This document shows positions 1-64,000 of a stretch of 64,000 nucleotides of DNA, one piece after another. How positions within the stretch are numbered: the stretch's first letter is position 1; the number at the start of each line of letters is the position of its first letter. Below the pieces are notes generated by a model. That model searched no databases, had not been told where the DNA came from, and saw only the letters and a program-made list of their open reading frames with translations. The stretch lies in IMG/VR virus record IMGVR_UViG_3300028734_000016; one strand, given 5' to 3'. The position numbers and the translations under genes are program-made. The DNA comes from a virus (lineage: Duplodnaviria; Heunggongvirae; Uroviricota; Caudoviricetes).

Positions 1-113
1 TTGAATATGTTGAAAATTTTGGATATATATGGCAAACAACTTTAAGTGAGTATGATAAAATTAGAACTGAATATGACCCGTTGTATAGAGATTCTAAAAA
101 ATTTAATTTATAA
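1..113 (+). CDS. 3' end of a gene entering from the left edge; C-terminus ...DSKKFNL
   Basis: frame open from base 3 to TAA at 111-113; ends with the K-F-N-[ILV] tail shared by many plus-strand genes here. Confidence 0.5.
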   Translation, partial: EYVENFGYIWQTTLSEYDKIRTEYDPLYRDSKKFNL

Positions 114-117
114 AAAA

Positions 118-146
118 ATAGCAGATTGTTAATCTGCTATTTTTTT
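118..146. terminator. intrinsic-terminator-like hairpin between convergent genes
   Basis: ATAGCAGAT-tgtta-ATCTGCTAT stem-loop followed by a T7 run. Confidence 0.55.
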
Positions 147-1956
147 ATGCATTTGCATCTACAATTATCATTCTATTATATTGTAATTTTTTAGTATTTG
201 TATCATCAACATACAATTCTTTTGTATAAGGTAAATATACGTAACTTGCTAATGTAAAATCTAATCCTCCAAAATTATCACAAACACTATTCATTTGAAA
301 ATAATCAGAAATTGTATTTATTCTAAAAGAATTTCCAATACTATTATTTGTAAATCCAATACCTACTATATTTGAATCAAATGTACTACCTATGTTATTT
401 GAAGTAAATAAATTGGAAATGTTATTACTAGAGAAAGATGAATTTATACTATTTGACGTGAAATGATCAGCAATTATATTATTTGTAAAAAAATCTCCTA
501 TATTATTATATAAAAATTGTATTCCAATAGAATTAATCTGAAACGTATTTCCAATAGAATTACGGGTAAATTCTGTATTTATAATATTAATGTTGAAATT
601 GTTTCCAATGACATTAGCATTAAAATTGCTATCGATAACGTTATTATAACAGTCATCACCAAGTGTATTACTAGAAAAAGATTTACAAATCATATTATTA
701 TAGAATCTATCACCTATATTATTTCCAGTGAATTCTGTACTAATAATGTTATTATTACATATTCTACCAATTTTATTATATGAGCCAGCAGAACCAATAG
801 AGTTATATTTAAACTCATATCCAATAGAATTAGCCTGAAATGTATCTCCAATAGAATTGTTTTTAAAATTATCATCAATTAAATTGTTTTTAAAATTATC
901 ACTAATACTATTACCAATAAAATTACGACCAATAGTATTGTTATTAAAATCATTACCAATAGTATTGTTATAGAAATTCACATTTATATTATTATCTCTG
1001 AAATTGACACCTAATATAACATTATTTGATCCATTTATTATATTTGAGTTTAATTCAGATATATTAATTATATTTGAATATGATGTTGAATAATAGTAGT
1101 CAAAATCACTCCACATATAACTATCAGTATATCCTGTTGAACATGGCATGGTTATATCACCAAAAATTAGATTATATTCAGTACAACTTATATAAGATAG
1201 ATTATAATACTCAAATAACTGCCAAATACCATTTGAATCATCATTATTATTTGGATTTATATTTGTTGTATTATTTTTTATGCAAATATAAATTTGATTG
1301 GTTTCAGAAAATAATACAACATCTTTGGAATTGTATGTTGTTCCTGAATTCCATATATTTGTAACATTAATTTGCCATCTTCTAAATTTAACATTTCTAA
1401 AATCAAAAGGAAAATCGTTATTTTGTATTGTATCAATTCTTCTGTAAATATAGCCAGTTGTGCATCCTGGTACAACTGTTTGATTATTATTAAAATTATA
1501 ATAAATTACATCTTGTGAATATAAATAAGAATGAGCTTCTGGTTTCAATTTATCTAATCCAATTGCGGTAACTAATAATGGTTCAGTTATACCTGAATTT
1601 AAATCACTAGTATATGGAATTATATGTACTGTACTATAATCAGTAATTAAATATTGTGTACCAATAGTTAATGATAAAGTATTTATCAAATCTAATAATT
1701 CACTATATGTAACATTAGTTACTGATGCTCCTCCTGAAGATCCATTTAAACCTGAAGTTCCAGAAGTACCTGTAGTTCCGTTTATTCCTGATGTGCCATT
1801 AGTTCCGTTTATTCCTGATGTTCCAGAAGTACCTGTATATCCTGTAAAAGAATAAACATCATTAAAATTGGAATTTATTTTAATGAATGATTCTCTTAAA
1901 TTATCTCCAGTTCCATCGTTTGGAGATGAGCCAATATTAATTAATTGTTTGCTCAT
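145..1956 (-). CDS. fibre-like repeat protein: short collagen-like block (GTSGTSGINGTNGTSG...) followed by ~25 tandem 11-residue N-x-I-G-x-x-F repeats
   Basis: 603-aa ORF; repeats read directly from the translation; antisense ORFs 517-783, 1074-1364, 1278-1475 lie inside it and are judged artefacts. Confidence 0.8.
   Translation of the reverse strand: MSKQLINIGSSPNDGTGDNLRESFIKINSNFNDVYSFTGYTGTSGTSGINGTNGTSGINGTTGTSGTSGLNGSSGGASVTNVTYSELLDLINTLSLTIGTQYLITDYSTVHIIPYTSDLNSGITEPLLVTAIGLDKLKPEAHSYLYSQDVIYYNFNNNQTVVPGCTTGYIYRRIDTIQNNDFPFDFRNVKFRRWQINVTNIWNSGTTYNSKDVVLFSETNQIYICIKNNTTNINPNNNDDSNGIWQLFEYYNLSYISCTEYNLIFGDITMPCSTGYTDSYMWSDFDYYYSTSYSNIINISELNSNIINGSNNVILGVNFRDNNINVNFYNNTIGNDFNNNTIGRNFIGNSISDNFKNNLIDDNFKNNSIGDTFQANSIGYEFKYNSIGSAGSYNKIGRICNNNIISTEFTGNNIGDRFYNNMICKSFSSNTLGDDCYNNVIDSNFNANVIGNNFNINIINTEFTRNSIGNTFQINSIGIQFLYNNIGDFFTNNIIADHFTSNSINSSFSSNNISNLFTSNNIGSTFDSNIVGIGFTNNSIGNSFRINTISDYFQMNSVCDNFGGLDFTLASYVYLPYTKELYVDDTNTKKLQYNRMIIVDANA
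276..1056 (-). repeat. coding tandem repeat, ~33-nt period (11-aa NNxIGxxF units)
   Basis: periodicity visible in the ORF translation. Confidence 0.55.
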
Positions 1957-1990
1957 ATTTATTTGATTTATTTTTTTATGTTAATATAAA

Positions 1991-2422
1991 TTAAAAGGTA
2001 TCTGCTGTTATTAATGTAGTATCTGCTGTTATTAATGTAGTATCTACCGTTATTGATGCTCTAGACTTAGTTTCTACTATTATATTGGATATTTTCCAAT
2101 TTAAATTGTTTTTAATTTTAATTTTAATTTTAGCATCATCAATATATCTAAAATCTAACAAATATATGAAATATAGCAAAAATGATTGTATCAAATTCAT
2201 ATTGCTGCTATTATTCGATAAATATTCCAACAAATTTTGACTTTTACCATTTCCTCTTATTGGAATTGGAATTTTATTAAAATCTATAGGAAATTCTTTA
2301 ATAAAAGATAATTTGCTATTATCTAAAAATGTTATAATATTAGTGTGAGAACCAGTTTTAATTTTAAAATTTATCCAATTATTATTTATCCAAACCTTAG
2401 CTTGTTTTTCAACATTATTCAT
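1991..2422 (-). CDS. hypothetical protein (C-terminal TTLITADTTLITADTF duplication)
   Basis: 143-aa ORF co-oriented with neighbours. Confidence 0.45.
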   Translation of the reverse strand: MNNVEKQAKVWINNNWINFKIKTGSHTNIITFLDNSKLSFIKEFPIDFNKIPIPIRGNGKSQNLLEYLSNNSSNMNLIQSFLLYFIYLLDFRYIDDAKIKIKIKNNLNWKISNIIVETKSRASITVDTTLITADTTLITADTF

Positions 2423-2493
2423 ATTCTAAATTGTTTTTTATTATATATAAAAATAAATAAATAAAATATCAACACATCTTATTCAATAACAAT

Positions 2494-2712
2494 TTATGCT
2501 ATATTCAATGTTGTTGTTGTTGTATTTATTATATTTTCTCTATACTCATAACTACCATTTTCCATCATTAAAAAGTTTCCATTTTCTGATAGCATATGAT
2601 TTTCAGTTACATTTAATTCTAACTCTAATTTGCCAGATGTTTTTGAGAAATTGATATAATATTTACTAGTATTATTAGATTTAGATTTTAACACTATTTT
2701 ATTTTTAGCCAT
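2494..2712 (-). CDS. hypothetical small protein
   Basis: 72-aa ORF. Confidence 0.3.
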   Translation of the reverse strand: MAKNKIVLKSKSNNTSKYYINFSKTSGKLELELNVTENHMLSENGNFLMMENGSYEYRENIINTTTTTLNIA

Positions 2713-3209
2713 TATAAAACTTTGTATGATTTTTTATTATATATAATTTTTTATTACGATAAAATATTATTATTTATAAATTTTTTGTTTGACTCAATAA
2801 TATATAATATATAGATTATAAAAAATGTTTTATTTATGAAATGTAAAGTTATAAATTCAAATAAAAATACATTAGAAGAGAAAATAAATGATTGGTTGAG
2901 TACAGAAACAGTTGAAATATTTAATTTTGTACAAACTCAACATAACGAATATATAACTATTACATTTTTTTATTATGATAAATCTGAATTGAGAAAAATT
3001 AAATTGAAAAAATTAGAAAGCAATAAATAAATGGACATAAGAATCCAGTTAGAAAAAGACTTGATAGTCGAAGATGTTGTAGGTACACTTGTATCAGAAG
3101 ATGAATCGTCTAATATTATAGGTGAAATAATATATTATGATGAGATAACTGGTATATCTATCTGTGAATTATATAAAAAATAGAATCAATATTGATTCTA
3201 TTTTTTATT

Positions 3210-3404
3210 TTAATCTTTATCAACTTCTGAGTCAAATTCATGAGAATAATCTTTTTCTGGTTCTTCTTCTGGTTCTTTATCTTCAAGATTTTCTTTAATG
3301 ACATCAATTCCTGTGTCTGTTCTTTTTGTCTTATTTGCTTGCTGTGGGTTATAATTACCAGTGAAGTCAGTAAAACTTAATAAGTTTTCTAGTTTTGTTT
3401 TCAT
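3210..3404 (-). CDS. hypothetical small acidic protein
   Basis: 64-aa ORF, D/E-rich. Confidence 0.3.
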   Translation of the reverse strand: MKTKLENLLSFTDFTGNYNPQQANKTKRTDTGIDVIKENLEDKEPEEEPEKDYSHEFDSEVDKD

Positions 3405-3512
3405 TATTTTTAAATTGTTTTTTATTGTTTATATATAAAAAAAATATAATTTACTTTTTTTATAAATAATATCTCAATAATTTATATATAATATATAAAA
3501 TAATTTAAAATC

Positions 3513-3782
3513 TTGAAATATATAAAAAAATTTGAAAATAAAAAAGATGAACCAAAAGTAGGTGATTATGTAATTTTTGACTGTCCTATGTCATATGATG
3601 TAAAAATGAATAATCTATACAATTATACAGTTCATAAAATTATAAATATATATTGGGATTCATATGAAACAAATCTAGGACTTAATATAAATAAATCTTA
3701 TCTATTAGATTTTTCAGATAACAAAAGAAAATTACAACAATATGTTAAACTAAAAAAAAATACAGATAAATTTAATATATGA
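3513..3782 (+). CDS. member of MK-x-IKKFE ... KFNI small-protein family; apparent TTG start
   Basis: in-frame TAA directly upstream; N-terminus LKYIKKFEN matches paralogs MKHIKMFE/MKFIKKFE; ends KFNI with stop overlapping the next ATG (ATATGA). Confidence 0.55.
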   Translation: MKYIKKFENKKDEPKVGDYVIFDCPMSYDVKMNNLYNYTVHKIINIYWDSYETNLGLNINKSYLLDFSDNKRKLQQYVKLKKNTDKFNI

Positions 3783-4396
3783 AACACATAAAAATGTTTG
3801 AAACATTTACAAATAAAATTACAATAGGAATAGATATTGATGGTACGATATGTGATTTCGTTAATGCATACAATACACTATATAAAAGATACTTTCCTGA
3901 TAAAGAAATAAATCAGGATCAAAATTGGCATTGGTATGAAACAATGGACTATAATGGTGAATCATCAAAAACATGGTTTAATAATAAAAAATCTGAAGTT
4001 TTTGATATTGCTCAACCATATAAAGGTGCTGTTGATACTATAAACAATATATATGATTTTATAAAAACTCATGGTTTCAAATTAAACATAGTAACTAAAC
4101 AACCTACTGAAGAATCTAAAGAATCTGCTAAGAAATGGTTAGACCATTATGGATTTAAATACGATGACATCATTTTTGCTAATTCATCAATGGATAAATG
4201 GAAATATGCTGATATATTAATAGATGATTCTCAAAAAGTTATTGGAAGTAAACCATTAAGTAAAGTATCAATTAAAATTGAACACCCTCATAATACAGAA
4301 ATTGAAGGAGATTTTAATATTCTTGAAATTAATAATCTAACAATTGATATAATTCAGAAAGCTATATCTAAACTTAAAAATAAAACTACTGTATGA
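3779..4396 (+). CDS. HAD-superfamily hydrolase, 5'(3')-deoxyribonucleotidase-like
   Basis: N-terminal IGIDIDGTICDF (DxDGT motif I). Confidence 0.65.
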   Translation: MKHIKMFETFTNKITIGIDIDGTICDFVNAYNTLYKRYFPDKEINQDQNWHWYETMDYNGESSKTWFNNKKSEVFDIAQPYKGAVDTINNIYDFIKTHGFKLNIVTKQPTEESKESAKKWLDHYGFKYDDIIFANSSMDKWKYADILIDDSQKVIGSKPLSKVSIKIEHPHNTEIEGDFNILEINNLTIDIIQKAISKLKNKTTV

Positions 4397-4860
4397 AATT
4401 TATAAAAAAATTTGAAGATAGATATTCTGATATCTTTTTTAATAGTGATGATAGTGTATTTGAAGCTTGTAGAAGAGGAGATTTAGAAGTTGTACAAGAA
4501 TATATAGAAGTTGAAAAAGGTGATGTGAATAATATAGATAAATATGGATATACACTATTAATACTAGCAGCAGATAACAATAGGATAGATGTGGTGAAGT
4601 ATTTAATAGGAAAAGGAGCTGATATAAACTATCAAGATATCTATAATAGAACAGCATTAAATTATGCTACATTAAGAGAAAACAATGATATAGTAAGATT
4701 TTTAATAGAAGCTAATGCTAATTGGAACTTAAAAGATAATTTGGGTAATGATTTTTTGACGTATTTACTACCAATTAATAAGATTAATATAATTGAAGAA
4801 TATCCAGAACAATATCAAAAATATCTAACTATAAAAAAATCCGAAAAATTTAATTTATGA
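4393..4860 (+). CDS. ankyrin-repeat protein
   Basis: G-x-TLL-x-A repeats with DVVKYLIGKGADIN / TALNYA / IVRFLIEANAN motifs. Confidence 0.8.
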   Translation: MKFIKKFEDRYSDIFFNSDDSVFEACRRGDLEVVQEYIEVEKGDVNNIDKYGYTLLILAADNNRIDVVKYLIGKGADINYQDIYNRTALNYATLRENNDIVRFLIEANANWNLKDNLGNDFLTYLLPINKINIIEEYPEQYQKYLTIKKSEKFNL

Positions 4861-4888
4861 AAAAATATAATCAATTCATTAATGAAAA
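4849..4888 (+). repeat. conserved ~40-45-nt gene-junction repeat (AAATTTAAyATATGAAAAAATATAAyCAATTCATTAATGAA); copies also at ~5274, ~5634, ~6046
   Basis: four near-identical copies read directly in the sequence at consecutive gene boundaries. Confidence 0.8.
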
Positions 4889-5288
4889 TAGAGCATACGG
4901 TAAAGATAATAAAACCAATGATTTTAATTTTAATTTTTTTATATTATTAGAAAATGCGACAGAAGAAAACCAAAGTAAAGCATTTGAAGAATTTAATAAA
5001 TATGTAAATTTAGAATCACATAATATAAAAAATTTATTAATAACTAAATCAAATATTGATGATTTTAAAAATACAGAAATTGAATGGCTTTGGTATATTA
5101 ATGTATATGAGAGTTGGGGTAATGTACGAATACCAAGAGATACAATTGATTTCTTTAAAATGAGATCTACTGATCTTCGTAGTAGTGATAATTTAATTAT
5201 TTCATTAGATGAATTTATTAAAATTGGATTGAAAGGAGTTGAAACTCTTTATAAAGTAAAAAAAGATGCAAATAAATTTAATATATGA
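4857..5288 (+). CDS. MKKYNQFINE...KFNI paralog 1
   Basis: identical 10-aa N-terminus and KFNI tail; ATATGA stop/start overlap. Confidence 0.7.
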   Translation: MKKYNQFINENRAYGKDNKTNDFNFNFFILLENATEENQSKAFEEFNKYVNLESHNIKNLLITKSNIDDFKNTEIEWLWYINVYESWGNVRIPRDTIDFFKMRSTDLRSSDNLIISLDEFIKIGLKGVETLYKVKKDANKFNI

Positions 5289-5650
5289 AAAAATATAACC
5301 AATTCATTAATGAAAAAAATTCTGATGTATTTAAAGTTTCAATAGATATTAAAAATATCACAGATGACGATTTATATAAGCTCAATGAAATATTCAAAAA
5401 ATATTTTGACATTTATGATATTATAAGTCAATATGCGTCATATAGTAATAAACCTCATACATTGGTTTTAGATATAAGTAACAATAAAATAACTACTTGG
5501 TGTATTACAACACCTGATTGGGGTTATGATGAAGATTATATTATAAATATTATTAAACCTGAAGAATTGTTAAATGCTAGATCAAATGGAATTAAAGATA
5601 TTGTAGAATATCTTGAAGCAAGAAATAATACAAATAAATTTAATATATGA
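5285..5650 (+). CDS. MKKYNQFINE...KFNI paralog 2
   Basis: as above. Confidence 0.7.
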   Translation: MKKYNQFINEKNSDVFKVSIDIKNITDDDLYKLNEIFKKYFDIYDIISQYASYSNKPHTLVLDISNNKITTWCITTPDWGYDEDYIINIIKPEELLNARSNGIKDIVEYLEARNNTNKFNI

Positions 5651-6063
5651 AAAAATATAATCAATTCATTAATGAATCAAAAGATATATGGCAAAGAGAA
5701 TCAACAAAAGATGAAACATATGGTCCTATTTTTTACATAAAAAGACCAGGATTTAAGACTGGAGTGTATGATGGAGATATAGTTAAATTAGATAAAGAAT
5801 ATATTGAAAAATTAGACTCTGTATTATATAATAGACATAATGAAAAAAAGACGACTGACAAATTTACTGATAATGATTATAGTAAAGAATATGTTCTAGT
5901 TGATTATGTATGGTATTATGGGTATGTATTAAGAAATTCACTATCTGATATAGAAGATAATGATTTCTTAGGATGGGTACCAACAGGATATGTTAGACAC
6001 CTAACAGACGAAGAAATGAAAGATTATCAATATAAAATACATGCAAAAAAATTTAACATATGA
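5647..6063 (+). CDS. MKKYNQFINE...KFNI paralog 3
   Basis: as above. Confidence 0.7.
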   Translation: MKKYNQFINESKDIWQRESTKDETYGPIFYIKRPGFKTGVYDGDIVKLDKEYIEKLDSVLYNRHNEKKTTDKFTDNDYSKEYVLVDYVWYYGYVLRNSLSDIEDNDFLGWVPTGYVRHLTDEEMKDYQYKIHAKKFNI

Positions 6064-6434
6064 AAAAATATAATCAATTCATTAATGAAAGTTCTAAAAC
6101 TAAATTCAGGTTTGCAATAAATATTAAAGGCATAACAGATGAACAAACAGATCAAGTTATTGATAAACTCAAAAAATATAATCTAAGTCAAAGTGATGAA
6201 CACACTATAAGAAATGATGTAAAAATACAAGGTTTTTATTCAATAATTGTTGATGTGTCAAATTATCCAAATAATACACATATATTTATAATTGCTGTTT
6301 CCACACGAGGATGGGGTAATAATATTGATTATATGCAAAATATGCTATCAATAGATAATTTTTTAGTTATACCATTTGATGATATATATGATAATATTCA
6401 ATATAGAATATACGCAAAAAAATTTAACATATGA
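6060..6434 (+). CDS. MKKYNQFINE...KFNI paralog 4
   Basis: as above. Confidence 0.7.
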   Translation: MKKYNQFINESSKTKFRFAINIKGITDEQTDQVIDKLKKYNLSQSDEHTIRNDVKIQGFYSIIVDVSNYPNNTHIFIIAVSTRGWGNNIDYMQNMLSIDNFLVIPFDDIYDNIQYRIYAKKFNI

Positions 6435-6976
6435 TACATATTAAAAAATTCGAATTCTACGATACCAAAGAATTTACACGTGATTCAGAACCAGAAATAA
6501 ATGATTACGTTAGACTTGATGAAGATTTCTATGAATCTAAAATACCTGAATATTTTATACCTAGAGAAAATGACACAGACTATAAATATAGAATAGGTAA
6601 AATAATTGGATATAATGAACATACAGAACACTATAACGTTAAATTTGATAAATATGAATTGTGGAATAATAATTTTTTAGTTAAACGTGAACAAATAAAA
6701 AGCTATTCTAAAAAAATTGAAGATCTGGAAAATCTGCCATCTGTTGGAGATTATTGTCTGCTTGGTTGGGATAATACGGAATTGTGTAAAGTAATAAAGA
6801 AAGAAAGAGTTGAAAATTTTAGATGGGCTTCAATTGATTATAAGGTTAAAAAAATGAATCCTGGTCCTCACGATGGCACAGGAATTGTTCAAACTGATGA
6901 TGATTCAATGAAATATTGGTCAAGCGATATAAATGATATGAAATCAATTATAGCATCAAAGAAATTTAATGTGTAG
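6431..6976 (+). CDS. hypothetical protein (MIHIKKFE...KKFNV); TAG stop overlaps tRNA 3' end
   Basis: 181-aa ORF, family-type termini. Confidence 0.6.
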   Translation: MIHIKKFEFYDTKEFTRDSEPEINDYVRLDEDFYESKIPEYFIPRENDTDYKYRIGKIIGYNEHTEHYNVKFDKYELWNNNFLVKREQIKSYSKKIEDLENLPSVGDYCLLGWDNTELCKVIKKERVENFRWASIDYKVKKMNPGPHDGTGIVQTDDDSMKYWSSDINDMKSIIASKKFNV

Positions 6977-7046
6977 CTTGAGAGGGATTCGAACCCTCAC
7001 TGAAACGCATTTGAAACGCCGTCCTCTGCCGTTGGGATACCAAGCC
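6975..7046 (-). tRNA. tRNA, anticodon loop UUCAAAU (CAA, leucine-type), short variable loop, A73
   Basis: hand fold: 7-bp acceptor (G1·U72), perfect T-arm GAGGG-TTCGAAT-CCCTC, anticodon stem rich in G·U; identity uncertain. Confidence 0.5.
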
Positions 7047-7047
7047 A

Positions 7048-8145
7048 TTATTTTAACCACTTCTTAACTGCTTTACCAGTTACTCCATAAACTCTACCAA
7101 CAGCTTCTAAACTTGTATCAGATATCATTAATCTTAACTCATCTTTTGTTGGTCTGTTCTTTACTTTTCTTTCAGATAATCTGTAGCAGTCATAACATTG
7201 TTTAGAATTGTGTTTAATTTCTTTTCCACATGCACAATAATTTTTTATTAAATTATTGTTTATTTTAATTTCTTTTTTACCTGATTTTAATTTTTTTATT
7301 CTATCATTTCTAATTATATTATAATAATATTCATCAACTTCACTTTTGATATTTAAATTTTTAACACCAAGAAACTCATACATTTTTTTGAAATCTACTC
7401 TTCTATTTACGTTTATTCTATAACAGTTATCTTTACTTATTTGTATAGTATAATGAATATTTATAATATCAAGTGAGTTACAATAAATATCTACTATATC
7501 TTTAGACATATTAGAAAAATTATAATAATAACCGAAATATTTTTTTCCTTCTTTTTTAATTATTGTATTTTTATATAAGCAACCATCTGAATGAAACAAT
7601 CCACGTATTATGTTTTTGTGATTTATATTTTTTATTTGAAAATCTTCTAGTATTATTTTTCTTTTGTGCTTTACTCCTTTTCCTATTTGAGGAAATAAAT
7701 ATTTTAAAGAGTTGGAATATACTGAAACAATAAACATATTATATTTAGTTTTATGAATATTTATTTTATTAAATGGAAATAATATTTTTAAATTATTTTC
7801 ACATTCAGTTACTATATTATAATACTTACTATCTAAAAATATTCGAATTTGATATGATGATCTTTTTGTTTTTATTATATGACCATCTCCTAAATATAAT
7901 CCTAATATATAATTATATTCTAATTTTTTATCAGATAAATAATTATTAATATCACAATTATTTTTTAATTTTTTTTGATTTTCTAATTTATTATATTGAT
8001 TGAATTTTTCATTGTTATTTAACCAATATCTAATATTACTTCTTGGTATATTATATTTTTTACTTAATTCTGACTGTTTTGATCCATTATTATATTCTTC
8101 TATTATTTTTATGATTTCACTAACTTCATATACTCTATATGTCAT
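7048..8145 (-). CDS. LAGLIDADG homing endonuclease (two LAGLIDADG motifs) with N- and C-terminal HTH-like regions
   Basis: YILGLYLGDGHI and IIRGLFHSDGCL motifs; tracked ORF extends to 8295 but that extension translates the tRNA gene, so the ATG at 8145 (MTYRVYEV) is preferred. Confidence 0.85.
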   Translation of the reverse strand: MTYRVYEVSEIIKIIEEYNNGSKQSELSKKYNIPRSNIRYWLNNNEKFNQYNKLENQKKLKNNCDINNYLSDKKLEYNYILGLYLGDGHIIKTKRSSYQIRIFLDSKYYNIVTECENNLKILFPFNKINIHKTKYNMFIVSVYSNSLKYLFPQIGKGVKHKRKIILEDFQIKNINHKNIIRGLFHSDGCLYKNTIIKKEGKKYFGYYYNFSNMSKDIVDIYCNSLDIINIHYTIQISKDNCYRINVNRRVDFKKMYEFLGVKNLNIKSEVDEYYYNIIRNDRIKKLKSGKKEIKINNNLIKNYCACGKEIKHNSKQCYDCYRLSERKVKNRPTKDELRLMISDTSLEAVGRVYGVTGKAVKKWLK

Positions 8146-8249
8146 ATTATTTTTTATTTTATATATAAAAAATTCTATGACAAAAAGAATAAAAATTGAA
8201 CATATTTTTAAATAAATTGTATCATAATGATTAATCATTGAATATATTG

Positions 8250-8337
8250 TACTCCTGGTCGGACTTGAACCGACACGCCTACTATTGTTCAGCACATGTT
8301 TCTAAAACATGGATGTCTACCATTCCATCACAGGAGC
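8250..8337 (-). tRNA. tRNA-Leu (anticodon TAG), type II with long variable arm, A73
   Basis: hand fold: acceptor GCTCCTG/CAGGAGT, D-loop GGAATGGTAGAC, anticodon stem CATGT/ACATG loop TTTAGAA, T-arm GTCGG-TTCAAGT-CCGAC. Confidence 0.85.
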
Positions 8338-8346
8338 GATTTTTTG

Positions 8347-8433
8347 TACCGATGACGGGACTTGAACCCGTATAAGCATATAGCTTGCAAAATTTTAAGT
8401 TTTGAATGTCTACCAAGATTCCATCACATCGGC
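8347..8433 (-). tRNA. tRNA-Leu (anticodon TAA), type II, A73
   Basis: anticodon stem CAAAA/TTTTG loop CTTAAAA; ~16-nt variable arm; T-arm ACGGG-TTCAAGT-CCCGT. Confidence 0.85.
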
Positions 8434-8441
8434 ATATTTTG

Positions 8442-8521
8442 TACTCCTAGAGGTATTCGAAACCTCATCCAAATGGACATCATCTTAAGTGATGCGTGTA
8501 TACCAATTCCACCATAGGAGC
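8442..8521 (-). tRNA. tRNA, anticodon TAA (leucine-type) with only ~11-nt variable region, A73
   Basis: acceptor GCTCCTA/TAGGAGT, Leu-like D-loop GGAATTGGTATAC, anticodon stem CATCA/TGATG loop CTTAAGA, T-arm GAGGT-TTCGAAT-ACCTC. Confidence 0.6.
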
Positions 8522-8530
8522 ATTTTATTA

Positions 8531-8566
8531 TAAAAGAAAAAACCTCAGTCAAATAAATGACTGAGG
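8531..8566. terminator. perfect 9-bp hairpin (CCTCAGTCA-aataaa-TGACTGAGG) flanked by T/A runs on both strands
   Basis: read directly; followed by TTTTTTCTTTT on the minus strand. Confidence 0.6.
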
Positions 8567-8778
8567 TATTTTTAATATGCTTATATTATTTGTTACAATA
8601 GATATGACATAATATTCTCAGTCCGATTATTCTGTAATAATAGGTTTAAGAGTAGCAAGTTCATTATGTTATTGTAGTTTTTCATATCAGTATATATTAT
8701 CTTAAAAATGTGATTTTTTTCTATTTTTATTATGTAGTACAAAAGTACAAAAAAGTTTTCAATCTACCAAACTTTTTA

Positions 8779-8997
8779 TTAAAAAGTTTCATCTTTTTTA
8801 TATTCTTTATTTATAATAGCATCAAGTATATTTTTTTGTTCATTTTCATAAAGAGCATCAAATGGAAAATCTAAGCCCAAGTCTATACAATATATATCAT
8901 TTTTATATGTATAAATAGCTTCAACATCTTGTTTACTTGTGAACACACAAGGTGTTGTATGATTGTTACCTAGTATTTCTAAAATTTTTTCTTTCAT
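8779..8997 (-). CDS. hypothetical protein
   Basis: ORF 8779-9069 trimmed to an internal ATG to remove overlap with the next gene. Confidence 0.4.
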   Translation of the reverse strand: MKEKILEILGNNHTTPCVFTSKQDVEAIYTYKNDIYCIDLGLDFPFDALYENEQKNILDAIINKEYKKDETF

Positions 8998-9001
8998 ATT
9001 T

Positions 9002-9265
9002 TTAATTGTTTTCAAAAAATGAATTATAATCGTTTTTACTTTCACTATGAGAAATAAAATTTTCATCATTTCTAAGTTTTATATAATTTTTCCATTCCTT
9101 TAAATATAACTTATTATTCTCAGGAAACAAATTCATCATATTTTTCATTTTATGTAGCATTTTAACATCTGAATGAAAACTTTGTAATTCAACAATTCCT
9201 AATTTACCATCTTTAATGAGAGGTATATCACACAATGCATTTAATATTTTTTTCTCTATGCTCAT
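9002..9265 (-). CDS. hypothetical protein
   Basis: ORF trimmed to an internal ATG. Confidence 0.4.
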   Translation of the reverse strand: MSIEKKILNALCDIPLIKDGKLGIVELQSFHSDVKMLHKMKNMMNLFPENNKLYLKEWKNYIKLRNDENFISHSESKNDYNSFFENN

Positions 9266-9269
9266 TTTT

Positions 9270-9626
9270 TTAATTATTTGGGCCAACTTCTTCAATTCCA
9301 ATTGTTTTCAAATAACTTAAGCATTCGAATTCAGTTTTAAATTTTATTGGTTTATAAGAGTTATTATAATCTCCTTTTATTTTTCTTGTTTTTTTGAAAT
9401 TTTTATAGAAATCATCATTATCAACTTTGTATATAACATCATGATCATCAAAATATGGAAATTCATAACTAAAATAATTAGAATTAAATAATGTGACATA
9501 TATTTGTTTTTGTCTTGTTTCTACGTTACAAAGTAATCTTATATTTTCATATAATTTTTCGTGCTGTTGTTCGTGTACTGTTTTTATTTTGCTAGATGAT
9601 ATTACATCTTTGGTATAATCAATCAT
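9270..9626 (-). CDS. hypothetical protein
   Basis: 118-aa ORF. Confidence 0.5.
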   Translation of the reverse strand: MIDYTKDVISSSKIKTVHEQQHEKLYENIRLLCNVETRQKQIYVTLFNSNYFSYEFPYFDDHDVIYKVDNDDFYKNFKKTRKIKGDYNNSYKPIKFKTEFECLSYLKTIGIEEVGPNN

Positions 9627-9868
9627 ATATTATTTAAATTTTGTAATTTTTCTTTTCTTATATTATTCAATTTTAATTTTTTTTTTAAAATAGTTAATTC
9701 CTTGTTCAACTCAGCTCTACTATTTATAGTGTCTATATATTCAGAGTTACTTATGTAGTGGCTATTTACCTTTAACTCCAAACCAAATATTCTATTTACC
9801 TTTAACTTCAAACCAAATATTCTATTTTCTATAAATAATATTCTATTGTAAATATCTTTTGATGTCAT
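9623..9868 (-). CDS. hypothetical small protein with ...IRKEKLQNLNNI tail
   Basis: 81-aa ORF; internal direct repeat (RIFGLKLKVN x2). Confidence 0.45.
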   Translation of the reverse strand: MTSKDIYNRILFIENRIFGLKLKVNRIFGLELKVNSHYISNSEYIDTINSRAELNKELTILKKKLKLNNIRKEKLQNLNNI

Positions 9869-9897
9869 GTTATCTGAGTTTATTTAATTTATTCATG

Positions 9898-10239
9898 TCA
9901 AATTATTTCTCCTCTTTTGATTTCTGCTCGTCTATTTATCAAATCTACTTTTTCTTTAATAGCCATTCTTACTTTATTCTTAGTGAATATTTCTGATTCA
10001 ATATGTCCAGTTAGTTTAAATAGTAATTTAGGAATGGTTGTTATAATAACATCTCCAAATAGTAAATATTTACGATGAGTAAAATATTCAGTACCGTAGT
10101 AAAATAGTGTTTTATAGCCATATTCATCTTCTATTTGATTATATTTATATGTTTTACCATCATATACAATTTCTTTATAATTTGGCTCTTTATATTCTTT
10201 GAAGATAAAGGTTTTATTGTTGAGTTTTTTGACTATCAT
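9898..10239 (-). CDS. hypothetical protein
   Basis: 113-aa ORF. Confidence 0.5.
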   Translation of the reverse strand: MIVKKLNNKTFIFKEYKEPNYKEIVYDGKTYKYNQIEDEYGYKTLFYYGTEYFTHRKYLLFGDVIITTIPKLLFKLTGHIESEIFTKNKVRMAIKEKVDLINRRAEIKRGEII

Positions 10240-10240
10240 G

Positions 10241-10465
10241 TTACAAGGTATTAGTTTCTAATATAGCTTCTGCTACATGTAGATATTCAACAGATGTCAT
10301 ATCACATTCAAATGATTTTTTATCATCTCCGTAGTATTTTGATTTACCAAGATATCTACGAATACCGATATAATTAGATTTAATTCTAGATTTAAAAACA
10401 TCACAATCAGGGTAAAGTAATTTTACTTTATCTAATAATTCAGGTGTTATATTATATTTGCTCAT
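10241..10465 (-). CDS. hypothetical small protein
   Basis: 74-aa ORF. Confidence 0.4.
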   Translation of the reverse strand: MSKYNITPELLDKVKLLYPDCDVFKSRIKSNYIGIRRYLGKSKYYGDDKKSFECDMTSVEYLHVAEAILETNTL

Positions 10466-10814
10466 TTTTTTTAATTTTTAATATTTATTTATAAAAATCT
10501 AATGTTTCATAAAAATCTAAACCAGTGATTATTCACCAAATTACTGCTGGTAGTATAGTAGTAATTCCAATTACAAACAGAAATCTAAATAGTATTTTCA
10601 TGTTTAATCAAGTTTCTTTTTGTATTTTTTATATGCTTCTGTTGAAATGTCTCCGTTGTTGAAAATTTCATTAAGCATATCCTTTTTGCCATCATTTGAA
10701 ATTTTTAATATTTGAGCTATTAATAACACAATGATAAAAATAACAAAAAATCCGATATACACATAATTTGGTCCTTCCATGATTTGTTTATTTTAATTGA
10801 TTGTTTATATTAAA

Positions 10815-10824
10815 TACAAAGATA
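10815..10824 (-). promoter_or_regulatory. TAtcTTTGta box (plus-strand TACAAAGATA), Bacteroidota -7-like element
   Basis: ~35 nt upstream of a short unlisted minus-strand ORF starting at 10783. Confidence 0.4.
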
Positions 10825-10875
10825 AAAAAAAATCCTCACATAAGCAAGGATTTTTAATTTATTTATATATTATTA

Positions 10876-11211
10876 TTAGACTTCTTTTGTGTCATCTTCT
10901 TTTATGTCAGTTTCTTTTGTTTCAGTTGAACCATCTTCCATGATATTATCTAGTTTAACTAGTTTTTTTGGTTTCCAAATAAAATAGAAGAGACTTGAAG
11001 CTGCAATAACAGAAAAGAAATATATCACATTAATAATATCAACTGCTGAATTTTGAGTTTTTAATTCATAAATTGCGTTGTCATCAGTGAATTGCTGTGC
11101 TGCTATTTTTGAATAGTCTTGTGTATTCTTATTGATTACCAATTTGTATGATGCTCCAAGGCAAATCAAAAGAATGAAAACTAATAATGATTTTAATATT
11201 TTACTTTTCAT
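10876..11211 (-). CDS. small membrane protein (N-terminal hydrophobic segment plus internal TM), possible NfeD-like partner of the upstream SPFH protein
   Basis: hydrophobic stretches LLVFILLICLGA and VIYFFSVIAASSLFYFIW; sits immediately downstream of the SPFH gene. Confidence 0.5.
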   Translation of the reverse strand: MKSKILKSLLVFILLICLGASYKLVINKNTQDYSKIAAQQFTDDNAIYELKTQNSAVDIINVIYFFSVIAASSLFYFIWKPKKLVKLDNIMEDGSTETKETDIKEDDTKEV

Positions 11212-12170
11212 TATCGTTTTGCTTTTGTTGTGCTAGTGTTCATACTTTTCAAGCCATATAATTCAAGCATTGAAAAATTTCCACCTGCAATAGTAAGATT
11301 ATCAGGTACTTGAAGCTTACCATTTTTTACTGCTTCAGCAAATGCTAATTTTATTGCGATATCTGCATCAAGGTGACTCTGTGCTTCAATGGAAGCTTTT
11401 GCTTTGGCAAATTTATTAGCTGCAATTACCTTATTCTCAGCAGTTTTAATATTCATTTCAGACGAATATTTTTCATTTATTGCACTTTGAATACTAGGAT
11501 TAGAATATGTAAATTGTCCAGCAGAACCAATGTTCATAATTTTTATACCATATAATGCAAAATGTTCTGTTACGTCTTTTGACATTTGAGAGAAAATAGC
11601 ACTTCTATCATTCTGTCCTTGTGTTAAATTTCTATCACCAAATTGGGTAGTTAAACATTTTTGGACGTATCCCCTAACATCAGTATCCATCAAATCTGCT
11701 AACGTTCTTCCACTATATGAATATAAAAATAGTGATGTCCAATCATCTGGAATTGAAGCTGTTGCTGTTATACAAACTGAAAATCCAATTGATTCTTTTG
11801 ACTCTACTTCAATTGCTTCATTTGATGTTTTATTTGAACCACTTCCTGAACCATTCCATTCACGTGTAACAGGAGTACGGTCAACAGTAATAACTCTAAC
11901 TGATGGAATCCATTCACCACTATTTGACATCCTGCCTGTTTTGTGCCATTGAGTTGGAATGTAAATACGTTTTGCAATTACTTTGTTTTGTTCAAGATAA
12001 GCTTGTGATTTCAATTTAGTTTGATTGACTTGTGTGCCATTTTCCAATGGGATCACATAAACAGATTCATTAGGTTTAATCTCTTGGTACTTTTGTACCT
12101 GATAAGGTTTCATACAAGATGACATCAATGCTACTACGAGCACACATACTAAAATCAATTGTTTTTTCAT
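11211..12170 (-). CDS. SPFH/band-7-like lipoprotein
   Basis: lipoprotein-type signal MKKQLILVCVLVVALMSSC; A/K-rich C-terminal helical region typical of SPFH; tracked ORF start (12254) judged an upstream extension. Confidence 0.65.
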   Translation of the reverse strand: MKKQLILVCVLVVALMSSCMKPYQVQKYQEIKPNESVYVIPLENGTQVNQTKLKSQAYLEQNKVIAKRIYIPTQWHKTGRMSNSGEWIPSVRVITVDRTPVTREWNGSGSGSNKTSNEAIEVESKESIGFSVCITATASIPDDWTSLFLYSYSGRTLADLMDTDVRGYVQKCLTTQFGDRNLTQGQNDRSAIFSQMSKDVTEHFALYGIKIMNIGSAGQFTYSNPSIQSAINEKYSSEMNIKTAENKVIAANKFAKAKASIEAQSHLDADIAIKLAFAEAVKNGKLQVPDNLTIAGGNFSMLELYGLKSMNTSTTKAKR

Positions 12171-12221
12171 ACTTTTTTTGTTTTTGTTTTTAATAATAAT
12201 TAATTTTGTTTTTAATTGAGA

Positions 12222-12231
12222 TACAAAGATA
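12222..12231 (-). promoter_or_regulatory. TAtcTTTGta box upstream of the SPFH lipoprotein gene
   Basis: ~50 nt upstream of the ATG at 12170. Confidence 0.45.
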
Positions 12232-12300
12232 CTTCGTTTATTTGAATTTACCAAACTTATTTATGATTATTTTATATAATAAACAAAATAAACATATTAA

Positions 12301-13092
12301 ATGGCTAAAATAGAAAATGATAAGTATTACACACCAATAGAAATTTCTAAATATTGTATAGACAAAACTTTAGAAATTATTGATAATCAGAATATTACAG
12401 ATATTATTGAGCCAAGTGCTGGTAACGGGTCATTTTCAAATCAATTAATATGTACATCATATGATATTGAACCAGAATCTGAAAATATCATTAAACAAGA
12501 TTATTTACAATTAAACATACCATATAAGAAAGGCAGATTGATTATAGGAAATCCTCCGTATGGTACTAAGATGCACTTGGTAATTAAATTTTTCAAAAAA
12601 TCAATTGAGATTGGTGATTATATATCTTTCATATTACCAATTTCTCAATTAGATAATGTGGCAAGTTTATATGAATTTAATTTGGTGTATAGTGAAGATT
12701 TAGGTTTACAATATTATACAGATAGAAAAATTCATTGTGTTTTAAATATTTATAAAAGACCTGATATTGGATTAAATTCGAAGCCTGATTTTAAAATGAA
12801 AGATTTGACTATATTTAGAGAGACATACAAAGGATATAATGATATTGACAATTTTGATTTGAGAATGGTTTATTGGGGGTCAGGATGTGCAGGAAGGATA
12901 TTAACAAAAGATGATAAGAGATATGCTGGAGAATATAAAATTTTTATACATAATGAAAAATTAAAAAGCAGAATAATTGAAGTTCTATCAACTACAAATT
13001 GGAAAAAAGAATTAAAAACAATTGCTATGATGAGAATTAAGCATTATCACATATATAATGTACTAAAAAGAGAAATACCTGAAATATTATAG
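12301..13092 (+). CDS. N6-adenine DNA methyltransferase, gamma-type motif order
   Basis: motif I IIEPSAGNGSF precedes motif IV IIGNPPYG; no adjacent restriction endonuclease. Confidence 0.85.
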   Translation: MAKIENDKYYTPIEISKYCIDKTLEIIDNQNITDIIEPSAGNGSFSNQLICTSYDIEPESENIIKQDYLQLNIPYKKGRLIIGNPPYGTKMHLVIKFFKKSIEIGDYISFILPISQLDNVASLYEFNLVYSEDLGLQYYTDRKIHCVLNIYKRPDIGLNSKPDFKMKDLTIFRETYKGYNDIDNFDLRMVYWGSGCAGRILTKDDKRYAGEYKIFIHNEKLKSRIIEVLSTTNWKKELKTIAMMRIKHYHIYNVLKREIPEIL

Positions 13093-13112
13093 TTTCAGGT
13101 ATTTTTATTTGA

Positions 13113-13502
13113 TTATATACTTTTAAAATCTTCCAGTATTTTATCTATCATTTCACCACTGTGAATCTCGTCATATATATGTCCAGTTTCTGTGTTATAT
13201 GGTATTGCATATACATCAAAAACTTCATCAACAATTGAATAAATACACACAAAATCATTTTCAATGTCTAGTGATGCAGGAAAATCCAATGACATGAAAA
13301 TTTTCTTAGCTCCGTCATCTAAATATTGTTTTGCCATTTTATAGCATGATTCAACATCACCTCCCAATGCTAATGAATTCATTTCGAATTTACCATCATT
13401 TGTTTCTACAAATAATTGAAATGGATAATGTCCATAACAATCTTCACTTTCAATTAATTCAATTTTAACTAATTGTTCTACAAATTCTTTTACATTTTTC
13501 AT
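13113..13502 (-). CDS. hypothetical protein
   Basis: 129-aa ORF. Confidence 0.5.
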   Translation of the reverse strand: MKNVKEFVEQLVKIELIESEDCYGHYPFQLFVETNDGKFEMNSLALGGDVESCYKMAKQYLDDGAKKIFMSLDFPASLDIENDFVCIYSIVDEVFDVYAIPYNTETGHIYDEIHSGEMIDKILEDFKSI

Positions 13503-13515
13503 ATTATATTATTTT

Positions 13516-14010
13516 CTATTTTATAATTTTTAATTTAAATTTTCTTAATGACGTATAGGTATAAAAATAATTATCATAATCAATTCTTTCAACTCTTGAT
13601 TTTTCTATTGCTACTTTATCTGATATTACTGAAACTATAAAAGATGAAATAAATATTAATCTTTGGTTTGATATGCCGTTAAATATATTAAATGAATTAT
13701 CGTTTTTGAAATATTTACACAAAAAAATAACAGTACAATTTGAATTAGAATCTACAAAAGAATAATCAAAAATAGATTTTGTCATATCCTCAATAAAAAT
13801 AACAGTTTTTTCACGTATTTGGTTTGTTATACTTTGTAATTTTTCAAAACTACTAATATAATTTATAGTTTTTATTTTATATTTCATTTTTAATAAATCT
13901 TCTTTGATCATCATCAAGAACCATTTATTATTAGCATTTGAATCCATTATGAATGTTATTTTTTGTCCTTCATATCTTTTTATATTATTTATTAAATCTT
14001 TATATACCAT
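13516..14010 (-). CDS. hypothetical protein
   Basis: 164-aa ORF. Confidence 0.5.
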   Translation of the reverse strand: MVYKDLINNIKRYEGQKITFIMDSNANNKWFLMMIKEDLLKMKYKIKTINYISSFEKLQSITNQIREKTVIFIEDMTKSIFDYSFVDSNSNCTVIFLCKYFKNDNSFNIFNGISNQRLIFISSFIVSVISDKVAIEKSRVERIDYDNYFYTYTSLRKFKLKIIK

Positions 14011-14115
14011 ATTTAATTGTTGAATAACGAATATAAGGAATATATTTCACATAAAAAAATAGTTAGATAAAAATCTAACTATTTTTTTATAAATCTCTAT
14101 TTAATATATTTTTTA

Positions 14116-14634
14116 TTATAAATCTCTATTTAATTTATCAAGTTTAATTTTTCTGACTTCTTTTATAGTATCACTATATGAAAGATTGTTTTTACGTTCA
14201 GTCCAAACTCTATTTTTAATATTATCTCCTGAATTGTCATAGCATGATTTGCATATAATAGAAATCCAACCTTTTGTTGAACCAATATCTTCAGTAGAAC
14301 CACAAAACTCACAAACACTACCAGACATATTTTCTGTCATACTTATCATACCATCAATCTGTGAATTGCCTCCATAATAATAGAAACAAAGAATTCCAAA
14401 TTTTTCTTTTACTTGTGATGCTACAACTTGCGGAATTTTTTCATCATCAGATAAAAACTTATTATTAGTATCTATATAACTTTGAATAGAATAGCATAGT
14501 TGATCTAATAACCAAAACCATCCATCACCATGTTCAAACCCCCAACACATTGCAGTCTTGGTCATATTTTCATACCGATTTACAAAAATTTTAGGATATT
14601 TTTCAACTAAATAGCTATCTAAATTTTCAGTCAT
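14116..14634 (-). CDS. hypothetical protein, immediately downstream of clpP
   Basis: 172-aa ORF abutting the clpP stop. Confidence 0.55.
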   Translation of the reverse strand: MTENLDSYLVEKYPKIFVNRYENMTKTAMCWGFEHGDGWFWLLDQLCYSIQSYIDTNNKFLSDDEKIPQVVASQVKEKFGILCFYYYGGNSQIDGMISMTENMSGSVCEFCGSTEDIGSTKGWISIICKSCYDNSGDNIKNRVWTERKNNLSYSDTIKEVRKIKLDKLNRDL

Positions 14635-14635
14635 A

Positions 14636-15391
14636 TTATTTTACTTGTTTAAATACATATTTCATATAATATTCATCAAAACCATCCATCATAGTTGTAA
14701 TTGAATTGGATTTATTATCAGCTAATCCAATGACATTATCTATCAAACCATAATTCAAAGCTTCATCAGAATTTAACCACATATCTCTTTGACAAAAATC
14801 ATGAATTTCTTCAAATGACTTGTCAGTATTAAGAGCAAGAATTTTGAATAGTAAAAAATTGTATTTTTCAGTTTCCATTTGACTAATACGAGTATCATCT
14901 ACTTTGCCACTAGTTCCTGCTGCAACGTGATGTAGCATAACTGTTGAATTAATTAATGATGAACGCTTACCTTTTGCTCCAGATGATAGAAGTACACTAC
15001 CCATTGAAGCGCACATTCCTAAATTGACTGTGGCTACATTAGGTTTAATATAGTTCATAACATCTATGATTCCTAACCCATGAGTCACACTACCGCCTCC
15101 TGTATTAATTTGCATTGTAATGTCCTTTTGAGGATCAGAATCTTCTAAATATAATAATTGTGCTTGAATAATATCAGACATTGTATCATCAACGTCACCA
15201 GACACCCATAAAATTCTATCCATCATAAGTCTATCAAACACAGATAGTTGAGTTACATTCAATTGTCGTTCTTCTAAAACATGAGGAGATAAGCCATAAT
15301 TTTCAGCTTGATATTTTGTTGCATCATCTACTAATGTAGAACTCATTCCTAAATGTTTGGTAGCAAACTTTTTAAATTCATTTTTGTGCAT
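14636..15391 (-). CDS. clpP: ATP-dependent Clp protease proteolytic subunit ClpP
   Basis: GMCASMGS (Ser), MLHHVAAG (His), ILWVSGDVDD; full-length canonical ClpP. Confidence 0.9.
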   Translation of the reverse strand: MHKNEFKKFATKHLGMSSTLVDDATKYQAENYGLSPHVLEERQLNVTQLSVFDRLMMDRILWVSGDVDDTMSDIIQAQLLYLEDSDPQKDITMQINTGGGSVTHGLGIIDVMNYIKPNVATVNLGMCASMGSVLLSSGAKGKRSSLINSTVMLHHVAAGTSGKVDDTRISQMETEKYNFLLFKILALNTDKSFEEIHDFCQRDMWLNSDEALNYGLIDNVIGLADNKSNSITTMMDGFDEYYMKYVFKQVK

Positions 15392-15427
15392 AATTTAATA
15401 TTTTAATTATTAATTGATTGATTGAAT

Positions 15428-15436
15428 GCAAAGATA
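15428..15436 (-). promoter_or_regulatory. TAtcTTTGc box ~36 nt upstream of the clpP ATG
   Basis: plus-strand GCAAAGATA. Confidence 0.45.
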
Positions 15437-15558
15437 AGGAAATTTTTTGATTTACCAAAGGAAAATCATTATTATTTATATAAATAAACCTATAATTGAA
15501 TAATAAACTGATATGATTTATTGTACGATTATAGGTTTATTATAAAGTTGATTCAGAT

Positions 15559-15903
15559 TTAATCTTCTACTGGTTCATCTGTGCTAATTGAATCATCAGA
15601 ATTTTCTTCATCATCATTGAGTTGTGCTATCATCAAATCTTTCATTTTTTGCATCCTTTCGTCAGCAAAAAGTGATTTCACTTTTTCATCATCAATTGGA
15701 TATGAAATTTCATTATCTAATACATGATAAAGATAGTCAATAGCTAAATCTTGATCAGCTTTTTCGCAAATAAAATCAAGTAAAGCTAACTTTTCAGTCT
15801 CATTAAGATCAAAGATTTTAATTTCTTTAACCTCATTTAGAAATGTTTTCTGTTCTTCAGTTGATGGATTAACCATTTCTGACAATTTTTCTGTAATATT
15901 CAT
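15559..15903 (-). CDS. hypothetical acidic protein
   Basis: 114-aa ORF, D/E-rich C-terminus. Confidence 0.5.
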   Translation of the reverse strand: MNITEKLSEMVNPSTEEQKTFLNEVKEIKIFDLNETEKLALLDFICEKADQDLAIDYLYHVLDNEISYPIDDEKVKSLFADERMQKMKDLMIAQLNDDEENSDDSISTDEPVED

Positions 15904-15956
15904 AATTTTTTATTTAATTAATTTGTTTGTTGTTTAATTTTAATATTATAATTTAA

Positions 15957-16199
15957 TTAATATTCTTCTTCCTCAATTTCTGCTCCATCTTTATCTAAGT
16001 TTCTAAAATCATCATAATCATTAAGATCTTGAATGTCATTTGCTACCACCTCTACTATTTCAATATCATCATATGGTACGGGATTATCTTGAATAAGACT
16101 CTCTGCCAGTTCTTGTGCAAATTGTTCTACTCTCTCATAATCAGCTTCTTCTGATTCTATTGATAATGTCAATTGAATTTTGTATTCTTTTATTTTCAT
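15957..16199 (-). CDS. hypothetical acidic protein
   Basis: 80-aa ORF. Confidence 0.45.
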   Translation of the reverse strand: MKIKEYKIQLTLSIESEEADYERVEQFAQELAESLIQDNPVPYDDIEIVEVVANDIQDLNDYDDFRNLDKDGAEIEEEEY

Positions 16200-16214
16200 A
16201 TTTTGTTTTTGTTT

Positions 16215-16418
16215 TTATTTTATTTTATTATCTTCTAATACATAAATATTTCTTATCTTATGTGAAGGAGTGAATGTATAATTCTCTCCTATGTGTTGCC
16301 AAACACCATTATTTCCTATTGCTGTTACATTTTGTTTTAAACTATATTCATTCTCATATTCTGCAGGTATAGTAATTACTGTATTATCTTCAAGATTTAC
16401 AATTATATTATAATTCAT
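16215..16418 (-). CDS. hypothetical small protein
   Basis: 67-aa ORF. Confidence 0.4.
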   Translation of the reverse strand: MNYNIIVNLEDNTVITIPAEYENEYSLKQNVTAIGNNGVWQHIGENYTFTPSHKIRNIYVLEDNKIK

Positions 16419-16465
16419 AGATTTAATTTTTTCTTATATACTATAATAAAATAAATAAGTTTATA

Positions 16466-16780
16466 TTATTTATTGAATATTAGAGTTAATTCATCATTTG
16501 GGTAAGGATGCTTCAATAATTGTCTTTTGAATATTTTCAACATACTATCTTGCTTTGTTTTACAAATTGGAAAATTATTATTTGTTGTATTATTAAATTC
16601 CATCAATGTGTTATTGTCAAAATCTAAATCCATTGTATTATCAAAATTTATTGTTAATTCTAATAAAATATCATCATAAGAACTATCAAATCCTAATTGA
16701 TATGGATAAAAATTAATATTATATTTTTTATTACCATCAACATCTTCTAAATGTGAGTATTTTTTATCGTTAAATTTCAT
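16466..16780 (-). CDS. hypothetical protein
   Basis: 104-aa ORF. Confidence 0.45.
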   Translation of the reverse strand: MKFNDKKYSHLEDVDGNKKYNINFYPYQLGFDSSYDDILLELTINFDNTMDLDFDNNTLMEFNNTTNNNFPICKTKQDSMLKIFKRQLLKHPYPNDELTLIFNK

Positions 16781-16785
16781 AATTA

Positions 16786-17034
16786 TTATTCATAATAGAA
16801 TGCAGCAAATGGGTCATTCTTTATTGATTTTATTAAATCATATTGTTTATTTTTTGGTGTATTATCCAATATAATTCTAATCTCTGGTGTATCTTGAATT
16901 AAAAATCCACCAGTTATAAACTGTTCTCCATTTTTCTCAATTACAGCTAATCCATTTGTTCTTGATACCCTATTTGCAATAAGTTCAATTTCTTCGTAAC
17001 CATTAGTTTCTGGTGTGATGTGTAATGCTTTCAT
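16786..17034 (-). CDS. hypothetical protein
   Basis: 82-aa ORF. Confidence 0.45.
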   Translation of the reverse strand: MKALHITPETNGYEEIELIANRVSRTNGLAVIEKNGEQFITGGFLIQDTPEIRIILDNTPKNKQYDLIKSIKNDPFAAFYYE

Positions 17035-17579
17035 ATGTCTACGTTTATTATTATATTTGGTGTATATTTTTCTTCTATTGAATTAATATAATATTTATTT
17101 TTTGTATAAGTTATATTATAATTGGTTGTTTTATTATCATCATATCCAATTATTGCAATTACAACAATATCATCAATAGTGAAAATAGCGTCAATTCTAA
17201 TATAATTGTGAATTCTCTTATAATGACTTTCTAATTCAGTACAATATTTTTTATTGTTGTCACATATTTCTTTTTCCAAAGTTGAAATAATATTCAGTTC
17301 GTGTTTTATATAATTCAAATTTTTATAAATACTGCGTAAATAATTTTTACTTGATATTGATGTTTTTAATCTTTTGATATTTGGAATATCACGATTTGAA
17401 TAATATTTTACTACTGATTGATTATTTTTTTTTTCAATTAAAATATTAATAATATAATCTAAGTTATTTGAATTATAAAAAAATGATATTTTTTTTTCAT
17501 GACAACCTACAAATTCAACATCAAAATTCTTTTTGAATATATATTCTTCTATTTTTTTTATAGTCTCTGTGTCAGTCAT
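17031..17579 (-). CDS. hypothetical protein
   Basis: 182-aa ORF, ATGA overlap with upstream gene. Confidence 0.5.
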   Translation of the reverse strand: MTDTETIKKIEEYIFKKNFDVEFVGCHEKKISFFYNSNNLDYIINILIEKKNNQSVVKYYSNRDIPNIKRLKTSISSKNYLRSIYKNLNYIKHELNIISTLEKEICDNNKKYCTELESHYKRIHNYIRIDAIFTIDDIVVIAIIGYDDNKTTNYNITYTKNKYYINSIEEKYTPNIIINVDI

Positions 17580-18282
17580 CAGTCATCAGTTTAATAAGTT
17601 TTTCTTTTCTTATTATTTTAGTTATATCATTGCTAAACGTCTTGTTTGTTTCAATTTTTGAAATTAATGCTAATTTTTTTGACTCTCCATCATAATATAA
17701 CTGTAATAATATATTTGAATTATTATTATTTAAAAATACTGAAATATTATATCTTGAATAATGTTCTAATGATGTGTCAAATAATTTATCATTATATGTT
17801 TTTTTGCTATTTATTCTTAATATACTATTTTTTGATGAAAATTGAATAGTTATATAATCAGAATGAAATCCTCTAACTGAAAAATCATTATACTTTAAAT
17901 CATCATAATGATTATATGTTTTTTTAATATAATTATTTATTGTATCTTTTATACCTATTTTATCAATTTCTCTTTTTTGTATATAAATATCTAATTTTAT
18001 AATCTTTTTTAAAAATGTTTTGAAACTAGATATGATTTTTTTTTCTACACAAAAATCATTAATAATAGTAAATTCTAACTCTTTAATATCTGAAAATGGA
18101 TGACAGTTAAAAAAGGAGAACTTATAATCATCAGTGACAGATATAATATATTCTGATTCATTTATAATATATTTTATTTCTGCAAATGAAGAATATCTAA
18201 CATTTGAATTTGTTTCCCCAAAAATCAAATTTGGAAATTTTCCTGAATTTCTTAAAATATTATATACTTCTAATGATGTCAT
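17572..18282 (-). CDS. hypothetical protein
   Basis: 236-aa ORF. Confidence 0.55.
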   Translation of the reverse strand: MTSLEVYNILRNSGKFPNLIFGETNSNVRYSSFAEIKYIINESEYIISVTDDYKFSFFNCHPFSDIKELEFTIINDFCVEKKIISSFKTFLKKIIKLDIYIQKREIDKIGIKDTINNYIKKTYNHYDDLKYNDFSVRGFHSDYITIQFSSKNSILRINSKKTYNDKLFDTSLEHYSRYNISVFLNNNNSNILLQLYYDGESKKLALISKIETNKTFSNDITKIIRKEKLIKLMTDD

Positions 18283-18334
18283 TTATATTTAATCTTATCT
18301 TATAAAGATAATATATTTATTTGTAATTACCAAA

Positions 18335-20218
18335 TTAATTGTTCAACATTTTTTCTAAATCTTCAACACTTAACAATTTCACTCCAATCTCTTCTGCTTT
18401 AACTGCCTTGCTTGATAAAGAATTTTTATCTTTCATAACTAAGTATGTTAAATTTTTAGATACACCAGATGCAACTTTACCTGATTTTGAAATTATGATT
18501 TCTTCTAAATCTTTTCGTCGTATTCCAGTAAAACAAAAAGACACATTTTCTAATTCGTTTGTTACCATAATAATATTTTCTTTTTTTGTTTCAATTGTTA
18601 TTTGAGGTTTATCTTGTAACCATTCATAAAATGTATCATAAGCATCAAGATATGCATGTGCAGATTTATCTGAGAATCCTTTAATTGATAGAATTTCGTC
18701 AAGTGATGGTTTACCTTCAAAATGCATTAGTAATTCAATTTTTTTACTACCAAGATTCACAAAGAAATTTGAAGAATGCATTAATTTAGATAATTTGACA
18801 TTTTTTATAGAAGATTGAATACTATTATATATAATTTCAGCCCTTCTCTCACCAAATCTATCTAATGATTCTAATTCTGATTGTGTTAATTCCAATATTT
18901 GTTTAACAGTCTTATATCCAGAGTTATATAACTGATTGATAATACCTTCTGATACATTATCAGCTTCAAGTATTTCAAAGAAAGATATCAATTTCTTAAT
19001 TTCTTGTTCTTCAGTTCCTTCAACCATTAATTCTACTTCATTTTCATTCCAGAAAACTTTTGAACTACCAAAAGTTGGCATTTCAAATCCAGTTGCAGAA
19101 ACAATTTGAACAATCTTTGGTATTACCAAACCTGACCGAATTATTTTTACAATACTTCCAACTCCTAAATCATGTTTTTTTACAAATTTATAGTTATTTA
19201 AGGTGACACGTGATACTGTAGCACCATCAATATTCACTGGAATTATTCGCCCAACTGGCTTAAGTAATCCGTTTTTCGAAACTTCTTTTACAATTTCAAG
19301 TATGGTTGTTTCTGCTGATTCTGCCCATTCAGGATTCTTATATGCTCTTGCGTATGATGGATTATTGTTAGTTTCACGACCAAGTTTTTTTCTGATGTCT
19401 TTGTCATTTATATCAAAAACAAGTCCATCAATATCATAATCTTTACCCCATTCAATAAAAATATCATTTAGCTCATCAAAATTCAAATCTTTTGCTTTGA
19501 ATATTTTGTATGGTACATTAGATAAATTAGTACTGATGAAATCTAATTGTTCAGATTTATCTTGAGTGAAATCTTCGCTTGCATAACCATAACGAATATG
19601 TTTAGCAAATTTCAAATCTTCGGATGGAGTATCAGAATTTTTAAGTCCAGCAATCATATTACGAGCATTCTTAAATGGCTTACCATTATCTCTATAAAAT
19701 ACTCTACTATTAAAAACTTGTTTTGGAAAAATCATTTCTCCAATAGTAAACAAATTAATATTTTTACTATCATCATTCAACTTTTTGTAGTGCAAATGCA
19801 TAGTTTCGCCAGTGATGCCATTTCCTCTTGACCAAGCAAGTTGTTTATATTCATCTTTAAGAATTGACATACCATCATATTTTGATGTACAAACCAATTC
19901 TGTTTCTAATGGTAACCCTTTATTTTTCAACCATTTGTGAATTTCTACAATTGTGTGATATTTATCCAATGAATACATTGGAAATTTTAAATTTTCTTTT
20001 CTGTCTGGATTGACATCTTCGCTATCTTCAATAACGCCAGATTCAAATATTTCATTATCTGGGTCTAATTTTTGAAATGTAGAAATTACTTTATCATATT
20101 CAGGATCACTGATTTCAGGTTCTCCGTCACGATATTTCTTATTTAGTTTTTTGACTTCAACTGCTGCAGACTCAAACATACCGTATTCTAATAATCGATA
20201 AATTTCTGATAATTCCAT
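18335..20218 (-). CDS. ligA: NAD-dependent DNA ligase
   Basis: N-terminal YRDGEPEISDPEYDKV, adenylation motif SKYDGMS, C-terminal BRCT-like region. Confidence 0.9.
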   Translation of the reverse strand: MELSEIYRLLEYGMFESAAVEVKKLNKKYRDGEPEISDPEYDKVISTFQKLDPDNEIFESGVIEDSEDVNPDRKENLKFPMYSLDKYHTIVEIHKWLKNKGLPLETELVCTSKYDGMSILKDEYKQLAWSRGNGITGETMHLHYKKLNDDSKNINLFTIGEMIFPKQVFNSRVFYRDNGKPFKNARNMIAGLKNSDTPSEDLKFAKHIRYGYASEDFTQDKSEQLDFISTNLSNVPYKIFKAKDLNFDELNDIFIEWGKDYDIDGLVFDINDKDIRKKLGRETNNNPSYARAYKNPEWAESAETTILEIVKEVSKNGLLKPVGRIIPVNIDGATVSRVTLNNYKFVKKHDLGVGSIVKIIRSGLVIPKIVQIVSATGFEMPTFGSSKVFWNENEVELMVEGTEEQEIKKLISFFEILEADNVSEGIINQLYNSGYKTVKQILELTQSELESLDRFGERRAEIIYNSIQSSIKNVKLSKLMHSSNFFVNLGSKKIELLMHFEGKPSLDEILSIKGFSDKSAHAYLDAYDTFYEWLQDKPQITIETKKENIIMVTNELENVSFCFTGIRRKDLEEIIISKSGKVASGVSKNLTYLVMKDKNSLSSKAVKAEEIGVKLLSVEDLEKMLNN

Positions 20219-20250
20219 ATTTTTTTGTTTTATATTTTTTGTTTATGAAG

Positions 20251-20260
20251 TACAAAGATA
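20251..20260 (-). promoter_or_regulatory. TAtcTTTGta box ~33 nt upstream of the ligase ATG
   Basis: plus-strand TACAAAGATA. Confidence 0.45.
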
Positions 20261-20320
20261 AAAAATATATCTTGAATAAAAAAATTATTCAAGATATATT
20301 TATGAAATATATGAAATTTA

Positions 20321-21121
20321 TTATATTTTAACTTTTACCTGTTCTGTGTTCCTATTAATTGCATTAGATATGCTATAAAATTCAGGAAAGTCTAATGATT
20401 TTTCCATACTAACAAATGAATCTATCGTGCCAGGAGAAATATCTTTAACGTAATTTGAAAATTTATTAGTAGCATCCTGTATAGCTAATTGTCTTGTTTT
20501 CATTGTAGGTGTAAAATAAAACTCATCTTTAAATGCTTGAGACATTAATCCAATAAAATAACAGCAATCTAAATAATTTTCTATTTGATCAGTTGATTCA
20601 AATTTAAATAATTGATTATATTTTTGAATATTTGTCAACATTATATTTTTATCATCAGAATCTAGTACATTATCAATTATATATCTAACTGAAGAACGAA
20701 TTGTAGTTGGTTCATGTCCTCTTGTTGTAATAATCGCAAATAATCTTCCTTCTTTTAAAGTTGATAGTAATGATTTCCATGATGGTCCGAAGTCTTTATT
20801 TTTTATTGCTTTTTTGATATCATCAAGTAGTGAATTATCTCCTCTTGCTCCGCTGTCTACAAATTCTGAAAAAGTATATTTAGTATCAGCTTTCCATTCA
20901 TTATTATCTATATAATTATCTGGATATTTTTCACGTATTTTAGAAAAATCTTGTATTGATATGTCTTTATTTATCCATTTGTCATTTTCAAAATGTTGAA
21001 AGTGTAAAGGAGTATTCATGATAAGCAAATTATCATCAATATCAAATATAGAATATTGTGAATTACCTACACTTTGTTGCTCTAAAATAAATGAATTCCA
21101 ATCTTTGACTATTTTGCTCAT
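20321..21121 (-). CDS. hypothetical protein
   Basis: 266-aa ORF. Confidence 0.55.
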   Translation of the reverse strand: MSKIVKDWNSFILEQQSVGNSQYSIFDIDDNLLIMNTPLHFQHFENDKWINKDISIQDFSKIREKYPDNYIDNNEWKADTKYTFSEFVDSGARGDNSLLDDIKKAIKNKDFGPSWKSLLSTLKEGRLFAIITTRGHEPTTIRSSVRYIIDNVLDSDDKNIMLTNIQKYNQLFKFESTDQIENYLDCCYFIGLMSQAFKDEFYFTPTMKTRQLAIQDATNKFSNYVKDISPGTIDSFVSMEKSLDFPEFYSISNAINRNTEQVKVKI

Positions 21122-21447
21122 TATAAATTAAATTTTTTTGTAGATTTATACAATTCTGTATCTTTCATATATTCAACTATATCATTATATTCTTCGTCTG
21201 TTATAGATATTGTACCTTTTTGATAATTTTTCAAGGCAAAAGATATTTTATAACCGCCTGGTTTAAGTGAACTTTTATATATGCTGTCTGATTTTATAAT
21301 AAAATCAGGTGAATTTTGAAATCCGTGATTTTTTCTAAATTCATCATTTGTATTTACATAATCATCAACAACTCTCATCATATTATCATAATATCGATCT
21401 AATTGAATTTTCTTTGAATAATATTCGCCAAAACTATATACTGTCAT
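21121..21447 (-). CDS. hypothetical protein (ends ...KKFNL)
   Basis: 108-aa ORF. Confidence 0.5.
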   Translation of the reverse strand: MTVYSFGEYYSKKIQLDRYYDNMMRVVDDYVNTNDEFRKNHGFQNSPDFIIKSDSIYKSSLKPGGYKISFALKNYQKGTISITDEEYNDIVEYMKDTELYKSTKKFNL

Positions 21448-21495
21448 TTAATAATTTATTTTTATTTAATGTATATATAAAAATAAAAATCCATC

Positions 21496-22341
21496 TTAAA
21501 CAGATGGATTTTTCAATAATTTTGTTTTAATAAATTCTTCATCAATTTTAACTAATTGAATATCATGTGAGTTTATATAATCATCAATTTCAGTGTTACC
21601 TTCTTTTTTTAATTCTCCCATTATATTCCAAACATTCGAATAATCATTATCACCTTTTGATTTCTCAGAAATTAAAAGGTTAGTTACAATTTTTCTTTTT
21701 CTTTTTTCGTCTGAAGGAATATTTTCTAGTATCTTTTGATACAAGATATCTCCTCTGAAATACTCATTAAAGTTATTGTAATAATGTGTTGGATCGAATA
21801 TCATAATCTTCATTGATAAACCTTTATTATTATTAAATGCATACCAATCTTTTTCTCTTTCGTTCCATTCATCTTCTGATACATTTTCATCTGCATCACA
21901 TTGATTTTGACAATACCAATCTGTTAGAAATTCTAAAAGAATTTTTCTATGCTCTCCTACATTAATATTAGGAAACACTAATATTTTATCATTTTTACAA
22001 TCAATTGATAAACTAAGATCAACCATAAATTCATTTTTGTATTGTCCTTTTGATAATATGTTACCAGCTTGAAATAAATAAGAAATTACTGTTGTGTTAT
22101 CTTCAATTGAGATGTTTTTTATTTCATTTTTTATTGAATTGATTTCATTGATAGCTGAATATTCCATTTGATGAATAATATTACATTTTTCATCAACATG
22201 TAATATAATATTTCTAGCATAACACTTTGCTAATTCATTTTGTGATGCTCCTTCAAATCTATCAAATCTTTTCAAAATTTCTTCTTGTATATATGCTAAA
22301 CCATTTCTGGTCATCATGCCATCATATGCTTTTAAACTCAT
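21496..22341 (-). CDS. hypothetical protein
   Basis: 281-aa ORF. Confidence 0.55.
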   Translation of the reverse strand: MSLKAYDGMMTRNGLAYIQEEILKRFDRFEGASQNELAKCYARNIILHVDEKCNIIHQMEYSAINEINSIKNEIKNISIEDNTTVISYLFQAGNILSKGQYKNEFMVDLSLSIDCKNDKILVFPNINVGEHRKILLEFLTDWYCQNQCDADENVSEDEWNEREKDWYAFNNNKGLSMKIMIFDPTHYYNNFNEYFRGDILYQKILENIPSDEKRKRKIVTNLLISEKSKGDNDYSNVWNIMGELKKEGNTEIDDYINSHDIQLVKIDEEFIKTKLLKNPSV

Positions 22342-22601
22342 AATTCTTTATTTATATTGTTTAATTCTTTCAATTTGAATTTTCTTAATTCAGAATATTT
22401 TATAAATCTTTGCTTTCGAAAACTAAATCCTGGTATTTCAAATAAAGCAATTTCTCCATAACTATTTATGTTATTAAATGTATAAATATTACCAATTTTT
22501 AATAATCTTAAAGAGCAGTAGCCTAATTCCGCTCCAGTGTATTTTGATGTATTATCAATGCAAACAAATTTTTCACCTTTTTTATATTGAATTGATTTCA
22601 T
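22338..22601 (-). CDS. SH3-like small-protein family member (YKKGEKFVCIDN...LRKFKLKELNNI)
   Basis: alignable by eye with 24160, 24404 and 28346-29203. Confidence 0.55.
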   Translation of the reverse strand: MKSIQYKKGEKFVCIDNTSKYTGAELGYCSLRLLKIGNIYTFNNINSYGEIALFEIPGFSFRKQRFIKYSELRKFKLKELNNINKEL

Positions 22602-22603
22602 AT

Positions 22604-22828
22604 TTAATATTCTAGTTTTTCTCTATTATTTTTTAGATATTTATAGATACTTCCGAATATTTTATAAAAACTACCAATTTCACATATTACTTTTCTATTC
22701 TCAATTATCATTTTAACTAACTTAGATTGATTACCTGTCAAATTTTTTATATTTGATTCTTTAACCCAGTTAGAATATATTTCATTATCTTTCATATTCA
22801 AGTATATTATTTCACAAATATACAACAA
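22604..22828 (-). CDS. hypothetical small protein
   Basis: 74-aa ORF. Confidence 0.4.
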   Translation of the reverse strand: MLYICEIIYLNMKDNEIYSNWVKESNIKNLTGNQSKLVKMIIENRKVICEIGSFYKIFGSIYKYLKNNREKLEY

Positions 22829-22846
22829 AAAATTGATATAAAAAAA

Positions 22847-23209
22847 TTATTTATTTTTTATATCAATTATTGTATTAAATAATTTGTTAAATTTAGATTT
22901 CAAATCATTTAAATCTTTTTCGTATTCATTCATTTCATCTATAACAGCATCTATATCGCAGAAGAAATATTTATTGTTGTGTTCTATTTTTGAGTTTTTG
23001 AACTCTGTTTTATTTAATGGAAAACATAATCCAGTACCTTCAAAATCTTTATCATTTGCTAATCTTTCAACATAATAACCAATTGCTACTGCATATCCTA
23101 TATTATCAAAACCTATACATTTTGTTTTAATAAAACTATTTATATTATCATTATAATATTCTAAAATATATATTGGCTCTCCTACCAATAAATCTGTCCA
23201 TTTTTTCAT
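22847..23209 (-). CDS. hypothetical protein
   Basis: 120-aa ORF. Confidence 0.5.
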   Translation of the reverse strand: MKKWTDLLVGEPIYILEYYNDNINSFIKTKCIGFDNIGYAVAIGYYVERLANDKDFEGTGLCFPLNKTEFKNSKIEHNNKYFFCDIDAVIDEMNEYEKDLNDLKSKFNKLFNTIIDIKNK

Positions 23210-23220
23210 AATTTATAAAA

Positions 23221-23463
23221 TTAAAATTCATCATAACACCAAATTGGTGTGTGTTCTCCCATATAAGCACCAGCGGTATTGAATTCAAAGAATTCTAATG
23301 CTTCTTCTTCTGTCATACCATCAGTAATAAATATTTCTATACATTTTGATACTGAGTAAATTAATCTCATTGAATTCATTTCTAAACCAATTACTGCATC
23401 ATCCAAACCATCAGCAGATAATATTCCTTCATCTGGATAATTGTTTATAATTTCTTCTAACAT
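23221..23463 (-). CDS. hypothetical small protein
   Basis: 80-aa ORF. Confidence 0.45.
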   Translation of the reverse strand: MLEEIINNYPDEGILSADGLDDAVIGLEMNSMRLIYSVSKCIEIFITDGMTEEEALEFFEFNTAGAYMGEHTPIWCYDEF

Positions 23464-23478
23464 TTTTTACTATTATTT

Positions 23479-23913
23479 TCATATTATCAATTTACCATTG
23501 ATATGATCAAATTGATGTTGAACAGCTATTGAGTTCAAATCTTTTAATGTCAACAATTTATAATTCCAATTTATATCATAATATTTAATCATAACAATTG
23601 ACCTTCTATTAATAGGAAATTCCAAATTAGGTAAACTTAGACATCTCTCCTTATTTTGAATAAAAAGTCCATCAAGATATATTTCTGGATTAATAAATAC
23701 TTCCTTTAAATCAGGATTATCAATTATAAATAAATTTAAATTGTGTCCAACTTGAGGAGCAGACAATCCAAATTCAAATTTGTGATAATTAAGAGTTTCA
23801 AACATGTTTTTGATTAAGGAAAGTAGAAATGGATTCTCCTTTTTTACGTTCACGTTTATTTTTCTTAATTTTCCTGAGTTTAAATCATCATATTTAATTA
23901 TATCTAAAATCAT
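23479..23913 (-). CDS. def: peptide deformylase homolog with HQxDH in place of HExDH
   Basis: motif 1 GLSAPQVG, motif 2 ERCLS (metal Cys present), motif 3 QHQFDH; codon 23512-23514 is CAA (Gln) where the catalytic Glu is expected. Confidence 0.8.
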   Translation of the reverse strand: MILDIIKYDDLNSGKLRKINVNVKKENPFLLSLIKNMFETLNYHKFEFGLSAPQVGHNLNLFIIDNPDLKEVFINPEIYLDGLFIQNKERCLSLPNLEFPINRRSIVMIKYYDINWNYKLLTLKDLNSIAVQHQFDHINGKLII

Positions 23914-24131
23914 TTACCGTGCTTCTTTTCTTTCTTCTTTTCTTTAATTTCAGATTTCTCAATCGTCTTTTCTTCTAATTTCTCAGATGTTTCTGATTTG
24001 AAAAAATCCTTATATTCTTTTTTTGAACAATATTTCCATCCTTGTTCAATGTAAGATTTTATTGATACAACATCATTTATACTAGCATCAGGTAATTTCT
24101 TAAAGGTGTCTTTTTTTCTTAAAATTTTCAT
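23910..24131 (-). CDS. hypothetical small lysine-rich protein
   Basis: 73-aa ORF. Confidence 0.4.
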   Translation of the reverse strand: MKILRKKDTFKKLPDASINDVVSIKSYIEQGWKYCSKKEYKDFFKSETSEKLEEKTIEKSEIKEKKKEKKHGK

Positions 24132-24159
24132 ATCCTATTTTATTTTTATTATTTATATG

Positions 24160-24414
24160 TTATACTAAATTTAATCTATTTAGTTTGTCTTTTCTTTCTT
24201 TTCTTTCAAATTCATTGGGTGACAAAAACATTGTTCCTAATGGATTTACAAATAATACATGTTTTGCGTCAGATAATATTCTAAAATGATCTAAGTTAGT
24301 TATTTTTCCTTTGTAAATACAACAAATTTCATATGTTTTACCAATTGTTAAATATTTTTCATATCCTCCTGTATTATCAATACACACAACTTCATCTCTT
24401 TTTTTAAAATTCAT
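24160..24414 (-). CDS. SH3-like small-protein family member (...ERKDKLNRLNLV tail)
   Basis: RDEVVCIDNTGGYEKYLTIGKTYE core. Confidence 0.55.
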   Translation of the reverse strand: MNFKKRDEVVCIDNTGGYEKYLTIGKTYEICCIYKGKITNLDHFRILSDAKHVLFVNPLGTMFLSPNEFERKERKDKLNRLNLV

Positions 24415-24676
24415 TTGATAATAAATTATTTATATTTTCTAATTTTTCTTTTCTTTGAATTTTTTTATATTCAGTAGTTGATATAAATCTACTTAAAAAA
24501 ACAGTAACTCGTCCTTCATCAAAATCATCTGATTTTACTTGAACATGATAAGCACCATCTATTTTATCAATATACATAACTTTATAAGATTCTCCAATTG
24601 TTAATGAATTTTCATATCCTCCATCATTTCTAATACAAATAACTTTATCTCCTTTTTTATAATTTGTGTTATTCAT
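24404..24676 (-). CDS. SH3-like small-protein family member (...QRKEKLENINNL tail)
   Basis: KGDKVICIRNDGGYENSLTIGESYK core. Confidence 0.55.
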   Translation of the reverse strand: MNNTNYKKGDKVICIRNDGGYENSLTIGESYKVMYIDKIDGAYHVQVKSDDFDEGRVTVFLSRFISTTEYKKIQRKEKLENINNLLSNEF

Positions 24677-24696
24677 TCAAACCTAATTTTTTAAGG

Positions 24697-25413
24697 TTAT
24701 TTATCTACCAATTTTTTTCTATCTTCACTCAAATAATTTATAAGCAATTCTGACGCTTTTATTGAACCTGGAGTAGTTATACTACCAAGATACATATCTA
24801 ATTCAGGATATTGTAAATATATCGGTAATTCTTTATTTAAATTGAAATCTAAATTATTTTTATGAAAAAAATCTAATTCAGATAATGACATTTTAAAGTA
24901 ATAATTATCTTCACTAAAATATTCTTTTGTCATTCCTGACTTAAACATTGTTCTCAATATAATATAGACTACATCATTTTCAAAATCAATTTTTTCTATA
25001 AAAATATCATTACGATCACATAATGTACCAAATGTATATTTTTTATCCAATATTATATTTATATGATTACTTGATTTTAGATATTCATAATAGCCATCAT
25101 TAATATCTTTTTTCTCTTCTTCATTTAAATCATTATACCCTACACAAATCAAATCTGATGGTGAATTATAGCAACCTTTATTTCTATATGATGTTATAAT
25201 AGAACTCTTTATTTCAGAAGCAGATAATTTATCTTCATCGCTTAGAAAATTGGTATTTCTATGAGTAATATTTTGTTGAATATATTTCTTTATAAAAGAA
25301 TAATCCAAATCTTCAAATTTTAAAGATAAATCTAAATTTTCTTTATTGTGTTTACTTTCTAATTCCGCTGATTCTTTTTTAAAATCTAAGTGATGTTGAA
25401 AAAAATTATTCAT
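24697..25413 (-). CDS. hypothetical protein
   Basis: 238-aa ORF. Confidence 0.55.
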   Translation of the reverse strand: MNNFFQHHLDFKKESAELESKHNKENLDLSLKFEDLDYSFIKKYIQQNITHRNTNFLSDEDKLSASEIKSSIITSYRNKGCYNSPSDLICVGYNDLNEEEKKDINDGYYEYLKSSNHINIILDKKYTFGTLCDRNDIFIEKIDFENDVVYIILRTMFKSGMTKEYFSEDNYYFKMSLSELDFFHKNNLDFNLNKELPIYLQYPELDMYLGSITTPGSIKASELLINYLSEDRKKLVDK

Positions 25414-25672
25414 TTTTAATATTTTTTAATTTGTTGAGTTTTTCTATTCTTTCTTCTTTTAATCTTGCGATCTTATTTTCTCTTGATTCTATAAGATCTG
25501 ATATTGTTGTAGACATCATTATATAAGGAACAAAAATATATCCTTGTTCTAATGATCCTGTTGAACCAGAAACAACACTATTTGTATTCGCACTTACTGA
25601 AATATTACTATAACAATTTGGTGATATTTTAGATACACTATATCTTGATTTTACTGTTTTTAATGAATTCAA
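25406..25672 (-). CDS. hypothetical small protein (...RIEKLNKLKNIKNE tail)
   Basis: 88-aa ORF. Confidence 0.45.
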   Translation of the reverse strand: MNSLKTVKSRYSVSKISPNCYSNISVSANTNSVVSGSTGSLEQGYIFVPYIMMSTTISDLIESRENKIARLKEERIEKLNKLKNIKNE

Positions 25673-26109
25673 TCTCTATACATTAATTTTTTATTGTAGT
25701 ATATACTACCACAGGTTCCTTGTCCATATGTCATAGCAAATTGCCATCCTTTATATTCACATATATCAGACTGAAAATGTTCTGTGAAATCATCAATAGT
25801 TTCAGTAATTTCAACTCCTTCTTGTTCTGCTAAATCAAATAATGAGTTTAATAGATTAGTTGGATATGGCATACAACCATTTTTCCAGCATTTGTCTCTC
25901 CATTCATCACCATTTTTACATATTATTCTATTAACTAAAGAATCAAAAGTTTCTTGATCATTAAACATTTTTTTAATTCTTTCAATGTTATTATCCTTAA
26001 TATCTACTTCTAATTGTAATTTTGCTTTAAATTCACGAATACTTTCTTCTCCCTCAGGAGTTTTTAAAAACTCTAAATATTCGCTCATTTTCTCTGTAAC
26101 ACTTGACAT
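25669..26109 (-). CDS. hypothetical protein
   Basis: 146-aa ORF. Confidence 0.5.
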   Translation of the reverse strand: MSSVTEKMSEYLEFLKTPEGEESIREFKAKLQLEVDIKDNNIERIKKMFNDQETFDSLVNRIICKNGDEWRDKCWKNGCMPYPTNLLNSLFDLAEQEGVEITETIDDFTEHFQSDICEYKGWQFAMTYGQGTCGSIYYNKKLMYRD

Positions 26110-26127
26110 AATATTATAATTTATTTG

Positions 26128-26448
26128 TTAATCAAACCACATTCTAAAGTGGTTATTTGTTTCTTCTGAAAACTCATCAGGATGTTTTGATAAAATTAAC
26201 AACAGAAGTTTTTTGTAATTTGTGTTATCTGTTGTTTCAATATATAATGTTGACGAGAATTTATTTTCATTTTCTCCATCTTCAACATCAAAAACAATTT
26301 CTGATACACCGTATTCTTCAAGCTGTTCACAAAAAATTGAAGTCTCTCTCTCACTCCAATCTGAATATATCATATGTGTAGTGTAGTCAAACTCAACTAA
26401 TTCTCCATAATATATTCCATATTTTTCACTTTTATGTTCTATTATCAT
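26128..26448 (-). CDS. hypothetical acidic protein
   Basis: 106-aa ORF. Confidence 0.5.
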   Translation of the reverse strand: MIIEHKSEKYGIYYGELVEFDYTTHMIYSDWSERETSIFCEQLEEYGVSEIVFDVEDGENENKFSSTLYIETTDNTNYKKLLLLILSKHPDEFSEETNNHFRMWFD

Positions 26449-26450
26449 AT

Positions 26451-27128
26451 TTATAATTTTAATTTTTTGACTCCTTTTGTTGCTGTTTCTTTAATATGAG
26501 TGAAATTTCGAATATCAATACCAACATCAGAATCAGATGGATCAATATAATATGTGTGTGTTCTGAAATTTACTTTATATAACAAATTTGCTGCAGGATA
26601 AACTTGTAATGATGTTCCAATTACAATAAGAATATCTGCTTCTTTTGTTAATTTTTCAGCTTTACCCATATTTGGTACATCTTCACCGAACCAAACAATA
26701 TGTGGTCGTAATGTATCACCATTTTCATCTACACTATCTGTTTGAATATCAAAGTCTTTTGGCCAATCATAAACAGTATTATTGTTAAATGCTCTCATCT
26801 TTGTTAATTGTCCATGGAGATGTAACACATTTGTACTGCCTGCTCTCTCATGTAAATCGTCCACATTTTGCGTCACTATCTGAACATCATATTTCTGTTC
26901 TAATTCAGCAAGAAAGTAATGTGCAGAATTAGGTTCTACTGTATCTAATTGTTTATGCCTTTCATTGTAAAATTTTAATACCAATTTTCTATCTTTCCTC
27001 CAACCATCAATCGTTGCGACGTCTTTAACATCATATTGCTCCCAAAGTCCGTCAGAATCCCTGAAAGTTTGAATTCCGCTTTCTGCACTTATTCCAGCAC
27101 CAGTAAATACTACTATTTTCTTTTTCAT
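26451..27128 (-). CDS. cobB: Sir2-family NAD-dependent deacylase (CobB-like sirtuin)
   Basis: GAGISAESGIQTFRDSDGLW, QNVDDLHERAG, LHGQ; 225 aa. Confidence 0.85.
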   Translation of the reverse strand: MKKKIVVFTGAGISAESGIQTFRDSDGLWEQYDVKDVATIDGWRKDRKLVLKFYNERHKQLDTVEPNSAHYFLAELEQKYDVQIVTQNVDDLHERAGSTNVLHLHGQLTKMRAFNNNTVYDWPKDFDIQTDSVDENGDTLRPHIVWFGEDVPNMGKAEKLTKEADILIVIGTSLQVYPAANLLYKVNFRTHTYYIDPSDSDVGIDIRNFTHIKETATKGVKKLKL

Positions 27129-27132
27129 AATA

Positions 27133-27396
27133 TTATTGTATTTCTTTTAATTTAACTAGTTTTTCTTTTCTTAATATATTATTTGCATTATTATAATATT
27201 TAGAATATTTGAGTTCACTAAAATATTTATAATTAATCCAACTTTGATTAGGTGGCTCATAATCCATATTTGGTAGAAATGGTATAGAATCTTTATAATC
27301 TTTCACATAATCTTGGACCAAAAGATAATATGCAATGTCATCAAGTCTTGTTGGATTTATCAAATCCCAGCAGCCCCAACCTTTATCTATTTTCAT
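27133..27396 (-). CDS. hypothetical small protein (...RKEKLVKLKEIQ tail)
   Basis: 87-aa ORF. Confidence 0.45.
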   Translation of the reverse strand: MKIDKGWGCWDLINPTRLDDIAYYLLVQDYVKDYKDSIPFLPNMDYEPPNQSWINYKYFSELKYSKYYNNANNILRKEKLVKLKEIQ

Positions 27397-27786
27397 TTAA
27401 AATTCAACTGTATTTACCATTCTTAAATATAATGGCAATTTTTGGTGTAATTCTTTTCTATATTTAATAAAAATATTATTTATATTTAAAAAATCCTTTT
27501 TTTCAATAATTTTAACTAAATAGTAATCATATTTAACTGACCATTGTCCTAAAGTATTATCAATGAACGTGTTGTTTTTTGATATGTTAACAAAATGTAT
27601 AATACAATTATCACTATTAATACAAACACACATACCAACAGTTGGTTGATTGCTACTTAGTGCGTCATTAACAGCATTCATTTGACATCTGAAATTATAT
27701 CTACATCTACCACTTTTAACGTTTATTTTTGTCGCCGTGTGAATGATATGTTCTTTAATACACTGAGTTGATTTTTTATCTAACAT
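27397..27786 (-). CDS. hypothetical cysteine-rich protein
   Basis: 129-aa ORF. Confidence 0.5.
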   Translation of the reverse strand: MLDKKSTQCIKEHIIHTATKINVKSGRCRYNFRCQMNAVNDALSSNQPTVGMCVCINSDNCIIHFVNISKNNTFIDNTLGQWSVKYDYYLVKIIEKKDFLNINNIFIKYRKELHQKLPLYLRMVNTVEF

Positions 27787-27792
27787 ACTTAT

Positions 27793-28371
27793 TTATTTTT
27801 TAGGATTATATAATTCTTTTAAATCTTTAGGAATAGGTATCAAATGCCAAAAGCCGTCATCATCAATTGTGAAACTTTCTGGTTTCATGGAATAATAGCC
27901 CCATGTACAGAATCCATTACATTCATTATTTTCACAAGTATTTGTAAACTTATTCTCAATACCCCAATCTTGTCCACATAGAACGCAAATTAATTTTTTT
28001 TCTGGCTCATCAACAAAAATATCATCTGATGATTTGACTATATTTTTTAATTTATCTCTTCTCTCATATTTTATTGAATACATAAATCTATTTATCGTGC
28101 TCCAAATTTTTTTATTTCCGTCATTTAAAATTTTAATTTTGCCTTTTTTATGATCTAATATTTCATATGATTTACCAATTGTTAAATCACAATGACTAGA
28201 TGAATTATAATATCTAATATCTGAGCAGTAGTTTTCGTTATCAAAACATATGTATGTTTTTCCTATTACGCAATATTTATCAGATAATATGGATCTTTTT
28301 AATATTTTTCTTTTATCAAATTGATTCTTTTCTAAAAAATCAGGATTATTTAACCACTGCTGAAGTATCAT
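27793..28371 (-). CDS. hypothetical protein containing SH3-like family-type segments and a Cys-rich C-terminal half
   Basis: 192-aa ORF; CVIGKTYICFDN and LTIGKSYEILDHKKGKIKIL resemble the small family. Confidence 0.55.
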   Translation of the reverse strand: MILQQWLNNPDFLEKNQFDKRKILKRSILSDKYCVIGKTYICFDNENYCSDIRYYNSSSHCDLTIGKSYEILDHKKGKIKILNDGNKKIWSTINRFMYSIKYERRDKLKNIVKSSDDIFVDEPEKKLICVLCGQDWGIENKFTNTCENNECNGFCTWGYYSMKPESFTIDDDGFWHLIPIPKDLKELYNPKK

Positions 28372-28591
28372 TCAATTGAATTAATTTTTGTTTTCTTGTA
28401 TATTGTTTATCTAATTCTGAATATTCATCTAAATATTTAGATTCAATAGATTTTTTCCTTACTGTATGAACTGATTTATTTGCTGGTATATCATGACTAT
28501 ATACATAATTATCATTTAAAATTTTTAATATTACTATTTTAAATACCATACCTTTTGTACCAACAACAACAGCTCCAACTTTATATCTCAT
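28346..28591 (-). CDS. MKYKVGD-type SH3-like small protein (tandem array member 1)
   Basis: MRYKVGAVVVG...TRKQKLIQLN. Confidence 0.6.
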   Translation of the reverse strand: MRYKVGAVVVGTKGMVFKIVILKILNDNYVYSHDIPANKSVHTVRKKSIESKYLDEYSELDKQYTRKQKLIQLNDTSAVVK

Positions 28592-28784
28592 TTAATTTTA
28601 TTAATTTTTGTTTTCTCATTGATTTAATATCCAATTCAGAATTATAGTCTAAATAATCGAAATGTACACGTTTAGACAAATTCAGACTTTTATTATCTAC
28701 ATAATAATAATATCCATCCCAAATTTTTAATATTACTAATTTACTATTCTTTCCGTCTACAATATCACCAACTTTATATTTCAT
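28581..28784 (-). CDS. MKYKVGD-type small protein (array member 2)
   Basis: MKYKVGDIVDG...MRKQKLIKLNEI; 11-nt overlap with next gene. Confidence 0.6.
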   Translation of the reverse strand: MKYKVGDIVDGKNSKLVILKIWDGYYYYVDNKSLNLSKRVHFDYLDYNSELDIKSMRKQKLIKLNEI

Positions 28785-28989
28785 ATAATTGTTTCAATTT
28801 TTCTTTTCTAGTAGATTTGATATCTAATTTTGATTCATTGTCTATTATTAATGCGTTGTAGTTGTGTACAAATTTTGATATTTCATTTAAATAATTTATT
28901 ACACAATATTTATATTCGTCATATTCATAAGATAAAATCATTATTCTAAAATAATCACCTATAACAATATCTCCAGCTTTATATTTCAT
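28774..28989 (-). CDS. MKYKVGD-type small protein (array member 3)
   Basis: MKYKAGDIVIG...TRKEKLKQLYEI. Confidence 0.6.
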   Translation of the reverse strand: MKYKAGDIVIGDYFRIMILSYEYDEYKYCVINYLNEISKFVHNYNALIIDNESKLDIKSTRKEKLKQLYEI

Positions 28990-29203
28990 GTAATTTATAC
29001 AATTTTTGCTTTCTCATAAATTTAATATTCAATTCTGTTTGATTTTCTATATAATCATAAGTAATGATATGTGTATCATCATTATCAAGAAATCTAAATT
29101 TATACTGAGGTTTTTTGTGAGTATAAATCATAATATCTAATATTATTGATTCACTATCATACATTTGTTTAAAATAAATAATGTCTCCTACTTTATATTT
29201 CAT
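28979..29203 (-). CDS. MKYKVGD-type small protein (array member 4)
   Basis: MKYKVGDIIYF...MRKQKLYKLHEI. Confidence 0.6.
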   Translation of the reverse strand: MKYKVGDIIYFKQMYDSESIILDIMIYTHKKPQYKFRFLDNDDTHIITYDYIENQTELNIKFMRKQKLYKLHEI

Positions 29204-29699
29204 TTAAACATTTCAATTTTAATGCTCTTATTTCTTTATTAGAAAAAATATTCAATTTTGTTTCATTGATAATATATGAAAATAATTTATTTTTAGTTAA
29301 TTCATATCTATTATCTATAGATATTGATTTTATAACGCTTTCTATATCAGATATTTCTCCAAATTGTTCATTGATAAATAGTTTATTTTTATCATAGCTA
29401 TATTCTAATGTCATATATATGTCAAATATTGGCTCACCATAAACATTATTATGAGTACTTTCTAAATAATCTCCTACTATTCTATCAAAACAATTGGACA
29501 AATAGCATAAATAATTTTCTAATAGAACTGATACAAATTCAGTTCCAGTAAAATCATCAACTTGTCTACGTAAGAAATTTTCAGTGAACCATTTTTGAGG
29601 ATTAATATCAGTTTCAGATGAAATGTTGTCTATTATTTCTAATTGATGTTTTACTTTTTTGTTCATCCAAACATTAAATGTATCTTCAAATGTTGTCAT
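29193..29699 (-). CDS. hypothetical protein heading the array (...IRALKLKCLNEI tail)
   Basis: 168-aa ORF; TAtcTTTGta box at 29725-29734 upstream. Confidence 0.55.
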   Translation of the reverse strand: MTTFEDTFNVWMNKKVKHQLEIIDNISSETDINPQKWFTENFLRRQVDDFTGTEFVSVLLENYLCYLSNCFDRIVGDYLESTHNNVYGEPIFDIYMTLEYSYDKNKLFINEQFGEISDIESVIKSISIDNRYELTKNKLFSYIINETKLNIFSNKEIRALKLKCLNEI

Positions 29700-29724
29700 A
29701 TTTACTTTATTAAATTATTAGATT

Positions 29725-29734
29725 TACAAAGATA
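29725..29734 (-). promoter_or_regulatory. TAtcTTTGta box ~26 nt upstream of the ATG at 29699
   Basis: plus-strand TACAAAGATA. Confidence 0.45.
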
Positions 29735-29785
29735 CAAAAAAGATTTGGAATAATAATATATAATGTATAAAATAAAAAATAATTT

Positions 29786-30907
29786 ATGAAATATTTAAAA
29801 ACTTTTGAAAAAATGATGTCAAATTTTACGTTATATCATGGCTCACCATACTTATTTTCTGAGTTTAAAAATAAAATTACATTTTTTTCAGATAATTCTC
29901 AATTTGCGTATGATTATGCTAGTGAGAAATCTAGTGATAATGAATTAGATCAATCACCAGTCATATATACATGCAAATTAAATGGTAAGATATTTGATGC
30001 TAACATAGATGAACATTTAAAAAAATTAGATGATATATTACCAGATAAAATAACATGCTATATGAGTAATTTTTGCTTTCCTGCTGATTATACAAAACAG
30101 GATATTTTAAAATTATTGAAAGGTGATGATACAATTGAGCCAATTGATTATATATCAAATGCTAAAGTTGGAGATATAGTAGATGACCCATATTATAAAA
30201 TTGATAAATTAATTGTAGTTGATGTTGATTCTGAAAATGTTTATACTATTGACAAAAAGAATTTTAATTATCATTTAAGTGGAGCTGACTCAATAAGATA
30301 TGGTGATAATCATTTTGGATATGAATATCGTAAATACTTTGATGATTTTAGAAATTATATTAAAGAAATTTTTAAAGGAAAGGAAATTTATGGAATATCG
30401 GATCATTTGACTGGTATATTTCTGGACAAAAAATATCACAAAACATATTTAAAATTTGAAATTCCTGATGAACAGTATATAAAAGGAGTTGAATTATATG
30501 ATATAGCAAAAGAAAATATGATGAAAGATTATGCGTCTAAACTCAAAAAATCATGGAACAAAAAACCAAAAAAAATAAAATTGGATGACACATGGAGATA
30601 TTATGAAAATGATTCTGTTTCTAGCGCAATTGAAAAATTAGGATTTGCTGGTTATGTTGCAAAAGAAAAAAAGCATAATACATATGCCATATTCAATCCA
30701 AAAGAAACTATTACAATCGAATCAATTTATTATGAAGTTGGTGAGTTTAAAAACTTAGAAGAAATAGGAGATTACAACAAAATGATAAACAAACTTTATA
30801 AGCATTATGATTCATCATTTGGTTATGAGAGATATAATGTATATAAATATATGAAAAAAGGATTTACATTAGAAGAAATAATATCTGAAATTGATAATAA
30901 AAAATAA
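29786..30907 (+). CDS. hypothetical protein (MKYLKTFEKM... start type)
   Basis: 373-aa ORF. Confidence 0.6.
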   Translation: MKYLKTFEKMMSNFTLYHGSPYLFSEFKNKITFFSDNSQFAYDYASEKSSDNELDQSPVIYTCKLNGKIFDANIDEHLKKLDDILPDKITCYMSNFCFPADYTKQDILKLLKGDDTIEPIDYISNAKVGDIVDDPYYKIDKLIVVDVDSENVYTIDKKNFNYHLSGADSIRYGDNHFGYEYRKYFDDFRNYIKEIFKGKEIYGISDHLTGIFLDKKYHKTYLKFEIPDEQYIKGVELYDIAKENMMKDYASKLKKSWNKKPKKIKLDDTWRYYENDSVSSAIEKLGFAGYVAKEKKHNTYAIFNPKETITIESIYYEVGEFKNLEEIGDYNKMINKLYKHYDSSFGYERYNVYKYMKKGFTLEEIISEIDNKK

Positions 30908-30912
30908 AAATA

Positions 30913-31218
30913 ATGATAGATTTTATAATATTCTCATTATCTACAATTGGATTGACATTAATAATAACTCAATCATATATATTTAAGAATTTAAGAGATA
31001 AAGCACAGCAAATGAGTCCATCATTGGGTAAACTATTAAAGTGCTGTCAGTGCAGCGGTATGTATTCAGGTGCTATATTAAAAACATTACTACTAATTTA
31101 TTATCAGCAATTAACAGCAAATAGTTTTATTATAATATTTATTTATGGATTAATTGGTAGTTTTTTGTGTTATTTAACTTACTTATTAATTAAGCCTTTA
31201 ATTAATAAATATGACTAA
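30913..31218 (+). CDS. small membrane protein (2-3 TM; CCQCSG motif)
   Basis: hydrophobic segments in the translation. Confidence 0.5.
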   Translation: MIDFIIFSLSTIGLTLIITQSYIFKNLRDKAQQMSPSLGKLLKCCQCSGMYSGAILKTLLLIYYQQLTANSFIIIFIYGLIGSFLCYLTYLLIKPLINKYD

Positions 31219-31352
31219 AAAAGGGCATATTAATATGCCCATATCTAACAGCCATTAGAACAATGAGCAGTTGGTCTTAAAAAAAATCTAATATTTATAG
31301 TTTTCATTTTATTTGTATATATTGATTTTAATATATACAAATAAAAAATATT

Positions 31353-31763
31353 ATGAGTCTTAAAAAATTTAATGAGTTTGAATATATTAAAGAAAATATA
31401 TTTGACGAAGAAGAAATAGAAAATACAGATAATGATGACATTGAAAATAAATGGGAAATAAGGGTAAATAACGAAACTGAATCATACTGGGAATATAAGC
31501 ATGATGCTATTGATCAAGTATTGGAGATATTAGATAATCAAGGTGCCAATAGTTTAGAAGGTTATAAAGATGAAGATGATTATGAACCATCAAAAAATGA
31601 ATTAGCTGATCTTCTTGATAGTTTAGATGAATCTGATTTTTATGATATGATAGAAGAATTGAAAAGTTTCGTAGATTATCATGCTGACATAAAATTGATA
31701 AATATTGATGATGAAGATGAGATTGAATTTTTAGATGATATTGAAAATTTGGATGAGGAGTAA
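31353..31763 (+). CDS. highly acidic protein
   Basis: 136 aa, D/E-rich. Confidence 0.5.
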   Translation: MSLKKFNEFEYIKENIFDEEEIENTDNDDIENKWEIRVNNETESYWEYKHDAIDQVLEILDNQGANSLEGYKDEDDYEPSKNELADLLDSLDESDFYDMIEELKSFVDYHADIKLINIDDEDEIEFLDDIENLDEE

Positions 31764-31767
31764 TAAT

Positions 31768-31799
31768 AAAAAAGATTCATAATTTATGAATCTTTTTTA
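31768..31799. terminator. hairpin AAGATTCATAA-ttt-ATGAATCTT + T6 between convergent genes
   Basis: read directly. Confidence 0.55.
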
Positions 31800-32257
31800 T
31801 TTATATTATAAAGTTTAATTTTTCTTATGAATTTCTTATGATTTTTTGCTGTGACAACAATCATTTTATCATATTTAAATTTTACGCATAGCTTCTTAAT
31901 TTCTTCTCCTTTTATTGAAGTTTCTAAATCAAAATCAAGAAATCCTACAAATTCAACGAATGAGAATTTTTTCAAAAATGTAATGTAATTAATTGTACCA
32001 TCCTTTTTAAAATTTGATATTTCTAAATAATCTAATACAGCATTTTCACTAATCATATTATTTATAAAACTGAAAGGAATCAAATCTTCTTCATAAAGAT
32101 TAAGATTAAAAATCATGATATCATTTTTAATAGAAATACAATTATCACGCATATATGCATCATTGAATTTAACTTCAAATAAACTTTTATAAATAGCATC
32201 AAAATTATAATGATAATGATAATGATAATGATTTCCTGGAAACTGTTGTAATGGCAT
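31784..32257 (-). CDS. hypothetical protein (HYHYHYHY near N-terminus)
   Basis: 157-aa ORF. Confidence 0.5.
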   Translation of the reverse strand: MPLQQFPGNHYHYHYHYNFDAIYKSLFEVKFNDAYMRDNCISIKNDIMIFNLNLYEEDLIPFSFINNMISENAVLDYLEISNFKKDGTINYITFLKKFSFVEFVGFLDFDLETSIKGEEIKKLCVKFKYDKMIVVTAKNHKKFIRKIKLYNINKKDS

Positions 32258-32275
32258 AATTATTTATTTATTTAA

Positions 32276-32518
32276 TTAAATATTATTTAATTTTTTAAGT
32301 TTATCTCTTCTAATATTTATAATATCAGTACTCAGAATTTTATATGTATTTTCTCTTATCTCATTTCTGACTTTTTCTGTATCAAATTCAAAAAAATAAC
32401 TACTTATCATATTTTCTATTTCTACCTTTTTTCTATTGAATAATTTAATTGATTCTACATCTATAGTAAGTTTATTCATTCCATTACCTACACCAATATT
32501 TATATCTAATGTTATCAT
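32276..32518 (-). CDS. hypothetical small protein (...RRDKLKKLNNI tail)
   Basis: 80-aa ORF. Confidence 0.45.
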   Translation of the reverse strand: MITLDINIGVGNGMNKLTIDVESIKLFNRKKVEIENMISSYFFEFDTEKVRNEIRENTYKILSTDIINIRRDKLKKLNNI

Positions 32519-32606
32519 ATTTATTTTATTTATTTATTATACTTAAAATAATAATAAAAGTTTTTATTTATATATATATATCAATGAAAAATATAATTTA
32601 TAAAAA

Positions 32607-33230
32607 ATGAAGGAAAATCTTAAATTTCTAGCTAAAAATATTTCGTATTATTCTTGGGAATATGACTACAATTCTGTTGAAGCTAAAATATTATTAGATA
32701 TGAATGATGATAATTTATATCTTAAATTGACTATTATTAAAATAAAATCTGGATTAGGAAAAGGTGAGTGGAAAAATGAATTGGAATTAGTTAATATTGG
32801 TAATTTGAACACTAAAATTGATACGGTTTTAGTAAATTCTTTATTAAAAAAATATGCAATATCTCAGCACAAATTTTCTAAACATTGGAACGATGAAGAA
32901 GGAAATCAAATGTTATTAACTGAAATTCAATTAATGTATAAACCAGAAATTATAGAAAAATCAGAAAAAGAAAAATCAGAACTAAAACACATAAAATCAA
33001 TATCTTCATTTGATAAAAAAGAAGTAAGCAGCATAGAAATTACCAAATATTCTGATAAAGCATATGCAATTTTTGGTGAAGAAACAAGAAATATTAAAGA
33101 TAATTTGTTGGAAATTGGATGTAGATATAATAAATTTTTAACTGATCCTAAAACAGGAGATAAAAGAGCTGGTTGGATTTTTCCAATCAGTAAATTAGAT
33201 ATAATAAATAATTTAATAAAAAATATATAA
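32607..33230 (+). CDS. hypothetical protein
   Basis: 207-aa ORF. Confidence 0.55.
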   Translation: MKENLKFLAKNISYYSWEYDYNSVEAKILLDMNDDNLYLKLTIIKIKSGLGKGEWKNELELVNIGNLNTKIDTVLVNSLLKKYAISQHKFSKHWNDEEGNQMLLTEIQLMYKPEIIEKSEKEKSELKHIKSISSFDKKEVSSIEITKYSDKAYAIFGEETRNIKDNLLEIGCRYNKFLTDPKTGDKRAGWIFPISKLDIINNLIKNI

Positions 33231-33364
33231 TGTCACATTGAAATTAACTAAAAATATAGTATGACAAACTCAACAACATTGACTCCAACTACCACAATCA
33301 ACAACTACATTGTATCATAAAAAAGTTATTTAACATATAAAGAATATTTATTAATCTTATTTTA

Positions 33365-34075
33365 TTAATCTTTTAATGACTTAAGTGTACTTAATTTCAA
33401 TCTTCTAAATCCATAAGATGCATCAATAATATCTAAATATAATCCATAATAATTATTAGATTCTTCTATTATATTTTTATATTTTTTGTATAACGAAATG
33501 TCTTCTATGTAATTGTTCACTTTAAATAACAAATCTGTTTGTTTCTCATTGTATGTATTTAGTGATGTTAGTGTTTCATTTGATTTATTTAATATATCGT
33601 CAAAATTATCGTCACAAATATTAAGGGTATAAATTTTATTTATGAAAAAATTGTTCTTGATATTATTATATATATTTTGAATATTTTTTGAATCTTCAAT
33701 TAGTGTTATATTTAAAGTTTCTATATTTTTGTTTGCGGATATTAAATTTATTTTTGATCTAACATTTTTAATTGAATCAATAACATAATAATATTTCTTT
33801 CTGGATTGTATTATATTATCTGTATATTCATATTCATTTTTTGTACCAAGAGATAAATATATTTTACCTTTATTGCATTCCATTTTTGATATGATTATAT
33901 TTATTTGTTTTTCTGAGAATTTTTCTGTCTTCCAAGTTTGAACTTTGGATATATCTTTAGTGAATACAAACGTATTATATTTTTCTGTGAGTCCACCATA
34001 TGAAAAATAAAAAATTCCAAATTCTGGGTGATTTATTCTTATTGCACACTCATTATTTATTTTTATCTTAGACAT
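33365..34075 (-). CDS. hypothetical protein
   Basis: 236-aa ORF. Confidence 0.55.
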   Translation of the reverse strand: MSKIKINNECAIRINHPEFGIFYFSYGGLTEKYNTFVFTKDISKVQTWKTEKFSEKQINIIISKMECNKGKIYLSLGTKNEYEYTDNIIQSRKKYYYVIDSIKNVRSKINLISANKNIETLNITLIEDSKNIQNIYNNIKNNFFINKIYTLNICDDNFDDILNKSNETLTSLNTYNEKQTDLLFKVNNYIEDISLYKKYKNIIEESNNYYGLYLDIIDASYGFRRLKLSTLKSLKD

Positions 34076-34322
34076 TTTATTATTGTATATTTAATTGATA
34101 TATACACATACTCTATTTTTAGTAAAATGTTTATGAAATTAAATTTAAATAACGTTATAAAAGGCTTATAGAACCTTATTATCATAAAAATTTGCATCAT
34201 TATCATAGATGATGATAATGATGCAAAACCATAAAAACTATAGTATTTAAAATAAATAATAAACTTATTTGAAAATAAAAAATACATAGTTCTTAATATA
34301 AAAATAAAAAATTGTAACAGTC

Positions 34323-34874
34323 ATGAAAAAATTAGCATGGAAAAAAGTAAATGGTGAAAAAATTGAAAGCATAAATGATTATGTATTAAATTATGTAAAA
34401 AATATTGATAATGACACCAAAGTAATAGTTGGTTGTGATTCAGATAGTCATATGCATAGAACCAAATATGCTATTTCTGTTGTTTTTTACAATGATCAAA
34501 AAAATAATGGTGCTCATGTGGTTTATGCAACATATACTGAGCCTAAAGTTAAAGATATTGTGACTAAATTGTGGAATGAAGCGTTGTTAGCTCATGATGT
34601 AGCAGAATCTATTAATGAAACATTAAGTGATAATAATTACAAGTATAAATTTAATAAAAATCATTATGATGACTCAACTCCAAATAAGTTGGTAGAAATT
34701 CATGTGGATTTGAATGAAAAAAAAACAACAAGGAATGGTGCAAAAATGTCAAATAACAAATCAAATAAGGTTTATAACGATGTTATGGGATGGTTATGTG
34801 GAGAAAAATATAAAGTAATGGGAAAGCCAGATAGTTTTGCATCAAGTTCTGCATCAGATCGTTTGTGTAAATAA
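34323..34874 (+). CDS. hypothetical protein
   Basis: 183-aa ORF. Confidence 0.55.
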   Translation: MKKLAWKKVNGEKIESINDYVLNYVKNIDNDTKVIVGCDSDSHMHRTKYAISVVFYNDQKNNGAHVVYATYTEPKVKDIVTKLWNEALLAHDVAESINETLSDNNYKYKFNKNHYDDSTPNKLVEIHVDLNEKKTTRNGAKMSNNKSNKVYNDVMGWLCGEKYKVMGKPDSFASSSASDRLCK

Positions 34875-34980
34875 TTTTTTATTTTAAGAGTTAAAATAGA
34901 AAAAAATCAATTAAAAATGTTTATATATAAGTCATATAATTATGATTAAAAATCTGATAATAAAAAATATTAACTGCTCT

Positions 34981-35020
34981 AACCTAGTGAGACTTTTTTA
35001 AAGTTTACTAGGTTTTTGTA
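34981..35020 (+). terminator. hairpin AACCTAGT...ACTAGGTT followed by TTTTTG
   Basis: 8-bp stem, 18-nt loop, T-run. Confidence 0.4.
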
Positions 35021-35024
35021 TTTA

Positions 35025-35158
35025 TATCAAATGAGAGATCCAGGTTAATGTCCTGGCTAAGTAATATAAAAGTTACCTTAGGTGTGTGTGAGCTATCTCT
35101 CTTTTTTAAATTTTACAAAGAAAGAAGGTGAAACATTAGGTTGTTTCACTTTTTTTTA
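35025..35158 (+). ncRNA. candidate structured small RNA of unknown class, ORF-free and relatively GC-rich, ending in a hairpin+T8 terminator
   Basis: nested stems: GAGAGAT(35033-39)/ATCTCTC(35095-101) enclosing CCAGG-TTAATGT-CCTGG and CTAAG-(15 nt)-CTTAG; 3' hairpin GTGAAACA-ttaggt-TGTTTCAC then T8. Confidence 0.45.
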
Positions 35159-35218
35159 TTATATTTGTTATAGTAAAAAAATATAGTAAAAAATATAATA
35201 ATTAAGATTTTTAAATAG

Positions 35219-36070
35219 ATGATTGAAAATGATAAAAGTGATATATTATTTTGTTGGAAAGACGATGATAATATATATGTACAGGTTAATATTCCGTATG
35301 ATGAATTTACGAAAATAAAAAATATGGTTAGTCATTATGTCTACAGAGTATATCAAACACATGGATATAAAAATCCATTATATAGCAATAATATTGAGGA
35401 TAAATTATTAGAAATTGGTGGTTTTTATTATCACACAGAATATATTAATAAATTCACAAATAATAGAAAAGTATATGAGAATATGATGAAGATTAATGAT
35501 ATAAGAGATAAAGAATCATTCATTAGATTTTTAAGATATGGAGAATTATTCAATCAATATCATTATTCTGGTAAAATGTTTTTTAATAATTATCATACTG
35601 TTGAAGAGTGCTCTACAAAAGGAACAAGAGCTGAAATATATGCAAGAGGTAATTTTGAACTGTATATTAATGACAAATGTAAAAAACTAAAAAATATAGA
35701 TGATGAAAAAAACAACATCACAAATCCAAATAAAAACATAACAGATTTGATTAAAGTTAATTTTCCAAAAAATGCAAAAGAAGATTTTAATGGAATAGAT
35801 GGATCATTTACTTTTAATAATCAAATATTTACAGTTCAAGTAAAACCATTTTTACACAAAAAAGAGAATGGTGATAATATTGAAATCAATTCTAATGGAT
35901 CAATGACATTTAATACTCATTATCTGGTATTATACAAAGAGACATGTATTAATAAAAAATTCACATATGATATTATAATACTACAAAATGGATATAATAA
36001 AGATAAAATAAAAATTGATGGTAATAATTATATTACAAATAAAAGAAATCAAGTAAACGAAAAAGAGTAG
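35219..36070 (+). CDS. hypothetical protein
   Basis: 283-aa ORF. Confidence 0.6.
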   Translation: MIENDKSDILFCWKDDDNIYVQVNIPYDEFTKIKNMVSHYVYRVYQTHGYKNPLYSNNIEDKLLEIGGFYYHTEYINKFTNNRKVYENMMKINDIRDKESFIRFLRYGELFNQYHYSGKMFFNNYHTVEECSTKGTRAEIYARGNFELYINDKCKKLKNIDDEKNNITNPNKNITDLIKVNFPKNAKEDFNGIDGSFTFNNQIFTVQVKPFLHKKENGDNIEINSNGSMTFNTHYLVLYKETCINKKFTYDIIILQNGYNKDKIKIDGNNYITNKRNQVNEKE

Positions 36071-36095
36071 ATTTTTAAATCTACTCTTTTTTATT
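36061..36095. terminator. bidirectional hairpin AAAAGAGTAGAT...ATCTACTCTTTT + T-run
   Basis: near-identical copy at 56481-56514. Confidence 0.6.
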
Positions 36096-36504
36096 CATTT
36101 TTAAATTTCTTCAGTCTTTTAATATCATCTTTCAAATCTTTACTATAATATTTAATTAAAAATTCAACATCACTATTTTTTATTTCATAGTAATCTTTAA
36201 TTAAATTTATATCATTATTATTAAATTCTGATTTTATTTTATTTTTTGATGGTTGTTTTGTTTTCCACCACCAATCAGGTGTACCATTTGTTGTACCATA
36301 AAAAATCTGATACCAAATATCCAAAGATGATGATTTGTCAATATTTTTATTGTTGAAAAATTGAGCCTTTCTTATATCTTTATAAGCAAACTTTCTATTC
36401 AATACAAAAAAAGCATCTTTTTTCTCATCATCTGTTATAAATTTATACTTATCTTTATCTTTAAATATAATATTTGCAAGTGTTATGAAATCTACTTTCG
36501 CCAT
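36091..36504 (-). CDS. hypothetical protein
   Basis: 137-aa ORF. Confidence 0.5.
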   Translation of the reverse strand: MAKVDFITLANIIFKDKDKYKFITDDEKKDAFFVLNRKFAYKDIRKAQFFNNKNIDKSSSLDIWYQIFYGTTNGTPDWWWKTKQPSKNKIKSEFNNNDINLIKDYYEIKNSDVEFLIKYYSKDLKDDIKRLKKFKNE

Positions 36505-36695
36505 ATTCTCATTGTTATTTTAGGTGATGATAATACTCCAACAATACACCAAATCATCCACGCAATTACAAATATTGGAATGTCATGTTCACTGAATAAG
36601 AACACCAATGGAGCAGTTATTGATGACCAAATCATATTTACTATACAAAGTCTTTTATGTCCTTTTTCTAATTTATTTTCTAAATTATCTTTCAT
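36492..36695 (-). CDS. small two-TM membrane protein
   Basis: 67-aa ORF between tdk and the 137-aa gene, overlapping both. Confidence 0.4.
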   Translation of the reverse strand: MKDNLENKLEKGHKRLCIVNMIWSSITAPLVFLFSEHDIPIFVIAWMIWCIVGVLSSPKITMRIWRK

Positions 36696-37288
36696 TTTTG
36701 TTCTTTTAATAATTTTTTATAACATTTTCTACATAACGGTTTGTAACTATCATTACCTCCTATTATAATTTCTTCTCCATCAGTAACAATTTTACCATCA
36801 GTTATCTTTGTATTAATGATTGCCTTTTTAGTTTTGCATTCGAAACAAATTGTTTTTATCTCTTCAATTTGATCAGATAACGCCATTAAATATTTTGAAC
36901 TTTCAAAGGGTTGTAACATATAATTTGACCTCAAACCATACGCCATAACAGGAATATTAAATTCATCTACTATATCTAATAGTTGAAATATATGAGATTT
37001 AGTTAAAAATTGAACCTCATCGACAAAAATGCAAGAAATTTCTAACTTATTATTATCTTTGATGTCTTTATCTACTATATCAAATATATCAGTATCATCA
37101 TAAACTGGTGTAGCATCAATTGAAATACCTATTCTTGATGTTATTTTTCCAACTCCATATCTATCATCTTTACCTGATGTGAAACACATTGTTCGTTTAC
37201 CATTTTCAATATAATTATGATTACATCTTAATATATCAATAGATTTTCCAGCATTCATAGTTGAATATCTATAAAAAAGTTTAGCCAT
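36692..37288 (-). CDS. tdk: thymidine kinase (TK1 type)
   Basis: P-loop STMNAGKS, FVDEVQFL, C-terminal CxxC...CxxC zinc ribbon. Confidence 0.85.
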   Translation of the reverse strand: MAKLFYRYSTMNAGKSIDILRCNHNYIENGKRTMCFTSGKDDRYGVGKITSRIGISIDATPVYDDTDIFDIVDKDIKDNNKLEISCIFVDEVQFLTKSHIFQLLDIVDEFNIPVMAYGLRSNYMLQPFESSKYLMALSDQIEEIKTICFECKTKKAIINTKITDGKIVTDGEEIIIGGNDSYKPLCRKCYKKLLKEQK

Positions 37289-37500
37289 TTATTTTTAATT
37301 ATTTTTAATTATTTTTTTAATCTCTACTAATCAACAACTTATAATCATCTAATTATCAGAACAATACGTAAAATGAAAAAATCTGATAGATGTTATTTAA
37401 TATATACTTGAGTGAGAAATTCTATAATTATATATCAAAATATTTTAAAAAGTTGGATAATATCTAACTTAATTAACAATAAAAAAATAAAAAATTCTCT

Positions 37501-37707
37501 ATGAAAAAAAATGAAAAAGACAATGTATGGAAATTGGTTTGGGATTTTGAAACAAAAGATGTTTTGTTATTAAAACAGATTGAAGGTGAGTTTGAAACAG
37601 TAAATGAGATTTTTGAAACAAAAAATAAAAATGATATTTATGATAAAATATATGAACTTGGTTTAAGATATGATCCTGAACTTCTTGAAGAAGAAGAATG
37701 GATATAA
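37501..37707 (+). CDS. hypothetical small acidic protein
   Basis: 68-aa ORF. Confidence 0.4.
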   Translation: MKKNEKDNVWKLVWDFETKDVLLLKQIEGEFETVNEIFETKNKNDIYDKIYELGLRYDPELLEEEEWI

Positions 37708-37742
37708 AAAAAGAGTCCTGTTTTTACAGGACTCTTTTTTAT
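37706..37742. terminator. hairpin AAAAAAGAGTCCTG-ttttt-CAGGACTCTTTTTT
   Basis: read directly; between convergent genes. Confidence 0.6.
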
Positions 37743-38014
37743 TTAAATGTTAATTTGTCTTTGTTTTTAATTGCTTTATTTAATAGATATTTAACAACAT
37801 CATTAAGTTTAATTTTTTTACTTTTACACATTTCTAAACTTTGGTCAAATGTTTCATTGTCTATATCTAATAGAATGATATTTTTTCCATTATTGTATGT
37901 TTTGATAAATGCTCTCATGACTTCACTCATAGTTTTTCCTTTATTTTCGCACACATCTTGAAATTTTTGATATTCATCATCATCAATTCTCAATTTTAAG
38001 AAAGAATTTTTCAT
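37739..38014 (-). CDS. hypothetical small protein, possibly ribbon-helix-helix-like
   Basis: 91-aa ORF; weak RHH resemblance only. Confidence 0.4.
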   Translation of the reverse strand: MKNSFLKLRIDDDEYQKFQDVCENKGKTMSEVMRAFIKTYNNGKNIILLDIDNETFDQSLEMCKSKKIKLNDVVKYLLNKAIKNKDKLTFK

Positions 38015-38224
38015 TCTAATAATTTATTATTTTTCTATTTCATTAATCTTCTTCAATTCATTAATTAATATAATGTTAGATTGCATTCTTTTCTTATTCT
38101 TATAATAATTTTGATTATTTCTCTTGACTTTTGATACTTTTACTTTTCTTGTTTTTCCCATTAAATATAAATCATTTTTTATAATATATAAAAAATAATA
38201 TAAAAAGTTTTATATATATACTAT

Positions 38225-38695
38225 ATGAAAAATATTAAAACATTTGAAAACTGGAAAGATAATATAATAGATGATAAATTATTTACTAGCGGTAAAGCTA
38301 AATATGATCCAACTGTATTTGGTGGAATTATTAAATATAAGTCAGGAAACGTTGAACCATATTATTTTGCTAGAATACAGAAAAAAGGAGGAATTTTTAT
38401 TTGTAAAATTTTCAAGAAAAATAAAGATGGTGAAAGTATAAGATTGAGAAATAAAAAGAAAGATGATTTGAAATCTGCTCATAATTATGTTAGAGAATTT
38501 ATAAATCAAAGGTTGAAAAGAGATGAAGAAAAAGTAGAAACAAATGACACTTTTTTTGAACCTAAAAAAAGACATCATAATATAGACAATGACAAATTAT
38601 TCACTGATGATTATAGTGATGATAAGCCTATTGATCCTTATATACAACCAATAATAGAGCCACAAAAAAGAAAAACTATCATTAGAAGATTTTAA
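38225..38695 (+). CDS. hypothetical basic protein (MKNIKTFENW start type)
   Basis: 156-aa ORF. Confidence 0.55.
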   Translation: MKNIKTFENWKDNIIDDKLFTSGKAKYDPTVFGGIIKYKSGNVEPYYFARIQKKGGIFICKIFKKNKDGESIRLRNKKKDDLKSAHNYVREFINQRLKRDEEKVETNDTFFEPKKRHHNIDNDKLFTDDYSDDKPIDPYIQPIIEPQKRKTIIRRF

Positions 38696-38784
38696 AAAAA
38701 TTCCTTATATAAAAATATAAGGAATTTTTATTTGAACTTTTTACGTAATTGTTAATATAACAATTATAAAAATAATTTTAAAAA

Positions 38785-39300
38785 ATGAAATACTATGTTG
38801 TAAAAGTTGCCAATGGCAAAGAAAAGAAAGTTAAAGAATCAATTGAAACAGAATTGAAAGTTAATCCGATTGAAAATATAATTTCTAATATATTAGTACC
38901 ATCATCAAAAACACAACAGTTAAGAAATGGTAAAAAAATTAATGTAGAAAAAATAAATATACCTGGATATATTTTTATTGAATGTGAATCAATTGATAAT
39001 GCTGAAGGATATATTAAACATATTAGTGGTGTACAAAGTGTATTAAAAAAACCTTTAAGACAATCTGAAGTCGATAGATTATTAGATAAAAAAACTACTG
39101 AGGAAGTTATTGTAAATGAAAATGCATATTACATTAAAGAAAGAGTAAAAATAATTGATGGACCTTTTAATACATTTAAAGGAGTCATTAAAACATTAGA
39201 CAACTCTAAACAAAAATCTAAAATATCTGTTAATGTATTTGACAGAGAAGTAATTTTAGATTTGACATATTCTCAATTCATAAAAGATATTGAACAATAA
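38785..39300 (+). CDS. NusG/Spt5-like transcription factor (NGN + KOW domains)
   Basis: N-terminal YYVVKVANGKEKKVKESIE (NGN-like), C-terminal IIDGPFNTFKGVIKTLD (KOW). Confidence 0.75.
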   Translation: MKYYVVKVANGKEKKVKESIETELKVNPIENIISNILVPSSKTQQLRNGKKINVEKINIPGYIFIECESIDNAEGYIKHISGVQSVLKKPLRQSEVDRLLDKKTTEEVIVNENAYYIKERVKIIDGPFNTFKGVIKTLDNSKQKSKISVNVFDREVILDLTYSQFIKDIEQ

Positions 39301-39450
39301 TATATTTTTAAATTCATGTTAAGCTTAAAACAAAAAACCTTGAAAAAATTTTCAAGGTTTTTTTATTATAATAAGTGTTAAATAATCTTAATTAAGTTTA
39401 AATGATAATATATTTTATTGATATTGTAAATATATACATCGAAAAAAGTC

Positions 39451-39960
39451 ATGAGAAAATTAAAAACATTCAATGAGAATATTGCTGATAATGTCATACA
39501 AAAGGAATACATATCAACAGATGAATTAGAAGAACAATTAGAATCTATAATTAAATTAAACAATTTTGAAGCTTCTATAAAACTTCTCAGAAGTATAAAA
39601 TCAGATTATCCTTATATAAAAACAGAATCACCATATAAAGAGATATATACATCGTTTTTAAAAAAATGGTATGATAAATTTAAAACAGAATTGGATTTAT
39701 ATGAACCAGAAAATACATTTGAAAAAATCGATTATACAGTAGAGAAAGATTATATATCAATCGTAGAATTGAAATCTATGCTGACTGCAGCATTAAAGCC
39801 TTATAATTTTGAAGCATCAACAAAACTATTTAGAACATTAAGAAATAATTATCCATATATAAAAACATCTCAACCATATAAGGCGTTATATGAGGAGTAT
39901 TTGGAAAAATGGAACAATAAATTCAAAGAAGAAATACAAATTTATGTTCTTGAAAAATAG
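39451..39960 (+). CDS. hypothetical protein with internal duplication (YPYIKT...PYK... x2)
   Basis: two ~75-aa repeats in the translation. Confidence 0.55.
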   Translation: MRKLKTFNENIADNVIQKEYISTDELEEQLESIIKLNNFEASIKLLRSIKSDYPYIKTESPYKEIYTSFLKKWYDKFKTELDLYEPENTFEKIDYTVEKDYISIVELKSMLTAALKPYNFEASTKLFRTLRNNYPYIKTSQPYKALYEEYLEKWNNKFKEEIQIYVLEK

Positions 39961-39965
39961 TTAAT

Positions 39966-39998
39966 AAAAAAAAGAGAATCATATGATTCTCTTTTTTT
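39966..39998. terminator. hairpin AAGAGAATCAT-atg-ATTCTCTT + T7
   Basis: read directly. Confidence 0.6.
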
Positions 39999-40004
39999 AA
40001 TATA

Positions 40005-41162
40005 TTATTCGTCTATTTTTGTCTTCACATCAGCAAAGTTTAGATAAATTTTTCTATCATCTTTTATTAATGATATGACTTTAACTTTAACTTCATCTCC
40101 GACATTATATTTTTTCTCATTTCTGTTAATATATGCAGTCTGGATTAATCCAGTCGTTTCATCATCTAATGTGATAAGTGCTCCAAAGTTTTTAATATCT
40201 CTAATTTTACCAGTTAATATTTTACCAACTTTAATACTATCCCACATTGATTCTTTTAAAATTTGAGTAAGAATAATTTTATTATTTTTGATAACTTCTT
40301 TGACATAAAACTCAATTGTCATACCAGGCAAAATTTCATTCCATTTATTTTGCCATTTCTCGCCAATATTAGCTTTGTGAACCATACCTGTTAAACAATT
40401 AGGACCATTTTCAGTAGCTTTGAATTGTACAAAAACTCCAAAAGGTGTTGTTCCTGTAATAATTCCTTGATATGTAATATCATGCTTCAATTTTCGTACT
40501 TCATCTGGAATTAATGATTGTAAATATTTCTTTCTTGATACTACATAAACGCCTTTTTCTTGCTGTAATGTTTCTAGCATTACTTCAAATGTCATACCTA
40601 ATATAGATTCAGAATCTGTTAATTTATTTACATCTGCTAACGTATTAGGCATAAATGCTTCAATTCTAACATTATCCATAAGAATATCCATCATATAACC
40701 TGCTGGTATCATTGATTTAACTTCTGAGATAAGTGGTAATCTTTGTTCATAATATTCTTTCATTTTATTATGAACATTTTGCTTAATGAGTTCTGTGATA
40801 GAACCTTTAATTAGGTAAGGTTTTTCTGAAACAGAAGTAATTAACACATCAATTGAATCACCAACCAATAATTCTGTTATAACTGTATTCAATTTTGGTT
40901 TTTCTACGTAGATAAAATCTTTAAATCCAAAATCAATTAAGATTTCTTTTTGACTGATTGATGATATTGTACCAGTAACAACTTGATTTTCTTTAATCTC
41001 TTTTATACCTGATAAAGACATTTCCATCTTTTCATACATATCTCTATATTCTTGATTCAAATCACCAGAACTTTTTACTTTTCTGATTTTATTATTTGTC
41101 AATTCTGGAAATGGATCAGGTAAACTACCGATATTCACACCTACTATTAATTCTGTATTCAT
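40005..41162 (-). CDS. ribosomal protein S1-like protein with ~4 S1 RNA-binding domains
   Basis: S1-type segments VVTGTISSISQKEILIDFGFKDFIYV, GIITGTTPFGVFVQF, ILTGKIRDIKNFGALITL, VGDEVKVKVISL. Confidence 0.75.
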   Translation of the reverse strand: MNTELIVGVNIGSLPDPFPELTNNKIRKVKSSGDLNQEYRDMYEKMEMSLSGIKEIKENQVVTGTISSISQKEILIDFGFKDFIYVEKPKLNTVITELLVGDSIDVLITSVSEKPYLIKGSITELIKQNVHNKMKEYYEQRLPLISEVKSMIPAGYMMDILMDNVRIEAFMPNTLADVNKLTDSESILGMTFEVMLETLQQEKGVYVVSRKKYLQSLIPDEVRKLKHDITYQGIITGTTPFGVFVQFKATENGPNCLTGMVHKANIGEKWQNKWNEILPGMTIEFYVKEVIKNNKIILTQILKESMWDSIKVGKILTGKIRDIKNFGALITLDDETTGLIQTAYINRNEKKYNVGDEVKVKVISLIKDDRKIYLNFADVKTKIDE

Positions 41163-41207
41163 TTTATTTTTTTTTAAAAGTTAATAATTTATTTTGTTTG
41201 TTTGTTT

Positions 41208-41459
41208 TTATTGTATGATATAATTATTAGAAAGTTTATTTATTTCTAATTGATTTATTTTTTTTGCCCTAATTTTTCTGTTTGCATTTTTATAATATTT
41301 ATCGTCATCTTTATAATACATACGAAAAGTTTTTTGATCTAAATATGGAGAACCTTTTAAATATTTTTCATTAAATTCAATAAGATACAATTCATATGAT
41401 ATATTATCAATTTCTGTTGAATTCTCTATATTCCATTTGCCGTTATTTTTAGCTTTCAT
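41208..41459 (-). CDS. hypothetical small protein
   Basis: 83-aa ORF. Confidence 0.4.
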   Translation of the reverse strand: MKAKNNGKWNIENSTEIDNISYELYLIEFNEKYLKGSPYLDQKTFRMYYKDDDKYYKNANRKIRAKKINQLEINKLSNNYIIQ

Positions 41460-41511
41460 AATATAATTATTATGATAGATTATATCAATTTAAAATAAAA
41501 AGTTTAAAATA

Positions 41512-42159
41512 TTAAAATTTATAATTGTTCTGAGGTCTTTTCATTGGTAAAATTTCATTAGTGTGATCCCAAGTTTCAGATGTGAATATATTCTCTTGTT
41601 TATAATCAGGTGTTTCAGTTATATCCCAATAAACATCCATGAAATTAAATTTGAATTGCACTGTGAAAGTTTGTTCAGATACATCCATTGCCTGATACAT
41701 AAATCTAACTTCTGATAATGATTTAAATAGGGCAGTTCTAAATACTACAGAATATAGAAAATCTCCATCCTTATCCAAAATAAATAAATTAATATGAGGT
41801 AAAAAATGTTTTCTAGTATTGTTATAATATTCATTGAATATTTGTTGCATCATAAAATAATTAGAATGTGAATCAACACTTCTAAATGTAATATCCAAAG
41901 TATTATTATATGTATCATAAATATTTGTTGATGGCTTATACTCAAGTTTCTTACCATATTTGAGTACTTGTTCAGATCCTTCATATGTGATACTTGGAAA
42001 CACAATTTCTTTTATTGTAGAGTTAAGGTATGATATTGGATCTAAATATGGTATCCAGTTTTTATGTAAATATTTACTCATTCTATCGTTAACTTCTTTG
42101 GACACAATATCAGTTGGCAATTGAAAAAGTACCTGATTGTTTTGCGAACTTATTCTCAT
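41512..42159 (-). CDS. hypothetical protein
   Basis: 215-aa ORF. Confidence 0.55.
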   Translation of the reverse strand: MRISSQNNQVLFQLPTDIVSKEVNDRMSKYLHKNWIPYLDPISYLNSTIKEIVFPSITYEGSEQVLKYGKKLEYKPSTNIYDTYNNTLDITFRSVDSHSNYFMMQQIFNEYYNNTRKHFLPHINLFILDKDGDFLYSVVFRTALFKSLSEVRFMYQAMDVSEQTFTVQFKFNFMDVYWDITETPDYKQENIFTSETWDHTNEILPMKRPQNNYKF

Positions 42160-42221
42160 ATTTTTATTTCATTTTTTATATAAATTTAAATATAACTATG
42201 ATTTAATTATATATATTTTAT

Positions 42222-43294
42222 GTGTTGTATATTGTATATATAAAAAAACTAATAGTAAAAATGATAAAAGAAAAAATCATAAAAATAAAAATATCGACAA
42301 AAAAAATAAAAATTTATAATGATCTTGGATATAATGTAAATTTTAATGATATATTAGAAATTCCTATTGAACATTTACAAAAAGGATATCAAATAATGAT
42401 AATAGGTATATGTGATTCTTGTGGAAAAGAGAAAAGTATGATGTATAAAACATATTTATATTGCATTAATAATTCATATTTATATTGTCATGAGAATATA
42501 TATTATTGTAAAAAATGCGCTTCAGAAAAAATTAAAAAAATTATGAAGAAAAAATATGGAGTTGAATATGCAATGAAAAGTGAATTATTTAAAAATAAAG
42601 CTAAAACTACATGGTTAAAAAATTTAGGAGTTGATCATCCATCTAAATCGAAAAAAATAAGATCAAAATTTAATAACACCATGATTGAAAGATATGGATG
42701 CAAAAATGCATTAGAAAATACTAAAATAAAAAATAAAATGTTTTTAAAACAATTTAATGATAATAATGGAATGTACTTTGTACAAACTGAATCATTTAAA
42801 GAGAAAAGTAAAATAACATGTTTAGAAAAATATGATGTTGAAAAATATTTACAATCTGAAGATAAAAAAGAAAAAACTAAATCTACATGTTTAATTAAAT
42901 ACGGAGTAAATCATTCGAGTCAATGTACAGAAATTTTAAATAAAATTTTAAATACTTCTAAAAAGATGATAAAATTTAAAGATACCAATTTATTTTATCA
43001 AGGATCATACGAAAAAAATTTTTAGAATTGTGTGAAAAAATAGGAATATTAAGAAATATAAAAAGAGGGTTTTCTATAAAATACAAATTAAATAATGATA
43101 ATTTAATTTATTTTCCAGATTTTTATTTAGAAAAATTAAATATGATAATTGAAATAAAATCATCATATTGGTATAAATTTCATGAAGATAGGAACATAGA
43201 AAAAGAAAAAGAATGTAAAAAATTGGGATATATTTACATTTTAATTGTAAATAAAGATTATTCTGAATTTAATAAAAAAATATTTAATTTATAA
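42222..43294 (+). pseudogene. zinc-finger + repeat + PD-(D/E)xK-like nuclease gene split into two frames (42222-43025, 43028-43294) at an A7 run; frameshifted or slippage-dependent
   Basis: N-terminal CxxC...CxxC, KYGV...H.S repeats, C-terminal FPDFYLEKLNMIIEIKS; frame shift of +1 next to cgAAAAAAAttttTAG. Confidence 0.5.
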
Positions 43295-43685
43295 TTTGTT
43301 TTATTTTATAAAAATTGTTGCTATAATTTGGAGACTCTTCTTCAAAATTCAGAACATTTTTAATATAATTAGCAAATCTATCAGTTAGAACAGATTCAAT
43401 AAAAATGTTTTTATCTGGATATATTTCTTCAAATTTTTTAAGTATTTTAGTAAATAATCCATTATTTGGTTCTGTCACATCTATACTAGCAAAATCAAAA
43501 AAATCATATACATTACCTTTAAATGATCTTTTAGATCTTCTGATATATATACTTATTTCATCATTAGATATCCAAAGATTTCTTGTGTTTGAATCTAAAA
43601 AATTTGATATTTGATTTAATATATCATCTATATCAGATATATCATATTTTTCAAAAGTTTTCAAATAATTCATAGTATATTTCAT
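43284..43685 (-). CDS. hypothetical protein (MKYTMNYLKTFEKY start type)
   Basis: 133-aa ORF. Confidence 0.5.
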   Translation of the reverse strand: MKYTMNYLKTFEKYDISDIDDILNQISNFLDSNTRNLWISNDEISIYIRRSKRSFKGNVYDFFDFASIDVTEPNNGLFTKILKKFEEIYPDKNIFIESVLTDRFANYIKNVLNFEEESPNYSNNFYKIKQIIN

Positions 43686-43688
43686 ATT

Positions 43689-43937
43689 TTATATAGTTGT
43701 TGTTATGCTAGTAGAAGTAATTCCTTCATTTCCATATCTTTTTAATGGTAGAACTTCCAGTTTTAATATATTTGGGTTATTTAACAATGATCTATATTCA
43801 GCTTCAGAAATTTCAGATGCCATTATGACGTTATCCCTAGTAAACACTATAGTACCTCCACTTGATATAATTTCATTTGTTATGTCATCATTATATGTTA
43901 ATCCTTTAAATAGTGAACTTTGTGTTGATGTTGCCAT
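43689..43937 (-). CDS. small protein sharing an N-terminal domain with 43954-45228
   Basis: GGTIVFTRDNVIMASEISEAEY...NPNILKLEVLPLKRYG vs GGTILYSYDNMIIASEITDSFY...NPNIEYIDSLPLKKYG. Confidence 0.5.
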   Translation of the reverse strand: MATSTQSSLFKGLTYNDDITNEIISSGGTIVFTRDNVIMASEISEAEYRSLLNNPNILKLEVLPLKRYGNEGITSTSITTTI

Positions 43938-43953
43938 TTGTTAAGTTGTTATT

Positions 43954-45228
43954 TTATATATTAAAATTCGGAATTGTAATTGTTAAATCTTTAGTTGAAT
44001 CACCAAATGCATTAATGGCTTTTATTTTTATATTTGATATTCCAGGATAATTAGGTGTACCACTTATTATATTACCCAGAAGATTTAATCCGCTAGGCAA
44101 TTTACCTATTATTTTATATGTTGAATTTATATCTGTTGATTCTATTGTGTAATTAAAAGGAAAATAATAACTACCTAAAACAGAACCAGAACTAGTAATA
44201 ATAGGAATGTAGCCAACACCAATAGATAACTGTTTAGAATCAACCCCTGTTATTCCAGATGCTATTAGATTCACAATCGTACTACCTGTTTCAGAACAAA
44301 TTCCATTAATTACTCCAGTTAAATTATTTATACTTAATCCTGATGGTAACGGAGTTGCATCATATGAACTAGGATAACCATTTGATGATATTTGATATGT
44401 AATAGTTGTTCCAAATTTGCTATTAATTACTAAATTTGTATTAGTTATTTTAACATAATCTATGACAGTTAAAACTAAATTTTTTGATGCTGATCCGTAA
44501 TAATTTATTGCACTATATCTAAAATTATATACTCCACTTACAGATGATGTTACTCCACTTATTCTGTTCAAATTTATTCCTACTGTTCCAGTATAATTAC
44601 CTGGAGATATGAGTTCATATTTTATAGGTGAAGTTCCAGTTGCAGTTATAAGATAATCAAATTTACTATTTGTTTCTACACTTAAATCGAAATATTCATT
44701 TGTGATGATAGGATGTATTATTGTTCTAGTTGGAATATTAGAATTTCCTGATACTCCATCTTGTAGTGTAGTGGTAAGTGTATTTAATGTATTTATAGAA
44801 TTCGTGATATCATTGGTATAACCAGTTACATTTATACCAGTTGTGAATACGTTATTATATTTACTACCTGAGCCAGTGATAGTTGATCCGGAATTTGTAA
44901 TCGGGTTAGAACTCAAATTAGAACTATTACCTGTATCAATTTTAATTTGGTTTATTAAGTCATAATTTATATCACCATATTTTTTTAATGGCAAAGAATC
45001 TATATACTCAATATTAGGATTTTTTATTAATTCACTATAGAATGAATCTGTAATTTCAGATGCTATTATCATATTATCATATGAATATAAAATAGTACCT
45101 CCTTGTAAATTTATAATACTCTCAATTGATGAATTATAACTTAATGTTGTACCAGATGACATATTTAATACATTAAGTAAATCAACTTTACCATTTAATA
45201 TTGTTGTAGTTGTAGTTGTAGTTATCAT
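43954..45228 (-). CDS. Ig-like (He_PIG-type) repeat surface/adhesin- or fibre-like protein
   Basis: three LP-x-GL-x(5)-TG-x-I-x-G repeats; S/T/N-rich. Confidence 0.7.
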   Translation of the reverse strand: MITTTTTTTILNGKVDLLNVLNMSSGTTLSYNSSIESIINLQGGTILYSYDNMIIASEITDSFYSELIKNPNIEYIDSLPLKKYGDINYDLINQIKIDTGNSSNLSSNPITNSGSTITGSGSKYNNVFTTGINVTGYTNDITNSINTLNTLTTTLQDGVSGNSNIPTRTIIHPIITNEYFDLSVETNSKFDYLITATGTSPIKYELISPGNYTGTVGINLNRISGVTSSVSGVYNFRYSAINYYGSASKNLVLTVIDYVKITNTNLVINSKFGTTITYQISSNGYPSSYDATPLPSGLSINNLTGVINGICSETGSTIVNLIASGITGVDSKQLSIGVGYIPIITSSGSVLGSYYFPFNYTIESTDINSTYKIIGKLPSGLNLLGNIISGTPNYPGISNIKIKAINAFGDSTKDLTITIPNFNI

Positions 45229-45239
45229 TATTAATTATT

Positions 45240-47126
45240 TTAATTTGATGTAGAAGATGTATCTTTATATTTTGTATAAATAATAACTGTTCTGCCTGCC
45301 ATAGGCCATATAGATTCTGATGATGTAGTAGTGTTAGTAGATGAACTACCTGATGATATAGGAACAGAGCTACTTGAATCAGAAATATAATTTGTATTAT
45401 TATCAACAAATGTTATATCTTCAAATAGTGTAAATGTACCAGAATATAATAATGTTCTTACTTTATCTATTCCAATGACTTGATTAGTGCCATTTGATGA
45501 TTGATTGTTTGATACCAATGTCAAATAAAAATTAGTAAATCCTTTATTGTAAATTGATTTTAATACTGTTAGATCATTTTCTATAATTTTAAAATTCACT
45601 ATACCATTTACATAATCATTTGATGCCTCTTTATATATAGATTTTTCTATGGTTTCTGAATCAGATTTAAATATCAATACCAATTCAGAATTATTTAATA
45701 TAGTAGATAAATCATATATAACTAATTGGTTAGTAGTACCATTTGTTGACTGAAGAGATGCTAATCTAAATTGAATAATATTATCAAATGGTGTGATTAC
45801 GATATTTAATAATCCCATAGTTTTATAATCATTATTAGTCAATGCTGTTGATGAACTATTAGATGAACTATTAACTATTAATTTTCCAACTTCTATTAAT
45901 TGAGGAGAATTAACCTTCACAATTTCAGTTGTTATATTACCAGATAAGTAGTCTTTTCCCAAAACAATTTCATCTGGTTTTGCATTATATATTTTAAGTT
46001 TGTTTAAATTTTGTATATTTAAACTGATTAATTTTTTACCATATTTTTGAATATTGTTATCTAAACCTAATGTAGATGTTCTTTCAATTGTGCTCATATC
46101 TACTAAATCAATAACTCTCATAACAACTCTAATTGCAGCAGTTGTATTTGAGAAAGTTAAAATTGGTCTATATAATATAGTTTTTGTGAAATCATCATTT
46201 GATCCATTACCTGACACAACAACAGTTTGCATATTTGTTTGAATATTTTCTTCTAATAGATAAATATCATATTCAATACGCATTCTACGACCTTTATTTT
46301 CCATTTCTCTTATGAAATTATCCAAATTTTGACTTGAATTACCATATGTTCCTTTAATTTCAAAGAAATCTCCTTCCAATGATTCATTTATATTTACAGC
46401 TAATGTATTGTAATCTGCACTTTTTGAAAATGATGTATTATAAGATTCTGATGAATAAAAATATGTTGTACCAAGAACAGTTTCTTTTGTAACTAAATAT
46501 TTAAAATCCACAAAAATTGGTGATGTTTGACTTAATCCTACACCAAGAGTAAAATTATCATTGATTGTATTATTTGAGACTATATTTTCTTTTAATGAAG
46601 TTATTCTTTGATTAGAAACATAATCAATTGACGGTATTTGAAATTCATAATATTTACCCCATTCTTGTTCATCATACAAAAATGGAATAGATAATGTCAT
46701 ACCTGAAGTTGATTTTGTGGTTGAATCAAAAAATATGTTAGCTAATTCGTACACTTTTTCATTATAATAATCATATGTGTAAATTTTAACATATAATCCA
46801 ACATATCCATTTAAAACAAAATTATAATTAGTTGGTAAATATAACTTAACTTTATCATATGGAATAGGAGCAGTATTATAATCTTGATATTGTAAAAAAT
46901 TATACTTTGATACGTCAATCTGAGTATATTTTCTTAAAACAGTATCTAATAAAAATAAGTTATTATTTGTATTGTTATTATTTGAAGTAGATATAAAACT
47001 TCTTTTTTTATTTTCATTAAGATTTGTTATAACTTTGTAATTTTCTGTCACGTTATTTTCATTATCAAATGTCCATTCCATTAAGACATTTGGATTAATC
47101 TTTATTATTTTCTTAGTACTGGACAT
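45240..47126 (-). CDS. large S/T/N-rich structural-type protein, function unknown
   Basis: 628-aa ORF directly upstream of the Ig-like protein. Confidence 0.65.
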   Translation of the reverse strand: MSSTKKIIKINPNVLMEWTFDNENNVTENYKVITNLNENKKRSFISTSNNNNTNNNLFLLDTVLRKYTQIDVSKYNFLQYQDYNTAPIPYDKVKLYLPTNYNFVLNGYVGLYVKIYTYDYYNEKVYELANIFFDSTTKSTSGMTLSIPFLYDEQEWGKYYEFQIPSIDYVSNQRITSLKENIVSNNTINDNFTLGVGLSQTSPIFVDFKYLVTKETVLGTTYFYSSESYNTSFSKSADYNTLAVNINESLEGDFFEIKGTYGNSSQNLDNFIREMENKGRRMRIEYDIYLLEENIQTNMQTVVVSGNGSNDDFTKTILYRPILTFSNTTAAIRVVMRVIDLVDMSTIERTSTLGLDNNIQKYGKKLISLNIQNLNKLKIYNAKPDEIVLGKDYLSGNITTEIVKVNSPQLIEVGKLIVNSSSNSSSTALTNNDYKTMGLLNIVITPFDNIIQFRLASLQSTNGTTNQLVIYDLSTILNNSELVLIFKSDSETIEKSIYKEASNDYVNGIVNFKIIENDLTVLKSIYNKGFTNFYLTLVSNNQSSNGTNQVIGIDKVRTLLYSGTFTLFEDITFVDNNTNYISDSSSSVPISSGSSSTNTTTSSESIWPMAGRTVIIYTKYKDTSSTSN

Positions 47127-47206
47127 ATTGTCGTTATTGTATTTTTTTCTATATATAAAAAAATAAACTTTGTAATATAAAAATAATAAAAATAATAAAA
47201 ATTTTT

Positions 47207-47932
47207 ATGTCTATATTCAATACATTATTAAATAACTCACCAGGTGAACTTTCACATACTTCAACTTCACCTACATCAGATAAATACAGCAAAAAAGAAG
47301 TGTCTTTCTCAGAATTTGAAACACCAATAGATGGAACTACAGCAACAGCGACATGTCAATTAAGTTCATTAATTACATCAAGTGCATCAATTGGATTATC
47401 TAATTCATATATGTATGGATCAATTGACACGTCTAGTGTTAGTTCTAATCCATATTATTCAAATATTTATAATGGAAATTATAATGGAAATTATATTGGA
47501 AGTTTTACATCTAATATGTGGAAAACATCAGAAGAATTGAATCAATTGGAATCAATGAGTTATATTGTTGATTTTGAATTAGATGATGGATCACTATCTA
47601 AATCATTATGTGAAATAACTGATAACTCTTTTATATTTGATTGTAAAATGGATGGAAATAGAATTCAGCCATATGAAAAATTAATGGAATTGATAAATGA
47701 TAAAATTAAAATGTCTGTTAAAATAGAAATTTCGGATGTATTGACATTACACTATACAAATTTACAATTCACAAAAATTGAAAACAATTTCAAATTCAAA
47801 AACGGTTATTGCAGTCTAAGCAAATTGAAAGTTAATTTTAAGTTTGAACAAGTATTATATGAAAATGAAAAACTGTCGATAAAAGAAAAAAGAGCAGATA
47901 AACTAAATAACATATTAAAAAACAATGAGTAA
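47207..47932 (+). CDS. hypothetical protein
   Basis: 241-aa ORF. Confidence 0.55.
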   Translation: MSIFNTLLNNSPGELSHTSTSPTSDKYSKKEVSFSEFETPIDGTTATATCQLSSLITSSASIGLSNSYMYGSIDTSSVSSNPYYSNIYNGNYNGNYIGSFTSNMWKTSEELNQLESMSYIVDFELDDGSLSKSLCEITDNSFIFDCKMDGNRIQPYEKLMELINDKIKMSVKIEISDVLTLHYTNLQFTKIENNFKFKNGYCSLSKLKVNFKFEQVLYENEKLSIKEKRADKLNNILKNNE

Positions 47933-48539
47933 TACAAATAAAACAATTGAGGAATTTGATAATGTAATAAGTATTTGTTCAAATATTTATATGAAGAAAA
48001 TGAAAGATTATGGCGCATCTTGGAGAATTTTAAGACAAAAATCTGTCACAGATCAAATATTCATAAAAGCGAGACGAATTAGAAGTATAGAAACTAAATT
48101 AGATAAAAAAATTGATGAAGGAATAAATTCTGAGCTAATAGCAATTGTGAATTATGGTATAATGGGGCTAATTCAATTAGAACTTGGATATTCTGATTCA
48201 GATGATTTATCATATGATAAAGGTATTGAATTATATACTAAATATATACAGAATGCTAAAGAATTGATGCTAAATAAAAATCATGATTATGATGAGGCTT
48301 GGAGAACAATGAGAATGGAATCATACACAGATTTAATTTTAATGAAGATTTATAGAACTAAACAAATTGAAGATAATGATGGAAAAACTACAATTTCTGA
48401 AGGTATAGATGCAAATTATTTTGATATGATTAATTATGCTATATTCGGATTAATTAAGCTTAACGAACATGATGAAATACTAAAAAATAAAATAACAAAA
48501 ACTACTGAAAGACCTAAAATTAGAATAATACCAGAATGA
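47925..48539 (+). CDS. hypothetical protein with two homologous halves (SWRILRQKSVTDQIFIKARRIRSIE / AWRTMRMESYTDLILMKIYRTKQIE)
   Basis: internal duplication in the translation. Confidence 0.55.
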   Translation: MSNTNKTIEEFDNVISICSNIYMKKMKDYGASWRILRQKSVTDQIFIKARRIRSIETKLDKKIDEGINSELIAIVNYGIMGLIQLELGYSDSDDLSYDKGIELYTKYIQNAKELMLNKNHDYDEAWRTMRMESYTDLILMKIYRTKQIEDNDGKTTISEGIDANYFDMINYAIFGLIKLNEHDEILKNKITKTTERPKIRIIPE

Positions 48540-48621
48540 TCTATTAGTCTTAAATAATATTTATAACACTGGCTTGTTATAAAAGAAAATATAACCTAAT
48601 AAGGTTATATTTTCTTTTTAT

Positions 48622-49725
48622 TTAATTTTTAAGCATGTGAGCCAATTCAATAGTCATTGCTATACTCCAACTTAGAGGATTATTATCATTTGGAGTTTTT
48701 GTTCCATGATAATACAATTCGGGTATTTCATAGTCAATAGATTCATTTACAATTTTTTCATAAAAATATTTTGCTTTCTCTTTTTCCCCTAATTGACAAT
48801 ATATTAAGCCTAAATAGCTTAGTCCGAATAACCAAGTTGCTTCGCCATTTGTGTTATAATATTTATCATCTAAATATCTATATACTCCATTCTCATCTAA
48901 TAAATTATCCTCTATATTTTTTAATATAGTTTTTGACATTTCTACAGTTAATAAATTAAATGGATAGATAAGAAATAATTGAGCTAAATCATATTTTCGT
49001 GTTGGTGTTTCATTTGGTAATATACCATTCAATGTTTCAATACCATTTTCTATTAAATGTTCAGGAATATTGACGTCAATTTTATCACACATTTTAATTG
49101 ATGTTAATCCAGCAACAATCACTCCAATAGTAGATGCTCTTGGCGCCTCTTTACCTTCTTCCCATGCACCAGATTCTGGTACAGTATGATAATCAATAGC
49201 ATCTAATAATTTAATCACAGTTGATATAATATCGATGTCAGTTTTATCTCTAATTATATTTAACCCATTTTTTTCACCAATAGCTATTCCATATAGAAAA
49301 TATCCTATTTGATCAATTTGAATATGATTCCAACCAGAATGAATTTCTGTTAAATCTATATTTATTCTTGGATTTGGAAATTCCCAATCAAAATCTATTT
49401 TTTTCTTATTGATTAGAGATGAAAATTTTCCATATTGTGTTTCAATATTTTTATAATAATCTAACCAGGTTTGATATGTTTGAATATATTTTTCTGTATC
49501 ATTCCACAATTCTGGAAATGAACAAAAAAAATTATCTCTCAACCAACTATAACTATAATCGTTAGAAACTGATGCTTTATAAAAACCATTAGGTAATCTT
49601 AACTTATGTAAAACCTCAAATAAATTTTTGATATCTAAATCTAATAATGTATTGTAAAAGTCATTATATTTTTTACTGGTTTTAAATTTTCTTTGAAAAT
49701 ATATTCTATAATGTTCATCTGACAT
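48622..49725 (-). CDS. glycoside hydrolase family 15-like (glucoamylase-type) protein
   Basis: SWLRDNFF and PESGAWEEG motifs resembling GH15 W-x-RD and catalytic WEE segments. Confidence 0.5.
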   Translation of the reverse strand: MSDEHYRIYFQRKFKTSKKYNDFYNTLLDLDIKNLFEVLHKLRLPNGFYKASVSNDYSYSWLRDNFFCSFPELWNDTEKYIQTYQTWLDYYKNIETQYGKFSSLINKKKIDFDWEFPNPRINIDLTEIHSGWNHIQIDQIGYFLYGIAIGEKNGLNIIRDKTDIDIISTVIKLLDAIDYHTVPESGAWEEGKEAPRASTIGVIVAGLTSIKMCDKIDVNIPEHLIENGIETLNGILPNETPTRKYDLAQLFLIYPFNLLTVEMSKTILKNIEDNLLDENGVYRYLDDKYYNTNGEATWLFGLSYLGLIYCQLGEKEKAKYFYEKIVNESIDYEIPELYYHGTKTPNDNNPLSWSIAMTIELAHMLKN

Positions 49726-49845
49726 ATTTTTTGATATTTTTTTATGATAATTACTTAATAAATGTTAAATATTATATATAAAAAAATCATTTAATTTTTT
49801 AACAAAAAAGCCTCTGATTATCAGAGGCTTTTATCAAAATATATG

Positions 49846-50151
49846 TTATCTCAATTTTCTTAATATTTTTGTTAATTCTGTTATTATTCCAGAATGATCT
49901 GTTGATATTATAACAAGTGAGTCATCTAAATATGAAGTAATATAACTAACATAATTATATTCATTGTATGTCATTTCAACATCACCAAGTATGTCAGTAT
50001 TAAATAGAATATTTTTATTATTGTCAATAATGTTAATTATTGTCATTTCTTCTATTTTCATTTCACTATTAAGAAATATTTCTATGTTATCTTTATTTAA
50101 GATAACATAGAATATTTTATCATTAACATTTAAATTTTTCCATGTAATCAT
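49846..50151 (-). CDS. hypothetical protein downstream of the Clp ATPase
   Basis: 101-aa ORF. Confidence 0.45.
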   Translation of the reverse strand: MITWKNLNVNDKIFYVILNKDNIEIFLNSEMKIEEMTIINIIDNNKNILFNTDILGDVEMTYNEYNYVSYITSYLDDSLVIISTDHSGIITELTKILRKLR

Positions 50152-50153
50152 TA

Positions 50154-52682
50154 TTAAACTTTAGTATTTTCTGTCAATATGTTACCATTCTTAATTTCGT
50201 TATTTGAAATTTTAAAGATTTTAACTGAAGAACTTTCTTTATCATATATCAATGATAATGTATCACCAACTGATATTTCTTGATCAATAATAGCATCAGT
50301 AAGTTTATCTTCAATATTACTCTGAATGACTCTCTTTAATGGTCTTGCACCATAATTTTCATCATAACCATTTTCAAATAAATAATCTTTAAGTGATTGA
50401 GATATAATTACATCATATCCTTTTTCTTTAAGATTTGAAATTAAAGATTTACATTCAACATCAACAATGCTACAAATGTTTTCTTTACTCAAAGAATTGA
50501 AATTGATAACTTCATCTACACGATTTAAAAATTCAGGACTAAAAACTTTTTCTAATTCTTTTTTAAGAACTGAATTTTTAGAGTCTTGATTATTTTTATT
50601 AAGTCCAAATCCAATACCAGTACCAAAATCTTTCAATTTTCGTGAACCAGCATTTGTTGTCATAACAATAATAGTATTTTTAAAATCGACTTTACGTCCA
50701 TTACTATCTGTCAATACACCATCATCCAACACTTGAAGAAGGATATTTTGAACATCAGGGTGAGCTTTTTCAATTTCATCAAGAAGAATAATAGAATAAG
50801 GCTTACGTCTAACTGCTTCAGTTAATTTACCACCATCTTCATATCCAACATATCCAGGAGGTGCTCCTACTAATCTAGATACTGAGAATTTTTCCATAAA
50901 TTCACTCATATCAATTCTAATCATAGCATCTTCAGAACCAAATAACTCCTTTGCCATAATTTTAGCAAGATATGTTTTACCTACTCCAGTAGGTCCTGAG
51001 AAAATAAATGTGCCAACTGGTTTATCATGACTATTTATACCAACTCTTGATCTCTTAACTGATTGAACTATTTTGTCAACTGCTTCATCTTGTCCAATAA
51101 CAATAGTTTTAACTTTATTAGCCATATATTTAAGCTTATTGTTTTCATCAACAGAAACATTATCTACAGGTATTTTTGTTATAAGAGCAACAACTTCAGC
51201 TATATCCTGTTGTGTTACCAAAGGACGATTATCAGAATGTGATTGACTCCATGTTTCTTTTTCAGTTTCAAGTTCAGATTTCCATTGTTTTTCATTATCT
51301 CTATGTTCAGCAGCAATTTCATATTTCTGATTTGAAATACAATCAAGTTTTTCCACAATAGATATTTTTATTTTTTTGCTGAGTTCAACAATTTTTACAG
51401 GAATAGCACTTGTACCATTAACGTGAACCATAGCGCCAGCCTCATCAAGAACATCAATTGCCTTATCTGGAAAGAATTTTTCTGATATATATTTACCAGA
51501 CAAATTAACACAAGCTTCTAATGCATCATCAGTATATGTAACTTTGTGATGATCTTCATATTGTTTTTTTATATTTTTCAGAATTTCTAAAGTTTCTGAC
51601 TTACTGGTTGCCTCAACAACAACTTTCTGAAATCTACGTTCTAATGCAGCATCTTTTTCTACATACTTACGATATTCTTCAAGTGTAGTAGCACCAATAC
51701 ATCTAAATGTACCTCTTGCTAATCCTGGTTTCAACATATTGGAAGCATCGAGTGAACCTTGGGCTGAGCCAGCACCTATAATAGTATGAATTTCATCAAT
51801 AAAAAGAATAATGTCAGGATTTTCTTCCATTTCTTTGACAATACCTCTTAATCTTTGTTCAAATTCACCACGATATTTAGTTCCTGCTACTAAAGAACCC
51901 ATATCAAGAGTAATAATTTTCTTATCCTGTAAATTTTCAGGAACAAGTCCATCTACGATTAACTGAGCCAATCCTTCTACAATAGCAGATTTTCCTACTC
52001 CAGGTTCTCCTACCAAAACAGGATTGTTTTTCTTACGTCTTGATAAAATCTGTGAGATTCTTTTAATTTCATCTGCACGTCCTACTACTGGATCAAGTTT
52101 ACCTTCTTTTGCAAGATTGGTCAGATTTGTACCAAATTGATCAATCAATTTAGTTTTTGATTTGCTCTTTCCTTTTACTTCTTGTTCTTGTTCTTCGTCC
52201 ATGTTACTATTTTCTAATTCATCATTAATATTAAGTTCATCTTCTTCATTTTTTAATTTGTTTTTTAAACTTCTTAAAATTTCAGGTGATTTATTAAATA
52301 AATCTGAAACAAGGTTATTATTATTATCCAATATTGCATAAAAAACATGCTCAATACAAACTTCATCTGAGTCCATTGATTTGGCAAAAACCACAGATTC
52401 TTTTAGAATTTTTTCAGTTTCTAATTCTAATGGAATAGAAGCATTCTTTCTAAGAGAATTCAAACCATTCTGTTTTTGTAAATCTTTAGACCAATCACGA
52501 ATTGTTGATTTGATAGCATTAATATTGAGATTTAAATCTCTCATTATATTAGATGCTTCAGAATATTCCTCATCTATCATTGCTAAGAATAAATGCTCAG
52601 GCCTGATTGTGTTAGATTGAATAATAATTGCAATTCCCTTACTTAGTTTAATAACTTCTTCTACTTCTTTCGAGTAATTCAT
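50154..52682 (-). CDS. clpC: ClpA/ClpC-type AAA+ unfoldase (two Clp_N repeats, D1 and D2 ATPase modules, short middle region, IGF-type ClpP-docking loop)
   Basis: [15 protein letters not shown] + ILFIDEIH (D1); [15 protein letters not shown] + [14 protein letters not shown] (D2); GTGIGFGL loop. Confidence 0.9.
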
Positions 52683-52686
52683 AGGC

Positions 52687-52965
52687 TTAATTAATTTTAT
52701 TATTGTTATTTGTTATGTTATTATATTTGACAATTTCTCTCATTAATTGAAATTTCTTAATTTTCAATTTTTCGCCAATAGTCATTGAAATCAATAAAAA
52801 TGGTAAGTATAATATTAAAGCGAAAATAAAAATGTACAAATTATATGTCCATTCTAATAATGTCATAAATGGAATTGCCCATTTTTTATAAATATCACCA
52901 CTTTTATTTTTTAATATAAAAGTAGTATAAATATACAAAATATAATCTATTGTATTTTTTTTCAT
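52687..52965 (-). CDS. small two-TM membrane protein between clpS and the Clp ATPase
   Basis: 92-aa ORF with hydrophobic segments. Confidence 0.45.
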   Translation of the reverse strand: MKKNTIDYILYIYTTFILKNKSGDIYKKWAIPFMTLLEWTYNLYIFIFALILYLPFLLISMTIGEKLKIKKFQLMREIVKYNNITNNNNKIN

Positions 52966-52966
52966 T

Positions 52967-53260
52967 TTATTGTTCTATTGTGAGAGATAATCCTTTCTCT
53001 TCTAATAATTTTTTGTAAGGCTCCAATGATTCTTTTGAGCCAGTTTTAATAATATCTTTACCTATAAGATGAACATTATAAGCTGATGCTTGACCTCTTT
53101 CAAATGAAAATTTTAAATATGCCATTAGACAAGTTATTACCCATTCGAATGAATTCACATCATCATTCCACAATATTAATTTATACTCTTCTTCAGTATT
53201 ACTAGAAATACCATTTTCTGATAAAATGTCTTCCAATGATTTTGTTTTTATTTTCTCCAT
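52967..53260 (-). CDS. clpS: ClpS-like N-degron adaptor
   Basis: YKLILWNDDVNSFEWVITCLMAYLKFSFERGQASAYNVHLIGKDII matches the ClpS core. Confidence 0.75.
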   Translation of the reverse strand: MEKIKTKSLEDILSENGISSNTEEEYKLILWNDDVNSFEWVITCLMAYLKFSFERGQASAYNVHLIGKDIIKTGSKESLEPYKKLLEEKGLSLTIEQ

Positions 53261-53468
53261 AACTTATTATATATGTATATACTTTACTATATAGTTTATT
53301 TAATTATCTATTGTAATTGATAGTGCAAATTTACAACATTTTTTCCTAATAACAAAACATTTTATGATATTATTTCAATAATATATTCAATTGTCTGATT
53401 ATAAGTAAAATTTATACTAAATATATCACAATATGAATCACTCATAGTTATATTTACTGCTTGTCCTG

Positions 53469-53690
53469 TCATAATTTATCATCATTTCTTCTAAATAAAC
53501 ATTTTTCGTAATATTCCTTTTCCATGTTATGTAAAGTGGATAATATAATTTCAACGAAATCTATTTTTTTCTTACCCTCATTCTTGTATTCAATACTAAA
53601 ATTACTAGCCTCTTCAACTTCTCCAATTAAATCTTCTAATGAAATATATGGTTTACCATCATCTCCTTTAATAGTTCTTATAAAACCCAT
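53469..53690 (-). CDS. hypothetical small protein
   Basis: 73-aa ORF in an otherwise ORF-poor AT-rich spacer. Confidence 0.35.
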   Translation of the reverse strand: MGFIRTIKGDDGKPYISLEDLIGEVEEASNFSIEYKNEGKKKIDFVEIILSTLHNMEKEYYEKCLFRRNDDKL

Positions 53691-54010
53691 TCAATCGTAT
53701 TATTTTTATTTAATCATAACTAATTATACTATTTATTTTTTAAAAAGTTTATTGCTATTACTGATTCAAATATATTTATGAAAAATTATATATATTATGT
53801 GGAAAACGTTTTTTATCTATAATAGAATAAAAACTCATTTAAATCAGTGTAATTTGTCATTAAATGAAAAATCAACAAATTATATATCATAAAAACACCA
53901 CAATCAAAAAAAATATTATATTTTAGTGATTGTTTCTATTATATTTTTAATTTAAAAATAAAATAACATTAATAAAAAAGTTAAAAAACATTAAAAAACA
54001 TTAAAAAAAT

Positions 54011-55651
54011 ATGAGTTTAATTTTAAGACAACAAAAAGGAGAAAGATTAACTATAACCGAAATGGACGGTAATTTTTCATATTTAGAATCTCTATCTGGC
54101 ATTTCTCACACATCAGGAACAAATGGAAGTTCAGGAACAAATGGAAGTTCAGGAACAGATGGAACATCAGGAACAGATGGAACATCAGGTACAAATGGAA
54201 GTTCAGGAACAAATGGAAGTTCAGGAACAAATGGATTAAGTGGAGATAAATATACTACATTTTCGAATAATACATTAGAAATATCAACAGGAGGTACAAT
54301 ATCATTTTTTGTTGAGCCTAATTTATCATTATCTACAGGACAAGATATTATAATAACACATGACTCATCAAATTTAATGATAAATTATATATTATCATAT
54401 AATAAAATAACAGGTGAAATATTTTCAAATATTACTTCATCTATTGGTAGCGGAACATATAATTTTTGGAATGTATCATTAAATGGTGCTCCTGGTCCTT
54501 CAGGAATAGATGGAACATCAGGAATAGATGGAACATCAGGAATTTCAGGAACAGATGGAACATCGGGAAGTTCAGGAACAGATGGAACATCAGGAATAGA
54601 TGGAACATCAGGAATAGATGGAACATCAGGAATAGATGGAACATCAGGAATAGATGGAACATCAGGAACGAATGGAACATCAGGAAGTTCAGGAACAGAT
54701 GGAACATCAGGAACGAATGGAACGTCAGGAACAAATGGAACGTCAGGAACAAATGGAACATCAGGAACAAATGGAACATCAGGAAGTTCAGGCACAAATG
54801 GAACATCAGGAACGAATGGAACGTCAGGAACAAATGGAACGTCAGGAACAAATGGAACATCAGGAAGTTCAGGCACAAATGGAACATCAGGAACGAATGG
54901 AACGTCAGGAAGTTCAGGAACCAATGGAACATCAGGAAGTTCAGGAACCAATGGAACATCAGGAAGTTCAGGAACAGTATCATTAAATGGTACAACGAAT
55001 TATGGACTACTTACATTAAATGTATCATCTCCAAATGTAAATGTTGAAAGTGGATTAACATATCATAATTCATTATTAAATTTAAATGGTAATTTAATAT
55101 TACCAAAGTTGTCAGGAACAGGTATAATGATAGACAATACAACACCGACATTTGGATATAAAGATTTAATCGGTCAGATAATACCAAGGGTTGGTGGATC
55201 TACTGCTCCTTCATTATCACCGTTAAGAGGAACTAATATACTTAATTATACATTTCAAGTTAATGATAAGATAGATAATATTACATATCATATGCCACAT
55301 GATTATTTACCAAACTCTGATATATATTTACACACACATTGGAGTCATAATGGTACAGCAATTTCAGGAACATTTGCATTAAACTATTATGTAAATTACA
55401 GTAAAGGTTATAACCAATCAGGACAAACATTCAATTCTGAATTGACTATACCACAAACAATTTCTGTAACAGGAACAACAGATCGTCCAAGATGGGGACA
55501 TTTTATAGATGAAATCAAATTAAGTAATATAGGTGGAGATTCAACTCATTTAAATACATCATTATTAGAAATTGATGGAATTATTGAAATTGCATTAAAT
55601 GTAAATAGTATACCTACTATAACAGGGGTACAACAACTAATCCATTTATAA
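54011..55651 (+). CDS. collagen-like repeat protein (two G-T-S-G-x-x-G blocks) with a non-repetitive C-terminal domain; fibre/fibril candidate
   Basis: 546-aa ORF; preceded by (AAAAAACATT)x3. Confidence 0.8.
   Translation: MSLILRQQKGERLTITEMDGNFSYLESLSGISHTSGTNGSSGTNGSSGTDGTSGTDGTSGTNGSSGTNGSSGTNGLSGDKYTTFSNNTLEISTGGTISFFVEPNLSLSTGQDIIITHDSSNLMINYILSYNKITGEIFSNITSSIGSGTYNFWNVSLNGAPGPSGIDGTSGIDGTSGISGTDGTSGSSGTDGTSGIDGTSGIDGTSGIDGTSGIDGTSGTNGTSGSSGTDGTSGTNGTSGTNGTSGTNGTSGTNGTSGSSGTNGTSGTNGTSGTNGTSGTNGTSGSSGTNGTSGTNGTSGSSGTNGTSGSSGTNGTSGSSGTVSLNGTTNYGLLTLNVSSPNVNVESGLTYHNSLLNLNGNLILPKLSGTGIMIDNTTPTFGYKDLIGQIIPRVGGSTAPSLSPLRGTNILNYTFQVNDKIDNITYHMPHDYLPNSDIYLHTHWSHNGTAISGTFALNYYVNYSKGYNQSGQTFNSELTIPQTISVTGTTDRPRWGHFIDEIKLSNIGGDSTHLNTSLLEIDGIIEIALNVNSIPTITGVQQLIHL
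54470..54970 (+). repeat. coding 9-nt G-x-x collagen-like repeat block (second block; first at ~54100-54240)
   Basis: antisense ORFs 54385-55047 are repeat artefacts. Confidence 0.8.
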
Positions 55652-55734
55652 TAATGATTGATATACATTATCAAAGTAATGGTATATTAGGAACAAAAAA
55701 TAAAAACTATCCATTTTATATATAATTTTTAAAA

Positions 55735-56061
55735 ATGTTATTAAATGTTAATATTATAATATATTCAATAAAAATAAAAAAATATTTATATATAAACAAA
55801 AGAAAAATAAAAAATATTATTATGATGAATCTTGATGATATGTATAAGGAAATTGAGAACGAAAAATATCATAAACTTGAAAAGCAAAGAATTCAAGAAC
55901 AAAAAATATGGGAATTAAATGAAAAATTTAGACTATATTATATGACTGAAAATAACATGAATAATCATTTTAGAAGTAGCTATAATAGTGGAGGGTATAC
56001 CAAAAAAAATAATAGTACTACTTATGTTGATGAGGATTATGTTTTTGATTACGTTGACTAA
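55735..56061 (+). CDS. hypothetical protein
   Basis: 108-aa ORF. Confidence 0.4.
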   Translation: MLLNVNIIIYSIKIKKYLYINKRKIKNIIMMNLDDMYKEIENEKYHKLEKQRIQEQKIWELNEKFRLYYMTENNMNNHFRSSYNSGGYTKKNNSTTYVDEDYVFDYVD

Positions 56062-56076
56062 AAAAAATAAGTAAAT

Positions 56077-56478
56077 ATGAATTTAGAATATAAATTATGT
56101 AGAATATTTCACAATGATAAATATACAATAGGTAAACTATATGAAAACGGTATATATATTTGTGACACTATTGAAGATGTTGTTAGAAATATTAAAATAA
56201 AAGACAAAACTGCAATTCCAATTGGAAAATATAAAGTAATTGTAAACATGTCAAATAGATTCAAAAGATTACTACCTTTATTAATAGATGTACCAGGATT
56301 TGATGGTATTCGTATTCATAATGGAATAAATGAAACATCTACATCAGGTTGTGTAATTGTAGGAGAAAATAAAGTTAAAGGAGAAGTTACAAATTCTAGA
56401 TTTTGGATGAATAAAGTATGTGACAATATGATAGCAGCACAAAAAAAAGGAATCAAAATCACAATTGAAATAGTTTAA
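56077..56478 (+). CDS. hypothetical protein with an H...S-x-G-C-V motif (IRIHNGINETSTSGCVIV) reminiscent of L,D-transpeptidase catalytic sites
   Basis: motif only; weak. Confidence 0.45.
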   Translation: MNLEYKLCRIFHNDKYTIGKLYENGIYICDTIEDVVRNIKIKDKTAIPIGKYKVIVNMSNRFKRLLPLLIDVPGFDGIRIHNGINETSTSGCVIVGENKVKGEVTNSRFWMNKVCDNMIAAQKKGIKITIEIV

Positions 56479-56480
56479 TA

Positions 56481-56514
56481 AAAAAAGAGCAGATAAAAAT
56501 CTACTCTTTTTTTG
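56481..56514. terminator. hairpin AAAAGAGCAGAT...ATCTACTCTTTT + T-run (paralog of 36061-36095)
   Basis: read directly. Confidence 0.6.
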
Positions 56515-56517
56515 TTT

Positions 56518-59500
56518 TTAATAAACTAATTCTAAGTGAGAAACTAATTCTTCGTCTTTATCAACTTCAATTGATGCATCAAAATTTATACTATGCACCT
56601 GTTCAATAATTACAATTTTATTTACTTTATTTTTCAACTCATCAATAAATTCTAAAAATTGCTGAACAGATTTTGTTTTTTTACCATCAATTAATTTACC
56701 CATAATTTCATCCAATACAATAAACGTAGATTTTGATTTGACATTTATTTGTCGTAATGCTATCTTCAATGCAAGAGCACAAAATGTTCTTTCTTTTCCA
56801 GAACTTTCAATTGCATTTTGACTGGAATCTAGCCTATCATCTGCACTAAGCCTTAAATTTAAATTATCATCAAAAAATAATGTAAAATTAACATTTATTA
56901 ATAATTCATTCAATTCTTTATTAATTAAATGAATAGACTTTTTCAATAAAAAAGTAGGTAATCCATCACGACTAATACATTTTTGATACTCCTTTAATAA
57001 CTCATCTTTTTTCTTTTGTTTTAAATATTTTTTTATCTTAGTTGAAATTATAAAAATATCATTTTCTTTGAGTATAATATTTTTTTCCATTTCTATATTT
57101 ATTTGTGATAAATTTTTTATTTGTTCTTTAACGACTTTAATATTATTATCCACATCATCTATTGATAATTGAATAATTTTATTTTCATCTATTTTAACTT
57201 TATATTCTTGATATTTTTCTATTTCTAATTTTAGTTCTTTTATTTTAAAATTAAAATTTTCGATTGATAAAATAATATTATCTCTATTTGACATTTTTCT
57301 GTTTCTTAACTCAAAATTATCTTTCTTAGTTTCCTCAATTGAAATATCATCATCTATACCTTCAACATTAAAATTTTTCAATTCAGACTCAATATTTTTT
57401 ATTACAATTGATGTATCTAATTTGCCTTTTTCTATGTTTTTTATTAGTTCTTTCCCTTTCTCAATATTTTCATTTAATGTTTCAGATTCATCAAATATGT
57501 TATTCTCAATTTTTTCTATTAATTTATTTAAATCTAAATTGTCTTGAGTCAACTTCTTACTGCTACCAATTTCTTTCAATTTAGATAATATATCATCAGG
57601 GTATTCTCCTTGAATTAACCTTTTTTTCATGTCTTCCAAATTAAGAATATTTGTATTACATTCAATAGATTCATTTTTTAAATCTTTATACTTTAATATA
57701 CAATCTTTAATTATCAAAGAATTTGGTTCTTTTTTAATTTCAAGACTTTTAATTTTATCTTCTAAATGAGCTAAGTGTTCTGAATATTTTGGATCATTTT
57801 TATCATAATCTCTACCACAGCTAGGACAAGATTTTGAATTTTTGAATGTTTCTATTTCTTTATCTAATTCCTCATTTGAATTTTTAGCGTTAACTCCATC
57901 TTTTTGTAATAATTTTATATTAGATGATAATTCTTTTAAATTTAATTCTAATTCTTGAATTTCTGATGTTATTTTTTTTATTTCATCCTTTATGATATTA
58001 GATTTATTATTTTTAATAACTTCAATTTGTAAATCATTTGCATTTATTTTTGATGATATTTTTCTAATTTCAGATTGTTTTAATTCATCAATTTTAATAT
58101 TAACTTTATCTATTTTATTATCAGATTCTAATAATGAAGTTTTCAAATTTGAAATTTCATCTTTTCGTTCAGAAATTTTCAAGTTCGTTTGCTTCAATTT
58201 AATTTTATATTCATCAAGTTTAGATGAATCGAATTCAGTAGGTAATTTATCAATGTCTCTATCTAAAATTGTGCTTTGAATTTTAGATTCTTCAATTTTA
58301 GATTCATAATTGTTGATGGTATTCAAATTTAAATCTTCATTAAAAGTTAACATTGATAAATCAATATTATTTAATTTTTTATTTAAATTATCTCTATCTG
58401 TATTATAATCAGATAATTCTTTTTCATGCTTCTCAATATCAGAATTATTAGTATCAATAATATCTTTAATATCAATAATTTCAGTATTCAATTCTTTCAC
58501 ACGAGATTCAGAATCTTGAATATTTACTATTAATTTTTCTTCTACTAATTCTTTTTTATATTCTTTAAATTCATTCAATTTAATTTCAAAAATATCATAA
58601 CCAGCATCTCTGATGATGTTATCCATAAATACACTTCTATTTTCTGATAATAAATCATTTAAATTATCAGCATTAGTGAATGACAATCTAATAAAATCTT
58701 TCAAATCTCCTAAAATAGAGTCCAATTCTTTTTGAGTCTTAGCTTTAATTTCATCTGTTAATTTATTTTCTTCACAAATATTCTCGCTTTTATAAAAATC
58801 CAATGATGTAGGACAGCTTGTTAATGCCGTGTGATTCTTATTCCAAACTCTTTCTGTCTTTCTCTGAATAACGAATTTATTACCATTTGAATTAATAATT
58901 GCACCACCATTAACATAATCTAAATCTCTTTTGTTATTTATATATCTTGAATCTCCAAATTTTTCAGGACTTAATGTTGTCGTAGTCTTACCATAAAGAA
59001 TATAAGTAAGTGCATCTAAAATAGTTGTTTTACCTTCCTGATTTTCTCCATGAATTTGTACAATTCCATTAATATCAGCCCAATCTATAACATTATCATC
59101 TCCATAAGATTTAAAATTACTAAACCAGAATTTATCAATACTCCATTCAGTATTTTTTAAGCATTCTACCAATTGAACTCTACTATTTATTATATCATCA
59201 ATTTTAAGAATAGATTCAATATCATCTTTTTTGTATTTTTGCTCTTCTAAATATTCATTAAATATTTCTTTCTGTGTTTCAGTATCAGTCAAATCAATTG
59301 ATTCTGATAGCATTTTTGATGATAATATATCTGTGTATAAATAAACTTTTTCAAAAATAACTTTAGTTGTGCTAAATTTATTTTTAATATAATCTCTTAT
59401 TTTCTTTTCATTAACAGTATTTATAATTGATGAATATTCTTTCCAATGAACTTTAATTTCAGTATCTGTTCCAATTTTATCAGCAGACAAATTTAAATTG

Positions 59501-60273
59501 TCATAATCTGATGATTCATCAATATAAAGATTTATGAAAGTGTGTTCATTGTCAATATCATATTCAGTGACATCAAAATCTGATGGTGATTTTATATCCC
59601 ATAATAAAAAACCATGATTTTCAATTGTTTCACCATATGATTGTTGTATAGTTGAGCCACAATATGCAGCAGATTTATCATTTCTTAAATACTGACGCTT
59701 GTGGATATCACCTATTAGCACAAAATCATTATTATTAAAATAATTCATATTTTTGTACTTGTTTGCATCATTAAAAACTTTACCAGTATTTGATGTTACA
59801 TTTAAAACTGGGTCATGAAATAACCCAATATATATTTTACCATCATATTTTTTAATATTTTTCCATGGATCGTTGTCTTTATCTGAGTGTTCATAAACAA
59901 CCCAAACAAAATTGTTATCTTGCTTATCATCATAAAATCCAGTTTTATCATAATAAGTAACATTTGGATTATTCATTAGTTTAACTACAGTTTCTATGCT
60001 GTCGATTCTATTTAAATTTTTCTTACGAATATCATGATTACCACGAACTATTATAACTTTAGCAATTTTTGATAATTCATTTAAGAAATTTCCAGCTATA
60101 ATTTCAGCTTCATTTGAAATTTCAATATAACTTTCAAATAAATCACCAACAATAACAATTCTATCTGGTGTAATTTTGCGTAATTTTTTTATTATTTTTT
60201 GAAAAATATCATTATATTCTTCATGTCTTTCAAGGTTTCTAATGTGAACATCAGCTAAGTGAGCAATTTTCAT
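56518..60273 (-). CDS. fused SbcD/Mre11-type nuclease + SbcC/Rad50-type ATPase, single 1251-aa polypeptide
   Basis: N-terminal phosphoesterase motifs HLADVH, VGDLF, RGNHD, IGDIHKRQ; Walker A GENQEGKTT; long coiled coil with CPSCGR zinc hook; C-terminal SSGKERTF...IVLDEIMGKLID and VHSINF. Confidence 0.85.
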   Translation of the reverse strand: MKIAHLADVHIRNLERHEEYNDIFQKIIKKLRKITPDRIVIVGDLFESYIEISNEAEIIAGNFLNELSKIAKVIIVRGNHDIRKKNLNRIDSIETVVKLMNNPNVTYYDKTGFYDDKQDNNFVWVVYEHSDKDNDPWKNIKKYDGKIYIGLFHDPVLNVTSNTGKVFNDANKYKNMNYFNNNDFVLIGDIHKRQYLRNDKSAAYCGSTIQQSYGETIENHGFLLWDIKSPSDFDVTEYDIDNEHTFINLYIDESSDYDNLNLSADKIGTDTEIKVHWKEYSSIINTVNEKKIRDYIKNKFSTTKVIFEKVYLYTDILSSKMLSESIDLTDTETQKEIFNEYLEEQKYKKDDIESILKIDDIINSRVQLVECLKNTEWSIDKFWFSNFKSYGDDNVIDWADINGIVQIHGENQEGKTTILDALTYILYGKTTTTLSPEKFGDSRYINNKRDLDYVNGGAIINSNGNKFVIQRKTERVWNKNHTALTSCPTSLDFYKSENICEENKLTDEIKAKTQKELDSILGDLKDFIRLSFTNADNLNDLLSENRSVFMDNIIRDAGYDIFEIKLNEFKEYKKELVEEKLIVNIQDSESRVKELNTEIIDIKDIIDTNNSDIEKHEKELSDYNTDRDNLNKKLNNIDLSMLTFNEDLNLNTINNYESKIEESKIQSTILDRDIDKLPTEFDSSKLDEYKIKLKQTNLKISERKDEISNLKTSLLESDNKIDKVNIKIDELKQSEIRKISSKINANDLQIEVIKNNKSNIIKDEIKKITSEIQELELNLKELSSNIKLLQKDGVNAKNSNEELDKEIETFKNSKSCPSCGRDYDKNDPKYSEHLAHLEDKIKSLEIKKEPNSLIIKDCILKYKDLKNESIECNTNILNLEDMKKRLIQGEYPDDILSKLKEIGSSKKLTQDNLDLNKLIEKIENNIFDESETLNENIEKGKELIKNIEKGKLDTSIVIKNIESELKNFNVEGIDDDISIEETKKDNFELRNRKMSNRDNIILSIENFNFKIKELKLEIEKYQEYKVKIDENKIIQLSIDDVDNNIKVVKEQIKNLSQINIEMEKNIILKENDIFIISTKIKKYLKQKKKDELLKEYQKCISRDGLPTFLLKKSIHLINKELNELLINVNFTLFFDDNLNLRLSADDRLDSSQNAIESSGKERTFCALALKIALRQINVKSKSTFIVLDEIMGKLIDGKKTKSVQQFLEFIDELKNKVNKIVIIEQVHSINFDASIEVDKDEELVSHLELVY

Positions 60274-60442
60274 ATATTTATCTAATATTATTTTATTTTA
60301 TTTTTAAGTTTATATTTTTACAAATATAATGAATTTATTTCATAAATCAAAATATTTATAGTTTAACTTTATTTTATATGATCAAAAACATTAATTGTTT
60401 TATAATATATAATAAATTATTAAAAAATAAACAATAAAAACT

Positions 60443-61621
60443 ATGAAATGGACATTAGAAATATGTCAAAAAGCAGCATTAAAATATGAATATAGAAGTG
60501 ATTTTAAAAAATTAGATAATTTAGCATATAATGCTTGTGTAAAAAATAAATATTTAAATATTGTTTGTTCACATATGAAATATAAAATTAATACTCCAGG
60601 ACATTGGACACACAATAAATGTCAAGAAGCAGCATTAAATTATAATTCTATATCAGATTTTCAAAAAAATGAAGCAACTGCATATAATAAGTCATTAAAA
60701 AATAATTGGCTAAATAGTATTTGTTCTCATATGAATTTAAGTCATAAACCTAATAATTACTGGACAATAGAAAAATGTCAAGAAGTAGCATTAAAATATT
60801 TAACCAGAACTGATTTTAGAAAAAATGATGCTAGTGCATATAGAATATCTATTTCAAAAAAATGGATAGAAAAAATTTGTAATCATATGACTTATGTTAA
60901 TAATTATTGGAATTATGATAAATGCAAAGAAGAAGCATTAAAGTGTAATAGTAGAAATGATTTTCAAAAAAAATATAGAGGTGCTTATAATTTTTCAAAT
61001 GTAAATAATATATCTAATGATATCTGTTCACATATGATAAAAATTGGTAGTAAAGAATTTAGATGTATTTATGCTTTTGAATTTGATGATAATTGTGCAT
61101 ATATTGGATTGACATATAATATAAAAATTAGAGAGCAGGAGCATATTAAAAAAGGTCCAATTTACAAACATTTACAAAAAGCAAGCAATAAATATAAATT
61201 GATACAATTAACTGACTATATTAATAAATCAGAAGCACAGAAATTGGAAGAATATTATATGAATGAATACAAAAATAATAATTGGAAATTATTAAATACT
61301 AACAAAAAAAGTACATTAGGAGGATCTGCTAAATTTTGGACATATGAAAAATGTAAATACGAGGCATCAAAATATATTTATAAAGATGATTTTCTAAAAA
61401 ACAATAGTAGTGCAGCAGCATCTGCAATTAAAAATGAATGGTATAAAGATATATGCTCTCATATGATAGCAAAAAAAAGAAAAAATTCATGGCCAGAAGA
61501 TGATATTATTTTTTTAATTGAAAATTATCATATAGGAATAAAATGTTGTGCTAAAAAATTAAATAGGTCTTATTATTCTGTTAAATCTCAATATCAAGTA
61601 TTAAAAAACAAATTCAAATAA
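60443..61621 (+). CDS. GIY-YIG endonuclease with 5 tandem ~48-aa W-T-x-EKCQEAALKY...ICSHM repeats
   Basis: GIY-YIG core IYAFEFDDNCAYIGLTYNIKIREQEH; repeats read from the translation (4 before, 1 after the catalytic core). Confidence 0.75.
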   Translation: MKWTLEICQKAALKYEYRSDFKKLDNLAYNACVKNKYLNIVCSHMKYKINTPGHWTHNKCQEAALNYNSISDFQKNEATAYNKSLKNNWLNSICSHMNLSHKPNNYWTIEKCQEVALKYLTRTDFRKNDASAYRISISKKWIEKICNHMTYVNNYWNYDKCKEEALKCNSRNDFQKKYRGAYNFSNVNNISNDICSHMIKIGSKEFRCIYAFEFDDNCAYIGLTYNIKIREQEHIKKGPIYKHLQKASNKYKLIQLTDYINKSEAQKLEEYYMNEYKNNNWKLLNTNKKSTLGGSAKFWTYEKCKYEASKYIYKDDFLKNNSSAAASAIKNEWYKDICSHMIAKKRKNSWPEDDIIFLIENYHIGIKCCAKKLNRSYYSVKSQYQVLKNKFK

Positions 61622-61635
61622 TTATATATATCAGC

Positions 61636-62055
61636 ATGATAACAGAATTCAAATTATTCGAGAACTCAGATGATAAAGTCACATTGGTATTGGATGATAT
61701 TGTAGATTACTTTGATAGTCATGAAGATTCAATACGAAATTTCATTTTCAAATTATTTAATTTCAACAATAACATTGTTGAATTTAATTGTAATAAATGT
61801 ACAGATGATATAAATGGTGTTACAAATTTTATACATTCAAATAAACATCATAAAGGAATTATAAACGGTAGAAGTTATGGATTTAATTATGATCTTAAAC
61901 ATATATACTTAACATTGAGATTGAAAAGAATAAAATTTAGTCATATAGTAGACACAAATTCTCAGATGACAATTTATGGAAATATTCCTGGTGATATAAA
62001 AAAAATAATAAATGATATTAATATAAAAAGACAAGCAAATAAATTTAACATATGA
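61636..62055 (+). CDS. MIxEFKLFEN...CNKC...NKFNI family protein
   Basis: paralog of 62470-62907. Confidence 0.6.
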   Translation: MITEFKLFENSDDKVTLVLDDIVDYFDSHEDSIRNFIFKLFNFNNNIVEFNCNKCTDDINGVTNFIHSNKHHKGIINGRSYGFNYDLKHIYLTLRLKRIKFSHIVDTNSQMTIYGNIPGDIKKIINDINIKRQANKFNI

Positions 62056-62468
62056 TACTAACTACTTCAGCAATTTTAAACATTTTAATAATACTTTTTT
62101 TATTATTAATATCTGGTATATCTAAATCTATAACTGATATATCATCTTCTCCTAATTTATTTTACAAGTCAAGATTATATTTAAAATATAAATTAAATCC
62201 AAAATTTTGGGAACAAGGATTGGGGTCTCTCAATAAATATAAAAATGCCAATCCATTAAATGGAGAAAAATTCATAGGAAGTACTACTATTTTTGTTGTG
62301 TTTACTGATGCATGGCATTTATTTTGGTTTATATCTGAAATAACTATGATTCTTGCATCTGTTATAATCACATTGAATACATCTATTTGGTTTGTTATGT
62401 TGGCATTTTCAATTAAACTGATATTTTTTGAAATTGTTTTTAATTATTTAAGGAAAAAAATTAATTAA
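62052..62468 (+). CDS. multi-pass membrane protein
   Basis: 138 aa, 3-4 hydrophobic segments; ATATGA overlap. Confidence 0.5.
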   Translation: MILTTSAILNILIILFLLLISGISKSITDISSSPNLFYKSRLYLKYKLNPKFWEQGLGSLNKYKNANPLNGEKFIGSTTIFVVFTDAWHLFWFISEITMILASVIITLNTSIWFVMLAFSIKLIFFEIVFNYLRKKIN

Positions 62469-62469
62469 T

Positions 62470-62907
62470 ATGATTATAAATTTCAAAATATTTGAAAATA
62501 CAGAAACCGAAACAACATTCATACTAAATGATTTGTTAAATTACTATTCTGGTAGTTACACGAAAATTAAAAAATTTCTTAGTAATTTGTTGATAGTTGA
62601 TACATTAGTTGAATTTAATTGTAAGAATTGTTATGATAAAGAAAAAAATATTTTTATAGATGTACCTCAAATAGTTAAAGGTAGAATCAACACCATAACA
62701 GAGTGTACGACTGGATATCAAGGCACTTTACAACACAAGAAAAGAATATTTGTTCTATTATCATTAATATTAACTACAAATGATAATTATATTTACCATG
62801 TTGACAATAAATCATCATTTACTATTTATGGTAATATTACAGAAAAACAGAAAAAAGTAATCAATGAAATGAATTTAACAAGAATCTCAAATAAATTCAA
62901 CTTATAA
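62470..62907 (+). CDS. MIINFKIFEN...CKNC...NKFNL family protein
   Basis: paralog of 61636-62055. Confidence 0.6.
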   Translation: MIINFKIFENTETETTFILNDLLNYYSGSYTKIKKFLSNLLIVDTLVEFNCKNCYDKEKNIFIDVPQIVKGRINTITECTTGYQGTLQHKKRIFVLLSLILTTNDNYIYHVDNKSSFTIYGNITEKQKKVINEMNLTRISNKFNL

Positions 62908-62952
62908 TAATATAAAAGATGATAATTATTAGTAAAGGTTATATTTTTTTTG

Positions 62953-62960
62953 TATCTTTG
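62953..62960 (+). promoter_or_regulatory. plus-strand TATCTTTG box ~30 nt upstream of the ATG at 62990
   Basis: TTTTTTGTATCTTTGCG. Confidence 0.45.
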
Positions 62961-62989
62961 CGAAATATAATTATAAATAAAAATAATAT

Positions 62990-63421
62990 ATGAACTCAAA
63001 AATAAATTCCTCTATAAAAATTAGTTCTGATACTGAAAAATTTCTAAATAATTATGAAGAAATATATAAAAAGAAATATGAAGAAAATATAACTGATAGT
63101 TTCACATATAGAGGTATACCATATTCTTGTTATGATGAATTCGCACTATTAATATTTATGTATAAATATCCATATATTTGGAAAACAGATAATAAAAAAA
63201 CAAATAAAAAAATACAAAGAGAAGTAAAAAAATATACATTAGATTCTGTGATAACGAAAATAGAAGAAACACCAAAATTATATTATGAAATAGAAGAATA
63301 TACAAATAAAACATCACTGGTTTGGAAAAGTTCATATTTCATTTTTTCATACTATTTATTTTTAAATGCTGTAAATTATACTCCATCATGGATAATATCA
63401 ACAAGAAAATTTAATATATAA
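62990..63421 (+). CDS. hypothetical protein (...RKFNI tail)
   Basis: 143-aa ORF. Confidence 0.5.
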   Translation: MNSKINSSIKISSDTEKFLNNYEEIYKKKYEENITDSFTYRGIPYSCYDEFALLIFMYKYPYIWKTDNKKTNKKIQREVKKYTLDSVITKIEETPKLYYEIEEYTNKTSLVWKSSYFIFSYYLFLNAVNYTPSWIISTRKFNI

Positions 63422-63530
63422 TTATGATAATTGAAAAATTTAATATATTTAAAAGAAAAAAGAAAATATATAATTATGATAATTGAAAAATTTAATATAT
63501 TTAAAAGAAAAAAAGAAAAAGAAAAATATT
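63421..63530 (+). repeat. tandem direct duplication (~52 nt x2) of a gene start AATTATGATAATTGAAAAATTTAATATATTTAAAAGAAAAAAG
   Basis: two copies read directly; first copy gives a 20-codon truncated ORF. Confidence 0.8.
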
Positions 63531-63820
63531 TCTTAGTTTTATTCAAACCAGATGAAGGAGATTATTTTATATTATATAAAATAATTCTTGGAATTGAAGA
63601 ATTTGTTCTTACTGACAAAATTGATTCAAGTAATATAGATATCCTTAAAAAGAAAAATACCAACATTGAAAGTTTTACTACAATTGAATTAGCCAACGAT
63701 AGATTAGATATTGTAATACACAAATACAATGATCACCAATGGGCTAATAGAAATAATTGGATGATAAAAACTTTTGATGAGTTGAATTTTTTATTCACTA
63801 CAAATAAATTTAATATATAA
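63476..63820 (+). CDS. MIIEKFNIFK...NKFNI family protein (start placed at the ATG of the second repeat copy)
   Basis: tracked ORF 63431-63820 begins at a non-ATG codon inside the duplicated leader. Confidence 0.55.
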   Translation: MIIEKFNIFKRKKEKEKYFLVLFKPDEGDYFILYKIILGIEEFVLTDKIDSSNIDILKKKNTNIESFTTIELANDRLDIVIHKYNDHQWANRNNWMIKTFDELNFLFTTNKFNI

Positions 63821-63840
63821 AAAAAAAACATAAATAATAA

Positions 63841-64000
63841 TGAAAAAATTAGTAGATTTTGGCGAATATGTAAAAGAAAAAATTGAATTTCCTCAGGGTG
63901 GTGATATTGGTGGTAATCACAAAAAAAAGATTTCTGATGAAGAATTTGAAAAAAATCCAAGCGTAAAAGGAATAACATCAAACGCTTATACTGTGGAAAG
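63841..64000 (+). CDS. 5' part of a gene running off the right edge (MKKLVDFGEYVKEK...)
   Basis: ATG at 63841, open to the window end. Confidence 0.4.

Follow-up and report, generated by a model that had tools for sequence, protein, structure and literature searches.

A common C-terminal helix motif on unrelated small proteins of AT-rich megaphages: protein-level selection and a possible docking function

We noted that around one fifth of the genes in the window, the whole 64-kb stretch of DNA analysed, end in a common short helix motif, h-R-K-x-K-L-x-x-L-N. The source genome is that of an AT-rich bacteriophage (23% GC, up to ~711 kb). The full consensus of this tail is h(-1)-R(0)-K(1)-x-K(3)-L(4)-x-x-L/I(7)-N(8)-x-I(10), with R0 positioned 8-20 residues from the C-terminus and followed by variable trailing residues. 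The tail is selected at the protein level. Its most likely role is that of a shared docking helix: from the architecture of the carrier proteins, we give a probability of roughly 0.5 to its being a clade-specific C-terminal helix-face motif that docks or tethers them to a common partner. The tail-bearing ORFs in the window are listed below.

2836-3030 (+): 64-aa protein; tail LRKIKLKKLE, 2992-3018
9623-9868 (-): 81-aa protein; tail IRKEKLQNLN, 9632-9658
13516-14010 (-): 164-aa protein; tail LRKFKLKIIK, 13519-13545
14116-14634 (-): Zn-ribbon protein, 172 aa; tail VRKIKLDKLN, 14128-14154, after a variable linker
17572-18282 (-): 236-aa protein adjoining NAD ligase; tail IRKEKLIKLM, 17584-17610
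22338-22601 (-): predicted SH3-like family A member, 87 aa; tail core LRKFKLKELN, 22359-22385
24160-24414 (-): predicted SH3-like family A member, 84 aa; tail core ERKDKLNRLN, 24169-24195
24404-24676 (-): predicted SH3-like family A member, 90 aa; tail core QRKEKLENIN, 24428-24454
25406-25672 (-): 88-aa ORF with a TTG start; tail ERIEKLNKLK, 25424-25450
27133-27396 (-): 87-aa protein directly upstream of Sir2; tail LRKEKLVKLK, 27145-27171
27793-28371 (-): family A core, internal tail and Cys-rich C-terminal domain, 192 aa; ERRDKLKNIV, 28036-28062
28346-29203 (-): tandem array of four predicted SH3-like family B genes (28346-28591, 28581-28784, 28774-28989, 28979-29203)
29193-29699 (-): unrelated 168-aa protein ending in IRALKLKCLNEI; core 29202-29228
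31784-32257 (-): 157-aa protein; tail IRKIKLYNIN, 31799-31825
32276-32518 (-): 80-aa protein; tail IRRDKLKKLN, 32285-32311
33365-34075 (-): 236-aa protein; tail FRRLKLSTLK, 33380-33406
41208-41459 (-): 83-aa protein; weaker tail IRAKKINQLE, 41244-41270, 20 aa from the C-terminus
47207-47932 (+): 241-aa protein; tail KRADKLNNIL, 47891-47917

The R[KR]xKL core was present in 17 of 104 greedy ORFs, and 16 of these matches lay at most 25 aa from the C-terminus, compared with 0.07 expected from whole-protein shuffles and 0.19 when only the C-terminal 25-mers were shuffled (maximum 3 in 5000). The common C-terminal tail claimed in a preliminary description of this DNA is thus borne out. The low GC content of the genome and the Lys-rich C-termini of the window (14% K) would favour a chance product of a K/N/I/E/L-rich proteome. 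However, the shuffles reject an origin in K/N/I/E-rich composition, the objection raised by the preliminary description itself; the invariant arginine is a rare residue here (2.6%), and phage control loci that are likewise AT-rich (24-27% GC) gave only 0-1 tails in 119 genes. We therefore consider a chance origin vanishingly improbable. No tail enrichment was seen across 79 control viral loci, including the three AT-rich loci L013, L015 and L039 (8 tails against 4.3 expected in 2247 genes), or in the T4 genome (0 against 0.33).

When gapped three-residue patterns in the last 20 aa were scanned without bias, the tail motif emerged together with one other, KFN[ILV]-COOH. The search pattern fixes R0, K3, L/I4 and L/I7, so the apparent conservation is partly circular, and the raw tail counts are inflated by paralogues, leaving ~14 independent body types. 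None of the known motif families matches the tail. A tail-only profile recovered nothing new from 1.84 billion proteins or from the PDB sequences, the motif being too short for such database tests. Ten 'unrelated' ORFs had previously been listed as ending in the tail; nine have the motif, but 36091-36504 (...IKRLKKFKNE) does not. Carriers overlooked at that stage are 2836-3030 (+), 17572-18282 (-) and 47207-47932 (+), with 41208-41459 (-) as a weaker case.

Tails were also far above expectation in related contigs: 13 against 0.14 in L001, 6 against 0.19 in L009, 6 against 0.17 in L010 and 4 against 0.06 in L012. A variant, R-[DN]-x-K-[IL]-x-x-I-L, was found in the phages LR745206 (634 kb) and LR756502 (642 kb), with counts of 6, 5 and 2 against ~0.25 each. 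Judged from sequence, AT-rich megaphages of one clade have retained the tail, in forms that vary by lineage. At the density of the window, a ~700 kb genome would hold well over 100 carriers.

With their tails removed, the carriers fall into ~14 unrelated groups of small proteins that otherwise defy annotation, and the tail-less bodies show no similarity except within families A and B and for one pair; the body of 27133-27396 is weakly related to that of 41208-41459. The Zn-ribbon family illustrates the same modularity. Its tail, KELRKIKLDKLN, is 71-100% conserved and the preceding 13 residues, a gapped linker, 8-51%. Among the best 120 homologues, 76 have the tail and 44 are shorter and lack it, and in other phage clades the family carries a different tail, ...LLKEGFEE. 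Orthologues of the window and L001 are little more alike in the tail (72% identity) than in the body (67%). The L001 orthologue of 32276-32518 has the motif 35 aa from the C-terminus, and internal copies occur in 27793-28371 and L005.

If the peptide were a by-product, the selected element could be a nucleic-acid signal, such as a translation-initiation region, promoter or recombination junction. The genome lacks a Shine-Dalgarno motif and has an A-rich region at -16 to -10, and in the tandem array K3 (AAA) occupies -16 to -14 of the next gene. The final 11 nt of the array genes also double as the next MKYK start, the ATG lying inside the codons of ...L-N-E-I-stop. These 11-nt overlaps, already described earlier, are exact between 29193-29699, 28979-29203, 28774-28989, 28581-28784 and 28346-28591 (all -); the overlap of 28346-28591 with 27793-28371 is 26 nt long. 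A direct repeat of 57 nt makes up the junction (four copies, 74-82% identity, spacing 193-214 nt), and the array has four copies in the window versus three in the syntenic relative L001. However, the overlap accounts only for the terminal -NEI of the array genes; the junction DNA is conserved only inside the array.

The codons of the invariant Leu4 vary synonymously (TTA 6, TTG 5, CTT 4, CTA 3; genome-wide, 60% of Leu codons are TTA), and the distance from the R codon to the next ATG ranges from 25 to 144 nt. Matches to the DNA pattern AGAAAANNNAAAYTD number 14 (1.3 expected), of which 13 coincide with in-frame tail cores and the fourteenth is out of frame by coordinate arithmetic; there is no out-of-frame or intergenic excess. 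Synonymous variation, variable spacing and the absence of an out-of-frame excess therefore indicate selection on the protein, and they do not fit a regulatory or recombination cassette of the T4 PeSL type, which would be conserved as nucleotides whatever the reading frame. The next called gene is convergent after both 31784-32257 and 33365-34075, so the tail of the former serves no downstream start codon. Across genomes of 23-31% GC the motif is kept as amino acids and the x positions differ. The nucleic-acid explanation is thus already largely refuted, and we rate it as very improbable. Codon variation, the ~14 body groups and the Zn-ribbon homologues together bear out the earlier proposal of a portable C-terminal module on unrelated proteins. 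Tail genes lie in compact operons; a tail with little function could propagate there through recombination at conserved junctions.

AlphaFold models place the tail within a helix, at residues 67-89 of the family A protein 24404-24676 (five strands plus helix, pLDDT 87.8) and residues 53-66 of the family B protein (pLDDT 86.6). The information content of the tail peaks at a period of 100-110 degrees, a value obtained with four positions fixed by the search pattern. By helical-wheel arithmetic, positions 2, 5, 6 and 9, which are variable, cluster on one side with the conserved positions opposite, and the invariant R0 and K3 share the face of L4 and L7. The mean net charge of the tail is ~+3 in the window versus ~+0.7 in the LR745206/LR756502 variant. 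The 'basic' character attributed to the tail in the preliminary description is consequently not conserved. A membrane-targeting amphipathic helix of the MinD/FtsA type would be net-positive with a purely hydrophobic face; the tail has a charge of ~+3 in the window and ~+0.7 in the variant, and by the same arithmetic R0/K3 lie on the L4/L7 face.

The amphipathic helix has Leu/Ile at i, i+3 and i+6/7, and in family A the tail sits inside a predicted 23-residue helix; small phage proteins are often oligomeric. The tail might accordingly be a self-association handle that assembles carriers into homo- or hetero-oligomers (a small helical bundle) for avidity or co-assembly. We regard this as unlikely, as the conserved core of 9-12 residues is shorter than two heptads, R0 and K3 on the Leu face would be atypical for a coiled-coil core, and dozens of co-expressed carriers would mix promiscuously. 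The tail had also been called heptad-like, but a coiled coil is unlikely because of this short core; a coiled-coil oligomerization domain (at least 3-4 heptads with hydrophobic a/d positions) was rejected, the conserved core spanning only positions -1 to 10.

The docking reading would account for the tail helix as a docking or tethering peptide. Its conserved face (R0, K3, L4, L7 and flanking hydrophobics) would fit into a groove of a single phage- or host-encoded partner shared by the carriers, whose variable N-terminal domains would contribute diverse activities or targets. A comparable logic is seen in the poxvirus ankyrin/PRANC (F-box-like) proteins, where variable target-binding domains are plugged into one hub by a short C-terminal helical module and where, as with the carriers, multigene families have expanded in a large virus. 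The PRANC module is ~40 aa and acts in the eukaryotic ubiquitin system, so the likeness is in logic only and not homology.

One specific possibility, which takes up the virion packaging suggested in the preliminary description, is that the tail serves as an address for packaging into the virion, for co-injection or for a compartment, by attaching to the inside of the capsid, to a scaffold or to a transport machine. In cargo-loading systems, unrelated proteins carry one terminal peptide, as do the many small proteins here, and a genome of up to ~711 kb would require a very large capsid. However, the carriers lie among early/metabolic-type genes (ligase, deformylase, Sir2, ClpP) rather than in a structural module, and no protease site, scaffold or shell gene was linked to them; this role is distinctly unlikely. 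Encapsulin and microcompartment peptides resemble the tail in being short terminal peptides on unrelated cargo after a variable linker, and the microcompartment encapsulation peptide is likewise an amphipathic helix. Their consensus differs, and an invariant Arg and Lys do not characterize them. An encapsulin cargo-loading peptide (GSLxIGSLK-like) was rejected on consensus and on the lack of a shell gene: no encapsulin or microcompartment shell was found among the proteins of the window (64 kb of the genome) scanned with Pfam. The T4 capsid-targeting sequence is also a phage-encoded short peptide that sends unrelated proteins to one destination, but it is N-terminal and removed by the prohead protease, whereas the tail is C-terminal with no known cleavage site; as stated above, the T4 genome is not enriched in the tail motif.

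Among the genes of the window are those for ClpP (14636-15391), ClpS (52967-53260) and a two-ring Clp ATPase (50154-52682), the last with an IGF ClpP-docking loop. The Zn-ribbon gene lies immediately downstream of ClpP in the window, L009, L010 and L012, and LR745206 and LR756502, the phages with the tail variant, also encode a Clp ATPase. The tail might thus tether carriers to the phage's own ClpA/C-type unfoldase as adaptors, or mark them for timed degradation. SspB, whose XB motif docks to the ClpX N-domain, has a domain-linker-peptide architecture, and the Zn-ribbon family shares this arrangement of folded domain, variable linker and conserved C-terminal peptide alongside a phage-encoded Clp system. 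In contrast, XB peptides are of the LRVVK type; the tail has no sequence similarity to them or to other known ClpX/ClpA/ClpC-binding peptides, is predicted to be helical and occurs on ~14 unrelated proteins. The N-domain of an unfoldase usually binds adaptors, as it does the SspB tether, yet LR745206 uses the tail variant with a 701-aa ATPase that lacks this domain, which argues against the likeness. The distance of 8-20 residues to the end, and the internal copies in 27793-28371 and L005, mean that the motif is not a terminal degron of the ssrA or MuA type for ClpX (LAA-COOH, RRKKAI-COOH), which sits at the extreme C-terminus with a free carboxylate. Overall, a Clp link appears improbable.

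More broadly, though this is less likely than not, the tail could be the addressing system of the largest known phages, a ~10-residue helix routing unrelated effector domains to a single hub. If the hub were the capsid interior, carriers would be co-injected; if it were the phage Clp machine, they would form a library of degradation adaptors. The lineage variants (K1/N8 in the window, D1/L8 in LR745206/LR756502) would then co-evolve with the hub. Megaphage genomes consist mostly of ORFans, and a peptide on ~20-30% of small genes offers a functional handle: finding its partner would give dozens of unknown proteins a common destination or pathway. A docking tail would be a natural minimal portable docking tag, and the tail is in any case a cheap sequence marker for the AT-rich megaphage clade.

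The small tail-bearing proteins had been described as SH3-like, and this description agrees with the structure predictions. Both AlphaFold models show a barrel of four to five strands within ~60 residues, our criterion for the fold, plus a C-terminal helix. Foldseek top matches were MRG15 chromo barrel, Tudor, SH3, KOW-type, NdhS, PsaE and ribosomal SH3-like barrel proteins (probability ~1.0, E 1e-2 to 1e-4). Families A and B thus probably adopt an SH3-like small beta-barrel fold. They had, however, been taken for a single family of eight ORFs with one YKxGD...CIDN...LTIGKxY core. This core is present in the ORFs beginning at 22338, 24160, 24404 and 27793, but the array members (28346-29203) lack CIDN...LTIGKxY, and hhalign of the tail-less cores aligned only 10 columns (probability 47%). 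Outside the tail, A and B share no more than the YKxGD strand at the N-terminus, and are therefore two sequence families. Family B is conserved at its N-terminus (MKYKVGD) and tail (SELDIKSxRKxKLxKL) with a hypervariable middle.

Family A matches phrog_4927 (E = 6e-5) and uncharacterized phage proteins in BFVD (E ~1e-4). Pfam PF24203 (Phage_ProQ_C_like) was rejected for 24404-24676 (14.4 bits, E = 0.063, against a 27-bit gathering threshold); 2 of 13 family members match it, with a best E of 0.0057. Small SH3-like/Tudor/chromo-barrel phage proteins (DUF4314, phrog_4927, PF24203) resemble the predicted A and B structures in having a small beta-barrel followed by a helix, but unlike A and B they have no described RKxKL tail, nor an assigned function. 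In the 192-aa protein 27793-28371 the motif is internal, at aa 104, and a 119-aa homologue (P0007) stops just past the tail.

The tail, a short C-terminal motif of the form h-R-K-x-K-L-x-x-L-N, is far more frequent than chance allows. Across 104 greedy ORFs, R[KR]xKL was observed 17 times against 0.59 expected from whole-protein shuffles, and 16 times within 25 aa of the C-terminus, where the same shuffles gave 0.07. When the C-terminal 25-mers alone were shuffled, the expectation for these 16 ORFs rose only to 0.19, with a maximum of 3 in 5000 shuffles. When gapped residue triplets within the last 20 residues were scanned without bias, just two themes emerged, R..KL..L(N) and KFN[ILV]-COOH. 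The preliminary description had recognised that a K/N/I/E-rich composition might account for the tail; since the motif lies far above the shuffles and is recovered by the unbiased scan, this explanation is rejected.

The tail is carried by otherwise unrelated proteins. With the tails removed, 21 carriers resolved into two families (A and B), a pair with weak similarity (27133 and 41208) and 11 singletons of 64–241 aa; among the carriers tested, the longest did not exceed 242 aa. Pfam and PHROGs searches with at least 20 tail carriers, including those from the 634-kb 'uncultured phage' genome LR745206, gave no domain and only weak SH3-type hints. No orthology was detectable between the window carriers and the LR745206 carriers beside the ligase gene. 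Nor is the motif always at the extreme end: in L001, a syntenic relative, the orthologue of 32276-32518 has it 35 residues from its terminus, and in 27793-28371 it is internal and followed by a Cys-rich domain, with a 119-aa homologue stopping just past the motif.

Family A (22338, 24160, 24404 and 27793) has the core CIDN...LTIGKxY. Family B is conserved at its ends (MKYKVGDIV...SELDIKSxRKEKLxKL) and hypervariable in between; there are four copies in the window and three in L001. The window copies form the minus-strand array 28346-29203, for which the ORF coordinates and 11-nt overlaps proved to be as first described, and the array junction consists of a direct repeat of 57 nt present in four copies of 74–82% identity. 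Both families occur only on metagenome contigs from this phage group, and the tail is present in all homologues. AlphaFold models built from homologue alignments predicted five strands and a helix at residues 67–89 for 24404-24676 (pLDDT 87.8), and four strands, a short helix and a helix at residues 53–66 for 28581-28784 (pLDDT 86.6). Foldseek searches with the models gave matches to barrel proteins of the chromo, Tudor, SH3, PWWP, NdhS, PsaE and ribosomal SH3-like types, together with many small phage proteins that are uncharacterised. The predicted structures therefore agree with the earlier suggestion that these small proteins are SH3-like. That they constitute one family did not hold, as the tail-less cores of A and B aligned in hhalign over only 10 columns (probability 47%), comprising the N-terminal YKxGD strand alone.

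The Zn-ribbon protein 14116-14634 shows the portability most clearly. Of the 120 best homologues, 76 finish in ...KELRKIKLDKLN and have a median length of 171 aa; the other 44, with a median of 149.5 aa, terminate shortly past the Zn ribbon. In the tailed homologues the tail is 71–100% conserved, comparable to the Zn-ribbon core; the 13 residues ahead of it are gapped and 8–51% conserved. The tail is thus attached through a linker in at least this family, and the proposal that it is portable stands. The gene follows that of ClpP, and the adjacent pair is kept in four divergent megaphage contigs, with the Zn-ribbon signature GDGW...KEKFG...CxxC...CxxC:

Window, 14116-15391
L009, 9123-10513
L010, 9318-10480
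L012

In about 17 loci of other phage clades the Zn-ribbon family has a different tail, ...LLK[EQ]G[FY]E[EQ]. We considered ...LLKEGFEE as a second common tag and rejected it, as it occurs on one protein per locus and no other gene there has it.

The tail is a feature of the protein rather than a signal in DNA or RNA. Leu4, which is invariant, is encoded by TTA (6), TTG (5), CTT (4) and CTA (3), TTA making up 60% of Leu codons genome-wide. The distance from the tail Arg codon to the next start codon varies from 25 to 144 nt, and for carriers 31784-32257 and 33365-34075 the next gene is convergent. The DNA pattern AGAAAANNNAAAYTD has 14 matches against 1.3 expected; 13 of these coincide with in-frame tail cores, and by coordinate arithmetic the remaining one is out of frame. 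In the array genes, overlap with the MKYK start of the next gene accounts for no more than the terminal -NEI.

Across 44 distinct tails the consensus was h(-1) R0 K1 x K3 L4 x x L/I7 N8 x I10. Helical-wheel arithmetic places the variable positions 2, 5, 6 and 9 on one face and the conserved positions on the other, and the information content is highest at a period of 100–110 degrees, although four positions were fixed by the search pattern. The tail is modelled as a helix with one conserved face. Its core is short and the Arg and Lys share the face of the Leu residues, which argues against a coiled coil. A SAP/HeH or Rho-N-like two-helix motif was dropped, because the tail has neither a conserved turn glycine nor a first helix and differs in its hydrophobic register.

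Related megaphage loci contain tails well above expectation.

C-terminal tails per locus compared with the shuffle expectation
L001, syntenic relative: 13 observed, 0.14 expected
L009, 531-kb contig, 26% GC: 6 observed, 0.19 expected
L010, related megaphage contig: 6 observed, 0.17 expected
L012, related megaphage contig: 4 observed, 0.06 expected
L005, LR745206: 6 observed, 0.28 expected
L008, LR745206: 5 observed, 0.23 expected
L007, LR756502: 2 observed, 0.23 expected

The first 50 kb of T4 had none (0.33 expected), and the 2247 genes of 79 IMG/VR loci whose Zn-ribbon homologues are tail-less had 8 against 4.3 expected. Among these 79 control loci, AT-rich ones gave 0 of 47 genes (L013, a 501-kb contig of 24% GC), 1 of 28 (L015) and 0 of 44 (L039). 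The tail is a clade-specific, portable helical motif of the protein, lying near the C-terminus. A tail-only profile searched against 1.84 billion representative proteins found just three array-family proteins below E = 1e-3, which shows it to be too short for such a search; against PDB sequences there was no meaningful match.

In LR745206 and LR756502 the motif takes the form R-[DN]-x-K-[IL]-x-x-I-[LI], whose net charge averages +0.7 compared with about +3 for the window tails. This loss of charge argues against a generic DNA- or membrane-binding element. We suggest instead that the tail may be a peptide that docks or tethers its carriers to one common partner. A connection to the phage Clp system is attractive, as the phage encodes:

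14636-15391, minus strand, ClpP (PF00574, E = 1.7e-54)
52967-53260, minus strand, ClpS (PF02617, E = 2e-15)
50154-52682, minus strand, two-ring ClpA/C-like ATPase of 842 aa, which has a Clp_N domain and, at aa 690–692, an IGF loop for docking to ClpP

The well-conserved tail of the Zn-ribbon protein, whose gene directly follows ClpP in four genomes, points the same way, but the motif is not strictly terminal and the LR745206 ATPase (L011 2887-4992, 701 aa) is without the N-domain. For the virion-packaging role raised in the preliminary description we found no support either way. The tail belongs with portable terminal peptide tags. SspB-type tethers, the cargo peptides of encapsulins and microcompartments, the capsid-targeting sequence of T4 and the PRANC families of poxviruses follow a similar logic, but the tail lacks the defining features of each. 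Literature searches for a megaphage C-terminal motif of this type found no description. The phenomenon is strong, extends across the clade and lends itself to experiment.

The source is a megaphage of an AT-rich clade, because the GC content of the window is low (23–24%), its related contigs and genomes are large and its gene starts are A-rich without a Shine-Dalgarno signal. Metagenome contigs as long as 711,471 bp encode proteins identical to window proteins, and the nearest deposited relatives by DNA are LR745206 and LR756502 (642 kb), with ligase identity of ∼68%. At the gene starts GGAG, GAGG and AGGA do not exceed background, and A makes up 60–71% of the G-poor positions −16 to −10. Such start regions are typical of hosts without SD-led initiation, e.g. 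Bacteroidota. Besides an NAD-dependent ligase, homing endonucleases, collagen-repeat proteins, an S1-domain protein and a peptide deformylase, the window encodes:

145-1956, minus strand, 603-aa protein with a T4 gp9/10-like baseplate N-domain and a short collagen stretch
26451-27128, minus strand, Sir2-family protein (PF02146, E = 2e-46)
54011-55651, plus strand, 546-aa protein of collagen triple-helix repeats (PF01391, E = 1e-31)
56518-60273, minus strand, Mre11/Rad50-like fusion, a single 1251-aa ORF with an N-terminal Mre11/SbcD-like metallophosphoesterase and a Rad50/SbcC-like ATPase head

In T4 the Mre11- and Rad50-type functions are separate genes, gp47 and gp46. The Sir2 gene lies within the tail-rich cluster, 4 nt downstream of carrier 27133-27396, and is similarly arranged in L001; a Sir2-related lysine-acylation site was also considered, but the resemblance of RKxKL to p53 RHKKL was judged coincidental and unsupported. 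Four tRNA-Leu genes (anticodons CAA, TAG, TAA and TAA) at 6973-8521 surround a LAGLIDADG homing-endonuclease ORF (7048-8238), and tRNA-Leu(CAA) shares 4 nt with the 3′ end of ORF 6431-6976. The release-factor gene is split or truncated in L009 (2814-3497) and L010 (4198-4881), where a PCRF fragment of 50 aa precedes an RF-1 domain ORF of 136 aa; recoding or programmed frameshifting may be involved.

The second C-terminal motif, ...[NK]-K-F-N-[ILV]-COOH, ends 12 otherwise dissimilar proteins, one of them ankyrin-repeat-like, against 0.02 in C-terminal shuffles, and was seen only in the window and L001. Its carriers lie at:

3588-6976, plus strand
21121-21447, minus strand
61636-63820, plus strand

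In the KFN array at 4393-6434, ∼40 nt of junction DNA and the MKKYNQFINE head of the next gene are conserved, and the bodies differ.

Follow-up and report, generated by a model that had tools for sequence, protein, structure and literature searches.

The gene described here, from a huge, uncultured phage, encodes a mini peptide-deformylase homologue in which the catalytic glutamate of the HExxH motif is replaced by glutamine. The protein is strongly selected, so that it probably still functions, though with normal enzyme activity slight or absent. The gene lies in a 64,000-nucleotide stretch of DNA from a Caudoviricetes virus (IMG/VR record IMGVR_UViG_3300028734_000016), the whole of which is referred to here as the window. 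Since the deformylase fold, the metal ligands, motif 1 and purifying selection have all been kept, the protein appears still to be useful to the phage, and on the strength of sequence comparisons it is reasonable to regard it as a functional protein other than a normal deformylase. We see an even chance that it is a selected, catalytically crippled protein of the deformylase fold that would act by binding a ligand, in a metal-dependent way, at its former active site.

Fold and active-site motifs of the window protein

The 144-residue protein matches the Pfam family PF01327 (Pep_deformylase) over residues 4-144 with an E-value of 1.5e-30 and a score of 106 bits against a cut-off of 22.8, and its sequence matches about 80 distinct solved deformylases in the PDB, the top matches being the Plasmodium falciparum structures 1rl4 and 1rqc (E ~3e-17). 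An AlphaFold model, built with 27 relatives, is confident (pLDDT of 92, pTM of 0.86), and comparison of this model with many solved deformylases by Foldseek gave TM-scores of 0.85-0.91 and rmsd values of 1.4-2.4 Å. Profile and fold both match, and the gene is a genuine deformylase homologue, as the initial annotation had recognised from the letters of the DNA. The protein scores below the curated cut-offs of all six NCBIfam deformylase models, including the equivalog model TIGR00079, on which it reaches 80 bits against a cut-off of 103.95.

Alignment with solved deformylases places HQFDH exactly opposite their HEFDH, ERCLS opposite EGCLS and GLSAPQ opposite GLSAPQ, the last also being found in the Plasmodium deformylase 1rl4. 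Cys91, His133 and His137, which correspond to the metal ligands Cys90, His132 and His136 of the E. coli enzyme, are all present. Gln134 takes the place of the general acid/base residue Glu133 of E. coli, Glu47 that of Gly43, Arg90 that of Gly89 and Ile143 that of Phe142, and the chain ends at Ile144, the equivalent of E. coli Met143, four residues past the glycine of motif 3 and one residue short of the GKLIID end of its relatives. Thus the main readings of the initial annotation, HQxDH in place of HExDH, arginine at the usual glycine of motif 2, and an intact motif 1 together with the cysteine of motif 2 and both histidines of motif 3, are all recovered when the protein is set against characterised deformylases, and direct translation gives the glutamine codon CAA that it had assigned. 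No other HExxH occurs in the whole 144-residue translation or in the alignments, and a true HExxH elsewhere in the protein is therefore rejected. Of the features associated with a competent enzyme, neither the EGCLS form of motif 2 nor the first glycine of motif 1 (G-phi-G-phi-AAxQ) is found in the window protein; both are imperfectly conserved even in presumably active enzymes (PMC12690207). The coordinates of these features, and of the other genes mentioned in the text, are collected in Table 1.

Table 1. Positions of the deformylase gene, its motifs and other features. Positions refer to the window unless a contig label (L) precedes them.
Feature	Position	Strand	Basis or remark
Mini peptide-deformylase homologue, 144 aa	23479-23913, including stop	-	Pfam PF01327, AlphaFold, Foldseek
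Stop codon TGA of the deformylase ORF	23479-23481	-	Translation
C-terminus GKLII, no C-terminal helices	23482-23496	-	Alignment with relatives, E. coli and Vp16
Motif 3, HQFDH; metal-binding His133 and His137 kept	23503-23517	-	Alignment
Codon CAA for Gln134, aligned with the catalytic Glu133 of E. coli	23512-23514	-	Alignment, alleles
Motif 2, ERCLS; metal-binding Cys91 kept, Arg90 at the usual Gly (E. coli Gly89)	23635-23649	-	Alignment
Motif 1 core GLSAPQ, residues 49-54	23752-23769	-	Direct translation, alignment
Glu47 in place of the first motif-1 Gly (E. coli Gly43, Arabidopsis PDF1B Gly41)	23773-23775	-	Alignment
73-aa ORF, stop overlapping the deformylase start (ATGA)	23910-24131	-	ORF list, synteny
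Three small flanking ORFs, 84-90 aa	22338-22601; 24160-24414; 24404-24676	-	
SIR2-family protein	26451-27128	-	Pfam, E 1.9e-46
Four tRNA-Leu genes (anticodons CAA, TAG, TAA, TAA)	6973-7046; 8249-8521	-	Three tightly clustered
Protein with S1 RNA-binding domains, 385 aa	40005-41162	-	
Glycoside hydrolase family 15 (glucoamylase-like) domain protein	48622-49725	-	Unusual in a phage
ClpB-like double-AAA chaperone, full-length, 842 aa	50154-52682	-	
Fusion of SbcD-like metallophosphoesterase and SbcC/SMC-like ATPase, 1251 aa	56518-60273	-	
IS1595-family DDE transposase, related phage contig	L010:219-1118		About 3.5 kb upstream of a Gln-type deformylase
P0201, 148-aa mini-deformylase	L149:3350-3796		
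Rhodobacterales paralogue, Rhodobacter capsulatus SP18	L036:499-969		
Rhodobacterales paralogue, Paracoccus zeaxanthinifaciens	L040:916-1380		About 100 more examples in L028-L147
Third tandem deformylase copy, Paracoccus	L040:1336-1833		ETCLSRP and QHLADH, Leu for the catalytic Glu

The catalytic glutamate, Glu133, is reportedly the residue that abstracts a proton from the water on the metal and hands it on to the leaving amine, a role attributed to it by Rajagopalan and co-workers in 2000 (as cited in PMC8712518). Glutamine can form hydrogen bonds but cannot shuttle protons, and Glu-to-Gln replacements in some other zinc hydrolases leave measurable activity. The initial annotation took a Glu-to-Gln change at this site to inactivate deformylases; a literature search for E133Q, or for a Glu-to-Gln change in any deformylase, found no data on this substitution and Glu-to-Ala data only. 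Among the papers listed for the term pseudoenzyme together with deformylase, none mentions peptide deformylase.

Selection, order of the changes and genomic setting

Six other assemblies, made from different JGI and ENA samples, contain the window gene without a single nucleotide difference. The Gln form is represented by eight distinct nucleotide alleles in 20 loci and all eight read CAA at the catalytic codon, with alleles separated from that of the window by 56-66 nucleotide and 12-19 amino-acid differences (amino-acid divergence of up to 13%). The base call at 23514, at which the initial annotation had allowed for a sequencing error, is therefore sound, and such an error is rejected. The three sister-clade orthologues P0005-P0007 (four alleles), the next relatives and 70-74% identical to the window protein, carry GAA at this codon, and a single G-to-C change accounts for the replacement. 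The Glu-to-Gln change is real, common to a small clade of related phages, and fixed.

Pairwise dN/dS within the Gln clade (Nei-Gojobori) is 0.06-0.13 at dS 0.5-0.9, indistinguishable from the 0.08-0.13 of the Glu-bearing sister clade, and the reading frame is intact in every Gln-form copy; decay as a pseudogene is rejected on these values, which hold at dS up to 0.9. The protein thus combines two marks of a pseudo-deformylase, a missing catalytic residue and purifying selection. Across 23 aligned Glu-bearing relatives, 25 columns do not vary, and the five Gln-clade proteins keep 24 of these, Glu134 alone being changed. None of the 31 sites that vary inside the Gln clade falls in an invariant column (hypergeometric P = 0.0012), and the positions that vary tend to be those that vary in the relatives as well (Spearman 0.39, P = 1e-6). 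When only the nine core active-site residues are counted, their invariance in the Gln clade falls short of significance (a chance probability of about 0.11). Constraint on the active site is inseparable from constraint on the fold. The branch of the Gln clade is without marked lengthening, its mean identity to outgroups being 62-64% compared with 63-65% for the sister clade. When the Gln and Glu clades were compared by a McDonald-Kreitman-type test, fixed nonsynonymous to synonymous differences stood at 18/4 and polymorphic ones at 72/87 (P = 0.0013); we place no weight on this result, since near-saturation of synonymous sites within the clades leads to an undercount of the fixed synonymous differences.

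Glutamate at position 47 is already present in the Glu-bearing proteins P0005, P0006 and P0008, and arginine, lysine or glutamate is found at position 90 of the Glu-bearing sisters P0005-P0007; the canonical motifs were therefore left stepwise. By this comparison the replacements of Gly43 by Glu and of Gly89 by Arg or Lys (E. coli numbering) are older than that of Glu by Gln, and the arginine of motif 2 is separate from the Glu-to-Gln event, since sisters with an intact glutamate also carry Arg, Lys or Glu there. The changes specific to the clade are only Gln134 and the loss of the terminal Asp, by which GKLIID became GKLII.

The window has a G+C content of 21-27%, and close relatives of the deformylase gene lie on seven IMG/VR viral contigs of 58-235 kb, with the exact protein also being recorded on contigs of up to 711 kb. 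When 24 kb of the window were compared with the GenBank phages by megablast, a 124-bp match was all that was returned. The NAD-dependent DNA ligase of the window is closest (42%) to the ligases of the uncultured phages LR745206 and LR756502, of 635 and 642 kb, and further genes encode a T4 gp9/10-like baseplate protein and collagen-like tail fibres. Deformylase is already known among the translation genes of huge phages (Al-Shayeb et al. 2020, PMC7162821), and the largest phages of that study belong to the 'Mahaphage' clade with Bacteroidetes as predicted hosts. The ClpB-like chaperone and the S1-domain protein are further protein-quality and translation genes of the same phage. Leucine tRNA genes, an SbcCD-like fusion and a glycoside hydrolase are also encoded in the window, and a transposase gene accompanies the Gln-type deformylase of one related contig (Table 1).

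A small ORF of 73-78 residues lies directly upstream of the deformylase in all relatives, whether of the Glu or the Gln form, and the order SIR2, the small ORF, deformylase and NAD ligase, with other genes between, is identical around both forms, which are therefore orthologues. Among the related phages examined, nearly all have the SIR2 gene at a conserved place a few genes upstream of the deformylase, and the L010 and L011 contigs lack it. The SIR2 gene gave the sole Pfam match among the neighbours, the small ORFs near the deformylase, including that of 73 residues, giving none. The three small flanking ORFs share an N-terminal motif, KKGDKV/KRDEVV/KKGEKF-(V/I)CI-(R/D)N..GGYE...IG.(S/T)Y, and appear from it to be a family of tandem paralogues without a Pfam match.

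Searches for a second deformylase found none in the 64-kb window (tblastn with four queries) and none within 20 kb on each side of the LR756502 ligase gene. No Gln-bearing contig appeared twice in the scan of IMG/VR relatives among the best 80 of 560 loci, and an AT-rich HExxH DNA pattern scan returned no Gln-bearing contig among the matches listed.

Comparison with active and degenerate deformylases

In viral deformylase loci outside the Gln clade, the glutamate, the cysteine and both histidines are kept in 75 of 75 cases (from the best 80 of 560 IMG/VR loci), and two DNA-pattern scans of IMG/VR for QHQxDH(L/I/F)xGK returned the Gln clade only, together with one false positive. Among 150 representatives of clusters at 50% identity, 143 carry Glu, one carries Gln (P0201) and one carries Asn (P0206). 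P0201 is a mini-deformylase with ETCLN and QHQYDH that is 40% identical to the window protein; it is known from one 4-kb contig, where a sequencing error is possible, with small genes for YqeY, guanylate kinase and a SEC-C protein on the same strand. P0206 is a 180-residue homologue that keeps the cysteine (ENRCLS), has QHNIDH, in which Asn stands in for the catalytic Glu, and possesses a C-terminal helix. Judged by their sequences, these variants, with Gln or Asn for Glu and the cysteine kept, are of independent origin elsewhere, and the pair hints at a recurrent, unrecognised class of putatively non-catalytic deformylase-fold proteins.

In bacterial genomes the same QHQxDH(L/I/F)xGK pattern was found at at least 120 loci, and about 105 of the matches listed belong to one Rhodobacterales paralogue of about 165-195 residues. 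This paralogue reads QHQIDHLxGK at motif 3 and EASPNLPG where EGCLSxPG is usual, so that both the glutamate and the cysteine are lost; it has a full basic C-terminal helix and adjoins a canonical def gene. It scores 112.9 bits on TIGR00079, above the cut-off of 103.95, and is named peptide deformylase for that reason. A third tandem copy, with leucine for the catalytic glutamate, was observed in Paracoccus. Tandem deformylase clusters in Rhodobacterales were reported in 2025 and their rationale was called elusive (PMC12690207), and inactive type 3 deformylase paralogues are described for S. aureus and S. pneumoniae (Margolis 2000/2001, as cited in PMC12690207). Given the type 3 and the Rhodobacterales paralogues, degenerate deformylase homologues are a known phenomenon, and all three kinds, the window protein included, have a deformylase fold with substituted catalytic motifs, have been long retained and carry the annotation 'peptide deformylase'. 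The Rhodobacterales paralogue shares with the window protein the glutamine for the catalytic glutamate, but it has no metal-binding cysteine and a long basic C-terminal helix, whereas the window protein has all three ligands and no helix; likewise, the paralogue is a copy beside a canonical def, whereas the window protein is, as far as the available DNA extends, a changed orthologue. The phage case is thus set apart from the known degenerate deformylases by its three metal ligands and by being a modified orthologue, not an obvious extra copy.

Among active enzymes, the closest in architecture is the deformylase of Vibrio phage Vp16, a protein of 137 residues (PDB 5mtc) that is active in vitro and in vivo (Grzela et al. 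2017, PMC5591237). Both it and the window protein are phage-encoded, type-1B-like and without a C-terminal domain, ending just past motif 3, and in both the residue matching E. coli Phe142 is an Ile, which is rare there; indeed, the features given for the Vp16 kind, absence of the eta3 and alpha3 helices, an end at about E. coli 142-143 and Ile at Phe142 (PMC5591237), are all found in the window protein. The Vp16 enzyme has the canonical HExxH, EGCLS and the first glycine of motif 1, whereas the window protein has HQFDH, ERCLS and Glu for Gly43. The Glu-bearing mini-deformylases P0005-P0083 (54-74% identical) of related huge AT-rich phages have the same neighbourhood, length and 24 invariant residues as the window protein but keep Glu134 (GAA) and end in GKLIID, where the window protein has Gln134 and GKLII.

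Possible function and significance

In the explanation that we prefer, the gene is the orthologue of a mini peptide deformylase of 144-145 residues, without a C-terminal domain, in a group of very AT-rich huge phages. In one sub-lineage a change of GAA to CAA swapped the glutamate of HExxH for glutamine and the last residue, Asp, was lost, while the deformylase fold, all three ligands of the metal and motif 1, which binds the substrate, have been kept under purifying selection as in the Glu-bearing sisters. Little or no deformylase turnover would be left, because glutamine shuttles no proton and because Gly43 and Gly89 are replaced by bulky charged residues. If turnover is indeed lost, the retained metal ligands and motif 1 would suggest that the former active site binds a ligand in a metal-dependent manner, with formyl-methionyl N-termini the most plausible candidate, and it is from this binding that the phage would benefit. 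That the protein is such a natural 'substrate-trap', in which an intact metal site recognises fMet without hydrolysing it and serves as an fMet reader or shield during infection, is a suggestion that we make tentatively. Several points count against the binding reading, among them the activity left by Glu-to-Gln in some other zinc hydrolases: conservation of the whole active site is equally expected of a slow but real enzyme, and stoichiometric binding of N-termini seems an expensive mode of action.

In its pseudo-enzyme proposal, the initial annotation had also envisaged binding to the ribosome or nascent chain and competition with the host Def. The pseudo-enzyme part agrees with the glutamate's loss, the retention of the ligands and motif 1, and the low dN/dS; the ribosome-binding and competition part finds no support in the sequence because the C-terminal helix is absent. 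The E. coli deformylase docks on the ribosome by its C-terminal helix (PMC5591237, PMC12690207), and this alpha-helix, which inserts near uL22 and bL32, is missing from the window protein and from all of its relatives. The equally short Vp16 deformylase works in vivo without C-terminal helices (PMC5591237), and by analogy their absence would not prevent the window protein from acting on nascent chains, the binding of which is plausible.

A protein with the same conserved active site could also be a deformylase that still works, either more slowly or with, for example, the nearby Glu47 or Arg90 compensating for the lost base through proton transfer or a lower pKa of the metal-bound water, a possibility that we consider real though doubtful. 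Both Glu47 and the charged residue at position 90 predate the Glu-to-Gln change, which is the order expected if the catalytic group had migrated, and Glu47 is present in all five Gln-clade proteins, with one sister having Gln there; yet bulky side chains at the Gly43-equivalent of Arabidopsis PDF1B (G41Q/M) lower kcat/Km about 1000-fold (PMC3101196), and P0201, the independent Gln-bearing homologue, has Gln and not Glu at the equivalent of position 47. Purifying selection and the pattern of conserved sites unchanged from those of the Glu-bearing relatives, and a rate that did not accelerate after the change, are likewise what a compensated enzyme would be expected to show.

We consider it improbable that the protein has a moonlighting or regulatory role away from the old active site, for example through the binding of a host or phage protein by another surface. 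There is precedent in the naturally active B. subtilis DefA, of which a non-catalytic role outlasts loss of the glutamate: the E133A (Glu-to-Ala) form, used as an inactive control, yet protects cells by inhibiting the kinase PtkA independently of catalysis (PMC11194573). A candidate partner would be the conserved 73-residue ORF to which the gene is translationally coupled, but that ORF stands equally beside the Glu-bearing orthologues and so does not explain the switch from Glu to Gln. The metal ligands and motif 1, moreover, are unchanged in all Gln-clade sequences, with a divergence too small for this to be decisive. An artefact at 23514, or a recently inactivated gene drifting to loss, is scarcely credible, for although one base change would suffice and the terminal Asp is also lost in the Gln clade, the identical gene in six other assemblies, CAA in all eight alleles, the dN/dS of 0.06-0.13 and the intact frames speak against it.

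In viral metagenomes, few auxiliary genes are as abundant as those for phage deformylases, whose assumed role is to boost deformylation in the infected cell. A selected phage lineage that gave up the catalytic base and kept the rest would give this fold a second, non-catalytic use in infection, and the significance would be modest if the window protein were merely a slow enzyme. In phages, as in Rhodobacterales clusters, the annotation 'peptide deformylase' is not to be read as enzyme activity. Were the protein an fMet reader or shield, it could alter the fate of nascent host or phage proteins, through their processing, their degradation by way of fMet-degrons or sensing by the host deformylase, and the preferred explanation, if true, would provide a ready-made natural trap for studying the recognition of formylated N-termini.

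Follow-up and report, generated by a model that had tools for sequence, protein, structure and literature searches.

Two recurrent C-terminal tails on small proteins of an AT-rich megaphage and the overlap of tail-coding sequence with downstream gene starts

Tail-bearing genes of the window

The window analyzed here, a stretch of 64,000 nucleotides, is part of a very AT-rich (24% GC) megaphage contig of 711 kb. Besides a ClpP gene (14636-15391; Pfam E=1.7e-54) and a gene for a ClpC-like double-AAA+ ATPase (50154-52682) with a Clp_N domain, two AAA modules and the IGF loop 'GTGIGFG', it encodes many small proteins that end in one of two short motifs (Table 1). Tail A, K-F-N-[I/L/V]-stop, is carried by 12 window ORFs, and tail B, R-K-x-K-L-x-x-[L/I]-N, by 19. 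Both tail sequences read in the earlier note are present, that of tail B on the minus strand at 28581-28598 and that of tail A at three exact sites. Ends of the form KFN[ILV] occurred in 12 of 107 ORFs, where residue shuffles predict 0.01-0.02 (with a maximum of 1 in 2000), and the pattern R..KL..[LIM] fell within the last 23 residues of 19 of 107 ORFs, against 0.09-0.25 expected (maximum 3). The interiors of the proteins, 19,442 residues in all, hold a single copy of the tail-B pattern. Shuffles of the C-terminal 23 residues alone were also made; these controls rule out a composition artefact as the source of the tails.

Table 1. Positions of tails A and B and of associated features in the window
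Feature	Position	Strand	Remarks
Tail B, RKIKLKKLESNK stop, ORF 2836-3030	2992..3030	+	
Tail-A array, K-F-N-[I/L/V]-stop ends	3768-3782, 4846-4860, 5274-5288, 5636-5650, 6049-6063, 6420-6434, 6962-6976	+	
Eight more tail-B ends, span 9623..27171 (first four)	9623-9658, 13516-13545, 17572-17610, 22338-22385	-	
Remainder of these eight tail-B ends	24160-24195, 24404-24454, 25406-25450, 27133-27171	-	
Tail B, RKIKLDKLNRDL stop, ORF 14116-14634	14116..14154	-	directly downstream of ClpP; then 105-nt spacer
Tail A, KKFNL stop, ORF 21121-21447	21121..21135	-	
SH3-like paralogue downstream of ORF 28581-28784, with its own tail B, RKQKLIQLNDTSAVVK	28346..28591	-	
Tail B, R K Q K L I K L N E I stop, ORF 28581-28784	28581..28616	-	
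Tail-B core R57-N65, ORF 28581-28784	28590-28616	-	post-motif E-I-stop at 28581-28589
Dual-coded 11-nt overlap, ATGAGATATAA	28581..28591	-	
Tail B, RKEKLKQLYEI stop, ORF 28774-28989	28774..28809	-	next ATG within TAT-GAA
Tail B, RKQKLYKLHEI stop, ORF 28979-29203	28979..29014	-	next ATG within CAT-GAA
Tail B, RALKLKCLNEI stop, unrelated 168-aa ORF 29193-29699	29193..29228	-	next ATG within AAT-GAA
Tail B, RKIKLYNINKKDS stop, ORF 31784-32257	31784..31825	-	downstream neighbour convergent, 20-nt gap
Further tail-B end, beyond the span 9623..27171	32276-32311		
Tail B, RRLKLSTLKSLKD stop, ORF 33365-34075	33365..33406	-	convergent neighbour, 134-nt gap
Tail B, RADKLNNILKNNE stop, ORF 47207-47932	47891..47932	+	
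Second tail-A array	62041-62055, 62893-62907 (82-nt spacer), 63407-63421 (54-nt spacer), 63806-63820	+	

The sequence AAATTTAATATATGA, which reads K F N I stop and contains an ATGA start/stop overlap, is exact at 3768-3782, 5274-5288 and 5636-5650, and the nine other tail-A ends deviate from it at 1-4 nt. The ATGA overlap is present at six of the seven ends of the first array; the final one, that of ORF 6431-6976, reads GTG TAG and is followed by a tRNA on the opposite strand. Replacements within tail A among relatives are conservative (K[F/Y]N[I/L/V/M]). The N-terminal block of the tail-A paralogues is near-identical in DNA, with a rare TTC codon in 8 of 10 copies, which means that some nucleotide-level homogenisation does occur at the junctions. 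Homing endonuclease genes flank both tail-A arrays, and one of these genes is missing in the related locus L001.

Apart from their tails the proteins have little in common. Stripped of them, the 12 tail-A ORFs fall into 10 BLASTP clusters and 20 tail-B ORFs (defined by a looser pattern) into 16, and tail-bearing proteins of 64-241 residues have no detectable similarity. Ten tail-bearing ORFs had no significant match in Pfam or PHROGs; among additional tail genes, Pfam recognized ankyrin repeats in the tail-A ORF 4393-4860 only, and a PDB sequence-profile search returned no match. Both tails are attached to many small, fast-evolving and mostly unrelated bodies.

The AlphaFold2 model of ORF 28581-28784 is a five-strand SH3-like barrel (strands 8-41) followed by a C-terminal alpha-helix at residues 53-66 (mean pLDDT 85.5). 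Tail B would form an 11-residue amphipathic alpha-helix, R-K-x-K-L-x-x-[L/I]-N-x-[I/L/V], and helical-wheel arithmetic places R1, K4, L5, L8 and I11 on one face. Tail A would be a free C-terminal end, K-[F/Y]-N-[I/L/V/M]-COOH, following a long helix; the model of a tail-A protein has a disordered stretch of 9 residues at its N-terminus, and its three final residues (FNI), placed with low confidence, are not part of the helix. Foldseek searches against the PDB returned only generic, non-significant barrels for the tail-B model (PWWP, KOW, ribosomal-protein; best E 0.05) and no match for the tail-A model. The barrel-plus-helix model may resemble SH3-like/Tudor/KOW small beta-barrels that carry a C-terminal helix, but no Pfam, PHROG or PDB family spans the barrel-plus-RKxKL-helix unit. 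The family defined by this unit has 906 cluster representatives at E<=0.001, the helix is kept in nearly all of the 60 representatives inspected, and its relatives have sub-threshold Pfam matches to SH3_15, DUF6501, DUF7244 and Phage_ProQ_C_like.

The tail-B junction and the start of the next gene

A Shine-Dalgarno (SD) signal is absent from the window: GGAG, GAGG and AGGA do not exceed background upstream of its starts. Positions -20 to -10 are 60-71% A and 1-7% G, the frequency of A at -3, -6, -12 and -13 is 0.58-0.70, and the fold energy (MFE) of the start regions (-30 to +20) is -1.1 to -1.7 kcal/mol, compared with -3.7 kcal/mol in gene interiors (p=5e-18). The premise of the earlier note, that genes here start without SD pairing behind A-rich and unstructured leaders, is borne out by tetramers, base composition and MFE alike. 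An RNA-structure element at the junctions was rejected because no part of the window has less structure than these regions. In Bacteroidia-type SD-independent initiation, A at -3, -6, -12 and -13 is the positive determinant (Baez et al. 2019; PMC6847099). Window starts resemble these initiation regions in having no SD, little G, abundant A at about -11 to -16 and weak structure. The tails differ from them in being coding and constrained at the protein level, in having Leu/Ile codons that put U at the A-favouring positions -3 and -12, and in being missing from true non-coding leaders.

The junction that follows ORF 28581-28784 illustrates how tail B meets the next gene. On the minus strand, 28581-28598 reads AAA TTA AAT GAG ATA TAA (K L N E I stop), and the start codon of ORF 28346-28591 (M R Y K V G) lies at 28589-28591, inside the upstream Asn-Glu codons. 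The segment 28581-28591 is consequently read twice, as (AA)T GAG ATA TAA (N E I stop) in the upstream frame and as ATG AGA TAT AA(A) (M R Y K) in the downstream frame. The tails had been described as ending exactly where the next ATG overlaps; the overlap is real, but the ATG opens 8 nt ahead of the upstream stop, which makes an overlap of 11 nt. The final 26 nt of ORF 28346-28591 are in turn shared with the start of ORF 27793-28371 (MILQQW...), and the orthologue of ORF 28346-28591 in the related locus L006 has N replaced by Y at motif position 9, with an identical 'DTSAVVK' shadow.

This arrangement recurs among the 93 tail-B genes of the window and five related loci. In 36-37 of them the ATG of the following gene is found exactly 25 nt past the Arg codon, within codons 9-10 (NAT-GNN). 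Position 9 at these junctions is N (24), Y (11), H (1) or D (1), always encoded by NAT, and position 10 is E, D or G. The other 56 genes have no phase lock, and the distance from Arg codon to ATG ranges from 16 to 411 nt; in this group of 56, N occupies position 9 in 29 genes and Y in 1, and most have N or K at position 10. Overlaps of at least 8 nt were found at 54 of 88 tail-B junctions but at only 8 of 119 junctions of tailless genes, and their lengths at tail B are 8, 11, 14, 17, 20, 26, 32 or 44 nt. Tail-A junctions, with their ordinary 4-nt ATGA, are like the usual co-directional overlaps of translational coupling (ATGA, TAATG), as are the tailless genes of the window, which overlap mostly by 1 or 4 nt. 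Tail-B overlaps differ from these in being long and in being locked in phase to a position of the protein motif, not to the stop codon.

Residues past tail-B position 9 are an out-of-frame shadow of the N-terminus of the next protein, as in the E-I-stop at 28581-28589. Examples of such pairs are 'YESWR stop' with MKVGD, 'NEI stop' with MKYK, and 'DTSAVVK stop' with MILQQW. What dictates the final few codons is how the following gene begins, with its start codon and coding N-terminus, rather than A-richness. The junction itself is probably a secondary feature. Residues past position 9 can vary freely, and AAT, the codon for Asn, itself contains 'AT', so that the next ATG very often falls in codons 9-10; the upstream ORF then stays open in the shadow frame for a further 8-44 nt before it reaches a stop codon. 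With much A and little structure, the tail-coding sequence can act as leader for the following gene, a role for which it was probably co-opted and by which it was not created. Genes downstream of phase-locked tails are diverse and non-paralogous, and with such neighbours the +25 phase lock indicates that tail-coding sequence may be under some start-pad selection.

Selection acting on the tails

Several lines of evidence indicate that the tails probably are protein tags under selection at the amino acid level, joined to a dual-coded junction. The invariant Leu5 of tail B is encoded in the window by TTA (6), TTG (5), CTT (4), CTA (3) and CTC (1), and over the window and five related loci its Arg is encoded by AGA, AGG, CGT, CGC and CGA, in relatives that are all AT-rich metagenomic contigs and hence separate codon from residue less sharply. 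A point against this reading is that within the window Arg is AGA in 19/19 tails and Lys4 is AAA in 19/19, a slightly greater uniformity than in the genome as a whole (0.79 and 0.90). A degenerate DNA pattern for tail B matched 11 times in the window, all 11 in frame and 10-15 codons ahead of a stop; no match lay in an intergenic leader, out of frame or antisense. The bodies of tail-bearing genes differ from their orthologues at 0.38-0.40 of amino acids, compared with 0.15-0.24 for other genes and 0.20-0.33 for the tails themselves, in comparisons with small counts in which some window genes were reused against two loci.

The earlier note had proposed the opposite direction of causation: that selection for an A-rich, SD-independent leader forces Lys, Asn, Ile and Glu codons onto the end of the upstream gene, so that the tails are only apparent protein motifs. 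We regard this explanation as very improbable, despite real observations in its favour. Besides SD-less starts of the type described in PMC6847099, tail genes more often have a co-directional gene close behind them (22/30 vs 30/75, p=0.0025). Leaders inside tails are as rich in A (0.59-0.60) as intergenic ones (0.56) and richer than tailless gene ends (0.54, p=0.004). In genes with such a close follower, synonymous differences between orthologues are reduced over the final 8 codons (0.165 vs 0.247 in bodies, p=0.016), and no suppression is seen in genes that are not closely followed (0.271 vs 0.256), the same limits of reuse and small counts applying to these comparisons. This suppression, however, is equal in genes with and without tails, and the tailless ones gain no motif. 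The tail stretches are A/T-rich, as had been claimed, but so are gene 3' ends generally: the last 21 nt of all window genes have more A than their bodies (0.50-0.53 vs 0.43), and genes with convergent neighbours, where nothing follows, share the property (0.515 vs 0.437, p=0.007).

The comparison of tails with and without a close downstream gene, which the earlier note itself had named as the refuting one, speaks against a leader origin. Tails are intact before convergent genes, before the opposite-strand tRNA and before gaps of 28-134 nt (spacers of 28-105 nt), and they are likewise kept in orthologues; in L006, the orthologue of ORF 31784-32257 (6367-6834) retains RKIKIKCLNEKDS, again in a convergent context, and that of ORF 33365-34075 (4629-5342) retains RKLKLKLLNNINNH. 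The tail-B core is alike in phase-locked, near and far/convergent classes (GC 0.128, 0.139 and 0.141, respectively, with similar A content and codon usage). ORF 29193-29699, which had been offered as a refuting example, cannot serve as one because its downstream neighbour overlaps. Leader selection also does not explain why Leu is kept through five codons, or why the DNA motif is missing from every non-coding leader. Conserved non-A codons (TTT, TTA, CTT) moreover give U at -3 and -12, positions at which A is favoured; at phase-locked starts, conserved Leu/Ile codons set U at these two positions and U/C at -13.

Two other histories of the tails were weighed. They could be DNA-level homology patches at cassette boundaries that serve the modular shuffling or gene conversion of small genes, much like the repeated promoter-stem-loop cassettes in hyperplastic regions of the T4 type, with the protein motif secondary. 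Such an origin would fit the fixed phase at which even an unrelated next gene follows the tail, the block of about 45 nt, near-identical among tandem paralogues with divergent bodies, that is formed by a tail-A end and the next N-terminus, and the homing endonuclease genes beside both tail-A arrays with the one absent from L001. It is nevertheless improbable, given that tail B varies too much in its DNA to recombine by homology (copies differ at the x positions and in their Leu codons and share runs of about 6 nt at the longest), that amino acid identity is held across synonymous codons, and that the pattern occurs solely in frame at C-termini. Alternatively, the tails could be the slowest-decaying remnants of one or two tandem-duplicated ancestral small genes, with a role limited to the stability of their own fold. 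Tandem arrays and recognizable paralogue groups do exist, and in the SH3-like family the helix is integral and universally retained. This history is unlikely all the same: the same tail is found on proteins of widely different length that are dissimilar after its removal, an ankyrin-repeat protein bears tail A, structure prediction makes tail A a flexible end and not a packed element, and the tails are conserved on bodies that diverge about twice as fast as other genes. Selection at the protein level remains the preferred reading and, with the phase-locked overlap and the SD-less, A-rich leaders, is what the sequences show; the function is inferred.

Candidate functions and implications

The most likely function of the tails, proposed tentatively, would be that of a docking or address tag through which all these proteins reach a single partner. 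This may be the virion-packaging machinery, in the manner of the T4 capsid targeting sequence (CTS), or the ClpC-ClpP encoded by the phage itself. The CTS, MKTYQEFIAE, is a short terminal peptide common to the diverse, fast-evolving small proteins IPI-IPIII (PMC3012670, PMC8442874). The tails resemble it in being conserved terminal peptides on proteins of this kind in a phage with T4-like virion genes (gp9/10-like in the window and gp13 in the relative L008). They differ in being C-terminal, while the CTS is N-terminal and cleaved off. Four tail-A paralogues start with MKKYNQFINE, also present in relatives, with 6/10 identities to the T4 CTS; these are N-termini, not tails.

The tags of AAA+ proteases (ssrA-type, and MuA-type for ClpX) and encapsulin cargo peptides offer a second likeness, a C-terminal peptide on unrelated proteins that is read by one machine. 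The phage encodes both an unfoldase and a peptidase (ClpC-like and ClpP), whose role in degradation of these proteins is putative. Cargo loading of encapsulins differs in that no encapsulin shell gene was seen. The tails are not known to match the consensus sequences of AAA+ degrons or encapsulin cargo peptides. A membrane- or nucleic-acid-binding helix would be the next most likely function, albeit a rather unlikely one. With regard to the MinD/FtsA-type membrane helix, tail B is predicted to be helical with R1, K4, L5, L8 and I11 on one face, and its hydrophobic face is narrow and mixed with basic residues.

Tails A and B are absent from 42 kb of the distant 642-kb phage LR756502, the best ClpB-type match, and on this evidence they are specific to a clade. 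A tblastn search of GenBank phages with one tail-A and one tail-B protein found no relatives, a related-locus search with a narrow alignment recovered the same clade only, and a full-text literature search on C-terminal motifs of megaphages returned nothing relevant. Within the clade the tail-B helix can dominate, as in about 48 of 66 ORFs of one 20-kb stretch of the relative L009. A more specific proposal, possible but doubtful, is that the tails constitute a clade-wide C-terminal address tag (an RKxKLxx[L/I]N helix or K-F/Y-N-Φ-COOH) that would direct a large and quickly diversifying set of small proteins to one machine, either the capsid interior for co-injection or ClpC-ClpP. The DNA encoding the tag would at the same time offer a plug-in start pad. 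If the proposal is true, any new ORF could be added frame-locked behind a tagged gene in an SD-less host.

For annotation, residues past motif position 9 are translation shadows and should not be taken as conserved protein sequence, and the overlaps of 11-26 nt in these genomes are systematic, not gene-calling errors. For SD-less hosts, the analysis tells a small but real leader constraint, seen only at synonymous sites, apart from selection on the protein. That dozens of rapidly evolving small proteins in each genome share one terminal tag points to a machine of uncultivated megaphages that delivers, docks or turns over all of them. Such a terminal tag is the kind of handle that made the internal proteins of T4 tractable, and it would provide a ready-made peptide for pull-downs or cargo targeting.

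Recurrence and genomic setting of the tails

Two short C-terminal sequences recur in the window far beyond chance: tail A (K-F-N-[I/L/V]-stop), found at the end of 12 of 107 ORFs when shuffles predict 0.01-0.02, and tail B (R-K-x-K-L-x-x-[L/I]-N), whose pattern R..KL..[LIM] lies within the last 23 residues of 19 of the 107 (0.09-0.25 expected). Each is present on both strands, and the tail-B pattern occurs only once in the interior of the window's proteins (19,442 residues in all). The observation of the tails is confirmed, and the sequences read as the earlier note gave them. The K F N I stop end with its ATGA overlap, AAATTTAATATATGA, has three exact copies, with near-copies at 9 more ORF ends, and a tail-B ORF ends in AAA TTA AAT GAG ATA TAA (K L N E I stop), the start codon of the next ORF (M R Y K V G…) falling within its Asn-Glu codons in an overlap of 11 nt. 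The first tail-A ORF measures 64 aa from its first ATG versus 89 aa in its orthologues (MKHLKTFENKPNEPKVGDY…); its upstream frame is open (…LKYIKKFENKKDEPKVGDY…) and holds no ATG, and a non-ATG start is therefore probable.

The window (GC 23.9%) is densely packed, with about 107 ORFs. It is part of a megaphage, since its proteins are carried by a 711,471-bp contig in public assemblies and the closest GenBank phage matches of its Clp ATPase include uncultured phages of 635-642 kb. The relatives L001-L017 come from environmental metagenomes. Besides the proteins listed in the table, among them ClpP, the ClpB/ClpC-type ATPase and the homing endonucleases, an NAD-dependent DNA ligase is recognisable. 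The LAGLIDADG gene separates the first tRNA-Leu gene from the other three; L003 has it, and L001 lacks it at this position.

Coordinates of features in the window and, where named, in related loci
Feature	Coordinates	Strand	Remark
gp9/10-like baseplate protein (T4) with collagen repeat	145-1956	-	
First tail-A ORF	~3516-3782	+	
Modelled tail-A protein	4857-5288		
MKKYNQFINE blocks	4857-4886, 5285-5314, 5647-5676, 6060-6089	+	four tandem tail-A paralogues
Tailed ORF next to opposite-strand tRNA	6431-6976		
tRNA-Leu genes (4)	6973-8521	-	anticodons CAA, TAG, TAA, TAA
LAGLIDADG homing-endonuclease gene	7048-8238		
Tail-B gene	14116-14634		directly downstream of clpP
ClpP, full length	14636-15391	-	Pfam E=1.7e-54
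Sir2-family protein	26451-27128	-	
ORF starting M R Y K V G…	28346-28591		start codon 28591-28589
Tail-B ORF ending KLNEI	28581-28784	-	28581-28598 reads K L N E I stop
Tailed ORFs with convergent next gene	31784-32257, 33365-34075		
Tail-B ORF with tail-less best L006 match	32276-32518	-	L006 match 6051-6353
ClpC-like double-AAA+ ATPase	50154-52682	-	
Collagen-repeat protein	54011-55651	+	
Mre11-like phosphoesterase fused to Rad50/SMC-like ATPase	56518-60273	-	1251 aa
GIY-YIG endonuclease gene	60443-61621	+	directly upstream of second tail-A array
Second tail-A array	61636-63820		
Starts with M-K-x-[I/L]-K-x-F-[E/N]	3779, 4393, 6431, 29786, 31353, 38225, 39451, 43685(-)		
Same motif, L018	229, 793, 4383, 4920, 5247		
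Tail-B array, L009	1-20246		NCBI GCA_043658615.1; 20.6% GC
IS605 OrfB / TnpB-like fragments, L009	2740-3398		

Leader composition and the origin of the motifs

The earlier note proposed that, where Shine-Dalgarno pairing is missing, selection on the A-rich, unstructured leader of an overlapping gene forces Lys, Asn, Ile and Glu codons onto the end of the gene before it. Its premise is borne out by base composition and folding: no SD-like signal lies upstream of window starts, G is depleted to 1-7% and A enriched to 60-71% at about -10 to -20, and start regions (-30..+20) are far more weakly structured than gene interiors. The pattern resembles that of Bacteroidia, in which initiation is tuned by A at -3, -6, -12 and -13 together with low structure (PMC6847099). 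A leader or overlap effect on silent sites is likewise real, if small. Among 68 orthologue pairs (window versus L001, L004 and L006), synonymous difference in closely followed genes was 0.165 over the last 8 codons versus 0.247 in the body (p=0.016), and in genes not closely followed 0.271 versus 0.256, although the numbers are low and certain window genes enter two comparisons. This suppression is alike in tailed and tail-less genes and yields no motif in the latter.

As the origin of the motifs, leader selection fails. Selection acts on the residue, because the invariant residues of tail B are written with many synonymous codons: Leu in the window as TTA 6, TTG 5, CTT 4, CTA 3 and CTC 1, and Arg, in the window and five related loci, also as AGG, CGT, CGC and CGA. 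Tail A in relatives varies as K[F/Y]N[I/L/V/M], that is, by conservative replacements. The tails are also independent of context: they are intact where the next gene is convergent (and kept in the L006 orthologues of both ORFs concerned), next to an opposite-strand tRNA and ahead of spacers of 28-105 nt, and codon usage, GC and A content of the tail core do not differ among overlapped, near and far/convergent classes. The tail-B DNA pattern AGAAARNNNAAAYTNNNNNNNYTN has 11 matches in the window, all in frame and 10-15 codons before the stop, with none out of frame, none antisense and none in the window's 51 intergenic-class leaders. At phase-locked junctions (next ATG 25 nt beyond the tail-B Arg codon's first base), the conserved Leu/Ile codons place U at -3 and -12 and U or C at -13, exactly the positions at which A is favoured, which counts against a leader origin; in tail A, U falls at -6 to -8 through the Phe codon and stands at -3 as well. 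A-rich gene ends are general, equally so with a convergent neighbour.

Tail-bearing genes diverge about twice as much in their bodies as others (amino-acid difference 0.38-0.40 versus 0.15-0.24), and their tails (0.20-0.33) are better kept than the bodies of the same genes. Gain or loss of a tail can therefore occur even among closely related phages, as one tail-B ORF has a tail-less best match in L006 (41% identity; 100 aa versus 80 aa).

Overlap of tail B with the next start

What stands of the proposal, beyond the translation regime, is a constraint on the very last codons, though its cause differs. Among 93 tail-B genes (window, L001, L004, L006, L008 and L009), 37 have the next ATG at exactly +25, in codons 9-10 of the motif. 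Position 9 is then always NAT (N 24, Y 11, H 1, D 1) and position 10 is E, D or G, whereas at the other junctions position 9 is N in 29/56 and Y in 1/56, and position 10 mostly N or K. Overlaps at the 36 listed +25 junctions span 8-44 nt, and the genes behind them are diverse (MKYKVGD, MILQQW, MK(V/E/K)GD, MKVIC…, MEKPKT… and others). Overlaps of at least 8 nt occur at 54/88 tail-B junctions versus 8/119 for tail-less genes, in which overlap is mostly 1 or 4 nt. Residues past position 9 are simply the next protein's N-terminus read in a shadow frame, with pairs such as 'YESWR stop'/MKVGD, 'NEI stop'/MKYK and 'DTSAVVK stop'/MILQQW; many distant family members end in '…KICLNQEIE', and back-translation from the protein only allows this ending to be taken as MFKPGD's shadow in a different register. 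Given these overlaps, the NAT/GNN restriction and the shadow-frame residues, the last two to eight tail codons are set by the next gene, through its start codon and coding N-terminus and not through A-richness.

Tailed proteins and candidate functions

The tails sit on many kinds of protein. Stripped of them, the 20 tail-B ORFs of a looser pattern form 16 BLASTP clusters and the 12 tail-A ORFs form 10, one being an ankyrin-repeat protein. The AlphaFold2 model of the ORF ending in KLNEI (pLDDT 85.5) shows an SH3-like barrel followed by a helix (53-66) that is the tail; its fold matches are generic and non-significant. This barrel-plus-helix family numbers 906 cluster representatives at E<=0.001, has no coverage in Pfam, PHROGs or PDB, and keeps RKxKLxK[I/L] in nearly all of 60 representatives read. 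L009 shows an extreme expansion: among its 66 small ORFs in 20 kb, about 48 end in tail B. Their bodies are of two types or more (SH3-like with MK-x-GD, and MKVIC… rich in Cys), and overlaps of 14, 17 and 20 nt link them in a chain; IS605 OrfB / TnpB-like fragments lie in the same locus. A modelled tail-A protein (pLDDT 78.7) has disordered residues 1-9, a core, a long helix (117-140) and a free, low-confidence 'FNI'.

Some N-termini recur as well. The MKKYNQFINE of four tail-A paralogues agrees at 6/10 positions with MKTYQEFIAE, the T4 capsid targeting sequence (PMC8442874). Its DNA is near-identical between paralogues that share no more than 34% identity in their bodies, and the rare Phe codon TTC stands in 8/10 copies (window, L001, L004), which suggests gene conversion or an RNA-level constraint. 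The motif M-K-x-[I/L]-K-x-F-[E/N] begins many unrelated ORFs, tailed or tail-less, and is present in the distant 642-kb phage LR756502 (L018), which has neither tail in 42 kb.

When hypervariable small proteins share a short conserved terminal peptide, this is the signature of an address or docking tag, and by this analogy there is close to an even chance that the tails are a shared tag of that kind. A membrane- or nucleic-acid-binding helix is unlikely, and other functions take up the remainder. A phage-specific turnover tag is another candidate, because ClpP is encoded in the window together with a ClpC-like ATPase that has a Clp_N domain and an IGF loop (GTGIGFG). Loops of this kind dock such ATPases onto ClpP, and the two proteins could make up a Clp protease carried by the phage. 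Peptide tags at protein ends and gene overlaps are each known; what is new is their phase-locked combination.

Follow-up and report, generated by a model that had tools for sequence, protein, structure and literature searches.

We asked whether the spacer downstream of a nuclease-like gene in an uncultured phage encodes an RNA with a function of its own and, if so, what kind of RNA this is. The spacer belongs to IMG/VR record IMGVR_UViG_3300028734_000016, of which we analysed a stretch of 64,000 nucleotides (the window) with a G+C content of ~22%. The window encodes a T4 gp9/10-like baseplate protein, a ClpB-like ATPase, an NAD-dependent ligase, a thymidine kinase and a fused SbcD/SbcC-like protein, and the T4-type baseplate together with these other functions identifies its source as a large tailed phage. 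The motif TTTG-N19-TAnnTTTG, which we take to be the Bacteroidota housekeeping promoter, stands in front of several window genes and of the tRNA cluster; the host of this phage lineage is therefore probably a member of the Bacteroidota. The element sits between two genes on the + strand, 34323-34874, which encodes a 183-aa RNase H-like protein of the YkuK/DUF458 family (PF04308, E = 5e-21), and 35219-36070, a 283-aa gene without a family match. A first-pass annotation had singled out positions 35025-35158 as an ORF-free structured element with its own terminator and a candidate small RNA.

Fold of the element

Every stem, loop and T-run described in the first-pass annotation was found where it had been placed, and folding 35025-35158 (+ strand) with RNAfold reproduced the proposed nested architecture exactly, at -36.7 kcal/mol. 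Dinucleotide shuffles of the same segment (n = 200) reached -23.1 +/- 3.3 kcal/mol (z = -4.17) and none folded as well, while the - strand of the element gave a weaker fold (-27.1 kcal/mol). The local G/C richness was likewise borne out, with a G+C of 0.33 at 35000-35149 vs 0.10-0.17 in the flanks.

The core of the element is a three-way junction RNA (35033-35101, + strand, as are all features described below), supported by the MFE fold, RNAalifold (for P1 and P2), the covariance model and covariation. It is closed by P1, a 7-bp stem between GAGAGAT (35033-35039) and ATCTCTC (35095-35101). P2 is a 5-bp stem with a 7-nt loop, formed by CCAGG (35040-35044), the loop TTAATGT (35045-35051) and CCTGG (35052-35056). 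P3 (35057-35081) pairs CTAAG (35057-35061) with CTTAG (35077-35081), in full CTAAGTAAT...GTTACCTTAG, a stem that RNAfold lengthens to CUAAGUAAU/GUUA-C-CUUAG. From there an unpaired strand of 13 nt, J3/1 (35082-35094, GTGTGTGTGAGCT), leads back to P1. Six T residues lie directly 3' of P1 (35102-35107); together with a purine-rich linker they make up an 18-nt segment, UUUUUUAAAUUUUACAAA (35102-35119), that precedes the terminator T2.

Homologues in uncultured phages

Protein-anchored searches led to six virome contigs of 58-235 kb carrying the same spacer, with 89% identity overall and compensatory changes already visible. The RNase H-like protein has 66 relatives at 51-86% identity in a protein search, and diverged copies of the RNA are present on contigs L017, L019, L020, L025, L026, L029 and L030. 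From 12 variants we built a covariance model (R1), under which true members score 72-104 bits; the window core scores 82.4 bits (E = 2.6e-19). DNA-pattern scans, which are independent of any protein, added the true members L041-L045 and L087 from viromes and 14 loci from metagenomes (lake-hypolimnion, sediment and other records). This brings the family to about 20 distinct homologues; their contigs, from lakes, sediments and viromes, reach 501 kb, and every homologue has the three-way junction. The window itself contains a single copy, as judged by a model search with filters off, and a search for exact or near-exact repeats revealed no second one within it.

Outside these records the RNA was not encountered. 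Among 185,579 bacterial and archaeal genome representatives there were three pattern matches, all rejected by the model, and hence no member; the 50,697 deposited phage genomes gave no DNA match to the window. The Rfam scan that the first-pass annotation had proposed (Rfam 15, gathering thresholds), run on the whole window and eight related loci, assigned no family to the element, and permissive scans of the window and of full-length relatives returned only chance-level scores of 13-23 bits, against thresholds of 40-90. In the literature on DUF458/YkuK and on structured phage RNAs we found no description of the motif. The window thus holds one copy of an undescribed family of structured non-coding phage RNAs, and the RNA is restricted to a lineage of large, uncultured phages of ~22% G+C.

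Compensatory changes and coding status

The first-pass annotation had named covarying homologues beforehand as a check, and this check came out clearly in favour of a structured RNA. In a model-based alignment of 21 distinct sequences with 20 modelled pairs, 93.5% of the cells are standard pairs. Sliding the 3' partners by 1-3 columns, as a control, left 44-62% of the cells paired. Column shuffles retained 86.9 +/- 0.7%, and changes on both sides of a pair, seen in 14 of the 20 pairs, were matched by none of 500 shuffles; since the aligned sequences share a phylogeny, these shuffle statistics overstate independence and the figures are not probabilities. P1 is 99.3% paired, with covariation in six of its seven pairs, and occurs as GAGAGAU/AUCUCUC, GGGAGGU/AUCUCCC and GGGGGAU/AUCCCUC among other forms; P2 is 99.0% paired, covaries in three of five pairs and takes forms such as CCAGG/CCUGG, UCGGG/CCCGA and CUGGG/CCCAG. 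RNAalifold, given a plain MAFFT alignment, recovered P1 and P2 as well, with nine of 14 pairs compensatory. P3 varies in length (14-28 nt) and folds as a hairpin in all but two of 19 variants. Given the slid controls and how many different pair types occur, an explanation by chance is untenable.

The pairs also reveal the strand on which the structure acts. The alignment contains 32 G·U cells, each of which would be an A·C mismatch on the - strand, so the functional strand is the + strand. As evidence for a structure formed by RNA, the G·U pairs also argue against a replication origin or R-loop primer, a reading that we rejected; the GC skew tracks the strand of the genes, with no peculiarity at 35 kb.

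Is the region a small protein gene instead? Gene callers place ORFs of 52-82 aa over it in some relatives, and in L046 and L068 ORFs run through the whole RNA. The core, however, varies between 58 and 72 nt in length with all three modulo-3 classes represented, and no single frame is open throughout all variants, although just five of 20 variants have stops in all three frames. From the length classes and the stop codons interrupting the frames we conclude that the core is not coding. A mis-called gene is one form of the most deflationary view of the locus, the others being stacked terminators or chance hairpins in an AT-rich spacer. It is true that T2 and the upstream hairpin H0 have the form of intrinsic terminators; the junction core between them does not, and an invariant unpaired J3/1 is not a terminator feature. 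In addition, P1 and P2 remain 99% paired while the flanking proteins are ~60-70% identical, the indels are not multiples of three, and the ORFs, from 6 to 116 aa long, do not keep a frame. Covariation and frame analysis together refute this view, which we regard as scarcely credible. The element is a covarying, conserved, + strand, single-copy structured RNA outside known families, and it combines compensatory changes with the lack of a coding signal, the two properties generally looked for in new Rfam motifs. The proposal of a structured small RNA is thereby upheld as regards structure, with the homologues supporting it in 14 of 20 pairs, and a transcript may be presumed.

Junction topology and comparison with known RNAs

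The most conserved parts of the RNA are unpaired. The P2 loop follows the consensus K-U-R-A-D-G-U, and J3/1 is a G/U-rich strand of 13-14 nt that is nearly invariant, GGUGUGUGGAAGCU, or G-(G/A)-(U/A)-GUGUG-(G/U/A)-(A/G)-(A/C)-GCU. By eye, alignment A3 shows no covariation indicative of a tertiary pairing between the P2 loop and J3/1, and no complement of J3/1 was found in the window. Of the junction linkers, J1/2 has no nucleotide, J2/3 has 0-1 and J3/1 is long and conserved, with P1 directly stacked on P2. A zero J1/2, a short J2/3 and a long J3/1 define the family C three-way junction of Lescoute and Westhof, a topology typical of compactly folded aptamers and ribozymes. Such a topology speaks for a function that relies on tertiary folding.

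The purine and TPP riboswitches and the hammerhead ribozyme, all family C RNAs, share with the phage RNA two stacked helices without a linker, a long conserved third strand, conserved unpaired nucleotides, a variable peripheral helix and a size of ~70 nt. The phage RNA differs in carrying none of their signature nucleotides, in lacking an Rfam match, in not lying consistently 5' of a gene and in having no expression platform that overlaps P1. Self-cleaving ribozymes, which phage genomes frequently carry, are small RNAs built on junctions, and some of their unpaired nucleotides are conserved. A new class of them would fit a phage-borne RNA of this size that has a three-way junction and whose unpaired strand and loop positions are invariant, and self-cleavage would free the RNA from a longer transcript where a terminator is missing. 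Against this, no Rfam ribozyme resembles the RNA, the lone match (Hatchet, 15.6 bits against a threshold of 51) lying elsewhere in the locus, and we consider a ribozyme most improbable.

Two phage RNAs invite comparison. The pRNA of phi29 is also a phage-encoded, stand-alone three-way-junction RNA and serves as a structural component; it belongs to phi29-like podophages with protein-primed genomes, whereas the present RNA accompanies T4-type baseplate genes, has no match to RF00044 and displays no loop-loop complementarity from which a ring could be built. The species 1 and 2 RNAs of T4 (rnaC and rnaD) are small, stable and non-coding, come from a T4-type phage, are of unknown function and, in the case of rnaC, include a T-arm-like hairpin. 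They differ in architecture, and they lie in a tRNA cluster and are processed with the tRNAs. Model R1, run with filters off over positions 68000-76000 of T4, gave nothing significant at 70908-71171, the best score being 7.2 bits at the edge of rnaC; with no significant covariance-model match, homology to rnaC/rnaD was rejected.

The likeness to tRNA, to which the first-pass annotation had drawn attention, needs closer consideration. The 7-bp closing stem stacks on a hairpin of 5 bp and a 7-nt loop, next to which a hairpin of variable length is reminiscent of the long variable arm in class II tRNAs. This could be a tRNA-derived mimic in which P1/P2 imitates the acceptor/T-arm minihelix; a tRNA-recognising enzyme or a host tRNA-targeting defence would take the RNA as its substrate or be decoyed by it. 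P1 has exactly 7 bp and P2 has 5 bp and a 7-nt loop, and the two are contiguous in a 12-bp stack. Moreover, the P2 of most relatives (UCGGG-UUGAAGU-CCCGA) is three bases away from the T-arm of one of the phage's own tRNA-Leu genes (ACGGG-UUCAAGU-CCCGU); this T-arm is the sole other match of the model in the window (16 bits), and at E = 0.22 it is not significant. U1 and A5 are kept in the fashion of a T-loop in 13 of 20 loops, and genes of the CCA-adding-enzyme family lie nearby in L017, L025 and L030. Membership among the tRNAs is nonetheless not borne out. At the element, ARAGORN detected neither a tRNA nor a tmRNA, whether in the window or in 13 related loci (its only matches in the window are four tRNA-Leu genes at 6973-8521); RF00005, the tRNA model of Rfam, was silent even at E <= 10 on window positions 34800-35300 and on L029 positions 3556-3900. 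The RNA has neither D arm nor anticodon arm, and a 13-nt single strand occupies the T-arm position. The connectivity of the strands is reversed, with P2 joined to the 5' strand of P1, where in tRNA the continuous strand is the 3' one. Relatives with an additional outer stem, the majority, have neither CCA nor a free acceptor 3' end, and loop positions 1 and 5 read G/G, U/U or U/G in seven variants, one of them the window (UUAAUGU). A mimic of this kind is accordingly quite unlikely in our estimation. The earlier description of a 5/7/5 arm without a T-arm holds for the geometry; in the relatives, however, the arm resembles a T-arm (E = 0.22) more than an anticodon arm. An attP site or tRNA fragment was rejected too, as the T-arm-like hairpin covaries and has no acceptor 3' strand after it.

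Minimal and full forms of the RNA

In most relatives the junction is embedded in a larger structure. An outer stem, P0 (GAUGGUGA...UCACCAUC), encloses P1 and covaries, with both-side changes in four of its seven pairs; upstream there is an extra hairpin domain of ~65 nt with the apical sequence AAUGrrGUCGnGryCAUU and some covariation in its lower stem. With both parts the full RNA measures ~170-190 nt. Both are missing from the window, L005, L007 and L019, as well as from L042, and L060 lacks the upstream domain only. In the clade of the window, whose members have flanking proteins of 68-86% identity, a U-run and a strong terminator replace the extra parts; according to alignments A2 and A3, the segment of U6 and purine-rich linker stands where the relatives have the 3' strand of P0. 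The window clade represents a minimal form of the RNA.

The terminator, T2 (35120-35157), was detected by a terminator scan as GAAAGAAGGTGAAACA-TTAGGT-TGTTTCAC-T8, its 5' arm also written GGTGAAACA, and comprises GTGAAACA (35128-35135), the loop TTAGGT (35136-35141), TGTTTCAC (35142-35149) and T8 (35150-35157). In the consensus scan, which found five sites vs 0.4 expected, it amounts to 16 pairs and a T-run. Its stem and loop are identical in the window, L005 and L019 and bear one G·U change in L007. Both T2 and the run of U6 after P1 are specific to the window clade. The claim that the element has its own terminator is thus correct for this clade and does not extend to most relatives, in which the RNA ends at P0, no terminator follows and P0 directly abuts a convergent gene; there, a discrete 3' end would need processing, or P0 acting as the stop.

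These data bear on whether the RNA is the leader of the 283-aa gene at 35219-36070, as a riboswitch or attenuator. The order of junction, terminator and gene is the classic layout, the conserved junction strand resembles that of an aptamer, and in the window clade, L020 and L042 the RNA is followed by a same-strand gene. T2, however, is separate from P1, the MFE and centroid folds form both without a competing helix, and T2 is missing outside the window clade. The downstream protein falls to 34-45% identity while the RNA is nearly unchanged. In L017, L025, L026, L029 and L030 the next gene is convergent, on the opposite strand and often abutting the RNA, which excludes control of the downstream gene as the function of the family. 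For the window itself we hold this role to be very improbable.

A small autonomous module

The RNA travels with a set of upstream signals. In the extended alignment the order is constant: the stop codon of the RNase H-like gene, a stretch of variable sequence, a promoter-like box, an ATG, the hairpin H0, an AU box and the RNA. The promoter-like box (34900-34930, AAAAAAATCAATTAAAAATGTTTATATATAA; AAAAAACCATTTTTAAATATTAATATATAA in relatives) is kept in 19 of 19 aligned variants, and in L017, L026 and L087 it accompanies the RNA and not the RNase H-like gene. Boxes of the type TTTT-ATATATAA also precede other window genes, and consensus promoter scans are uninformative at 22% G+C; the box is a putative promoter.

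The ATG opens a short ORF of 19 codons (34942-35001, MIKNLIIKNINCSNLVRLF*) whose stop lies within the H0 loop. The start codon is conserved in 18 of 19 variants, and where the leader is longer (L025, L046 and L052) it is preceded by GGAGA, so that it may be a genuine translation start. Neither the peptide nor the reading frame is conserved, the length ranging from 6 to 116 aa, and in 17 of 18 variants the stop falls inside or past H0. The earlier description of the spacer as ORF-free therefore stands for the non-coding core and fails for this upstream ORF.

H0 itself (AACCTAGTGAGAC/GTTTACTAGGTT and a U-run, 34981-35017, with the hairpin at 34981-35014) is of the intrinsic-terminator type and forms a closed hairpin in the fold of the whole spacer. 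It is present in 19 of 19 variants as a stem of 14-20 bp with an A-tract on its 5' side and a U-rich tract on its 3' side, and the stem sequences differ. It is followed in all architectures by the AU box (35016-35026, TTGTATTTATA; GTATTTTAAAAATACAC in relatives), 2-8 nt 5' of the first paired base. As a word this box is not enriched in the window, and it differs from the Bacteroidota-type promoters found elsewhere there; it is a candidate -10 element or processing site.

Box, ORF, H0 and RNA stay joined when other genes intervene between them and the RNase H-like gene (L017, L043, L060 and L087). In L017 the gap of 787 nt holds two opposite-strand ORFs, and the RNase H-like gene has a separate terminator; in L087 the intervening gene encodes a GIY-YIG endonuclease and lies on the other strand; and the gap extends to 1026 nt in L043 and 1199 nt in L060. 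The position of the promoter-like box between the upstream gene and H0, and the movement of these parts as a block, imply that H0 belongs to the module. The first-pass annotation was thus right to see a terminator-type hairpin at 34981-35020 and too narrow in making it simply the terminator of gene 34323-34874. Its wider suggestion of an independent unit was accurate, the RNA being bracketed by terminator-type hairpins in the window clade and moving as part of a block: a small autonomous module carries the RNA as its payload.

The upstream half of this module recalls the leader-peptide attenuators of trp and pheA, in which a promoter is followed by a very short, non-conserved ORF running into a terminator hairpin. 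Here, however, a structured RNA takes the place of the biosynthetic operon, runs of regulatory codons are missing, an alternative anti-terminator pairing is not evident, and translation of the ORF is putative.

Linkage to the RNase H-like gene

The RNase H-like gene is the most regular neighbour of the RNA. In 14 loci found by pattern only, and so not selected via the protein, it lies upstream on the same strand, 111-1199 nt from the RNA; four loci are uninformative on this linkage, including L052, where the gene is absent from the 882 nt available upstream. The downstream neighbours of the RNA vary. YkuK belongs to the RNase H1 clade and is without a known substrate (PMC3985635). The RNA might on these grounds be a partner, substrate or regulator of the nuclease, either within a ribonucleoprotein or as the structured 3' part of its mRNA, recognised by the enzyme or by a host RNase. 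Several observations run against this. The upstream block, consisting of a Metallophos gene, small genes and the RNase H-like gene, is syntenic in L023 and L031, which have no such RNA, so that conserved gene order can explain the linkage and a functional pair is not proven. The promoter-like box is the module's own, opposite-strand genes can stand between the module and the RNase H-like gene, and in L052 the latter is absent over 882 nt. YkuK-like genes of 26-54% identity have no such RNA alongside; among deposited phages, protein matches came only from huge uncultured phages, at 26-29% identity and with no RNA adjacent. We consider a role tied to the nuclease rather unlikely. The constancy of the linkage could be read as a sign of a cis or partner role, against a discrete RNA acting in trans.

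Discussion

Strong covariation combined with invariant unpaired nucleotides nearly always denotes a specific job, such as ligand sensing, catalysis or protein scaffolding. We lean, with modest confidence, towards a stand-alone structured small RNA that acts in trans through its folded junction; the ends of the transcript, the action in trans and the type of partner are points that we infer from the sequence. On this account the RNA would be released as a discrete species of ~70-135 nt, originating either at the AU box immediately 5' of it or through transcription that reads past H0, in which case a ribosome on the short ORF would melt H0 and let transcription proceed. The folded junction would then act in trans, as a surface to which a protein or a small ligand binds specifically, and the RNA would act neither as a coding sequence, nor as a tRNA, nor as the leader of the next gene.

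Bolder readings of the same data may be entertained. The YkuK/DUF458 RNase H-like protein and the RNA might form a dedicated phage ribonucleoprotein in which the junction guides, activates or restrains the nuclease, an idea that we judge unlikely, as we do its extension to particular substrates, for example host tRNA-like molecules or RNA:DNA. In a related variant, likewise unlikely, the T-loop-like hairpin and the G/U-rich strand would dock on tRNA elbows or decoy a tRNA-directed defence.

We know of no non-coding RNA biology in this phage lineage. In public metagenome records spurious small ORFs are annotated over the RNA, and the covariance model makes its correct annotation possible. A compact, portable module beside an RNase H-like gene is a pair open to binding, cleavage and expression assays, and a ribonucleoprotein, if the two do form one, would provide the first function for an orphan nuclease family together with a new class of RNA.

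The fuller form of the RNA in relatives

We compared the RNA, a three-way junction of helices P1, P2 and P3 on the plus strand, with its homologues in related loci. In most relatives the junction is enclosed by an outer stem, P0 (GAUGGUGA/UCACCAUC), and an extra hairpin domain of ∼65 nt with the apical motif AAUGrrGUCGnGryCAUU is present as well (L029, 3693–3787; L061, 596–690; and other relatives), giving a full RNA of about 170–190 nt. Neither is present in the window: both the extra hairpin domain and P0 were lost by its clade.

Apart from the element itself, the covariance model matched the window only once, at 8326–8371 on the minus strand (16 bits, E = 0.22), inside tRNA-Leu 8346–8433, the match being the T-arm of this gene (ACGGGUUCAAGUCCCGU). 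This phage T-arm is nearly equal to the relatives' hairpin P2, and the sequences hint that P2 may have been derived from a T-arm. The window holds four tRNA genes (6973–7046 and 8249–8521, minus strand), all tRNA-Leu, with anticodons CAA, TAG, TAA and TAA; three of the four lie in tandem.

The RNA module and its surroundings

Upstream of the RNA, a 19-codon ORF (34942–35001, plus strand), whose ATG is kept in 18 of 19 relatives, has its stop codon within the loop of the terminator-type hairpin H0. Among relatives the ORF ranges from 6 to 116 aa and neither its length nor its peptide is conserved; nine of the ten ORFs crossing the 3' arm of H0 do so in the same frame (..RFLYFKNT..). The ORF could encode a leader peptide, coupling translation to read-through of H0. 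The non-coding module has probably been mis-annotated in relatives where ORFs of 52–82 aa called in public records (L020, 3610–3777; L026, 3702–3950; L029, 3606–3764; L030, 3615–3800) span H0, domain A and a portion of the RNA. Some relatives have homing-endonuclease-like genes of the GIY-YIG and NUMOD types inserted close to the module (L087, 1963–2982, on the locus plus strand, opposite to the RNA; L026, 1372–2172), and such insertions may be why the RNA lies at varying distances from the RNase H-like gene. Beyond the RNA, a perfect bidirectional terminator (AAAAAGAGTAGATTT...AAATCTACTCTTTTT, 36059–36092) lies between the convergent genes 35219–36070 (plus) and 36091–36504 (minus).

Other genes, repeats and promoter-type sites

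At 3779–6976 (plus strand), seven small genes follow one another with overlapping stop and start codons; because the repeated junction AAATAAATTTAATATATGAAAAAATATAA joins them, they suggest a tandemly duplicated paralogous array. Within ORF 54011–55651 (plus strand), 43 registered copies of a 9-nt-period repeat (54052 to ∼55000) correspond to a three-residue repeat in the 546-aa protein, and spurious overlapping ORFs occur on both strands across the array. Two minus-strand genes are unusual phage cargo: one (56518–60273) encodes a 1251-aa fusion of an SbcD-like domain (calcineurin-like phosphoesterase) with an SbcC-like N-terminus (SMC/AAA_29), the other (50154–52682) a full-length ClpB-type double-AAA chaperone.

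Lastly, TTTG-N19-TAnnTTTG sites (for example TTTGGTAAAT...TATCTTTG) precede both genes and the tRNA cluster (8740–8771, 12224–12255, 15429–15459 and 60321–60351, all minus strand), with weak overall enrichment (10 observed versus 5.9 expected). This motif is the Bacteroidota-type promoter consensus, and these sites suggest the phylum of the host.
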